Positions 1-50,000 of a stretch of DNA of 50,000 nucleotides are shown in pieces. This DNA is from Polypterus senegalus (lineage: Eukaryota). Made by a program: the position numbers and the translations under genes. How positions within the stretch are numbered: the first letter of the stretch is position 1; each line of letters begins with the position of its first letter. A model generated the notes under the pieces. It worked only from the letters and a program-made list of their open reading frames with translations. It searched no databases and was not told the origin of the DNA. The stretch spans positions 1 through 50,000 of the forward strand of contig NW_024382994.1 of assembly GCF_016835505.1 (NCBI RefSeq), in the 5' to 3' direction.

Positions 1-331
1 GCAGAAGAGTGAAATTCTGAGTGGAGAGCGCGAGTGCTGCTGTGCAGGTCATGGTGGGTGTAAACAGGTGTGTGTGCCGCAGGAGGGCCGATCCCGGTTT
101 AAGGGTTACAGGAGGAATGTGGTTTGGGTGTGTGCATGTGAAGTGCGTACATACCAGGTGCTGAAAGGCTAATGGAGGACGGTAAGCTGTGAACGAGGGT
201 GTAGAGCGGGGGTCCTGGGAGTTCACCAAAACCAACGTCTGTTTTGCCTCCAACTGTCATTTGTGTTGCTGGAAACTGGAAATGCTGCAAGCATTAATGT
301 TTGGGAATAATTTAGTGCTTTTTGAATCTAT

Positions 332-651
332 TATCCATTCATCCATTGTCCATCCCGCTATATCCTAACTACAGGGTCATAGGGGAGCCAACACCGGGCA
401 CAAGGCAGGAAACAAACCCCGGGCAGGGCGCCAGCACACAGCAGGGCACACACACACACACACACACACACGAGGGACAATGTTAGGACTGGCAATGCAC
501 CTCACCTGCATGTCTTTGGACTGTGGGAGGAAACCCACGCAGACACGGGGAGATCATGCAAACTCCACACAGGGAGGACCCGGGAAGCGAACCCAGATGG
601 GTCTCCTAACCGCGAGGCAGCAGTGCTACCCACTGTGCCACCGTGCCGCCC
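332..651 (+). mobile_element. SINE copy (family with ccatccatcc...ggtcacgggggtctgctggagccaatcccagccaacacagg head, internal (CA)n, and ...gcaaactccacgcagg...ctaac(c/t)gcgaggcagcagcgctacc(c)actg(c/t)gccaccgtgccgccc tail)
   Basis: The copy is near full length and is a homologue of copies at 22263, 26928, 34360 and 43110. Confidence 0.75.
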
Positions 652-999
652 TTGAATTATTATTATTTATTTGAAGATTTTCCTCCCGCTTTTGCAGTTG
701 TTCTGCTGTTGTTTCATATTAGAAGTCACTTCTTCACTGGGTGCAGGCGCAGAACGCTGTGAACAATTCTCTCTTAAAATACAATTGTAGGTTACACTGC
801 TGACTAAATACAGAACTGCTGCACCTCAATCCAGATGTGTTAAAACACACACCGAGCAAATGTAAATGGAAACCCACGATATCTGTCTGGATAAATGAGC
901 TCTGTCGTGGGTCTGCCACTGGTGGGCTCGTTTGAGCAGTCTGTGTGTTTGTCCCCCTGTCTCCTCCACTCTTCATTAAGCCGATGTCCCAGTCGTTGT

Positions 1000-1200
1000 G
1001 TGTGTCAGACCTGCCAACCGGAGTTGCTGTTCGCCGGACCGTGTCTATTTAAACGACTGAGTATCGATGTCACATTACGTGTCTGTCTGACGGTTCCACG
1101 TTGGCCGCTTTTTCTGAGCCGCCGGATGGAGTCCGCGATGTACAAAGGGTTAACGGCTACGCTAAACACTTTTAGTTTTTTTAGTACATAAAACACGCGA
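1000..1200 (+). promoter_or_regulatory. mvp: moderately CpG-rich segment with TATA-like tatttaaa; candidate mvp promoter / non-coding exon 1
   Basis: The first mvp coding exon is entered through an acceptor at ~3493, so a 5' exon must exist upstream. This is the only CpG-enriched stretch upstream. The call is weak. Confidence 0.2.
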
Positions 1201-1379
1201 CTTTAGAGAGATGAGATTCTGTTCTGCTTGTCAGGTCCAAAACACCCGCATTCTTTATTCGTCTTTGCTCTGTTATTTTAATTAATTTGCATTTATTGTC
1301 ATTGCTCTGAGTTTTTCCCAGTTGATTCTGGGGTTCGTCAGCGGTCTGTTTTGTTCCTACTCTTTTCAATGCTTGTATG

Positions 1380-2270
1380 GACTGGGTGCTGGACATGGTC
1401 CTGGGGTCCAGCGGCTGTGGCGCATCTGTTTGTGAAGAAAGATTCACGGATCTTGACTTTGCTGACGATGCTGTGATCTTAGCGGAGTCAATGGAGGCTC
1501 TGATTGGCTCGCTCGAGAAACTGAGTGAGGAGTCTTGAGTGTCTGGGCTTGCGAGTGTCCTGATAAAAACCAAAGAGCAAGGACTTTAATGACCTCATGG
1601 GCACGGCCATCAGCAGGGTGTCTGTCTGCGTAGAGTGTGTCGACCTCGTCATTGAGAGGTTTACTTACCTTAGTGGTGACATTCATGTCTCTGGTGACTC
1701 TTCCTATGAAGTCAGACGGATTGGGAGAGCATGGGGGTCATGAGGTCGCTGCAAAGGGGTGTGTGGTGATCCTGATATCTCAACAAAAGGACGAAGGTCC
1801 AAGTCTTTAGAGTCCTGGTGCTTCCTGTCTTGCTATTTGGTTGCGAGACATGGACGCTATCCATTGAACTGAGACGAAGACTGGACTCCTTCATGTGTGT
1901 CTCTACAGAGAGTCCTTGGGTCCCGCTGGTTTGACTTTGTGTTGCTCATGGAGTCCCGAATGAGGCACATGACCTGCACTGTGAAGGAGCGTCAGTTATG
2001 GCCATGTGGCGTGTTTCCCTGAAAGTGATCTATCTCATAAGATCTTCATTGTTGGGGACCCGAGTGGCTGGACCAGGCCAAAGGGACTCCCATGTAACAT
2101 CTGGCTGTGGCAGATAGAGGGTCATTTCCAGAGGGTGGGACTGGACTGCCTGGGGGGTTGCAAACTGGGATCCTGAGTTGTTTCGTTGTGTAGTGGGTGT
2201 AGCAACGCACTGTACCAGTGCATGCTCCCCAACTTGACTTGTCGTTACGTGTGTGACATCTTCAATCAAT
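1380..2270 (+). mobile_element. degenerate L2-clade LINE 3' fragment (RT C-terminal region) in mvp 5' region
   Basis: Translated motifs include FADDAVILAES, VLPVLLFGCETWTL and RLDSFHMRCLR-like. Frameshifts and stops are present. Confidence 0.55.
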
Positions 2271-2455
2271 CAACATTTATTTATATAGCACATATTCATA
2301 CAAAAAAATGTAGCTCAAAGTGCTTTACAAAATGAATAGAGAAATAGAAGACACAATAAAAGATAAACATAAGTCAACATTAATTAACATAGAATAAGAG
2401 TAAGGTCCGATGGCCAGGGTGGACAGAAAAAACAAAAAAAAAACTCCATCTTTAT
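2263..2455 (-). repeat. retroposon 3'-tail repeat (…aagcactttgagctacat…gctatataaataaa + (ATTG)n), reverse orientation
   Basis: It is the reverse complement of 49225-49412. Only this ~190 bp tail segment is shared between the two loci. Confidence 0.55.
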
Positions 2456-3529
2456 TCAAGGCGACTCACAAACCGCTTTGGCTGCACACTCCTCAGCAGC
2501 TTAAACCAAAGCCGTTGATCTTCGTAGGCCACGGTTGTGCCAGTGCAGTGAGGACTCAGATGGACAAGAGTGTGGTGAAAAGTGCTGCGTTCTGAGTGTC
2601 GACTAGGAATTTACTAAAACAGAATGGGGAAAACGTTTTATGGATATTTTGTAAAATATTTCCTTTGCCATTTCTTTTACGTACATCAACAAACATCCCA
2701 AAGTATTCAGGTGGAATGAAGCCCTGGTTAGGAACACAAGAGGCAATTTGGAAACTGTGTGTGCAGCCATTCAAGTAATTTTAACCAAAATGAAATGTAA
2801 AGAGGTGAGGTGCCTCATGAGCAATAATTGTCCTCCAAAAACCTGCAGCCCCTGAGGTCCCCAGGCCCGAGATGGACTACCCCCTAGTCTACAGTTGAGT
2901 CTTAGAGGTGGCATGTGGGGGGCAAATGTAGATTGTAGTTGTAAGTGATTTCGGTGTGGACACTCACAGGGGTACAACAAGGGGATGTGCAGGAGTGAAT
3001 CAAAGTATTGTGAGGTGGGTACCGGCTGGTATATGAATGTAGGTTTTAAGAGGTATGAGTGCCGGGTGTGTACAGAATGTTTCAGTGAAGGCGATCCAGT
3101 ATTTCACGATATTGAACAGAAAGCTGCAGTGTTGCACAAATGCCTAGAAACCAAAACAAGACAAACCACTCTTGTAATTGCTGCTCCACACCCAGAGCAA
3201 GCAGTTGGCCTGAATTCTTTGTTTGAGTATCACACGTGGTGCTTACCGCAGAGCGATGAAACATAATCCAGAAGAGACGATAATAGCGCAGCATAATGCA
3301 GTCGTGTCCGGCTAGCATCTGCTGAAGAAGAGTTGGGCTGAGTCCAGTGCAGGGCCGCTTCTTGATCTTAGCAGTGTGAGAGACTTCTAGAAGCCCCATG
3401 GCCAGTGAAAAGGGTTGTGGGGAGACCCTAAAATTAATGTGCTCCTTAGGGTCCCACTGTCTCACACCCTCTTTTTTTTCTTTTCTCTTCTTAGCAGCTA
3501 AGAATTCCTTTGTCAGATTCAGCGTCAAC

Positions 3530-3651
3530 ATGGCCGAGGAGTGCATCATTCGGATCCCACCCCATCACTACATCCATGTCCTCGACCAGAACACCAACAT
3601 TGCTCGGGTCGAGACGGGCCCTAAGACCTACATCCGCCAGGACAATGAGAG
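3530..3651 (+). CDS. mvp: major vault protein, coding exon 1 (ATG at 3530; [40 protein letters not shown] + split R); exon begins at acceptor ~3494
   Basis: Translation matches the MVP N-terminus (human [22 protein letters not shown]...YIRQDNER). Kozak is caacATGg. Donor is AG|GTACGT at 3652. Confidence 0.9.
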
Positions 3652-6600
3652 GTACGTGTGCGTTCTTTACTCGCCGTCTGGGGATTCTTCTGCTCTCGTC
3701 TCCTGTGCATGTGACCTTCCTGGATACGCACTCCCAAGTGTGGGCTGTGTGCCATTCAGCCACCACCTGTTTTTATTTGTGTTCACCTTTAAACAAAACC
3801 AGAGGAGCAGCCTCACTTCTCATCCCCGACTCGTCACGCTGAAATCCGTGATGACCTCATTCTCCAAATGATTGCTTTGAGGTGGCGCATCACAGAAGCA
3901 AACCGAAATTTGGGCCTTGCTTGTCTGCTACACCGATGCCGTCATGGCCAGACTCTTATTTCCATTTTGATTTGCATGAATTTCCAAAAAGCCAGCAAGA
4001 ATAAATAAACACTGTCGTGAATCTCATTATTTGGAAATTCTCTTTCATTTCCACACAATATTTTTGAATTACAGCTGGTTCTTCACCATCCATGGACACA
4101 TTTACACTTCTTTCGGCTGCTCCCGTTATGGATTGCCACAGCAGATCATCTTCCATATCTTTCTGTCCTCAGCATCTTGTTCTGTTACGGACACATTTAC
4201 ACTATAACCCCCAAACGTGTCCTCAAACTCTGCAACTTTAAAGGTTCTTTTTGATTGGTGGACAAGTTAATCTGGGAAATACCTAAATTATTAGCCTTGC
4301 TTTATGTATTCATCCTGCAATACTAACCTCTGGAGACCTTACACTTCATTAAAACTAACAATCGCAAATAACTACAATACCTTAGCAAAGGCCAGGGGCT
4401 GCTCAAGCGCTATCACGGATATCCTGGATCGCTACCCCTATAAAGGGCTCTACTTCATAATTTAACGGAGTCGAGAAGCTGCTCACGAGCCGCACTCCTG
4501 CTGGGGTTTACCGATATGTCAGTCCATTCCTGCATTGCTAGCCCCGAAAGAAATCATAAAACGAGCTCAGCTGAGCACAACATATCTCGAACCTGAATAT
4601 TTATACTCCCAACAAAGTCCAGGAGAGGCAGCCTCCTGTCAGGGGGTACCAACTTCTTTAGATTTCCAGGAACAAATAAATATTAAAAATTAATTCCTTT
4701 GTTGGGTGGGAGAAAACAAGATGGATGCCAATAGATCGAAAAAATTCCCAGAAAAAATTTAAATAAATACCAATAACAGGTGACACCATTACGTTGTCAT
4801 TTTGAAATGTGATTGGACTGCAAGGTTGCTAGTTCTTGTGAGATTTCGCCATCATGGTGCATGACATCATGACATCTTTATGCCTGACCTATTTAAGATG
4901 GCGGCTCACTACGCTGAGTACCGTAGCTTTTGGATTTTAACAAAAAAAAAAAAAAAAAATTCATTTGTTAGAATTTTAAAATGCTTTCATAAATCTTATT
5001 CTTTTTTGACAGTTTCATTTCCACACAATATTTGTGAGTTGTAACTCATTTTTATAATGTTCGTTTTTTATTGTTGTTGTGATAATGACATCCTCCCGCC
5101 GCCATTTATTTGCGGTTTACATGAGATCTTCAGTTCTCGCAAAATTTTGCAGTTGCGGCACGTGATGTCACGACGACATCACGTATGAGCTTGTGAAATT
5201 TCACAATCGTGGTGCGTGGCATCGTAACATCTTTACAAGGGAGCTCTTTAAGATGGAGTCTCCTACCTTTTGGATTTCAAGAAAAAAAACTGGAGGTGTG
5301 CCCGTGTTTGATTTTGATTTTTGACCCCAACTCTGACTTCTGTCTTTTGAATTAGTCTTATTTATTTATTTTTTCTTATTTTGTTTGCAATTCAGTGTTA
5401 GACAAACTTTTATGGACCCCCTTGCTTTAATTTTGACATTAAATCGGCTGTGTCTTGTAGGGAGTGTCTCTCAACCCCAAACACCAGCAAAGGCATCCAA
5501 AAAGTGACAAAAAAACAAAAAGTGGCTTTAATGACAAAACCTCATTAGTAGTATGGGGGAACAGCAAAGTTTAACAAAAAGACAGAAAACGATAAACCCC
5601 TCTGTCCCCTGAGGCCTAACTGAACGACAGTAAACCCTGGCTACTCTACCACTACTTTGGCTCTTCTTCTTGCCTCTGGATGTGATCAAAGGAAGTCAGG
5701 CCCTTATATATCATGGCCCAAGCCCCTTCCAGGTACCGTGCCATAAGCACTTTTGGGGTCCCGGCTGACATCATCCATCTCTGGTGTCCCCCTAGCTGCA
5801 CCACAGTTTTTTGCACGTTAGCCTCACTGCAGAGGTGGACTGATCGGGGCCAGGTTGGTTATCCTTCTTCGTTACCCTTGTGACACTACAACACACTGCC
5901 TCCGAGTGGACTGGAGAACCTTAAACCCACACAATATGGTCTTGGATGGCCTTCTGATGTGATTGTAGCACCCTCTGATGGTCAATAAGGGTACCGCTTC
6001 CCAGATTTTCTTCCCAGTGCTTTCTCCCTTCGATATGATAAGAAGTTTCTTTCCAGATCCAAAAATATCGTATGAGAATTTTTCCCAATCACTGTGTCTG
6101 TCAGTCTCTCCATTGCAAACACAGTTTTTGAGTGTCCTTTAACAGGAAACATGACAGGTCTTTGGTTTTGGAAAATGTGCTTCAAGCAGAACCATACAGG
6201 ATGCCCATCTCTATTTATTTAATACAAAAAAAATGAATTTACAAAAGACTGGAAGATTTGTATCATGTATATGGTAAATGAATCGGCCTGCGATGGCTGA
6301 CAAATTCAAGGCTGCTTACAGTTGGTGCCTCCTGAAGTTTGAGTGAGAAGCTGGAGAAATGAGTGCTGATGCAGAAAATCCACAGAGGTGGAGCACGGGG
6401 GTCTCAAGTGAACATCAAGTTAAAGGGAATTGATCATAGCATAATTTCACTTCTGTTTTTCCGATATCTCCAGGACTTTCCAAATGTCACATGTAGTTTA
6501 ATGTGACTGAAGTCCCTGCTGTTGTGTACTCAGAAGTACATGGCGGCGTTAGTGAAGTCGTGAATGAGCTGAACTGAATGGAGATGAAGGCCTCCAAATG

Positions 6601-7254
6601 AGACCTATAAGTACCCCAAGTGTGTGCAGGACATGGCCAGAGATGTCCAGTCCCAGTAGGTGTGGAGGCCTTACAAATGGCAGAAGACCATTCTGTCCAT
6701 CAAGGTCATCTGACCAGCTAATACCTGATTCTCTGACAGGCCAGGGCTTAAAGAATCTTTATAGAACCCCGGGATCCCTTAAAGGACCTCAAATGACAAA
6801 GATTCAATGACAAAGAATCACCCCATTTCAACACTGACCCCAGAATGTGACCAGAGACCCCTGCACTAGACACTTGTGTGGGTGAAATTACTTTTGCCTT
6901 TTAACAAAGATGGCTTCCTGGCAGGTTTGTCCCAGTACTGATAATCTCACTGAAGAAACTCTGCTCACCTCATCTGAAAGCCATTCTCTCTCTTTTGAAT
7001 GGTCAACTGGTCTTCTCATACCATCCACCCAAATTGTATTAATTTTTTTTATCGTATCTGTTAATTACTTCATGTTGTTTATATCGATGGCCATAAAAAT
7101 TTTTAATGTGCTGTTTTCATGGATAACAAAGATTCCAGAGTTTCTGATACAGTAGGCTTCAATTGGGGCAATGCTGAACAACCAGGTGATATCAAAACAT
7201 TGATTCCTTCATTCTCCACCACTTATTGGAGACCGGGTCATGGGGGCAACAGTC

Positions 7255-7990
7255 TTAGCACTGAGGTCCACACGTCTCTTTCCCCAGCCACACTTGCCAA
7301 CACTTACTGTGAGACCCCAAGGCTTTCCCAAGCCACCTGGAAGAGTCTTCCCCACGGTCTCCTTTTAACTGCTCGTGTTCACAAATCTCCTCAGGGAAGT
7401 GTCCAGGGAGCATCGGTATCAGATCCCGGAATCGCCTCAGTTCTCTCCTCTCAATGCAGAGGGTCAGCAGGTCAATGCCAAGCCTCTCACTGATATCTGC
7501 TCTTCTTACCTCATCTTTAAGCGGGAGCCCAGCCATCCTGCAGAGAAACCTCATTTTGGCCTCTTGTACCTGCAATCTCATTCTTTCAGCCATTCCCATA
7601 AGTGAGGGTGAGGACGTAAGTTGACTGATTTTGAGAAATTTGAGAGCTTCACCTTCTGGCTCAGCTCCTTCTTCACCGCTACAGATCAGTATAGTAACTG
7701 TACTCACCGCCCTATCTGTCGATCTCACCTTCCCTTTTCCCCTCACTCGTGAAGAAGACCCCGAGGTACTTAAACTCCTCCACTTGAGGCAGTAACTCGC
7801 CTCCCACTCGGACAGGACAGTTCACCTTTTTCCTATTGAAGACCATGGTCTCAGATTTGGAGGTGCTGATCCTCATCCCTGCCGCTTCACATTTGGTCGC
7901 AAACCATCCCAATGCATGCTGGAGTTCACAGCCCAAAGAAGACAACAGGACCACATCAGATATCGAAACATCCATGAACAAAATATAAAA
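7255..7990 (-). mobile_element. L2-clade LINE reverse-transcriptase fragment in mvp intron 1
   Basis: Minus-strand ORFs read ...CELQHALGWFATKCEAAGMRISTSKSETMVFNRKKVNCPVRVGGELLPQVEEFKYLGVFFTSEGKREGEIDRRIGA...AKMRFLCRMAGLPLKDEVRRADISERLGID, typical of the L2 RT C-terminus. Confidence 0.7.
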
Positions 7991-9550
7991 TTACTCATCT
8001 CGTATAGTCCAAAATGTGTGTGTTTTTGGTAAAACAAGGAAACATTTGGACCTCCCGTCCTCGAACAAAGATGGTTGGTTCATGCACTTCTTTTTCCTTC
8101 TTGCTATCACGGAGTTAGCAGACCTCCGTCTGTTCATGCAGCTCTCTGTGTTTGTCATTCCTGCAGTGTGTATTCCGTAGGTGACGTGCGTCTGATTGGC
8201 CAGTACGATACGCTTTACTCTTGGCTGATGTCACCACTGTTCTCTTCCTGTCAGTCATGGCACCTGCCCACACCTCCGTTTACCGTGGAAAGAACCCAAA
8301 GCCCAATTTTGTGGCCAAGTTAGTGCAAGCATCCAATTTTTTGCTGCAGGAGCACATATCACATCATATTAAGACCAAGGTCAAGGTTTGAGGTCCAGGG
8401 GTTCACAAGGTTTTGTGTGGCAGACAGACAACCCATAGCATTTTACAGAGATTAATATATGCAGAAAATGGGAACGTTGCATGAAAGTGAATTGCCTTCA
8501 CGTGAATTAAAAATTTGAATACAAGACGGGGCTCTTGACAGTTGAGTTTTGGGTTTGGTGTCCCAACCTCCAATATTTGGTAGGCCCTCCGCTTGTTTTT
8601 CAGGGTACATGTGACCCAGCATGGACTGCTGCTCAGCAGTGATGTTGCCTCATTCTTCCTGTCTGGCTTTCTGCAGATCATTCAGGTTGGTTTCCACAGA
8701 TTCTCGTTGGGTTTGAGTTCAGGAGTTTGAGCCACCCCAGCATTGCCTTGGTCTTGTGCTTGTGATTGTTGTCTTACTGGAAGGTGAACCTTCTCAAGGC
8801 ATTGTGCTTGTGGTTGTTCGCTTCCAGTTATTTCACTGTATTTAGTCCCATCCATTCTTCCATCAGTCTTAACCAGATTCCCACCTCGTCCCTTTATTGG
8901 AAGGGTCTACTCTTGCACCTTAAGGGTGACACAGAGACAGAGAGACAAACACACACAGACCATATCCATATAAGCAGTGATTATGAGTGATGAATGTCCA
9001 GCTTATGACTCCTCAGTACTTCACATAGGAACTCGCTAGCTTTGACGTAACTAACACAGATATAACCTCGACCTTTGGCTACCTTGGTCTGTGAGAAAAG
9101 CCTAGACACGTGGAGGCTAACATACCTTGGCTTAAACCACTCGCCAATCAATGATACTGTACTCTCACCGTGATGTCCACCCTTTTGAGGCGTCTCTTTA
9201 TTCCACTAACCCTGTGGGAAAAGAAAGTGGCAACCTCCCTACTTGAGGTACCATGTGTTTCCTTTATTACTTTAGTCAGTCCAGATATATACTGTAAAGA
9301 AGTATAAAAAATATAAAAAGCAGTTTTCATTAAAATAGAATTGTAGCTGTCGATGAAAATATAAAAAGATAGCAAAGGTATATGGATACATCTACACTGT
9401 AGTCTTACAAAGCTCACTGAAAATTAACAGCAGTATCAAAATCCCCACAGCATTTTGCTGCCACCACCATACTTCACTGTAGGGTTGGTGTGTTTTTGAG
9501 GCCTGAGTAGTTTTGGGTGTGTGCAAAAACAGAGTTTGGAGGTGGCAAGT

Positions 9551-9825
9551 GGGGAAACTACCGTATTTACGCGTGTACCACGCGCACATTTTTTTCCGAA
9601 AATTGGCATTAGAATATCAGGTGCGCGTCATACACGAGGAAATGTAATTCTGTAATGTTTACTTCTTCTGCTTGGGCTCACTCGCTCGCGCTCTCTCTCT
9701 CTCTCTCTCTCTCTAAACGCTTCTTATATAATCGCAACTCGTGTCGTACACAAGGCAAAACGATTTTCGAGATTTTCTTTGTAAAAAATTAGGGTGTGCG
9801 TCGTACGCGAGTAAAAACGGTACTC
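9551..9825. mobile_element. MITE-like element with ~29 bp terminal inverted repeats (taccgtatttacgcgtgtaccacgcgcac ... gtgtgcgtcgtacgcgagtaaaaacggta) enclosing (CT)12
   Basis: The imperfect TIRs are visible directly. An internal subterminal inverted repeat gtgcgcgtcatacacg is also present. Confidence 0.5.
9691..9714. repeat. (CT)12 microsatellite (inside MITE)
   Basis: Visible as ctctctct... Confidence 0.9.
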
Positions 9826-10689
9826 CAGGCCTTGAGCCTAAGGGGACCCTGCTTTTGAGGTCTATGTGTCCCGTTCAAGTGGATTTGTCAAGTTATATTT
9901 TCCAGTTATATTTTGATAAAGTCCACGTGTTATCTTTCTCTAATGAGAAAATCCAGCGTATGTTAACATTATTTTTATCAAATTCGTGCATAAGTTTATA
10001 CAGTCCACGCATACTGGCAACAGCGTTTGACATAACCTGCCCCGCGTGGGGTTGGTCAGCCCTAACCCGCACACCCCTAAGGTCACTTCTGAGTGTGCTC
10101 CATACTTAACTGTTTGATTTTTGACCAAAAGGGCTCTGCCTTGATTTCATTTGACCACACAACCTTTTCTCACATCCATGCTTTGTCTCTTTCTTGAACT
10201 GTGGTGAACTCCAGATGTAAATTTTTATGGATTTTGTTGCCGTCCTCCCAAACAGGCCACTGTTACGGAGAGCTCTTGATGTCATTGATTACTTCGCATG
10301 CACTGTAGCTCCTTCAAAGTGATGGCTGGCTTTTGCGTTGCTTCTCTTACCGGTCTACACGATGCTTGGGCACTAAGTTTTGACGGACCATCACTGGATG
10401 GTGTGATGCACCTTCCTCTTCTTGACGAACTGTCCAATAATGCTCACTGGGACATTCCAGCTCTTTGATATTTTTTTAGTCCCTTTTGTATCGCTTTGTC
10501 TGCTTCTTCTGTGGTCTGCTCTTTAGTCTTCATTTTTGCAGTGATGTTTCACAGTGATGTTTCTATCAGTGCATGTAGCTTTTGAAATCCAGAGACTAGT
10601 GAGAACTTTAAAGGGGACCGCATACTTTGCAAAGCACTGTGTAATTACTAGCGTCAAGATTGGTTTCCTACACCATTTTCTCCAATTAG

Positions 10690-10885
10690 GGTTCTGTTCC
10701 ATCCCATGAAGATGACAATGGTGCCTCCTCGTCATTACTGTGTGATCCTTAACCCGGTGCTGCGAGATGATGAGGGACGTGTCCAGTTTGATGACCAAGG
10801 CCAAGTAAAACTGCGTTATGCTGACCAGGAGATTCGCCTTGCTCAAGACCCCTTCCCTCTGTATCCTGGGGAAGAGCTGAAGCAG
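10690..10885 (+). CDS. mvp: mvp coding exon 2 ([65 protein letters not shown])
   Basis: Acceptor is aattag| at 10688-89. The phase-2 join completes the R codon. Donor is CAG|GTAAGA at 10886. The sequence aligns to human MVP VLFAPMRMVTVPPRHYC...LYPGEVLEK. Confidence 0.9.
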
Positions 10886-10913
10886 GTAAGACAAAGTGAA
10901 TGTGGTCAATTTG

Positions 10914-11105
10914 GGTGGTGGAGTGGGTCACTGATTGTATGGCGGAGTGATGGCTCTGAGGTTAGGGATCTGCACTGGCAATCGGAAGGTTGCCGGTTCG
11001 AATCTTGTAAATGCCAATAGGGACTCTGCTCTGTTGGGTCCTTGACCCAATTGCTGAGCGCTTTGAGTTGTGAGAAAAATGCTATATAAATGCAAAGAAT
11101 TATTA
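10914..11105 (+). mobile_element. tRNA-derived SINE in mvp intron 2 (B-box-like ggttcgaatc; tail gagcgctttgag...gctatataaatg)
   Basis: It has a tRNA-like head followed by the conserved fish retroposon tail motif. Confidence 0.55.
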
Positions 11106-11630
11106 GTGGAGAAGGTGGGGGTCTGACATGGACAGAGAGCTCAGCTGACATCACCAGGCGGTTCAGCACTCACAGTGTTCATAGACGGACTCTGCACGGC
11201 TGACAGATGGAGCTCTCCTCTGAGCTGGAGTTTGTGGAATAGCGACTCGCCACCGATACTTCATCACAGTGCACTGTGGACGGGTGGAGTGTAATGGAGA
11301 GTCTGCGCGGAGATGGGGACTGACGGAGAGAGAGAGACATCAGCTGACATCACCTGGAGGCGCACAACTTGCAGTGTTCATAGATGGGCTCAGCGCACCT
11401 GACAGATGGAGTTTCAGCCTGCAGGACTGAGATTATGGGTTCATGACTACACCACAACATTTCACCACAGAGCAGATCTTCAAACTGGGACACTGATCTG
11501 GAGGGACTCCCCCTAGTATTGACCTTTCTCTTGTTTGGTGTTGTTTTACCAGGTACTATCGCTGCTAAGGACCATTTTTCCTGAGAAGGGCGTCTCTAAT
11601 GAGTGTCTTTGTCTTTTTGTTCCTCCACAG

Positions 11631-11754
11631 GACATCCTCACCCTGGAGATTGTGTTCCCCAACATGGCATTGCATCTGCAGGCTCTCCTTGACTTTGAAG
11701 ATGTTGGTGGTGTCAAGCGGGTGGCTGGTGATGAGTGGCTGTTTGAGGGACCAG
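11631..11754 (+). CDS. mvp: mvp coding exon 3 ([41 protein letters not shown]+g)
   Basis: Acceptor is tcctccacag|. The sequence aligns to human [24 protein letters not shown]...[10 protein letters not shown]. Donor is the weak G|GTTTCT at 11755. The phase is consistent with exon 4. Confidence 0.85.
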
Positions 11755-13634
11755 GTTTCTGATTCACATTTTATTTTCTTACCTTATGGTTATATTTACA
11801 GTACAGTTTTACTGACCTAGGATTTGCCCCTGCAGCGCAGAGACTGGCACAAGTTGGTTCACAGAGTAGGTGGTCTGAAAATGTGAATTTGCCTTAATTA
11901 TTCCCTTCTTCTATGCCATGTTTATCTTACCGTACCTTTTCACACTGATTGGTCATTTGGTTACATTCAGTTGTGGCACGGTTAAAGTGTGGTCTTGAGT
12001 CAAAATGCAAAACACTTGGAGCAGCTGCTAAACAAAATGCAATGCTCTTAGTTATGACGCGTAACCTATAGACTAGTGTTGGATTGATACTAAAACTTTG
12101 AATTCGGTATCAATACCAGCTTTCAGACTTCAATACCGGTACCACAATGGATCCGAAGCAAATAACGGATAACTCCAAAACTCCCCGATCTTACTCCAGC
12201 ATTTCTGATGTGTCGCACGATTTCTGACCTTCCTAGTGAGCGCCCTAACCATCGCAGCACACCATGAAGTCCTGATTGCGTGGGAGCAATAAAGGTGGGC
12301 AGTGGGGTCCGCCGTAAAGTCCAGATCGCATCAAAGCAGTATTTCCCCTGTCAAGTACCAATCACATTGGAACAATATCTCCCTCATGTCAAGGAGATCC
12401 CCCAGGAAGTTCCAGTCACGTCGATGTTTTGTTTCGCGATGTCTATGAAATGAATATTTTGCCACAACTGCAATAGCAAGTGTTGAGGGAAGGTGTGGGG
12501 ATTGAAAGGAAATTAGACGTTAATTTCCAGTGATGAAAATCCCGAAATGCTGGCGCCGTACCATTTTAAACTTTGGGTTTTTTGGTATTTTCCCAGGACC
12601 AATATCTGATTTTGTATTTCATTTTAAACTAATGTGGAAATTAAATGCCATAGTAAAAAACAATCGATCGTTAGGTTGATACGTTTTTAGTTATGCCATG
12701 ATAAAACTGTGCCAACATAGATATGCATTGTACCATAGTGTGGTTAACACGTAGGTTTGAATTTAGTTTTGGCACAAATAATCTTCCATTTTCAGCAGAC
12801 AGTACTTTATAGAGTTGTGCAATCTTCTCAGAGACACACCTAGGAGTAAATCTCAAGAGTTCAGCGTTTATCAGAGTCGAGGTGGGTGACGGTTACTGAC
12901 CTGCTCCTTTGAAGAACTCTACAGCCGTCTGTTAAATGGAAGACTCGTCCCATTCACTGGGCTAGGCTCATAAATAGAGCTGAGTGTGACATTGTGACGG
13001 TGATAAGATATGGTGTGATCAGGAGTAGCCTGACCCAGAGCTAAAGCTGCCCTAACCTTCTTAGCATTGTGTTGACCCCCAGAAAACAATAAATACAACA
13101 GGATAGGATGCAGATTTGGTACGTGTTCCTACGTGTGACGTGTTTTGAAACGGTCACCAATGCATAGCCTGGCATTTCCATCAGGACAGTAGAAGTGTGT
13201 TTCTTTGCACACTATTCTTATAATATTTTTGCCATTCCTTACACATGACAGGGTACAACGTCAGAGATCTGACATCTTTCCTAATCATATTTGGATCTGC
13301 AGTGTTATGGATAAGGCAAGAAAACAATTGAAAAACACACAAGGTAAACTGAGTGAACTCCTAGGACGTGAGAAGGACTGTGAATGGCATTGCATGCCAC
13401 CAACATCAAGCCCTTCCCCAGACGCACAATCCCGTCCCCCAGCCATTAACAAATTCGCAAGGATGGAACAGCTAAATGCTAATATCACAGCACACTGTCA
13501 AGGACTTCAGGTGCCTCCCATGGGGCTCGTCATGTAATACGGGACTCTTAAGGAAAGGTTCCAGAGAAAAAGCATATGGGAGCAGGGTGACACTTATAAG
13601 AAAATGTGACCTTCTTCCCTCTGTTTGTCATCAG

Positions 13635-13766
13635 GTACCTACATACCATGCAAAGAGGTGCAGGTGCTCGAGAAGATCCAAGCCACAGTTATCCAACACA
13701 ACCAGGCCATTCGCCTGCGAGCCAGAAAGGAAGGAGTTGACCGTGGAGGAGTGGAAAGGGTGACTG
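13635..13766 (+). CDS. mvp: mvp coding exon 4 ([44 protein letters not shown])
   Basis: Acceptor is tcatcag|. Donor is G|GTGAGG at 13767. The sequence matches human [32 protein letters not shown]...RVTG. Confidence 0.9.
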
Positions 13767-13847
13767 GTGAGGAAGAGTTTAGCACCCTTAGCTGAATTTA
13801 AAGTAAAGAGGGGGCTGCTGCTTAAACAGGTGTTTCTGTTTCCACAG

Positions 13848-13942
13848 GAGAAGAATGGCTGGTCAGAAAGGTGGGTGCCTACCTCCCCGGCGTCTATGAA
13901 GAGGTGGTGGACATCGTGGAAGCGTACATCCTGACAGACAAG
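13848..13942 (+). CDS. mvp: mvp coding exon 5 ([32 protein letters not shown])
   Basis: Acceptor is tttccacag|. Donor is AAG|GTGAGG. The sequence matches human [31 protein letters not shown]. Confidence 0.9.
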
Positions 13943-14036
13943 GTGAGGGTGTGAGCAGCTCACTGCCTGGTCTGGCCACTGGGGTCATCTAAGGGATCTG
14001 GAGAAGTGTAAACTAACTCCCTTTACCGTTTTCTAG

Positions 14037-14273
14037 AAAGCTCTTCATGTCCGTGCCTTGAAGCCTTTCCGCGACTTCCGTGGAAATAACCGACGGACAG
14101 GAGAAGAGTGGCTCATCACCAACGACGAGGCTGAAGCCTACATCCCGGAGGTGTCTGAGGAGGTGGTGGGTGTTGTGGAAGTCACGACTTTGGACCCCTG
14201 GCATTACTGTGTCATCCTGGATCCTGTGGGACGTGACGGCAAACCACAGCTGGGCCAAAGGAGAGTGGTGAAG
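14037..14273 (+). CDS. mvp: mvp coding exon 6 ([79 protein letters not shown])
   Basis: Acceptor is ttttctag|. Donor is AAG|GTGGGG. The sequence matches human [28 protein letters not shown]...[22 protein letters not shown]. Confidence 0.9.
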
Positions 14274-14335
14274 GTGGGGGAGGTCATCTGCACCTGCTTA
14301 ATCCAATTCAGGATTATTGTTGACCACAATCTTAT

Positions 14336-14700
14336 CTGTCTATCTATCTATCTATCTCACCAAATGTGATCTGTTATATAGTGCCTTTTACAGCTGTCTG
14401 TCTATATTTTACCTTTCACATCTGTCTACATGTCATTCTAGCATATAGTGCCTTTTCACGTTTATTTACCTATCTATCTTGATAATTATATAGTCCCCTT
14501 ACTATCTTATTATATAGCAGAACTTCTATTTTTTTAATTTATCATATAGTGCCTTTCACATATATCTATCCATCTTTCAATTGTACTGTACAGTATTGCA
14601 CCTTTCCTGTCAATTGTATCTAAAAAGTCTTTATAAAACAAAGACAGATAGGAACAATAAAATAGGCCTTTCACTATTTATCTCTATCCGTATCTCCCCA
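14336..14700 (+). repeat. (TATC)n followed by a satellite-like tandem array of ~50-60 bp units (atatagtgcctttcacat(c/a)t(g/a)tcta...) in mvp intron 6
   Basis: There are 5-6 unit copies with a shared core. The same family is at 42190-42960 in reverse orientation. Confidence 0.6.
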
Positions 14701-14745
14701 TCCCTTTATAAAGTTTCTTTTTTTATTTATTTATTTTCCATACAG

Positions 14746-14871
14746 GGTGAGAAGTCCTTCTTCCTACAGCCTGGTGAACGGCTGGAAGAAGGGATTCAGG
14801 ATGTCTACATCTTGTCTGAGGAGGAGGGCCTGGTGCTGAAGGCTATCAAAGGTTTCACTGATACACAACTG
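14746..14871 (+). CDS. mvp: mvp coding exon 7 ([42 protein letters not shown])
   Basis: Acceptor is ttttccatacag|. Donor is CTG|GTATGA. The sequence matches human [33 protein letters not shown]. Confidence 0.9.
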
Positions 14872-14997
14872 GTATGAAGGATTGTGTTTTTTGGGGGGGG
14901 TGCATGATAATCCAGGAAATGGAAGTGCACAGTTGATAGAGTTTGGCTTCATGAATTGGAGGTGCTTTGCCTCATCTTAGTGTTTTCTATGCACCAG

Positions 14998-15177
14998 GTG
15001 GATAAAGATGGAGACGAGGAGACGGAGGAGGTGACCCGGCGCCCTGGAGACTGCTGGATGCTACGTGGACCCCTGGAATATGTGCCTCCGGTAGAAGTGG
15101 AGGTGGTGACGAGGCGAAAAGCCATCCCGTTGGATGAAAATGAGGGCATCTACGTGCGTGACATGAAGAGTGGCAAG
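14998..15177 (+). CDS. mvp: mvp coding exon 8 ([60 protein letters not shown])
   Basis: Acceptor is tatgcaccag|. Donor is AAG|GTGAGA. The sequence matches human ...[44 protein letters not shown]. Confidence 0.9.
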
Positions 15178-15387
15178 GTGAGAGACTATAGCGGGTCAGC
15201 AACTGAGTGCCTTCCTCCACAAGCTACAGCAGTCCAGCGTTCTTGTCTTTTTAGATGTCTCATTATGGAGAAAGCAGGATTGACCAGCTTCTTGTGTTGA
15301 ATTGTTCACATGTTCTTGTGTCACCCTGTGAATTTTTCATCCTTTTGCTAGCAGTAAGCAAGACCCTCCTCTCTCTTCCCCCTCCAG

Positions 15388-15626
15388 GTTCGAGCCGTCA
15401 TTGGGGAGACCTACATGCTCACCCATGATGAGGAGCTGTGGGAAAAGGTGCTGCCCAACAACGTGGAGAAGCTTCTGGCTGAAGCCAAGGACCCTTTAGC
15501 TGACCGCTCAGAGAGGCAAAGTACCTCCTCGACTTTGCCCATCAGAGATCGGACCAGAGTGGTGTCTTACCGGGTGCCTCACAATGCTGCCGTCCAAGTT
15601 TATGATTACAGGGACAAGAAAGCTAG
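15388..15626 (+). CDS. mvp: mvp coding exon 9 ([79 protein letters not shown] + ag)
   Basis: Acceptor is ccctccag|. Donor is AG|GTGAGC. The sequence matches human [23 protein letters not shown]...[24 protein letters not shown]. Confidence 0.9.
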
Positions 15627-15720
15627 GTGAGCAGGGTGGGGTTAGAAGGTGGTGGACACCACCAGGGATGTCTTTAAATTATTGGGATTGTAATAATGAG
15701 GATGTCTGTCTGTGGCACAG

Positions 15721-15918
15721 GGTGGTCTTTGGACCAGAAATGGTGATGCTGGGTCCTGACGAGCAGTTCACAGTCCTCAGCCTGTCTGGAGATCGGCCTA
15801 AGAGATCCAATGTGATCAAAACCATCTGCCTGCTGCTGGGCCCTGACTTCTGCACCGATATCATCAACATCGAGACCGCTGACCACGCCAGGCTGCAGTT
15901 GCAGCTTTCCTACAACTG
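15721..15918 (+). CDS. mvp: mvp coding exon 10 ([66 protein letters not shown] + tg)
   Basis: Acceptor is tgtggcacag|. Donor is TG|GTAACA. The sequence matches human [66 protein letters not shown]. Confidence 0.9.
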
Positions 15919-16003
15919 GTAACATCTGCCTGCTTGCATGTGTAGACGCCTCTTCAACTCTCAAATATTTTTCAAACTTTTACCAATTTCTTCTGTGTCT
16001 TAG

Positions 16004-16148
16004 GCACTTTCATATTAAGGACAAGTCTGACACTGTGGAGGCGTCGTGCATCTTCAGCGTCCCAGATTTTGTGGGCGATGCCTGCAAAGCCATTGCCTCT
16101 CGCATACGTGGAGCCGTGGCCTCCGTCCAGTTTGATGACTTCCACAAG
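16004..16148 (+). CDS. mvp: mvp coding exon 11 ([49 protein letters not shown])
   Basis: Acceptor is tgtgtcttag|. Donor is AAG|GTAAGG. The sequence matches human [48 protein letters not shown]. Confidence 0.9.
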
Positions 16149-16235
16149 GTAAGGCAATGGGTTTTTCTTAGCCAGGGTTGGCGCCCCATCAGACTTGTGG
16201 CCCTGGTCAACTCAACCCTCCTGCCTCTCTCTCAG

Positions 16236-16447
16236 AATTCCAATCGGATCATCTGCTCGGCCGTGTTTGGCTTCGACGACACCATGAAGGTGCGCAACAA
16301 TTTCACATTCCCCCAGAATAACCTGGTGATCACCAGCGTGGACATCCAGTCGGTGGAGCCCGTCGACCAGCGCACCCGGGATGCCCTGCAGAAGAGCGTG
16401 CAGCTGGCCATTGAGATCACTACCAACTCACAGGAGGCAGCAGCCAG
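16236..16447 (+). CDS. mvp: mvp coding exon 12 ([70 protein letters not shown] + ag)
   Basis: Acceptor is ctctctctcag|. Donor is AG|GTCTGT. The sequence matches human NSARIIRTAVFGF...[48 protein letters not shown]. Confidence 0.9.
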
Positions 16448-16859
16448 GTCTGTCCTCCATTGAGGTGGGGGCTTTGGATTCATGTGTGAATTGGCATCCA
16501 GCAGGGCATACTCGAAGCTTTAAGCTGGCAGTCCTCTGTGTCTTAGTTGTGAGGCTTTATTCAGCATTTCATCTGCTCAGTTTGCTTTTCCTAGACTGAG
16601 TGTTTGCTTTGTGAGAGCGGGTGGGACACTTTTGGAGAACAGAGCCTGAAATTGAGGAAGTAGAGGAGAGCAGGTTCTCTCACATCCTTGTATTATTTGT
16701 TTTGACAGCCCTCTGAATGAATCATAATAGGGGGCGGGGCATGTAGATGGGCACAATGGCTCTCACCGATATCTCCTCCTGCTAGCTGACATCTATCAGC
16801 CTCACACTGAAGGCCCCAATTGATGTTTTACTCAATGGTGCTCCATTCACTTTCAACAG

Positions 16860-16976
16860 GCATGAGGCTGAACGCCTGGAGCAGGAGGCTCGTGGCAAGC
16901 TGGAAAGACAGAGGATCACAGATCAGGCTCAGGCCGAGAAGGCAAGGAAGGAGCTGCTGGAGCTGGAGGCACTGAG
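16860..16976 (+). CDS. mvp: mvp coding exon 13 ([39 protein letters not shown] + ag)
   Basis: Acceptor is ctttcaacag|. Donor is AG|GTGAGG. The sequence matches human [39 protein letters not shown]. Confidence 0.9.
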
Positions 16977-17203
16977 GTGAGGGGAGACAGGTGGCATGAA
17001 GTGGCATTTGGGAAGCTGTGTGGGTGGGAAAGTCTGAAATAGCAGTGCCTGACATGTTGATGAACCTCCTGGTGGACGGTCAGAAGGACAGACACTTGTA
17101 CTGCAGACATGATGAGAGAACACTTGTCGTCTGTGCCATCTGCAGAATATATTTGCCTGAGCTGATAGAACATTCAAATCTCTTTTCTACTTGATTTCCA
17201 CAG

Positions 17204-17330
17204 TGCTGCGGTGGAGAGCACTGGTGCGGCAAAGGCCGAGGCTCAGTCCAAGATGGAGGCAGCAAAGATTGAGGGTGACTGTGCAGTGATGCAAGCCAAT
17301 CTGAAGTCACAAGCCCTGAAGATCGAAGCG
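17204..17330 (+). CDS. mvp: mvp coding exon 14 ([43 protein letters not shown])
   Basis: Acceptor is ttgatttccacag|. Donor is GCG|GTGAGT. The sequence matches human [41 protein letters not shown]. Confidence 0.9.
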
Positions 17331-17394
17331 GTGAGTACTGACAGCCTCTGGCCACTTGGGCAAACTGGAGTACCTACCTACCTGTCTGTCTGTA

Positions 17395-17660
17395 CATTAT
17401 GAAGCCTTATCTATCTGGTGTTTTTCTATCTAATCCTGCCAACTATACCAAATTTTTTCTATTTGTCTAGTCCTGCCAACTACGCTAAAATGTCTCTGTC
17501 ATTTTAGCATAGTTAGCAGGATTAGATAGACAGACAGACAGACATTTTAGCGTAGTTGGCAGGATTAAACAGACAGACAAGACAGATAGAAAGAATTTGG
17601 TATAGTTGGCAGGATTAGATAGACAAACAGACAACTATACCAAATTCTTTCGTTAAGTTT
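17395..17660. repeat. inverted-repeat (hairpin) element in mvp intron 14: atctaatcctgccaactataccaaatt ... aatttggtatagttggcaggattagat with (agacag)n centre
   Basis: Two to three copies of the terminus motif ttggtatagttggcaggattagatagacagacag appear in opposing orientations. This is the same terminus as the 42190 array. Confidence 0.55.
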
Positions 17661-18862
17661 CTGGTTAGAATAGCTTTTGCAAAGACAATTAACAAATCTC
17701 ATAGCCAAACATTCAAAAAAGTTGTTTTATTTAATATAGAGAAATGAAATTCAGTCACAGGCAGTTATACGTTGTGTCGATGCATATGTAACAATTCCCA
17801 TGAAAATACAAATCTGTGTAAATTGTACATCCGCATCCCCATACGCGAGTGGCAGAACCGCAAAGAGGCTCATCAAGGCTACTCCTTCACAAGAAGTCAG
17901 CCCGCGTATTTACCGACTCACAGGAAAAGGCACGTGGGGGCAATCTGGCGCGTCTCTCACTCAACGCTCCGATATCTCACTGTTTTCTCTCTCCGTCATT
18001 GTGTTGTGTGTGTGCGTTTAATTGGAATCGCATAACCATTGATTACGGCGGAATTTGTTACATCAGTTTGGATGGATTCTTGTTTAGTCATCGATCCTGA
18101 ACACGTATGCAAAATTTGAAGAAATTCGCTTTGCCAAAAGTGGATTTAAAATCAGTTGCCAGATTTGACCCCGACAAGCAAACAGACAGAGGAGTCACAT
18201 TCGATAAAATCGTTTAATAAAACACTCGACGTTCAATCCACACTCACCTGACACTACAGACGGCAGAAAAGCGCTCATTTCAGACGTCTGTGTGGACAGG
18301 GCCTAACTTTCTTATCCAGTTCAGGCTTGCTGACTTTAACTGAGGAAATGCCGAAGACCCTTTCTGTTTTAGGCAAATGGAGATTAAGGGGTGACGTGAC
18401 TGAAGTGTTTGAAATTATGAAGGGCATTATTATGGTGGGCCAACAAGAACAAGGGAGTTAAGGGTAAATTTTGTACAGATGTTAAGTTTTTCTTCAGGTG
18501 AAGAACCACAGGCACATGGAATGAATGCCCAAGTAGTGTGGTGGAGAGCAGGACTTTAGGGACCTTCACATCTCAACTTGATGCTGTTGTGGAGAATCTC
18601 AGTAGGATCAGTAGTTAGTTGGGCTCATCGGCCTGCTCTCCTCACAGTTGCTCTCATGGTCACAACATTGACAAGCTTTTCTATGCCATTGACAAATATG
18701 GCTTCTCAACGCCCCCCTTGCCTGAGGATTCTTCAGCATTTGCTCCCAAGTGCCTTCACTCTGTGCATCTCTCTCCTCGTGGCACACTGTGGATCTTCCT
18801 GATGTTCCAGTGCCCTAATTCCTTCCACCATCACCCCCCCAACCCGCCCTTTCTTGTTTCAG

Positions 18863-19051
18863 GAGGCAGAGCTGGCCCGGCTGGTGAAGGCTCGCGAGCA
18901 GGAGCTGGAGTACGTCCGTGAGCAGGACAAACTGGAGGTGGACAAGGCAGCCAAGTTGGCCGAACTGGAGATCAAGAAATTCCAGGAGATGGTAAAGAGC
19001 ATCGGGGCAGACACCATCAAGGACATTGCCACGGCTGGCCCAGAGCTTCAG
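18863..19051 (+). CDS. mvp: mvp coding exon 15 ([63 protein letters not shown])
   Basis: Acceptor is ttcttgtttcag|. Donor is CAG|GTGCGT. The sequence matches human ...[23 protein letters not shown]. Confidence 0.9.
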
Positions 19052-19141
19052 GTGCGTCTTTTGGCCGTCGGTGCCTTTGTCTGTGTACCCCTGGCACAAA
19101 CTTACGTTTTGGTGTTTTTTATTTTTTTGTTGCCTCTTCAG

Positions 19142-19276
19142 GTGAAGATGCTTCAAGGCCTTGGCCTGCAGTCGACACTCATCACCGACGGCTCATCGCC
19201 CATCAACCTCTTCACCACTGCACATGGCCTGCTTGGCTCCCTTAAGCCCATCGAGGGAAAAAGTAGCAGTGGGTGA
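19142..19276 (+). CDS. mvp: mvp terminal coding exon 16 ([44 protein letters not shown], stop TGA 19274-19276)
   Basis: Acceptor is ttgcctcttcag|. The sequence matches human [38 protein letters not shown] lies 143 nt downstream. Confidence 0.9.
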
Positions 19277-19418
19277 CACGGAGAGAGACTCGGTGGGGAG
19301 CACCGGAGAACCGAGTCATGCCAAAGAGAGAGAAGATGCCCTGACTGTGTGCTGCTTTTCCCGCTTCTGGCCGAGGCTGCCTTTCTGAACCTTTGCACTG
19401 TGTATTCTGCTCTGCTGC

Positions 19419-19424
19419 AATAAA
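19419..19424 (+). promoter_or_regulatory. mvp: polyadenylation signal AATAAA of mvp
   Basis: It is the only AATAAA shortly after the stop, in the context ctgctgcAATAAAgataacc. Confidence 0.6.
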
Positions 19425-21539
19425 GATAACCTTCTGTACGGAGTGAGATGCTTTCTTAATCCCTTAATGGCCTGCTGGCCTCATTCCCAGACTTGATTGA
19501 GCAGCAAGGCGCTAGTTTAGTGATTCATCACAAAGATATTTCAGGAAGTTGATTTCACGCTATGGGCAGTGCCAGTGCCAGTGCTCATGTTGGGGAATTA
19601 ACACAAGTGCATCTCGGTGAGGGACACAAGTGAGAGGACATCCACCTTCTTCAGGTCAGCTTCTAACCTACATGGACCAATCAGAGTGTAGACAGAGTGA
19701 GCATGCATTGTCCCACCTTCCACCTCCAGAGGATGCTGCAGAAAAGGAAGGCAAACCAAAGCTCAGCCTACATGGCGATTCCAATCCAATTCCCCTTTAT
19801 GCCAGATGGCATGAATGGCAGCAACAAAGTTCCACTACTTACGTCCGTCTTGGGTGAAGTTTCTGTGTGGCGTCCAAAGCTGTGGTTCAGTTCTCTCCCC
19901 AAAGTTCACCTCCAGGTGTTCTTAGGCCTGCCTGTCTTACGATTGCCTCCTTAAGGGTCCCGAGTAGAACTCTTCTTGTGATGAAGTCTTGCTCCAGTCC
20001 ATCTCCACTTGATGATGATGATGATGGTACCCATGCTGTGTTGCTTGCAGCTGGTGAGCAGCTCTTGATTTGAGAAGGTTCATAGCCAGAAAATATGAAG
20101 GACTTTGCTCAGGCTACTGGTGTGGAATGTCGACAGTTTGGAAATGACTCCTTCTGTCATCCGGCAGCATTCTGATCCTACAAGAGTGTGAAGACAATGC
20201 AGCTCTGGTAAAGCCTTCACTTGGTGTTGATACCACACTTTCGGGCTTTGCTCAGTCTGCTGTTGATGTCAATACGTGCCCTTCCATCATGTCTGACAAT
20301 GCTGCCCATGTAAATATGTCCTCTCCATCCACCTTGATCAGCGAGGGTCTTGAGATGTTAAGTGCCGTGATTTTCAAATTCCTTGATGCTGACATTCCAG
20401 CCCACTTACACTGTATAGATGTTAAGGTGAGGGTCTCTTTCTGTCCGTGCTGGCGTCTGTGAGAGCAAAGTGAGCTCATCTGCTTGCTTTAGGTCCTCCA
20501 GAGTAGAAGACGAGGTCCATCGGTTTCCTCTCGCGTGATCTTTTGTTGTGCATCACATCACCCAGTTGATGACCACATTAAAATGCGACACTGACATTAC
20601 AATTGGCCTACGTAAGAAGTTTTTTCAGTTATTCTCTTAACCAATTCAGTGAAAGGAAAAAGCAAAGTTTTACACGCCAAGGTGTCCTCCTGCTGCACAG
20701 CAAATCCTCCCCACCACAGCTTCTCTACTTCTTTAAGGGCTGGCTTGGTTCTCCCCATGTCTGTGTATTCACTTTATGACTAAGGGTCCTAAAGGGACAT
20801 GGGGGCTGAATGCCGTCTTTGTAGCATCGGGTGCAAGGCAGTCATCAGTCCGTGACACGGCCCAGTCCCTCGTACAGGGACAGTTAACAGGTCCTCGTCA
20901 CGGTGCCACCAGAGGGAGACACTGCGCTGCTGGGAGTTCATAACCAGGTGAGTTACTGCACCATGACTGATGGGGAAAGCTACAGTTCAAATCTACTATG
21001 ATGGTGATTCACCCGGAAGTGAAAAAACAAAGCTAATAATCCAGAAAGTACTGGAAAAAGAAATCATTTTTACTAAGCTACATATGACAATATGGCAAGG
21101 TCCTAGCTGTTGAGACACAAAGAAAATGAAATTACAACTCTGTGGCAATCAAAAAGCTGTTATCTTTATCCAAGGTATGTGCAGTACCTATAAAAAGTAT
21201 TTACTACTTTGGAAGTTTTCACATTCCATCGACCTTAATAAAATAACTGTGTGTGTGTGTGTGTGTCTGGCTGGCTGCTATGTCTCTGTCAGTCCAACAG
21301 ATTTTCTCTGCCTCCACTCTTGAACTCCAAGTTGGTGAGGTTAACTTCACTGAACACCCCAAGTAGGTGGCACTGACTCCAATAGGGTCTAGCTGTAGAC
21401 CCCCAGAACTCCACCCTATTACACTAGGATTACAATTAGCATTGTGGGAGGGTTATGGGATTCAAATAATGTCAAGTACTGTCAAGTAAATTAGCGAATT
21501 CCAGAGATACCAGACACTCAATGTTTTTAGTAAAAAAAT

Positions 21540-21930
21540 GCATTTGTCATTCCAACAGATGGCACATCACAAACATTAACGCTGCTTTTATGGATCCCAT
21601 CCCAAATGGCACATCACAGAGACATATTGCATTATGTTTGTCATTCCAACAGAGGGTGCATCACAAACATTTGTGGTAAAGCGTTTTATTACTGCAAATG
21701 TTTGTGATGCACCCTCTGTTGGAATGTCAAGTACAATGCACTTCATCACTACATGCATTACAAAACACATTGCAATAGATGGCACACTGCAACCGTTAAC
21801 ACTGTGGTCTTCATTGATTACTTGGATTTCAGCCCATCTTAGACAGGTAGCACATAAACAGCTAATACGGCACATCACTCTACTACTACATATTGACATT
21901 TTCTGCTTTTCAGTGTCAAAAAAGCCAAAT
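21540..21930. mobile_element. cluster of hairpin MITE copies (family motif (c)cattccaacagatggcacatcacaaacatt); includes a perfect 32-bp-stem palindrome 21643-21726
   Basis: cattccaacagagggtgcatcacaaacatttg ... caaatgtttgtgatgcaccctctgttggaatg are exact reverse complements separated by a 20 nt loop. Related copies lie at 21553, 21775 and 46930-47470. Confidence 0.65.
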
Positions 21931-22106
21931 TAAGCCCATTGTTATTCAATGTTGTGTACTTTTTAAAGACACTGTTCACCCCCAAACTTTTAAACTCGAT
22001 GGGATTCACGCATTCAATCCCAGTTGGTGAGGCTGAGCCATTCCTGTTAAACTGTGACAACCCACATACCAAGAAATACTTTTCATAAAATTTTTAATTC
22101 TTCCCC

Positions 22107-22108
<2 letters not shown>

Positions 22109-22145
<37 letters not shown>

Positions 22146-22160
22146 TAATAATAATAATAA
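22109..22160. repeat. (AAT)n microsatellite
   Basis: Visible as aataataataat... with about 17 units. Confidence 0.9.
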
Positions 22161-22262
22161 ACACAAATACCCACACAAACAGAAGGGCAGAAATAAAACA
22201 AATGTCTCCTCTACAAGTGCACTAATTTCACTTTCATCCCTGATTCTTCAGCTTCTTCTAAC

Positions 22263-22526
22263 CATCCATCCATTATCCAACCTGATATATCCTAACTACA
22301 GGGTCATGGGGGTCTGCTGGAGCCAATCCCAGCCAACACAGGGTGCAAGGCAGGAAACAAACCCCTGTGCACCTTCACCAGCCCACCACAGGGCACACAC
22401 ACCCACACATCAAGCACACATTAGGGACAATTTAGGATCTCCAATACTGTACACCTAACCTGCATGTCTTTGGACTGTGGGAGGAAACCCACGCAGACAC
22501 GGGGAGAACATGCAAACTCCACGCAG
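22263..22526 (+). mobile_element. SINE copy, 3'-truncated
   Basis: It shares head and core with the 332 and 26928 copies. Confidence 0.7.
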
Positions 22527-22764
22527 CCCCTTCTTCTAACCACCTAATGCTAACATTTGGCTCTCTAGTATTTCCTAAAGCTGATTTTTATTTTATACTT
22601 GCCTGGGTCTGCATGGACATGTTTATAGAAAGGGTTAAAGAAAGAAGCAAAGATTTCTGTGTTTTATTTTTTGTTTTTTTTTCAATGGCGCCCCTTTTGT
22701 TTTTGCTAGCTGTCCCATCCATCATCCACACTGCCTCTCTATCGATGTCTCTGCTCTCGTGAGT

Positions 22765-22830
22765 CGACAATTTGTTGTTTTTGGGGTCCGACTGGATTCC
22801 AGAATTGCAGTAACTCCTTGCTGGGTTGTA
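22765..22830 (-). repeat. short interspersed repeat shared with 49555-49625 (+) (tggttacaac(c/t)ca(g/a)c(a/g)aggagttac(t/a)g(c/a)aattctggaatccagtcggaccc)
   Basis: There is about 85 percent identity over ~65 bp between the two loci. Both yield ORF fragments of the form MVTTQ.GVT.ILESSRT. Confidence 0.45.
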
Positions 22831-23249
22831 ACCATGAATGCGAAAAGCCGACAAAGCAGGAGTTTAATAACATCCGTCGGATTGTCCTTTGCATTGCGCT
22901 GCACTTCCAGTCTTGCTCAAGCCTCACCCGACTTCCCCCCTACAAAACCCCGGATGCTGATTTGTACGTTACAGTAGATGGGGTAGCAGGCAGCGTTACC
23001 TTGCTAAATTATGACACGTTCTTGTCATTTCGTCTGTCGGTCTGGTGAACTTGAAAGCTGCCTGCTGCAACTCTTCTCGGACTCTTCTGCTGTTTCAACA
23101 GACCTGCTGCTCTCATTTCATCGTCTCGATTCCAGGATGGCAAAATTCCCAAAATGAACAATTCGCCTATTGAGGAGTTGAGCCGTTTCCAAAAAGGCTG
23201 AGCTCAGTTGCGGCACAGCTGTGTCATGCTTATGGAAACTTTTACTAAA

Positions 23250-23700
23250 AAAGGCTGGCGGGCGAACTTTGCAACTTCTAGTTTTGCCGCACCACACCTC
23301 TTGGTGGCAGCAATATAGTGAAGCGCGTCACGTAGTTTGTCCCTCACGGCGCCCACTACTAGTCTGCCGCGCCCGCCAAAGGGTTCCCATGACAACGCTT
23401 CTGGCAACGCGGGGCTTACTTCCGGCAGCAAGGCGGTTAGAAGGAAAACGCAAAGACAAATCTGTTACTAACGCTAAGGTAAATATAAATCGATAGAATA
23501 AAATGAATAGAAAGCAAAATAAATAAACTGATCACCGAAAAAATTGTTAGCGACCATGAGGACGAGGGAAAACCAAGGTTGTGCCCGTGGAGTGGGATGT
23601 GCCCGATGCTGTAGCCGTGTGCGGGTGTCAGTTTTAAAGGGTTATGGTGGGCGTAAAGAGTCGAATAGAACGGTCACCGAGGGAAAAAGATTTAAAAATG
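23250..23700. promoter_or_regulatory. CpG island / candidate promoter with candidate + strand donors (ctaag|gtaaat ~23478; caaag|gtaagtg ~23977); possible first non-coding exon of the cysteine-rich gene
   Basis: A CpG-dense stretch (gcgcgtcacg, gccgcgcccgcc, acttccggcagc ETS-like) sits in an otherwise AT-rich intergenic region. It lies 5.4 kb upstream of the exon-29104 acceptor. Confidence 0.3.
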
Positions 23701-26057
23701 GACTTCACGCTAAAAAAAAAAAACAAAACATCTGTAGTTTATTACGGCAACGACGTACTTCGTGAGATCCTCCTTTGTTTAAAGTTATTAAGGCTGCACC
23801 GCGTACTTGCATGCGTACGTGTCCGTAACTTCATGTGACGCTTTAACGCTGTTACGGTTAATTGGAAATGATTATGAGAACAGATGGAGGACTATAGTGG
23901 GGAATTTTCAACTGTTTGTTAGCCAACTGTATTATCGTGGTATTTCCCTCTACTTGCCTTTTACCTGTTTCCTCAAAGGTAAGTGTTCTCGTCAAGTTCG
24001 TTATCGGGTTGGTCTACTGTTGCACTTTAAGATGAACACACACACAGACCCTAACCACAACAGTGCTCCATGAATGACACACACGCGCTGATTAACCCCT
24101 AGCACTTTAAACCACACAAGTGCTATAGGAATAACAGCCTGTCATTCAGCACTTCAAGAGACTTACTTATTCTCGGCACGAACAACAATACGATGTTTTA
24201 GTGATATCTCAGACCTAAATATTACTTTTGGTCTACTAGAATACATTTAAACATACAAAGACTCAGCACTCTTGACTATAAGCCATTTATCAGCCAAGAA
24301 TACCTTCTTTATCGTATCTGTCCCTTCTGTTGAGTATAGCGCTCTTCACTCTCAGCCATATAAACCTCGCAGCACAGAAATAATGGCAAAATTCCGGCTG
24401 TCACCAGGTGCTCAAAGAAATCTAACTTATTACTTCAATCACTCTAGACATTAAGACAAAGCACTGAAAGTTAAAAGCAGCAGGGTATTTATTACAAGAA
24501 TAATAATAATACCACAAGAACAAAGAATACTAGAAAATAGGTACTGATAGGAAAGTCTGAATATACGTATATAGTCTTTAGAAAAAGCTTACGAAAAAGT
24601 TACAGATGACAAGGATGAATGTCCCAGGGAGGCGTTTGATTTAGCAATCAATGTTCATGATGCCTTTCTGACGACCAGGGCCGTCTGCGTCCGTTCCTCT
24701 TCTTCTTTCTTCTTCTCCCTTTGCTTCTCTTTCTTCTCCCTTTGCTTCTCTCTTCTTCTTTCCAAACCAAGGCCTATTTATTATGAAATGTCAAGCCTTG
24801 GTTTCACAACACATGCACCTGATTGGCTGGCTGTCCAAATGATTGATGAATTAATTCACTGTCCGTTTTCCCACACAACAAAACCTTTGATGTACTCGGA
24901 GGCATCAGTAGTTCTTCCTGTCCTAGGCCATAAAGCAAATTGTTGTTCCAGATGTCCATCCATCAATAGCCTGAGGTATCAGCTCAGCATCCTTTCCCAG
25001 GCTATAAAACCAAATTAGCACAAAGCTATGAACAAGTGTTATAAAAGTAAGGTGTAAGGGAAGAAAACCTGCTTTAATTTGTTAATTTCATCTGTTGTCT
25101 TGTCTTGAACAAAATATAATGGAAACCAAAATGTACAGATTTTATACACCATAACACCAACTATTTCCATAAAATTATAAATGAGTAATTGTGCAGTCCT
25201 GCTTATTTCAAAGGAGGGGAAATGAACAGTTTTCATCAAGATACAAGTTGTAATGAATCCTGAATGTCAGAGAAAGAGAAGAAATGTCTGGAAATAGCTG
25301 AACTTCAGTCTGGTAACCCTTTACTTATTTTTGTTTTCTTTGTTTCTTTTCCAAAAAGCACACAGGATACCAGAGATGAGCGGCTACATCCGAAGACTGA
25401 ATGGGTGAGTTCAGACTCCGAGCTGTCCAGCATCTATCTATGTGTCCATTATTCTAGGCTAACCCAACACCTCACCACCGCCATCTCTGCCTTTTGTCTT
25501 GTTTTTCTATATAGCGCCTTTTATGATGCAACTCATAAGGTACCTGACATGCAGTGAAATTTACATTGGGGGCCATAAGTGTGTGTGTGTGTGGAACTCT
25601 GATTGACGCAGCATGGGGCAGCAGTGTGATGTCATTTCATCTTTTGAAAATTTTTTTTGTTCTTTTTCAGGTGCAGATCTTTGCATGAGATCTTTATCTC
25701 TCTCTCTCTCACAATTTGAAATGAATTCACTAAAAGATCTGTTCCAATGAATAAAAACGCTACAACAAAATAATTCCCAGTAATCCTGAACAGTAGCACA
25801 TTGAGTAATATACAGGGGGTCCAGATGTAATTATGCTACTTTTAATGCAATGCACCTCGGAAACATTACCCGTTATCGAGAAAAGGCGAACACATCGTAC
25901 TCGTTGTTCGACTGACAACAATCTCCCCGCCATTTTGGAATGCAAGGCAGGTGCTGCCATCTATCGGCAACAAAAATATTTTTTTGTGAATCCTCTATGT
26001 AATAAACTTAAGTTATAGCGTAATGAAAATTGCATAATTAGATCTGAACCACCCTAT

Positions 26058-26640
26058 ACATAGTAAACCAGTAACTGGGCACTGCTATCATGATAACGTA
26101 CAGTGAATCCACTTGACTTGACCATTCCTAGTTTTCCTCCACTTTCTCTGTACATTTAGCATTCGTTTGCTCAGCTTGCTTCTTCCTGAGCAGCTCTTCT
26201 TTTCGCCACCCTAGCGGCCCGCTTCTTCTCTTGTTTCGTTAAAACTAATTAAGTCAGTGTTTGTGTTGCAATTGCTTAGTACATTTTCTTCAATTTATTC
26301 ACTTAAGCTGGCACTTAAATCATTCTTGAGGCAGATTGAAGACTTAAGATATGAAGAGTTGGGGGAAGTGATGGCGATGGTGAAGGCGGTAGGGATGAGA
26401 ACGGCGCCCATACACATGTGCCACACGGGCGCCCTGCTGCGCGAGGCAGAAAGTTGATTCTACAATAAAATAAAATAATAATAAAAAGAGGAATAACCTT
26501 GGATGTCAATCATCACCCTGAAAGTGGATAGCAGATGTGTACCAAATTTCAGGTTAATAGTTCAAACGGTTTACCAGGTGATTTAAAATCCTGGACAGAC
26601 AAACGGACAGCCACGGTAGCGTATTCTATATAAAGACTAA
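26058..26640 (+). repeat. unclassified ~580 bp repeat, copy A (inverted relative to copy B at 35050-35585)
   Basis: Blocks such as cacttaagctggcacttaaatcattcttgaggcagattgaagacttaag and ggtgatttaaaatcctggacagacaaacggacagccacggtagcg are reverse complements of copy B over the whole length. Confidence 0.7.
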
Positions 26641-26927
26641 CAATTTACAAAACCTTGAATTCCCATTCAACCTGCGCCCTTAAATTAATAGACACAAAGG
26701 TATAAGCAGGGCAGATATTCACTCCCTCGCACGCTACCCGTCTCTCCTTCTTCCCAATGCCTTTGTTTAGGTTGGGCCCAGTTTGGACTTATTCACATTT
26801 TAATGCTCGAGGAGTTGGCTGTTTTTTTTGTTTCGGCCTTGAACTCCAAGAGATTTATTTTCCTCCAATATTTGTGCAGCCTGGAGTTTTTGTTTCCCTT
26901 TCCTCCCTGGCTATTTGAACATAGTAT

Positions 26928-27256
26928 CCATCCATCCATTTCCTAACCCACTGAATCCGAACACAGGGTCACGGGGGTCTGCTGGAGCCAATCCCAGCCA
27001 ACACAGTGCACAAGGCAGGAACCGATCCTGGGCTGGGTGCCAACCCACCGCAAGACACACACAAACACACCAAGCACACACCAAGCACACACTAGGGCCA
27101 ATTTAGAATCGCCAATCCACCTAACCTGCATGTCTTTGGATTGTGGAATGAAACCGGAGTGCCCGGAGGAAACCCACGCAGACACGGGGAGAACATGCAA
27201 ACCCGGGTCTCCTAACTGCGAGGCAGCAGCGCTACCACTGTGCCACCGTGCCGCCC
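26928..27256 (+). mobile_element. full-length SINE copy with perfect 12-bp target-site duplication tgaacatagtat (26916-26927 and 27257-27268)
   Basis: The TSD flanks the head ccatccatccatt and the tail ccgtgccgccc. The copy is intact and little diverged. Confidence 0.85.
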
Positions 27257-27536
27257 TGAACATAGTATGATGTGTCAAATTGGACATTAATGTTTGCGAC
27301 TATTGCTGTTTAGATATCTTTGTCTTTCTAGACCACGGGTGTTGAACTCTGGTCCTGGAGGGCCGCAGTGGCTGCAGGTTTTCATTCTAACCCTTTTACT
27401 AATCAGTTTTTGCTGCTAATTAACTTCTTTCCCCTTCATTTTCATTGCCCTGTTTTTAAGGATCGAGACCACTGAATTGATTCCTTTCTTCAATAAATGA
27501 CAGCCAAACAGAAATGAGACGTGAGATGAGCCAACA

Positions 27537-27557
27537 AAGATAGATAGATAGATAGAT
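27537..27557. repeat. (GATA)5 microsatellite
   Basis: Visible as gatagatagatagatagata. Confidence 0.85.
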
Positions 27558-29103
27558 ACTTTATTAATCCCAAGGGGAAATTCACATAATCCAGCAGCAG
27601 TATACTGATACAAAGAAACAATATTAAATTAAATAGTAATAAAAATGAAAAAAATAAAAATAAAAAAGCACACAATAACTTTGAGTAACCAAGTGACCAG
27701 TTAAACTGGGATTTCAAACTCCATCCAACTTTCACTCCAACCAATCCCTTAATGAGAAGCCAATTCTTTCTGTTAATTAAACCCGTTATTTAATTCCACG
27801 GCTTGTTGCCGCTCTCATTCTGTCACAGCAGACATTTCCAAAAACTGTTGATTTTTCTGTTTATTTACAAGATGTTTTGGTGACCTGAGAGATCAACCTG
27901 ACCGAGACCTTCACCTTTCTTTATTTTCAGGTTAGCTGGTCGTGTGGCGGCTCGTTTTGTGTCTCATTATGGTTTGGGTTCTCATTAAGGAAAAAGAGAC
28001 AACTAAGGGGTCGGAGTCAAGTTATTTAAAACTAAGGCAAAAGAACTTAATTAGCAGCAAAAATGGCTCACTAATGAAGAAGATGGTTAGAGTGAACACC
28101 TGCAGCCACTGCGGCCCACCAGGACTGGAGTTGGACACACGTGTTGTAGATTTGTCAGTTGTAACACACTTTCAGCTGCAGTTTTTTTAAAATAATGGTC
28201 GTTGTTTGTGCTATTAGGCTTCCAGTTCTAGTTTTATAAAAATGTGATGTGGGGGTGAGAGTCCCCTCATCTTAGACAGTTAAAAGGACGGTCCGCCTGC
28301 AGTCACTGATGGGGAGGCGTCTTTTTAATTTCAACCCTTGTATTTGGAAATAAAGCCTTAAAACAGAACAGAACACAGTCAAACAAATAAAAACAACACA
28401 GCAGGTACAACCGTCTGCCTAAAAACAATCCATGAAACTCTGCATTAAAGCTGACGGGGCTTTTTGAGTCGAGAGCCTACTCTAAAATGGACGTTTGAAT
28501 GGAATAAAACCGCAAGTGAAATGAACAGATTGACTACGGGCCTGGGGCATTTGTTTTAGAATTATTAAAGTTCTAAACAGATCCTTATAAAGAGACTTTG
28601 ATTTATAGATAATGTAGAATATCACTGCAACACTGATTGGGACCTTCTAGTTGAGCAGAGTGAACCTCCGTGTGTGTCGTGTGGCACTTTGAGCTTCGTC
28701 ATTTGTATGAAAATGTGCAATTTAAATAAATGGTGTTGGTGTTTAAGATATTACTACCAGTTTTTCATAGCACACTTTTTTCCCCATCTGGTATCACTCC
28801 AAATATGACCGTTGCGAGTGAATTTAAATCCAAGGCTGTCTAGGAGGTAAACCAGTTTGAAAAATATAACATTATATTTGTATAAGTGTTGAACGTGATT
28901 TGTTTCTATGACAGAGAACGGTTTCCCTGTGGGTCCAAGCAATTCATTTCAGTCTCTCCTTTAATATCCCTCCCCAATTTTTTTAAATGTATTTATTTTA
29001 GTGCCCCCATATTTTCCGCCCCCTCCTTATTTGTGGCTTTTTGCAGTTTCAGATAATCCACTTCACCCCGGCGTGACTGGGACTCGGCTCTGCTGGCATT
29101 GTG

Positions 29104-29334
29104 ATGGCAGTGAGTATCATGACGGTCTCCCGATGTTGCTGCTCTTCCTCAGCTGTCCGTGTTAAGTCAGCCTCTCCCTCCCTTTCTCCTCAGTCTGTCA
29201 CGCCCTCGCTGTCAGCCCTGCAGATTGTCTCCGTTTCAGGCCTTTCACTACCCCTTCCCGCCATTGTGTTGATTGCCGTGGCTGCCTATCTGCTCCTTGT
29301 TTTGCTGATCCTTTGGCTGCGCCAGTGCATCCAG
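29104..29334 (+). CDS. coding exon of a small cysteine-rich single-pass membrane protein (MAVSIMTVSRCCCSSSAVRVKSASPSLSPQSVTPSLSALQIVSVSGLSLPLPAIVLIAVAAYLLLVLLILWLRQCIQ)
   Basis: The ATG has good Kozak context (gtgATGg). A strong acceptor context (ccccctccttatttgtggctttttgcag|tttcag) lies 50-60 nt upstream, suggesting an upstream 5' UTR exon. Donor is CAG|GTAAAT at 29335. The exon encodes a Ser/Pro-rich stretch followed by a ~24-residue hydrophobic helix. The phase-0 junction is compatible with the next exon. Confidence 0.5.
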
Positions 29335-32300
29335 GTAAATTCAAGTTCACATTTCTTGTCATATGTACTGAATGCAATGAAATTTTTACTTGCATGCCTC
29401 CTCAGAGCAGTGACAGTAATATAAGAGCAACAAAAGACAAACACTAACCTGTTTGTAGGGCCCTTCTTGTCCCGTGTTTCGAGTCCAGTGGACGTCTCCC
29501 TTGTGTGTGCTATGAACACATCACCACTCTCCAGCACCAGGATTAGTGAACAGAACTACCTCACCTCAGAACATCTGTCATTTATCATTAACAGACAAAG
29601 AGAATAAGGAAATTACAGAAATTAGAAAGTGGATGGATCAATGAAATTATGATAATTGTCTGCTTTATCCCCATCTATGACCATGTGGGCTGTGCTCCAA
29701 GCTCCCATCCAGCTTGTGGGAGCTCTTGGACCCGACACCATCGGTAACGTCACCAATGAGCTGGACAGTGTGGCACAACAAAGCAAGGGGATGGTGCAAA
29801 GAGTGCAAAGTGCTTTTAGTTTAAAAATCAACAAAACCGTGTTCAAATAAGTAGTGCAGTGCTTCAAAAATCTTCAGATAAATAATCCAATTAAAACAAG
29901 TGAACAGTGGAGGTTGAAAACACAAAAGAAAAAAAAATCCTTTTAAAACAATGGCTGGAAGCAGTCTTTTTAAAACAAAGCCCGGTGCCTACTTTTACTG
30001 GTGACTCCCCTGTTTCTGCCATCCTGGCTAGTCACCCAACACGCAGCTGACCACCTTCGTTTCTCTGGTCTGGTGGCCTTTCCGACTCCTCGCTCCAGTT
30101 CTGTTCACCCAGACCGAGACTTGGGCTCCCCAGCAACCAGGACACTCACGCTGGGGCTTCCACTTCCCAAGTCCCCGACTCCCACTGCCTTTTGCTGCGG
30201 CGAGCCTACCTTCTCCCGGTCACTCCCGCTCTAAACAAACACTCAGCAGGAGCGAGCACTACCGTCGGCCCTCGGGTGCCAGCCAAACACCCCACTCGGG
30301 CTCGACTCTCCTGTACCAGCTTTCTCCTTCCTGCTTCCTTCTCCATTAACCTCCTTTCACGTTCTTTTTTTTTTTTCTTTCTCTCTTTTACCCCCGGCCC
30401 TCATCCGCCTCGCGCTTCTATTATATCATGTGGCAATTCGCAGCTCCTGGCATCAATTACAGATGCGGACGACTCCTCACCTGTGCACTTAAGCGAGGAC
30501 CGTCCGCATTACGAATTCACCCAGGAACCTGCTGCAGCCACACTACCACGACCCCTCTCTAAGCCACGAGTGTGGCGACTATTTATTTAAAAAGTGGCCT
30601 TTTTGACTTGAGCTGTGGACCCGCTACACCACACCATCCAGAATAGCAGAGACAGCACAGTTAGCACTGCTTCTAGAAAACAGGATCAGATTCTGATTGT
30701 AGGCCTAGCAAACCTTAACTGGATTATACTGTGTGCACATTAGGTGTATGGACACCTCTAAGTTGGCCTAGCATGAACGAATGAGAGTGTCTCCATAAAT
30801 GTGCCCTCCAACGGACTGGTGGCACATTTAAGGGTTGGTGCCTGTCTTTTAGGAAAAGCTGTTGGGATAGGCAGTGCTCCACGGCAAAATACAGAAATGG
30901 AGCAAAAGAAAGTAAAAATAAATTCATACAACCATCCCTGGATGAGAACACGCAAAACACTTACTCACAGTAGGCCAATTTAGCAGTTCATTCAGAGCGT
31001 GACAAGAAGTAAAGCTAATAGCAATGGTATCAAAAGCACGTTTAATAGAAATCTTATATATAAACATCTACATATGAAAGTGTGTGTCTGTCTATCTGCC
31101 CGGCCCGGAAGTGCCAGGCTACAGCAGTGAAGCTGAAAGAGCCAGCAAGGCAGCCCCAAGACAAACTCACTTACCTGCTGATACACAACGGGGCGAGCAC
31201 GTCCAAAAAAACAGAACCGCCAACTCTGCATTTCAATTTCTGACGATTTCAATAGTTTCTAGGAGCCTGGGCTTACATAAGTAGTATTATATAAAGGTTG
31301 AGGTGATTATTAATACAATACAATACAATTAATTTGTTGTATAGCCCAAAATCACACACAGAGTGCCGCAATGGGCTTTAACAGGCCCTTGCCTTTTGAC
31401 AGCCCCTCAGCCTTGACTCTCTAAGAAGACAAGGAAAAACTCCAAAAAAAAAACCAAAACAATGGAAGAAACCTTGGGAAAGGCAGTTCCCCCTATCCAG
31501 GTAGGTTGGGTGGGCAGTGGGTGTCAAAAAAAAAAAAAATGGGGTCAATACAACACAATACACAGAACAGGATGCAACAATTCATAATAACCATTATCAC
31601 TGTCAAGAATGTCATGAGTGTAATGACCAGTAATTTGATCATGAAAGCCTTTATTTTATATACGTCACATAACGTCACATAACCTGCTGGATGTCTTTTT
31701 GTATGAAATATCACCCCATGGTGGTTGGTGTGGACAAAGGTTCGAGACAACAGCAGGCAGACACCGATTCACACAAGCAGAATTCTTTTTATTCTTTCTT
31801 TTCTTGGTGAGCAGAGAAATCTGTGCAGACCCTGTCAGCTTGTCATTGACAATTTCTAATCACAGACCCTTACAGTAGGCTTTTATATCCTTTTTTTTTT
31901 CTTCAGTACACACTTATCTTATAGTTGCAGCTTTACTGGTGGAGTAACTTCTTGTTTGTTAATTAAGACAGGGTGCATCTTCCTAAGGGCTGACACACCC
32001 TTCATCCACCTCTTCCTACTTAGCTTGCGGCTATTTTCTACGCCCAGGCTCTAACCTTTTAACTTTCCTACATCACATACCCTAACAATCTTAATGCATT
32101 CATAGGGTTAACACAAAGAACTCTTATACTTGCAGATATATACATTTTCTTAGCATCAGCTGGTTTGCATAACATATTTTCCAACCACCAGAAAGCGCCC
32201 AGACAGTAATCGTCAAGGCGTTTCAGACTTGTTTATCTAAGTACCAAATGTTACAATGCACTTCGGTGTGGTCTCAAGATCTTCGTCCTCTCTTTTGGAC

Positions 32301-32902
32301 TAGGTCAAAAGGCCCTCAGCCCAAGATTCTTTGTTCAACTATTATTTAACATATTGATTCAAATTTTTATTATTCCACATTGGCAAAACAGAGAGAGAGT
32401 ACACATGATTACAAATTCATTTATTTTTTTGCAGTCGGACCCCATGCAGGTTTTTGTGATGTGCTCAGGGTCACACAGCAAATCACAAGTGGATGTTAAC
32501 CTGACCACCTTGTGGCACAAAGGCAAAGCGCGGACATGTGTCTCCTGCTGAATATCAATGTTAACTATCAATGGAGTTAGGTTTTTATCCACATTCCAAA
32601 GACAGGCTTATATGGTTTATTGGTGACTGAATGGCGTCCTGTTCTGTGTTGATTCCTGCCCAGCACCAGAAGCTGCTGCAACAGGCTCCTGTTTTGTGCA
32701 AGCCTGAACCGGATTAAGTGCAGTCAGGTGATGGATGGATGGATGATCAATATTGTACTCTTTCTCTGCATACGTCAAGCTTGTCGTCAGTAATCTCATC
32801 ATCAATATTTGTCTCCATGGAAATGACCCCTTTTGCTGTCTTCTTGTGTTTATTGCTATTGACAAGTAGGCGATGCTTAGCCCTCTCTGCTTGTCTTGCC
32901 AG

Positions 32903-33049
32903 TCTCGAGGCCTGTGTCCCGCCAGCTGCGACTGTGAGAAGGCCTGCCGCTGTGGACTGTGCGACTGCTGCCTGGCCTGTGCTGAGCTCTGTGACTGTAA
33001 GATGCCTTCCCTGAGGTCCTGCCTCAATGGCCTTTGCCCCAGATCTCCG
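32903..33049 (+). CDS. cysteine-rich exon (SRGLCPASCDCEKACRCGLCDCCLACAELCDCKMPSLRSCLNGLCPRSP)
   Basis: Acceptor is ctctgcttgtcttgccag|. Donor is the strong CCG|GTGAGT. The exon has 13 Cys in 49 codons. The antisense strand is low-complexity. Confidence 0.6.
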
Positions 33050-33147
33050 GTGAGTTCCTCAGTCTTAGGAGACGCCTGGCGTTGATCCTCTGCAACCTGC
33101 TGCTCACCTCGTGTCTCTCTCTCTCTCTCTCTCCTCTCGTCTTTCAG

Positions 33148-33249
33148 GACTGCACCGACTGTTGCCCAGTTTGTGACTGTGCCTGCACCTTTCAGCCCCC
33201 TGACTGTGAGAGCTGCAACTGTCTGTGCTTTGAAATCAAGATGAGATGA
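33148..33249 (+). CDS. terminal cysteine-rich exon (DCTDCCPVCDCACTFQPPDCESCNCLCFEIKMR, stop TGA 33247-33249)
   Basis: Acceptor is (ct)n ctcgtctttcag|. Phase 0 continues from the previous exon. The stop is followed by AATAAA at 33319. Confidence 0.6.
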   Translation, partial: DCTDCCPVCDCACTFQPPDCESCNCLCFEIKMR

Positions 33250-33318
33250 GCAGCGACCCACACACCCTGTAAATACTGATTTCCTTTTTATAAGAAAATG
33301 AATTACTTTTTTATAAAA

Positions 33319-33324
33319 AATAAA
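33319..33324 (+). promoter_or_regulatory. AATAAA polyadenylation signal for the cysteine-rich gene
   Basis: The signal lies 70 nt after the stop codon in an AT-rich context. Confidence 0.5.
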
Positions 33325-33439
33325 TTTGATTTCCATTTACCTTGTGTAAGCACAGTTTCACTTGTAAGGAGGTATGATCAGGCCAGCTGTGAAGCCATGC
33401 CAGTCACAACCCAAAATCTAATATGTAAACCTGAAAATG

Positions 33440-33625
33440 TGTGTGTATGCATGTGTGAGTGTGTGTGTGTGTGTGTGTCCGGTAAGCAAATCCACATCAC
33501 TGAACCTTTCTTCACCAGATTTTACAGGTTCCTCATTTATGCTGATAAACGCCATAGGCTGTGTCTTTGGACAGCGAGAGGAAACCCAGACCGACATGGG
33601 GAGAACATGTAAACTCCACACATGA
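33440..33625 (+). mobile_element. old diverged 3' half of the same SINE ((GT)n then ...ctgtgtctttggacagcgagaggaaacccagaccgacatggggagaacatgtaaactccacac)
   Basis: The 3' block matches the SINE ctgcatgtctttggactgtgggaggaaacccacgcagacacggggagaacatgcaaactccacgcag at about 80 percent identity. Confidence 0.5.
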
Positions 33626-34359
33626 AGGACAGAAAAACATAACAAACTGGAATAATTGCATCAAATATCTGAAATATTAAAATGTGTGCTTCAATTGAAA
33701 TATTTAAAATCTAAATATTCTCAATTGGAATATAAATGTCATTTTTCACCCTCTGCTAGAGGTCTGGATCCAAACCATACCAATTTCAAGCCTGCATTAT
33801 TCTAAGTAGGGTCACAAGGGGGCCGGAGCCTGTCCCAGCAATCATAGGCCACAAAGCAGGAACAGCCCCCCCTAGACAGGGTATGCCAGTCCATCAGAGG
33901 AAATTTATAATAAAAAATAAACTATTCATAATCACTGACCTTAAAAGAGTCTATAAAACGATACCCTACTACAATGTTATTTTTGAAATCCCTTCTAGGA
34001 TTGGCTGTTAGAGGGCCAGGACCACCGGTAAAGAATCGGATATCAAAAATGTGATCATATTTATGATGAGGAACCTTGAAACACCATAAAATGACACTCC
34101 TGTATTACCGATCCCCAAAGAAAATCTCTCACAGCTGACCTGGGGTTGGTGGATGTGGCAGCACAATGTCAGGTCCTTCTGATTTTATTTGTTGAAGACC
34201 CCTGTTGCTTTACTCTTTTATCTTAAACATGTCATTCCCTGCACAAAACGAGGTCCAGAAATTGCTTTAAAATGAGGGTTTTTCAGGTCCAGCGGGGGAA
34301 AAATAGGGCGGAACATCAAAAAGTGTGAGGATTTACACAACTAGGCATCAAGACCATCC

Positions 34360-34449
34360 ATCCATCCATCCATTTTCCAACCCGCTGAATCCGAACACAG
34401 GGTCACGGGGGTCTGCTGGAGCCAAACCCAGCCAACACAGGGCACAATG
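34360..34449 (+). mobile_element. SINE 5' fragment (~90 bp) flanked by direct repeat catcaagacc
   Basis: Only the head region is present. An identical 9-10 bp sequence lies immediately before and after the fragment. Confidence 0.6.
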
Positions 34450-34537
34450 CCATCAAGACCAGCTGAATGGAATTCCTTTATTGACATCACACACAGAGTA
34501 CCATGACATTCAATGGGCAACTCCTCCATAAAATCTC

Positions 34538-35050
34538 TGCATTTATAAAATCCAACATCTGTCTGTCTGCTTTACACGAGAGAACTACTTCACGGATTTA
34601 GATAAGAATTTTTGTCTGTAATTTGCTTGAATATTCTGGTTGATTTTGTGACTTCTCTTATCGCACTAAAAATCATAGTTGGCTTGTGGTACCAATTCAT
34701 TTGCGTAAATCTGAAAGATACATCAGGACGAGGATCTCCTCACATACTCCAGCCTCAGGGAGTATCTTACATCCGCTTAGCTAGCGAACGAGAGTACTAC
34801 TTCACAGACTTGGATCGGATTTTTTTTTTCCTTTCTATAATTTGCTTGAACATACCATTTGATTTTGCGGCTTCTCTCATTGTGCTAAGAATCAGAGTTC
34901 ACCTGCAGGAGTGATATATTTGCGCTAATCCGAGAGAGAGGCTGCGGGCCGAGGGGAGGAGGAATCGTGACATCAGGAGTGGGGAGCTGGGCGGGGGCCC
35001 TCCTCGCTGTCCTGTTTCACCACTACGTGGACAGAGCCGCGAGGGACGGC
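34538..35050 (+). repeat. repeat U copy 1 (contains an internal ~180 bp duplication)
   Basis: It is a direct repeat of 35585-35920. The internal units are aatttgcttgaa(t/c)at(t/a)c...gtgacttctc...atcatagtt(g/c)gcttg. Confidence 0.6.
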
Positions 35051-35585
35051 TGATCTTCTTATATATTACGCTACCGTGGCTGTTCGTTTGTCTGTCCAGG
35101 ATTTTAAATCACTTGTAGCTCACCGATTTGACTTGAAATTTGGTACACATATACTACGTGACGTCTACTATCCGCTTTCAGGGTGATGATTTTTATTACT
35201 CTTTTTATTTTTATTTTATTTTATTGTAGAATCAACTCTCGGCAGCGATCAGCAGGGCGTATGGGTGCCATTCTCATTCCCTACCACCTTCGCTAATCAT
35301 TCTACAGGCAGATTGAAGACTTAAGTGCCAGCTTAAGTGATAAATTAAAGAAAACAAACTAAGTAATTGCAACACAAAAACTAACTTAATCAGTTTTAAC
35401 GCAAAAAGATGCAGACAAATGAAGAGAAGCAGCAGGCCGCTAGGGTGGAGAAAAGAAGAGCTGCTCAGGAAGAAGTAAGCGCATCAACCTCTGAGCAAAC
35501 GAATGCTAAACGTACAGAGAAAGAGTCTGAAAACTAGGAATGGTCAATGGATTCACTGCACGTTATCGTGCAGTACGCCGTTACT
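35050..35585 (-). repeat. unclassified repeat copy B, located exactly between two direct copies of another repeat U (34538-35050 and 35585-35920)
   Basis: Reverse-complement match to copy A. The flanking U copies share ataaaatccaac(a/g)tctgtctgtc(t/c)gctttaca(c/t)gagagaactactt ... gtttcaccacta. Confidence 0.7.
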
Positions 35586-35920
35586 GGTATACATATAAAA
35601 TCCAACGTCTGTCTGTCCGCTTTACATGAGAGAACTACTTAACAGATTTAGATCTTTTTTTTTTCTCTCTATATATCTGGTTGATATTGTGACTTCTGTC
35701 ATCATGCTAAGAATCATAGTTCGCTTGCAGGAGTGATACGTTCACGATAATCTAAGACTGAGGGCCGAGGGGAAGCGTGACGTCAGGAGTGGGGAGTCGG
35801 TCTACCGCTGCGCTTTGGAACGTACTTTGCCTCTGCTTAGCTAGCGATACCGGTTTGGTTATTGGTTTTTAAAGTTTGTTTCACCACTAGAAGGGCAGAG
35901 CCACAGGGAACGTCATCTAA
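35585..35920 (+). repeat. repeat U copy 2
   Basis: It is a direct repeat of U copy 1. Confidence 0.6.
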
Positions 35921-37085
35921 CCCACCATATCCTAACTAATAGGGTCACTGGGCTAGTAATCTATAAAATTATAAATATGGTAAAACAAAGATGTACAATA
36001 TGAAAAAATGCAAATGGTTAATAAAGTTGCAGGATGTACAGTATCACATACTACTCTATACTGCAGTAGATCATACAGGGGTTATTTTATGTTTTTTTGT
36101 ACCATTGAGTCACAAGGCACCAGACAAATGATAGTGTAACCCTTATGAACACAATGAAGTCATTTCACTAAAGATGCTGCTGTGCTACTCCGTCCATTCC
36201 AAAAGAAACCCGTGGTAATTTAGTTCAGCACATCAGAACTGCTTTGGCCACATTGCAAATCCGGCATCCCTTGTCCTTGTATTGCTGGGTCTGTTCTTGG
36301 CAAGGGCTGCCATTAATATGAAAGCCTGTGGCCGTTTCCCTGAATGCACCAGCCTTGTTTTGGCCACATCATAAATTCTGTATTTATTGCAAACACAACA
36401 TGTCAGGCTTGCTTTGGCCACATCCCATGTTCTTTAAGAAGGGTTGGGCTGCAGTTTGCAATACCTAGGACATGGATGGATCAGGCAATACCCACGACAT
36501 CAGTCACAAAACGCCCTTTGACGGAGATAACCCACCCATAACCCTAATCTTAACCACAGTGTAACGGGGCCCTATTGTGATGGGTGTTACATGGACGTTG
36601 AGGGCGTTTTGTGATGTAGGGGCATTACGTGACTGACCTCATTAGGTACTGCAGTCTGCTTGCAGGACTGGCATAGATAGAAATCCAAACCTTTGCCCAT
36701 CTCCTTGAACGCACAGGACATGGTTGGGTCACACTGGGCTGTGCCTCACGGTGTACTGCAGAGTTCAGCAGCAATGAGACCTGCCACACCGTGTCCTCTT
36801 CTGCCATCAAACACTGTTTAGGTGGAAGGGGGTCCTGCGCCACACCTTACAGATTCCCATCACTCTCTGTTTATTAAATTTTAGATCCCCATGTTCCTGG
36901 GGGTCGCCGGGTCACGTCCAGTTTTGCCCATGGCAGGCAGCACTCTGACTGCTTGACCACTTACTGGAATGGATGAAGCAGCACTGGTGTGTCGTAGCCC
37001 TACAGACCACCTCATGTTGCTCGGGACCACTAGTGCCAAGAGAGGAAGACACTGACCACTGCAACACCCCATTTGTTTTTTTAAT

Positions 37086-37097
37086 TTTATTTTTATT
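37086..37097 (-). promoter_or_regulatory. aldoa: two overlapping AATAAA polyadenylation signals, probable aldolase 3' UTR end (~335 nt UTR)
   Basis: Plus-strand tttatttttatt corresponds to AATAAA on the - strand. These are the first such signals downstream of the stop. Confidence 0.45.
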
Positions 37098-37432
37098 ATA
37101 TTCCAGACAGCAACATACAAACACAGACAGATGGACCGACGGACAAGCAGGTGTTAATTTCTTGCTCATGTTCGTTTTAAATATCAAGTTCCGTTTGACT
37201 CATGATATCCGTGAAGGCACACGCTGGGACACAGGAGGTGACATCACGCGGGGAGATAGGGCCAGCTTTGACAGACTACAGCATTGCCACTAAAGCTACG
37301 ACACACTATGGTACGCAGGGTAGACAGGTGGGTGCTCGCCACACTCCCACTTCCTCCAGCCTTCCAGCAGGGGGTAAACCCCCCCCCAGTGTCGGGTGAC
37401 ACGTCAGATGACCACTGGAGGTAGAGCTGGCT

Positions 37433-37528
37433 TTAGTAGGCATGGTTGGCCACAAAGAGGGACTGACCAGCAGCAGCTCCCTGGTCTCCTGAAGAGACGT
37501 ATTTTCCTACGGCAGCCTGGCTGTTATT
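37433..37528 (-). CDS. aldoa: aldolase terminal coding exon 8 ([31 protein letters not shown], stop TAA at 37435-37433)
   Basis: Acceptor is tttcttttccag|. The C-terminus SLFVANHAY* is diagnostic of class I aldolase. Confidence 0.88.
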
Positions 37529-37613
37529 CTGGAAAAGAAAAAGCGAGAGGAGCAGAGGTGAGAAGGGGGCGCAAGCCAAATGGGCATGGTGGGGTGGTTT
37601 GGCGGAGTCTTAC

Positions 37614-37813
37614 CATGGCCCTCTTCATGTACTCTTCCTGTGCCGCCTTAGCGTTCTCCTTCTTGCCACTCCAGGCTTTGAGTGCGGAGGCCTGCAGGGC
37701 GCGACCATAAGAGAAGGTCAAGGCCCAGGGCTTGTGCAGGGGGCACTGGTTGATGGCACTCAAGTTGATGGAGGCTTCCTCCTCACTCTGACCTCCAGAC
37801 AGGAAAGTGACTC
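37614..37813 (-). CDS. aldoa: aldolase coding exon 7 ([67 protein letters not shown])
   Basis: Acceptor is caatag|. Donor is ATG|GTAAGA. The sequence matches aldolase [53 protein letters not shown]. Confidence 0.9.
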
Positions 37814-37910
37814 CTATTGATAAAACAACCAACAAGAGAAGTGGGACAGTTGGAAAGGACCAAGGGGTCAAAACTGGCAATAAAATGCCAACCACCATGA
37901 GACATCTAAC

Positions 37911-38085
37911 CTGGCACTGCAGGTGGAACAGTGCGGCGCAGAGCAGTCACCGTTGCCATGGCGATCTCCTGAGGGGCATACTTGTGGGTGCAGGCGTGGC
38001 CAGCTGTCACCATGTTGGGTTTGAGCAGGGTGCCCTCCAGGTAGACATGGTGGTCACTCAGAGCTTTGTACACTGCAGCCAGAAC
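37911..38085 (-). CDS. aldoa: aldolase coding exon 6 ([58 protein letters not shown] + g)
   Basis: Acceptor is atgtag|. Donor is G|GTTAGA, which is non-consensus at +3. The phase agrees with the next exon. Confidence 0.85.
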
Positions 38086-38130
38086 CTACATAGGCAGGAC
38101 AATAGTGGGTAAACATGGCAGATGAGGCTA

Positions 38131-38250
<120 letters not shown>

Positions 38251-38333
38251 CTAAGGAAGAAAAAAAAATATATATGACAGGGTATCAACTAGCCATCCCC
38301 TCCGACATAGTGGTGTACATCTGGTGGCGCTCA

Positions 38334-38552
<219 letters not shown>

Positions 38553-38615
38553 TTATAAAAATGGTAATACTAGATAGATTGGCAAAATTTGGGACAGTCA
38601 GGTGGGCATTCTCAC

Positions 38616-38670
38616 CTTGGGTGGTGGTTTCACCATTGGTGCCAGCCAGGGGGACAACACCTTTGTCAAC
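38616..38670 (-). CDS. aldoa: aldolase coding exon 3 (VDKGVVPLAGTNGETTTQ + g)
   Basis: Acceptor is cttgcag|. Donor is G|GTGAGA. The sequence is identical to the aldolase VDKGVVPLAGTNGETTTQG. Confidence 0.9.
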
Positions 38671-38929
38671 CTGCAAGACAGAGGAAGTGAAGAAAATAAG
38701 GGCCACTGGCGACAAAGGTAATTGGTACCAGTGACTGGCAACTCCCCTGAAAGTAAAAGGGGGAGGTCCTGTGCCAACCCATCGGCAATGCCTTTCCAGC
38801 CAGGGTGCAGAAACTGTAAAAGCACTTGATGAAATAAAAGTGACCTAGAACTGCCAACTTAAGCGAGATGGCTTCTTCACCAGGCTCTGTACAAAGTTAG
38901 GAGTGCCCTGCATAAGCTACTGGACCTAC

Positions 38930-39141
38930 CTTGATGCCCACAACAATGCCCTTGTCCTTGATGACCTTAGGGAAGAGCACCCCAGCGTCATTCTTCTGGT
39001 AGAGGGTCTCGTGGAAAAAGATGACCCCACCGATGCAGCCCTTCATGCGGTCGTCGGCAGAGAAGAGGATCTGACGGTAGAAACGGCGGTTCTCCTCGGT
39101 GTTCTCCACGTTGATCTGCTGCATGCGCTTGGCCATACTGC
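38930..39141 (-). CDS. aldoa: aldolase coding exon 2 ([71 protein letters not shown])
   Basis: Acceptor is tgtag|. Donor is AAG|GTAGGT. The sequence matches aldolase ...[12 protein letters not shown]...CIGGVI(L/F)FHETLYQK...VVGIK. Confidence 0.9.
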
Positions 39142-39228
39142 CTACAAGTCAAAGAGGGCGAGATATGAGTGGGTTAAAGCTCTGCCAACACCTTCCTCCC
39201 AGTGGCGACATTCCAGGACGATCCTTAC

Positions 39229-39340
39229 CGGTGGACTCATCGGCTGCCAGGATCCCCTTTCCAGGGGCGACGATCTTCTGGGCAATTTCTGCGAGCTCCT
39301 TCTTCTGCTCTGGGGACAGCGCTGGGTATTCGTGTGGCAT
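39229..39340 (-). CDS. aldoa: fructose-bisphosphate aldolase (class I), coding exon 1 ([37 protein letters not shown] + g); ATG at 39340-39338
   Basis: Translation matches the aldolase N-terminus (human [43 protein letters not shown]). Donor is G|GTAAGG. An acceptor (ttgctttgcag) lies 8 nt upstream of the ATG, so further 5' UTR exon(s) lie upstream. Confidence 0.9.
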
Positions 39341-40699
39341 TTTGACGCTGCAAAGCAACAACAGATAAGATTGACAGATGGGTCAGAGAGTTGAGAAGAC
39401 GTCCATTAGCCTTCGGGACATTCTGGGTGTGGGCACCGGGGGCTCATGACGGCAAGGGGCCTTTTCACCAATACAAAGCTCAATGAAATAATCACTTTAT
39501 CAGGTGGTCCCCTTTGGTCATCTGATCGAGTCCCAAGACTAAGAATAAAAAAAAGAAATCACATACTGCATTCAAAAACCCACGAGTCCGTGTGCTGCAC
39601 TGCTAAGAGTACAATCAAATCTCGAAAGAGGATAAGTCATCCAGGGGTCTGCAGGGGGCTTAATTAGTCACCTGGCATAAGCAAGCTGAGTAACTAGAAG
39701 CAGGTCATGTTACAAAGTGCCCGGAGCAGTCTTTATGGGCCTCACCCCAATTTCCAAAGAGTGCCATGTGACCTGGACTTGTCCCCCACAACCTAAAACG
39801 AGGCCACATGGCAGAGGTGACACTGAGCAGGAAGTTGGCACCCACATTTACGGCGCTACGGTGTTGATAATTGGGGGTGACAAATGGGCAGTCCTTGCAA
39901 ATTGGCGCAACCCATCTAGGGAGACAGAGGAAATCTGAGATGACCAAGCAAGAGAATTAATAAAAGGAGGAGGACGTGGCTGCAGATGCGCTGGTGGGGT
40001 CTGCAGTGTCAAAGAATGCCCTTTGCCAAGGTCACCTGGGCCTAATGAACCACAAGTATGAAGGGTCCGGAAAAACTGGGCATCCCATCAAGGGAGATGA
40101 CCAAGAAAGAGGTGGTGGCTGGGAAGAGACCAGCAAAGACCAAAATACCAGTAGAGACCAGTATGTGGTGCTAAAAGGGAAGGAGGCAAACAAGCGATTC
40201 TAGCGAGATGTGGTGAAGCCAAGTCAGTCTCATAACTCTCTCCACAATGTGTGCGACCTGAAGGAGGAGACAGGCGGTGATGGGGGGCAATCTAATCGGC
40301 CGCACCACAACGTTCACCATTTTTTTTTATCAATTTTAAGCGGCACTCCTTCACATTTGAAGCACTCAAAGTCTCTAAAGTGAAGAAGTTTGTCCAGACG
40401 GAGATTAAAGGGTCTTAGTGGGCGAGCGAAACGGGAATGGAGACGAGGCCATCGGGGAGAATTAGGAGATGTCAGCTCAATTTCACGGCTCACTGTGGAG
40501 ATGCAGACAGGAAAGATCAATTCGTAGATAACGTTCGGAGCAGACCCATGACCCCCAGCCCCCAATCCCCCATCCATCATTGAACAACGAAAATGGGGCA
40601 ACAAGTGACGATGTGGAATGCGCCTGAAAGAAGTCAACTGCGGTACCCCACCGAACCCGTAACCTTCACAATGCCCCCCAAATGCGGCAGACCGTTTAA

Positions 40700-41520
40700 T
40701 ACGCAACTTCCATCAAAACGGTGGATTTTTAGGACGAAGCGGCGTAACCGTTGGGGGGAAGCGAATCTTACCAGAAAAGAGACACTGCGTCATAAACCGG
40801 GCCGTGGGTGTCGCACTCGTGTCAAGCCGCGTGTTAGGGGGGGTATGTTGGGGCACAGGAGCAACAAGTGCGGCACGGACGCAACAGCAAGACAGACAGG
40901 TGACAGCTGCCCAACGTTCGTAAACCCCAACCACCCTCCAGACCGTCCTATTCCAACGGGCCGGCATCTTGAACCTTCAATCTAATCGCGAATCACCCCC
41001 CCTAGGATCCCACCTCTTTTCCTCGCGTCCCTCTCTTCCTCGCTTTCTCTCACCAACCTCATAGCGCCTAACACGCCACGGAGAGGCCGGTCGGGTGCAG
41101 CGTAACCCGATCCCTCAGCTCTCACCTAACTGTCGCCCTTGCGCCTTCAGTGACCTTGCCGAGGATGAGCAGGAAGCTGCGGCGACTTAGAGAAGAAAGG
41201 CAGAGCGGAATGAATTCTCACCTACGGAGGGATAAACACCGGAGTTCTGAGTGAAATCAAGCGGCGCTGCGATGTCAGCGAAGGGTCCAAAAGTGGTCCT
41301 CAACCGGAGATGTTGCAATGAGGAAGGAAGGCGAAGAGGAGGAAAAGCAGTAGGGTGGGGGGTGGGGCGGATGATGATGAGAGGCTACGACGTCAGGGGG
41401 CGTGGACGCGAGTCAGGCAGAAGGGGGATAGGCCGGAGGGCGTGGCAGTCAAGATGAGTGGGCGGGATTAGAGGACGGGTCCCTGTCTCTTCAAGGACAC
41501 GACGTGAAGTGCGAATGTCG
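40700..41520 (-). promoter_or_regulatory. aldoa: CpG island / probable aldolase promoter and non-coding first exon(s); candidate donor (minus) gacagttag|gtgagagc near 41127
   Basis: The segment has dense CpG and GC-rich motifs and lies upstream (in minus orientation) of the aldolase coding exon 1 acceptor. Exon boundaries are not resolved. Confidence 0.4.
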
Positions 41521-42189
41521 CAAAAAAAAAAAATCACCGCCACCTCGACGTCAGACAGAGAACGGGCACAATCTGTTTAATGCAAGACTTCGTGTATTCA
41601 AATCAAACCTCAAAATGACACAAACTGCGGTCCGACTATGTGATGCTTTTCACTCGCCAGTCCTGCTGGTCCATCGGAAAAATCCAAACTTGATAAGCGT
41701 GGCGCCTTTTAAAACATAATCCAATAGTATGGAAAGGATTTGGGAAATCTTCATACTTCACTGCCATTTACTTTCAGATATTTATTTAACCCCGAGGCCC
41801 TTGCCCGCGTTTACATCCCTGCGATTTATCATCTGATGGATCCGAGTTGTATTTTTCAATGCTTTGTGAAGGAAGGTCTGCTTGATGGATCAAGATGAAC
41901 GAACTTTTTTTCTTTCTTGCATGTCTGTTCAGACCACAATTGACAAGAATACAATGAAATAAAAAACAGGACCAGTCTGAATTTGAAAGGTTAGTTGGAG
42001 GTATCCAGAACCCCCATGTCTGATGCCCAGCTAATACCAAAGCCCTTAGACCTGTAAACTTCTCCCATATCAGCATTCTAGCATTTTGACCCATTGAGTG
42101 AACATCGTGAAAAACTCTCCTGGGCTGCACATCAAACTGTAAAGAATAAGGGCGCAGGTTCACCGCGAGTTAACACGGCCAATTCACAG

Positions 42190-42960
42190 AAGACAGACAG
42201 AAAATCATGGATCCAAAGTATTTGGTGTAGTTGGCAGGATGAGACAGACAGAGGTAATGTCATATAATTGAGATAGCAAATACTCCATATATTATATAGA
42301 CAGTGTGTGCTACTATGTAACAGATGGCATTATATAATTAATAGGTAAATATAAAGGTATTATACAATAGAGGAGTTCTATATAACAGACTGCAAAGACT
42401 AAGAGGTGCTGCCGCCTAATGGGCACTATATAATTAATAGATGGATGTGAAAGGCACTATATGACAGAACTAGCTGTGGACGACAGCACAGTATACAAGC
42501 TAGACAGATATGAATGACTTTTTATATTGTGTGCCATATGCATAACATTAATTATATTAAATAAAAGAGACAATCTAATGCAAAGATAAATGAAAGGCAC
42601 TATATACGAGCTACAGAGGTCGATAGTGCCGGACGGATGTGAAATACACGATGACAGACTTTCCTATCATGGTTATTGCTATTAAGATACATAGATAGCT
42701 AAACGGATAGAGGAGCTTCTGTAAAATCAAGAGATGGCAAAGGCCCTGCGTAACAGACAGATGTGCTTCTATACAATAGATAACAAGGTCACGACGGATA
42801 TGAAAGATGCTATATACTACACTGAACGCTCAATAGATGTGAAAGGCACTGTATGATAGAATGACGTCTAAGGCACCATATACTAGACAGCTAGCCAGCC
42901 TGGTACAAATGCCGTTCATGGCAATTGGTACTATAATTAAGACAGATGCGGACTTTAAGG
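42190..42960 (-). repeat. satellite-like tandem array (units gatgtgaaaggcactatat...), at least 10 units, beginning with terminus tatttggtgtagttggcaggatgagacagacag
   Basis: The units are the reverse complement of the 14340-14700 array. The terminal motif is shared with 17395-17660. Confidence 0.6.
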
Positions 42961-43109
42961 CTACTCCTTGTATTTCTTGTACCTGAGCCTTTTGAACTCG
43001 TAGGCTATATGCCGATAACGTTCACCCATAAAATGTGCGCTTCTCTGGTTTTCTGAACTGCAGTTGAAGGTTAAAAAGGATATAAAGGGTTTTTTAGGGA
43101 TCCATTTAC

Positions 43110-43220
43110 TGCGGTGAGCTGGCGCCCTGCCTGGGGTTTGTTTCCTGCCTTGCGCCCTGTGTTGGCTGGGATTGGCTTCAGCTGACCCCCGTAACCCTCT
43201 GTTAGGATATAGCGGGTGGG
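43110..43220 (-). mobile_element. SINE 5' fragment, reverse orientation
   Basis: It is the reverse complement of the head region (ccgctatatcctaacagagggttacgggggtcagctgaagccaatcccagccaacacagggcgcaaggcaggaaac). Confidence 0.65.
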
Positions 43221-44034
43221 ATAATGACTGACTGACATTAATGTTATAAAATATACTTATGAAATAGACCTACACCTTTAACACTCTGACGATTCTGATC
43301 ATGCTGTAGAAGACTACTCCCTGTTCAAGCATTAGATGAATGGATAGGGAGCCATTTACGCTGTACTCACGTGCAAGCTGTGAGAAGTTAGGAAAAAACA
43401 AAATAGGGAAAAATCTTCAATTCGTCAGGTGTGACGCACCGATGAACAAAATGCCGATTATGTTTTTCCTTCTGCATATACGCAGATGAGACTGAGCAGT
43501 CGTGTCTCTGGTTATCTTTCCTATTGCCTTCCAGTGGGGATCATCTTCAACTACTTTTCGCTATTAGCCTCCTGCTCTCCACATGCTTCCTTCGATCGGT
43601 GTTGGGGTGTGGGGGGGGAGATTGTATTTAACCACACGTGTACAAATACACATACAGATTTATATAAAAGTTATAACTTTATTCTTATGGCATCCCCGAT
43701 CTCCGTAAAGAAAGCGGGCGGTCCGATCAGGCGCAGCATCATCATTCTGCATCCTTTGCGGTAAATGGAGGCGTGACTACGCGGTTATGGGCGGTCCTTT
43801 CGTGTGGGCGTGGTGTCTTCGGCGGACGTGACTGCCTGCACCTCTCGCACCGCTCGATTCTGTTCCGTGCAGTGACCGCAGAATGGAAGCACATCCGTGG
43901 CAGTGATGCGCTTTACATCCGCACGACTCACCCCGAGTGTGACGTGTTGTAGGCGCTTAGTCACAAAGGCTCTCTGCATACGCAGGTCCTCCGTCCCATG
44001 CGCAGCAAAGCACTGATGGTGCTTCACATACCTG

Positions 44035-44036
<2 letters not shown>

Positions 44037-44092
<56 letters not shown>
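44037..44092. repeat. (GA)28 microsatellite
   Basis: Visible as gagagagag... Confidence 0.9.
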
Positions 44093-44095
<3 letters not shown>

Positions 44096-44460
44096 TGGAG
44101 GCTCGGGCCGCTCCCCTTTATGCGCGCTGTTGGTCGCCTGGTCTTGTTGCGACTTGCACAAACGTCTTAGTCACGCTGCTGCAGTGTTTGCCAAGAGGCT
44201 TGTCCGTTTTCCGGTCCCAACAAAAAAGGCAATGTTTAAGCAAAGCAAATAATCTGTTTATTTATAGCATCAAGTGTCTTCCACCGTGAACACTGTTGCA
44301 TTTCGCTTTACCAACACAAGACAATCTATAAAAACGGACTATGGAGATCAAACATAGGATTAGTGCTTCCGCAAGTTTTTATTTCAAATGAAGTCTTCCA
44401 TTCTGTGGAGACTCCATCTAATATTTATGTACTTTAAGTATAAAAATAAAATTTTATATG

Positions 44461-44477
44461 TTAAAAAAAAAAATTAC
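44461..44477 (-). terminator. RNA polymerase III terminator T-run immediately 3' of tRNA-Gly
   Basis: Plus-strand ttaaaaaaaaaaattac reads as T11 on the minus strand, directly after the discriminator base. Confidence 0.7.
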
Positions 44478-44549
44478 TGCGTTGGCCGGGAATCGAACCC
44501 GGGTCAACTGCTTGGAAGGCAGCTATGCTAACCACTATACCACCAACGC
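44478..44549 (-). tRNA. tRNA-Gly (anticodon TCC)
   Basis: The minus-strand sequence GCGTTGGTGGTATAGTGGTtAGCATAGCTGCCTTCCAAGCAGTTGACCCGGGTTCGATTCCCGGCCAACGCA matches the canonical vertebrate tRNA-Gly-TCC, with A box TAGTGG, B box GGTTCGATTCC and anticodon loop CTTCCAA. Confidence 0.9.
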
Positions 44550-44879
44550 TCGCTGAATTACTTTTTGAAACTTAACTATATGAAGTACACATCAGTACAG
44601 TAATATTGTACAGTATAGTAGTCGTTATTTGTAGTGTTGTTATGGATACGGCTTTGTAAACAATACACAAACTACGTGACGTCACAAGCAGGATTGCCAG
44701 TCGTCCCGTTTTGAGCAGGATTGTCCCGAGTTCAGACAAATCGAGTACCGTATTGCCACTGAAAATCGATTGAACAATAATTGTGCAGAAAAAAATCTTA
44801 ATATTCATTATAGAAATTTGTAAGTTAAAGTGTCTTGCTAAATTCTTGTAGACAGCCTAGCGTACCACCTTTTACGAAT

Positions 44880-45260
44880 AAAACCTGTAACTGTGAACTG
44901 AATTCGGGGGTTTGAATCGCGCGCGTCCGTGTTGTCGTGCGTTTCTCGTGCTCATTATGGCCGCTCGTCCTCGCGAGTAATCCGTTTTGAAAGTGAAGCG
45001 ACACTGAAAGACTTCGACTAACAAGGTACCTACAAATGTGCATCGTCTTTACATATATCATGTCGTATTATATGAAACATATTACAAGTTATATCGGTTA
45101 GACACGAGCACTGCAACGCTAACACGCCAATTCTTAAATGGATTATTTGAAAATTGTTCTCAAAACACGTCCGGCTAGGCCTCGTACGAGCCCAAGGTAG
45201 GCGGCTACGCACAAGCGTGTCTGTTGGACGGCGGTTCGGCATATTCCGGTTCCGCGCACC
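44880..45260. promoter_or_regulatory. CpG island with candidate + strand donor (ctaacaag|gtacct ~45027); candidate promoter of an unidentified transcript
   Basis: The segment is CpG-dense (cgcgcgcgtccgtg, ggccgctcgtcctcgcgag, ggcggttcggc). No coding exon could be linked to it. Confidence 0.25.
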
Positions 45261-46899
45261 TCTTACATCTCCATCTTTGATTTTTCTAATGACTTGATGA
45301 AAGTTTAAGTGGCACAAAATGAAAGATGTTCTGCAACATGACGGCTTTCTGGGGTGCTGGCAGACTGGCCAAGTGCCAACCTATAAATTGCTGCTCTTGG
45401 TCCAGTACTTCCTACTAAGTGCTTTGTAGAATCACCGAGGCTGCCAAGCTCATCGATCCATCACTTTTCTCCTTTTGTCCATTTCTCCTTCAGTTCCAGC
45501 CAACCCCCCATCCTGCAAAAGCTCCTCTCTTATTCCCGTCGAGCTGTGCATGAAGGTCACGTCTAAATTTAGGACCCCATTACATTTTTGGAACAGCTGC
45601 ACCCGGCTATCAGCTCGCCTCTGGCTGTCAGAGCTCCACACTCCTCATCAGGGCAGAGGCCAACAGCCGGGCTTACAGTTCCGTGATGTGTCACAAGTGA
45701 TAGCAGTGGGCGCTGAGCAGAGGGAGAGGCGACAGAACAAAAAAAAAAAAGCAAATCAAACTGGTTTATAACCTGCATAATACAAAACACACGAGGAACT
45801 GCAACACTCGCTCACGCCAGGCAAAATGCCACGAGCAGGATCGGTGACACACTTGTCCACGTTACTGTCATGCCATCTTGATTAATCTTTAAGCATCTGG
45901 AAACGCCACCCGCACAGCCTATACACAGAGGTTGCCAATCGGGTTTGATGACTTGTGGCATCAAGATATTCTAGAGGTGAATTGAAAAATGCCCATCATG
46001 CCAGCTTCAAAGGGTTAAGAAGCTGCATGCCCAAGTTAGGACACAAATGTGGCCAAATAATTTTGAAGTGGGTCTGCCAGGCAACTTCTGAGCATTCCAC
46101 TTGAGAAATTCAAGACAAAATGTCACCGAAATGTCACTGGAAGCTATTTGGACTTCAAGAGGGTCTTATTTTCATTCCAACCAAATTCTGTAAGAGTCTT
46201 GGCTTCAGTCTCATTTCAGAAATTCTCTGTTCAGTATCTCATGTTTGTAACTTAAACAAATTACAAATAAATAAAAAAAATATTCAGGGGAATGGAGCTG
46301 CGATCAACACATCCAAGTCTAACTGTCATCTCCGCAGGCTCTGCACGTTCTCCCCATGGCCGGGTGCTCCACCAGACTACTTGAGGTTTTATTTCACATT
46401 CCAAAAACTGCTGTGATTGTGTTAATGGGGACTCGGGACAAGTGAGGGCTCCCTGGAATGGACAAGCATGAAGTGCAGCCTGCCGGTGGGGAGACATGGC
46501 CTCCTCACCACCACCACTCCAAGGCTGGACTTGGCCATGATAATAGCAATGCACTATAATACATATATAAATAAAATGCATTATCATCATTGAGCCCACC
46601 TTTCCCAGGTAGCGTCTCCACAAAACACAAATGTTTGATATTATTTGTAACCAGCGTCACTCGTTTGATCTTCTTCCTGTGTTAATATTCCTTTCGTATC
46701 CATTTCAATATTTATGAAGTGAATTGAGCTTGAGAAAAAGGTGCTATATAAATAATATGCATACACACACACACACTATCCACCTTAATAAAAGAACGTA
46801 TGTCTGCATGTCCATTCCAGCTGCTATGTCCATCATTCAAAGATGGTACATAAACATTTTTAGTAATAAAATCACATTTGCCATTTCAACAGATGACAG

Positions 46900-47520
46900 A
46901 CATACTTAAGAAAAATGTCTGGCATTTGTCAATCCAACAGATGGCGCATCAAAAAAAACTCCAAGAAACAATCTCACATTACTTGTGTTTGGGACATTGT
47001 GAGCATATGCCGTGTGTGGATTATGAGACATTTTTATCAATATATTGTTAAATATAATAAAAGGATACGATACGCGTCTGTGTGTCCATCCAAGTGTTAT
47101 GTCTCCGTCATCCCAAAAGATGGTATATAAAACCTTTCTAGTAATAAAATGTACCACATTTTCATTTTCAACAGATGGCACATCACAAACATTTGTAATT
47201 AAACGCATTACTACAAGTATGATGCACCATCTGTTGGAATGGCAGAGACATCACAACCAGATGAACACAGGTACAAAGACATATAGATAGCTTTCCTTTT
47301 ATTAATGTGGACTAGCTGTACTACCCGTCTACAATGGTTTGAAATCTAAGTAATCAACGTAGACCTCCATGCATTCAATGTTAACATTTGCAGTGCACCA
47401 TCTATTGGAATTTATTTTATAATGCATGAGATCATTTTTATCATTCCAACAGATGGCACAAATATTAACACTACTTTTACAAACCCCATACCAAATGGCA
47501 TATAACAGAGAAACACACTC
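46900..47520. mobile_element. second cluster of the same hairpin MITE family (4-5 partial copies)
   Basis: The motifs caatccaacagatggcgcatca, ttttcaacagatggcacatcacaaacatttgtaatt...gatgcaccatctgttggaatgg and cattccaacagatggcacaaat repeat. Confidence 0.6.
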
Positions 47521-49224
47521 ACTACTCTAGTAGTTATACCTAAATCAATATATACTCCTAGACTTTTACAATGGTAAGAACTTCCATCTGGACTGAAATT
47601 TTTCAATTTTTTGTGCTACTGTTCTCACCACTCACATTCTCACAGAAACACACACTTTTCAGAAGATGCCACCACATGTGTCAGGTACACTGTTACATAT
47701 CAAGGTGCCAAAGCGGTTCTTCAGAGCAATGTGTAGATGCCATAATGGGTGCGCAGAAATCCTGACTGGGATGAAGAATTAAAATCTTACCTGGCCCTGA
47801 CACCACAATGGAAGGACAACATATATGGAGGTACAACCCGACCAGCATGGCATCTAATTGTGATCCCAGTAGGGGATAAAGACTAATGGATGGACTGAGG
47901 ACATAATCTACTGAAGACAATTCACACCCGCCTATGACAAATGGCAGTGCCTCTCTGGCATAGTCCCAGGTTGGGCACCTGCAGGGTTGCGATGGGACCT
48001 GTAGTTCTGAAGAGCAACCCTGTTGGATTCCTTGGGTGCCACCAGAGGGTGCTGCTGGCAGAAGTCCTCCACATTTTGGGGAGCTTCCAAATGACTGAGA
48101 ACTGCTTCTGTGGTGTAAGGCTACCACTCTTGGGTCCAAAACTCAAAGAAGCCACCTCACCTTGATCAGGGAGTCGGCATCGAGAAGCAGAGGAGAAAAT
48201 TCTTTGTAAGAGTAGAACGAGTGAGGTTTGTGGTCCTTCATTTCTGCTTACCTGTGTATTAAGTTACTGTGATTGATAAGAGAAACACTATTTGAACCTG
48301 CAACTGTGTTGGGTGTGATTGTGTCTGAGGTTTGGGGCTCAGTGGTGCCCCCTATTGGTTACGTAGGCCGTAATGGGATCATTTTTGGTTCACAAAACTA
48401 CCCGAGGGTTCTAGGAGGAACTTTACATACACAACAGGTTCCATTAATAATCAGGAATAGATGACAGATTTATGAAACCTCAATGGATTCCTGGTTTTCA
48501 AAACACCCTTGATGCATACAATCATACAGGCTCAGTTCAGATGCCCTTGATCTGTTAGTATCCTGCCTACTACACATTAAAAAAAGGCTTCCATTTTGTT
48601 CACACATTGGAAACCTTGACAAAGCCCTAAGAACCAACTCTGTATGTAAAGAAGTCTTCACAGAATGAAGCAAATCTTTTCACGCAAAGGCTCTAGCAGC
48701 AACTGCACAACCCGGTAAGAGGCCATTACAGAACCAGGATTTAATTCAGAGTGTAATTCTGCATACAGTGATTGGCTTAATGAGCGACATGAAACTCTGC
48801 TGCATCTTGAATATAATCTGGAGGTACAAAATCAAATGTCCATCTGTGGGTTTGTCTGCTCCTTATACAATCCTACACCAGTTGACCCATCTGCACCAAT
48901 TTTTGCATAGTTGCCCTTTAGGATGATGCGGGCAGATAGACGACTTTGGGACCCAAAATTCTGATCCTTGGAGCCCCAGTGTTTTTCTCTCTTGTGTGCT
49001 GCTAAGCACTGCCACCTGCTGGCTCAGAGCAGGTGAAACATCCAAACAGACTGAAGCCAGACGAGCAGACGGAGCAGAACACGACGTTCCCGGACAACAC
49101 CGTGCGCTGCTTCTGTCCGATCTACTGACGGGCTTGGGGTCGTTGTTGGGTGATGCTGAGGGGACTGGGCGGTCTCGGTCTGGAACCCCTACAGATTTTA
49201 TTTTTTTCTCCAGCCTTTGGAGTT

Positions 49225-49412
49225 TTTTTTTGTTTTTTCTGTCCACCCTGGCCATCGCACCTTACTCTCTATGTTAATTAATGTTGACTTATGTTTATTT
49301 TTTATTGTGTCTTCTATTTCTCTATTCATTTTGTAAAGCACTTTGAGCTACATTTTTTTTGTATGAATATGTGCTATATAAATAAATGTTGATTGATTGA
49401 TTGATTGATTGA
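49225..49412 (+). repeat. retroposon 3'-tail repeat ending in (ATTG)6
   Basis: See 2263-2455. The same tail motif occurs at 11041-11100 and 46730-46760. Confidence 0.55.
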
Positions 49413-50000
49413 TTGCTAATCGAGAGTGGAGGTGCGGCGCAACACAAAGGAGAATCAAAGGACCGTTGTTTAAGTCCTGCTTGGTCGGCTTTGGTGATGT
49501 TTATTTGGAATTCGAGTGCTGCGAACTGTCCATCTTGAACTAAGGGGGGCGAGTCAGACATTTATGGTTACAACTCAACGAGGAGTTACAGAAATTCTGG
49601 AATCCAGTCGGACCCAAAAAGAACAAAAAGTTCTTGACTCACGAGAGCCGATACATTACTTGAGAGGCAGGGTGGATGGGAGAACAAGCAAAAAACAGGG
49701 TCACCATTTAAAAAAGGTGCCTCGTTTACTTATCGGAGTTTATTTGCAGAATAGGTTAACTGACCTCGGTTAGCTAGCTAGCTCTCTCTCATATAATAAA
49801 AGTGTAGGGGGCTTTGCCCCAAGCTCGCTTCGCTCACCCCCGCGCCATCCACTTTGCGTCCCTGACTCTGGCGTTGTGAAGCGATTATCCGAAACCCCCT
49901 CTTAAACGGTGATACAATGGGAAACAAACACATTTTTTAACCTCACCTCTCTCTATCTATCGATACACATACATATCAGAAGTAGCAACTGTATTTGAAA

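Follow-up and report, generated by a model that had tools for sequence, protein, structure and literature searches.

A cysteine-rich, single-pass membrane protein gene between mvp and aldolase A in a polypterid-like fish: a very likely orthologue of human LOC112694756

The small cysteine-rich gene that lies between mvp and aldolase A in the window (the whole stretch of DNA analysed, 50,000 nucleotides) is almost certainly the orthologue, from a polypterid-like ray-finned fish, of an animal-wide gene that has no proper name and is annotated as LOC112694756 in human, Gm57854 in mouse, LOC103691235 in rat and si:ch211-198p11.6 in zebrafish and other fishes. Its family has already been predicted by genome pipelines, and the window adds to it one orthologue, with a corrected gene model. 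The family is conserved from ctenophores to humans and is without a Pfam entry, a solved structure or a confident predicted fold. Taken as a whole, orthologue identity together with a signal-anchored, metal-thiolate mechanism seems the best explanation, and is one that we favour with some reserve; the mechanism considered by itself stands a little short of an even chance.

Three exons on the plus strand (29104-29334, 32903-33049 and 33148-33249) join into a 480-nt ORF of 159 aa that is closed by a stop codon at 33250-33252. All three exon lengths are multiples of 3 and every junction is in phase 0, with splice signals cag/TCTCGA, CCG/gtgagt, ttcag/GACTGC and CAG/gtaaat (the slash marks the junction). 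An AATAAA polyadenylation signal is found at 33319-33324, 67 nt 3' of the stop codon. The original prediction is thus borne out in its spliced plus-strand exons, GT/AG signals, phase-0 joins, stop and AATAAA, and also in its hydrophobic helix and its 23 Cys in the 82 aa from SRGLC to KMR: this is a real, spliced, small single-pass membrane protein. Because of an in-frame TGA at 29074-29076 the ATG at 29104 is the first possible start, and the 5' UTR may reach upstream of it, with a possible acceptor between 29046 and 29047.

The gene probably has four coding exons with phase-0 joins, all on the plus strand. A start mini-exon of two codons, ATG GCA (Met-Ala, 29104-29109), is followed by the donor GTGAGT and a probable 84-nt intron (29110-29193), after which the transmembrane exon (29194-29334) carries a short Ser/Pro-rich N-terminal stretch, an LPLPA motif, the helix (coded at about 29242-29319) and a juxtamembrane R-Q-C-I-Q. 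Beyond a 3568-nt intron (29335-32902, GT at 29335 and AG ending at 32902) lies the first Cys-rich exon (32903-33049, 49 aa, SRGLC...CLACAELCDCKMPSLRSCLNGLCPRSP), then a 98-nt intron (33050-33147, gtgagt...tctttcag) which holds a (CT)n run, and finally the second Cys-rich exon (33148-33252), of 34 aa and the stop codon.

The first exon as originally drawn probably contains the 84-nt intron, since its ATGGCA/GTGAGT matches the start mini-exons of sturgeon (ATGGCG/GTGAGT) and Amia (ATGGCA/GTAAGT), and so a start exon pattern ATGGCN/GTRAGT is common to all three; short start exons occur also in Toxotes, Tamandua and Ptychodera. The acceptor, cctccctttctcctcag, has pyrimidines at 15/15 positions and is the best in-frame acceptor. 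With the intron in frame and free of stops, its retention gives 159 aa and its removal 131 aa, and so the product of about 159 aa first proposed exists as an ORF, in a model that probably retains an intron. The 28 residues that this putative intron would code (VSIMTVSRCCCSSSAVRVKSASPSLSPQ) are matched by no homologue and hold 3 Cys, whereas nearly every family member is free of Cys there, and the spliced 131-aa product aligns with that of coelacanth starting at Met1. We infer this first intron from such comparisons, and the 131-aa form is probably to be favoured over the 159-aa form. Residue numbers below are those of the 159-aa model.

Across 5.8e9 proteins searched there are 38 homologues, with E from 4e-43 to 5e-6, and across 1.84e9 representative proteins 94 at E<=1e-3, values and counts which place the ORF far beyond chance. 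Identity to tetrapod and non-teleost fish members is 49-63%, as in sturgeon (63%, E 4e-43), coelacanth (54%, E 8e-42, end to end) and macaque (49%, E 2e-30); the Ptychodera homologue is at 39% (E 2e-21). Clear orthologues are present in sturgeon, Amia, teleosts, coelacanth, frog, reptiles, lamprey and mammals, and more distant relatives in a hemichordate, an annelid, a bivalve, a priapulid, arthropods, one nematode and one ctenophore, so the gene is not lineage-specific as had been suggested. A profile built from vertebrates only reaches the invertebrate members (E 3e-13 to 6e-4 in 1.84e9 proteins), and RefSeq gives the name 'LOC112694756 homolog' to the tortoise, lizard, lamprey, rodent and primate orthologues. 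Intron positions are common to sturgeon, Amia, Toxotes, Tamandua and Ptychodera, and so from hemichordate to mammals, the shared phase-0 introns being one that follows the start mini-exon, one that follows RQC(L/I)x and one that separates the two Cys blocks. The sturgeon's orthologous first Cys-rich exon likewise starts SRG and ends PRST. Mouse RNA-seq-derived contigs contain an uninterrupted ORF of the orthologue, which indicates that it is spliced in the same way.

Pfam scans of 33 diverse family members gave noise only (DoxX_2, CD20, Mid2 and others, all below curated cut-offs), with no hmmscan match at E<=1 to PLAC8, I-mfa or CYSTM, and no metallothionein Pfam model matched the window protein at E<=10 or the 33 members at E<=1. 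A PDB sequence search for the family likewise gave no match. This agrees with the earlier view that the protein fits none of PLAC8, I-mfa, metallothionein or the keratin-associated proteins. The names keratin-associated, SMCP, Mst84D, G-gamma-4 and 'MEDEA' which pipelines have attached to members are compositional mis-assignments, the likeness being one of Cys content only; the proteins that properly bear these names have neither the N-terminal membrane helix nor the NC(L/I)CFE(I/L) end, and none of them had a Pfam match among the 33 members.

In the window mvp (3536-19237, plus strand) and aldolase A (37436-39340, minus strand) flank the gene, as had been proposed, and the suggested search for orthologues and synteny in other species found both. 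The gene directly adjoins aldolase A in the window, sturgeon and the anteater Tamandua; in the window and sturgeon aldolase is on the opposite strand and convergent, and in Tamandua the two genes share a strand, with aldolase 3 kb downstream. Within 10 kb this adjacency is not kept in Amia or Toxotes. The Tamandua order is gene, aldolase and a Metallophos-domain gene, which we take to be PPP4C, in agreement with the human list TLCD3B, LOC112694756, ALDOA, PPP4C. Papers on 16p11.2 CNVs place LOC112694756 between TLCD3B and ALDOA, and so the claim that human 16p11.2 has no counterpart falls; in these papers it is only an item of gene lists, and no paper was found on any of the family's gene names. 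The human member lies in the 16p11.2 deletion interval; losing or duplicating this interval is linked to autism, obesity and schizophrenia.

Members share a short N-terminus, (L)P(L)PA with one helix, R-x-C-L, two Cys-rich blocks and a C-terminal NC(L/I)CFE(I/L). AlphaFold2 makes residues 51-78 a helix (pLDDT above 90) and gives the tail low confidence (pLDDT below 50) and no compact fold, even with 60 sequences. The helix is N-terminal: it spans residues 51-78 of the 159, and the Cys domain makes up the 81 residues beyond it. This contradicts the tail-anchored arrangement proposed before, in which a single helix would lie no more than about 30 residues from the C-terminus. Many CxC, CC and CxxC motifs, interspersed with Asp and Glu, occur in the tail, whose Cys positions and spacing are conserved from ctenophore to mammals, together with the non-Cys residues A104, E105, P112, P144, N150, F154 and E155. 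In the first Cys-rich exon C100, A104, E105, C107, C109, P112 and C122 are conserved, and nowhere is the family more conserved than in a motif of the second, CDCACxxQPP(D/E)CxSxNC(L/I)CFE(I/L). In 60 sequences that range from ctenophore to mammals, C151 and C153 of this motif never vary, and C146, N150, F154 and E155 hardly do. At two sites that are Cys in most members, the window protein has S85 and F141. It also has a 4Fe-4S ferredoxin-type CxxCxxCxxxC(P) string (C97, C100, C103, C107), set aside as a candidate, C97 being present in 37/60 and C103 in 27/60 sequences.

As to topology, members have on average 2.25 K+R in the 15 aa that follow the helix and 0.28 before it, a positive-inside bias (N-terminus out, tail in) seen in 83/89 members, and R73 is nearly invariant. 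The N-terminal stretch is Ser/Thr/Pro-rich like a short ectodomain, and in 12 members it has N-glycosylation sequons. The charge bias suggests a signal-anchored protein with its N-terminus outside and its Cys tail in the cytosol.

In the mechanism proposed the single helix would be a signal anchor of a type III membrane protein, with its tail of roughly 85 aa in the cytosol and its short Ser/Pro-rich N-terminus outside the cell or in the lumen. In that reducing cytosol the roughly 14 conserved cysteines could not be structural disulfides, and two conserved blocks, C-x2-C...AExCDCxxPS...C(L)DxxCP and CDCAC...P(D/E)CxSxNC(L/I)CFE(I/L), may fold around metal ions as putative zinc or copper thiolate clusters, making the tail something like a membrane-tethered metallothionein or a CXC-type zinc module. 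The membrane-nearest cysteines C75 and C82 may be S-acylated, and the protein might act at a membrane as a buffer or sensor of metal or of redox state, or be a small docking adaptor. Conserved Cys spacing and non-Cys residues argue for a metal or fold-like constraint, which plain acylation sites would not need. Against the metal reading count the failure of Pfam zinc and metallothionein models to match and the poor conservation of the window's CxxCxxCxxxC string; and given the AlphaFold2 result the tail may simply be disordered, although small domains whose folding depends on bound metal often get low AlphaFold2 confidence. The wider claim, that from ctenophore to human these form an ancient family of metal-thiolate proteins, metallothionein-like and tethered to the membrane, whose human member has been overlooked in the recurrent 16p11.2 BP4-BP5 deletion/duplication interval, is for now a doubtful one. 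Were the metal-thiolate reading true, the human member would be an overlooked protein-coding gene, usually omitted from BP4-BP5 analyses. The zebrafish and mouse orthologues make the family's function open to direct testing.

The same gene and topology could also carry a tail that binds no metal and is a multiply S-palmitoylated 'cysteine string', lying flat on the inner leaflet and sorting the protein into ordered membrane domains as the spike endodomain does, a reading that we think unlikely and yet worth weighing. The Cys cluster begins 2 residues past the helix (R-Q-C, then G-L-C), with C75, C82, C86, C88, C92 and C94 within about 20 aa after it and a local density of up to about 8 Cys per 20 aa, and low AlphaFold2 confidence also suits a non-globular, lipid-embedded tail. 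However conservation is highest in the block at the distal C-terminus, which some 60-85 residues separate from the membrane and where acylation alone leaves the invariant non-Cys and acidic residues unexplained, and the acidic residues would presumably be repelled by an anionic leaflet. The palmitoylated spike tail is described as exceeding all other membrane-proximal regions of human-virus proteins in Cys density (PMC8104966). The coronavirus spike endodomain, like cysteine-string protein, resembles the window protein in its Cys cluster, which has a comparable local density and lies just cytosolic (the side inferred for the window protein) of the single membrane helix (PMC8104966). The spike cluster is however unrelated in sequence and is about 20 aa against a tail of about 85 aa whose family is best conserved at its far end.

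A type II protein, with a cytosolic N-terminus and a lumenal or extracellular mini-domain, knotted by disulfides, that would serve as a ligand or as part of a receptor, seems improbable. Small domains with so much Cys are as a rule extracellular and held by disulfide bonds, 4 invertebrate members open with a myristoylation-like MGxxx(S/T) that would place the N-terminus in the cytosol, and many teleosts have an N-I-S sequon in the tail; but that sequon is D-I-S in relatives, the charge bias runs the opposite way, the N-terminal stretch is ectodomain-like, often with sequons, and AlphaFold2 shows no knot-like fold. That the gene is lineage-specific and without a human 16p11.2 counterpart, or is a spurious model, can scarcely be credited: the missing Pfam and PDB matches, the absence of the exact window protein from a collection of about 15 billion proteins and a nearest polypterid model (Erpetoichthys, P0002) that is truncated and without the helix would fit it, and are set against orthologues across vertebrates and invertebrates, conserved introns, aldolase synteny and the listing of LOC112694756 between TLCD3B and ALDOA.

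To return to the metal-thiolate reading, the tail is like metallothioneins in its Cys density of about 28%, its CxC, CC and CxxC motifs, its C-terminal CxCxC...CxxCxCxC run, the want of an aromatic-rich core and a low predicted-structure confidence without metal. Unlike them, the window protein has a membrane helix and no Pfam metallothionein match, and between its cysteines it is acidic rather than Lys/Ser-rich, with conserved Pro, Asn, Phe and Glu. PLAC8/cornifelin, I-mfa (MDFI) and CYSTM are similarly small, Cys-rich and tied to membranes or metal tolerance; CYSTM proteins are tail-anchored with cysteines inside the helix, whereas the helix of the window protein is N-terminal and almost Cys-free.

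A search of 5.8 billion proteins with the window protein returned 38 vertebrate homologues, amongst them a sturgeon protein (63% identity, E 4e-43) and proteins of Amia and paddlefish, together with a reedfish fragment 95% identical across the C-terminal third. Many of the teleost homologues go under the name "uncharacterized protein si:ch211-198p11.6" and that of a tortoise is "uncharaterized LOC112694756 homolog". A vertebrate-only profile then gave 94 matches in 1.84 billion representatives, with names and taxa obtained from cluster look-ups and two more searches. Mammalian members come from placentals, marsupials and the echidna, with primate and rodent entries named "LOC112694756 homolog", the mouse member "Predicted gene 57854" and the rat member LOC103691235; others are found in a lizard, turtles, alligator, a frog, lamprey and coelacanth, the last being named SI:CH211-198P11.6 and so tying the fish and tetrapod names together. 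Beyond vertebrates the family extends to Ptychodera (hemichordate), Capitella (annelid), Pinctada (bivalve), Priapulus, a crayfish, spiders, Trichinella (nematode) and the ctenophore Mnemiopsis, and so the gene is not lineage-specific as had been proposed. The exact 159-aa and 154-aa window sequences are absent from the protein collection searched, and look-ups of the exact products of tortoise, lizard, Mastomys and coelacanth found none on record. The one polypterid model in the databases, P0002 of Erpetoichthys calabaricus (UniProt A0A8C4SL67), is an 88-aa fragment without the membrane helix and with a different N-terminus (MPLFNNINRSPFSRPVS...), probably a mis-predicted first exon.

All members are built on one plan. 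The N-terminus is short and in many cases rich in Ser, Thr and Pro, an (L)P(L)PA motif runs into a single hydrophobic helix that has an invariant Tyr, and after the helix come a juxtamembrane R-x-C-L, two blocks rich in Cys and a C-terminal P(D/E)CxSxNC(L/I)CFE(I/L). Across 60 sequences C151 and C153 (numbered on the 159-aa reading) are invariant, C82, C88, C107, C122, C137, C146 and N150 occur in at least 90%, and some 14 Cys positions are retained in at least 47 of the 60. The intron after RQC(I/L)x falls at the same codon in sturgeon, Amia, Toxotes, anteater (Tamandua) and Ptychodera, as does the intron between the Cys blocks in species where it was mapped. The original prediction could place the tail in no family, and for Pfam and the PDB this stands: Pfam scans covering the window protein plus 33 diverse members yielded sub-threshold noise only (for the window protein solely a DoxX_2 match on the hydrophobic helix), and neither the protein nor the family profile matched any chain when searched against PDB sequences. 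Two AlphaFold2 runs (28 and 60 sequences) gave a confident helix and a tail with pLDDT below 50, and therefore no fold is assignable. Some members carry the pipeline names "keratin-associated protein", "sperm mitochondrial-associated cysteine-rich protein", "G-gamma 4" or "MEDEA"; none of the 33 diverse members matches such Pfam families and these names are compositional mis-assignments. A 4Fe-4S-like CxxCxxCxxxC reading was rejected, two of its four cysteines being poorly conserved.

In the window the gene (29104-33252, +) comprises the three exons originally described, 29104-29334, 32903-33049 and 33148-33249, which join into an ORF of 159 aa closed by a TGA at 33250-33252. The splice signals CAG/gtaaat, cttgccag/TCT, CCG/gtgagt and ctttcag/GAC are present, and all junctions are in phase 0 because every exon piece is a multiple of three. 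An AATAAA follows the stop at 33319-33324, and the predicted cysteine density is found, with 23 Cys in the 82-aa tail from SRGLC to KMR. Given an in-frame TGA at 29074-29076, the ATG at 29104 is the first usable start. A (CT)n run (33110-33140) lies inside the last intron and a (TG)n microsatellite (33438-33478) just beyond the poly(A) signal. An antisense ORF of 239 aa, 32617-33336 (-), covers both Cys exons and the intervening intron, and most likely arises from the scarcity of stops and the many Cys codons in this sequence rather than from a gene.

Whilst the junctions and reading frame of the three-exon model hold, its exon 1 probably itself contains an 84-nt intron at 29110-29193. Sturgeon (ATGGCG/GTGAGT) and Amia (ATGGCA/GTAAGT) have a two-codon start exon, the window reads ATGGCA/GTGAGT at 29104-29115, and short start exons are seen also in Toxotes (MSSHQETVQ), anteater (MD) and Ptychodera (MADSG). 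The top in-frame acceptor is cctccctttctcctcag/TCT at 29193/29194, with pyrimidines at 15 of 15 positions. Splicing takes away 28 residues that have no counterpart in any homologue and include 3 Cys, against none in nearly all members, and the resulting 131-aa product (MASVTPSLSALQIV...) aligns with the coelacanth protein from Met1 to the end. The intron being in frame and stop-free, its retention would yield a protein too, that of 159 aa.

Contigs from the mouse sequencing runs ERR6226392 and ERR12549874, each of about 1 kb, hold a complete uninterrupted ORF linking the helix exon to both Cys exons, and as the anteater gene (the one mammalian locus retrieved) spans about 5 kb with introns we read these contigs as spliced mRNA. 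Annotated isoforms skipping a whole exon, made possible by the phase 0 junctions, occur family-wide (P0057, P0198-P0201, P0033, P0034, P0195), including 87-aa mammalian isoforms without the first Cys block and a 91-aa mouse isoform without the helix.

Lys and Arg are biased towards the C-terminal side of the helix in 83 of 89 members, averaging 2.25 in the 15 residues after it and 0.28 before, which by the positive-inside rule gives an outward-facing N-terminus and a cytosolic Cys tail. The window protein is thus predicted to be a signal-anchored (type III) membrane protein and not tail-anchored as first suggested; a type II orientation, which would make the Cys region a disulfide-bonded domain outside the cell, is less probable given this charge bias. 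Conserved cysteines on the cytosolic side would bind metal, carry acyl groups or stay as free thiols. We infer a mechanism in which the two Cys blocks would form metal-thiolate clusters and the membrane-nearest cysteines would be S-acylated. The main rival is that the tail is largely palmitoylated, by analogy with the coronavirus spike endodomain (PMC8104966). Metal-thiolate clusters are favoured since A104, E105, P112, P144, N150, F154 and E155 as well as the spacing are conserved across animals, and since the best-conserved block is the acidic far C-terminus.

The position between mvp (3536-19237, +) and aldolase A (37436-39340, -; compared with L004 18440-21180, +) is as predicted. The convergent pairing with aldolase recurs in sturgeon, whereas in the anteater aldolase A lies in tandem on the same strand 3 kb downstream, and so an inversion of one gene of the pair separates the arrangement of ray-finned fishes from that of mammals. 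The anteater order, gene(+), aldolase(+) and a Metallophos-domain gene(+) taken to be PPP4C, agrees with human 16p11.2 lists reading "...TLCD3B, LOC112694756, ALDOA, PPP4C..." (PMC11354020, PMC11781945). The earlier statement that none of the genes at the corresponding human position resembles this one is therefore wrong, LOC112694756 being listed between TLCD3B and ALDOA. An approximate PPP4C query sequence had no match in the window. Linkage to aldolase within 10 kb is not kept in Amia or Toxotes, and in Amia CLN3 lies upstream of the gene. The slot between DOC2A and FAM57B we take to be that of C16orf92. AC093512.2 / ENSG00000285043, placed in that slot by one paper and detected in plasma proteomics by another, could not be equated with the gene and was left unused.

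Literature searches for si:ch211-198p11.6, Gm57854, LOC103691235 and the motif strings came back empty, and LOC112694756 appeared only as an entry in CNV gene lists or in expression tables. The window gene thus adds a member to a family already predicted by annotation pipelines and characterised by nobody; its own locus is unremarkable, and the family is an animal-wide blank within a medically important human interval. The human LOC112694756 ID is listed in a Reactome "neutrophil degranulation" set and appears at ribosomal-protein-like expression levels, and an 87-aa lemur isoform (Ensembl) is labelled "Aldolase, fructose-bisphosphate A", which suggests that in mammals the models and IDs of this gene have become mixed up with those of ALDOA, perhaps because transcripts are shared or read through.

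From the last mvp match to the gene (19300-29046, about 10 kb) no feature was identified, tblastx of the 19.3-29.1 kb gap against sturgeon gave low-complexity matches only, and the 10 kb upstream of the sturgeon orthologue likewise contain no called gene. Within an mvp intron, 8594-10545 matches L001 13829-14719, in the large intron of the sturgeon orthologue, by tblastx in several frames, and is probably a shared transposable element. The sole Rfam match in the window, to tRNA (63.6 bits) at 44478-44549 (-), could represent either a tRNA gene or a SINE of tRNA origin.
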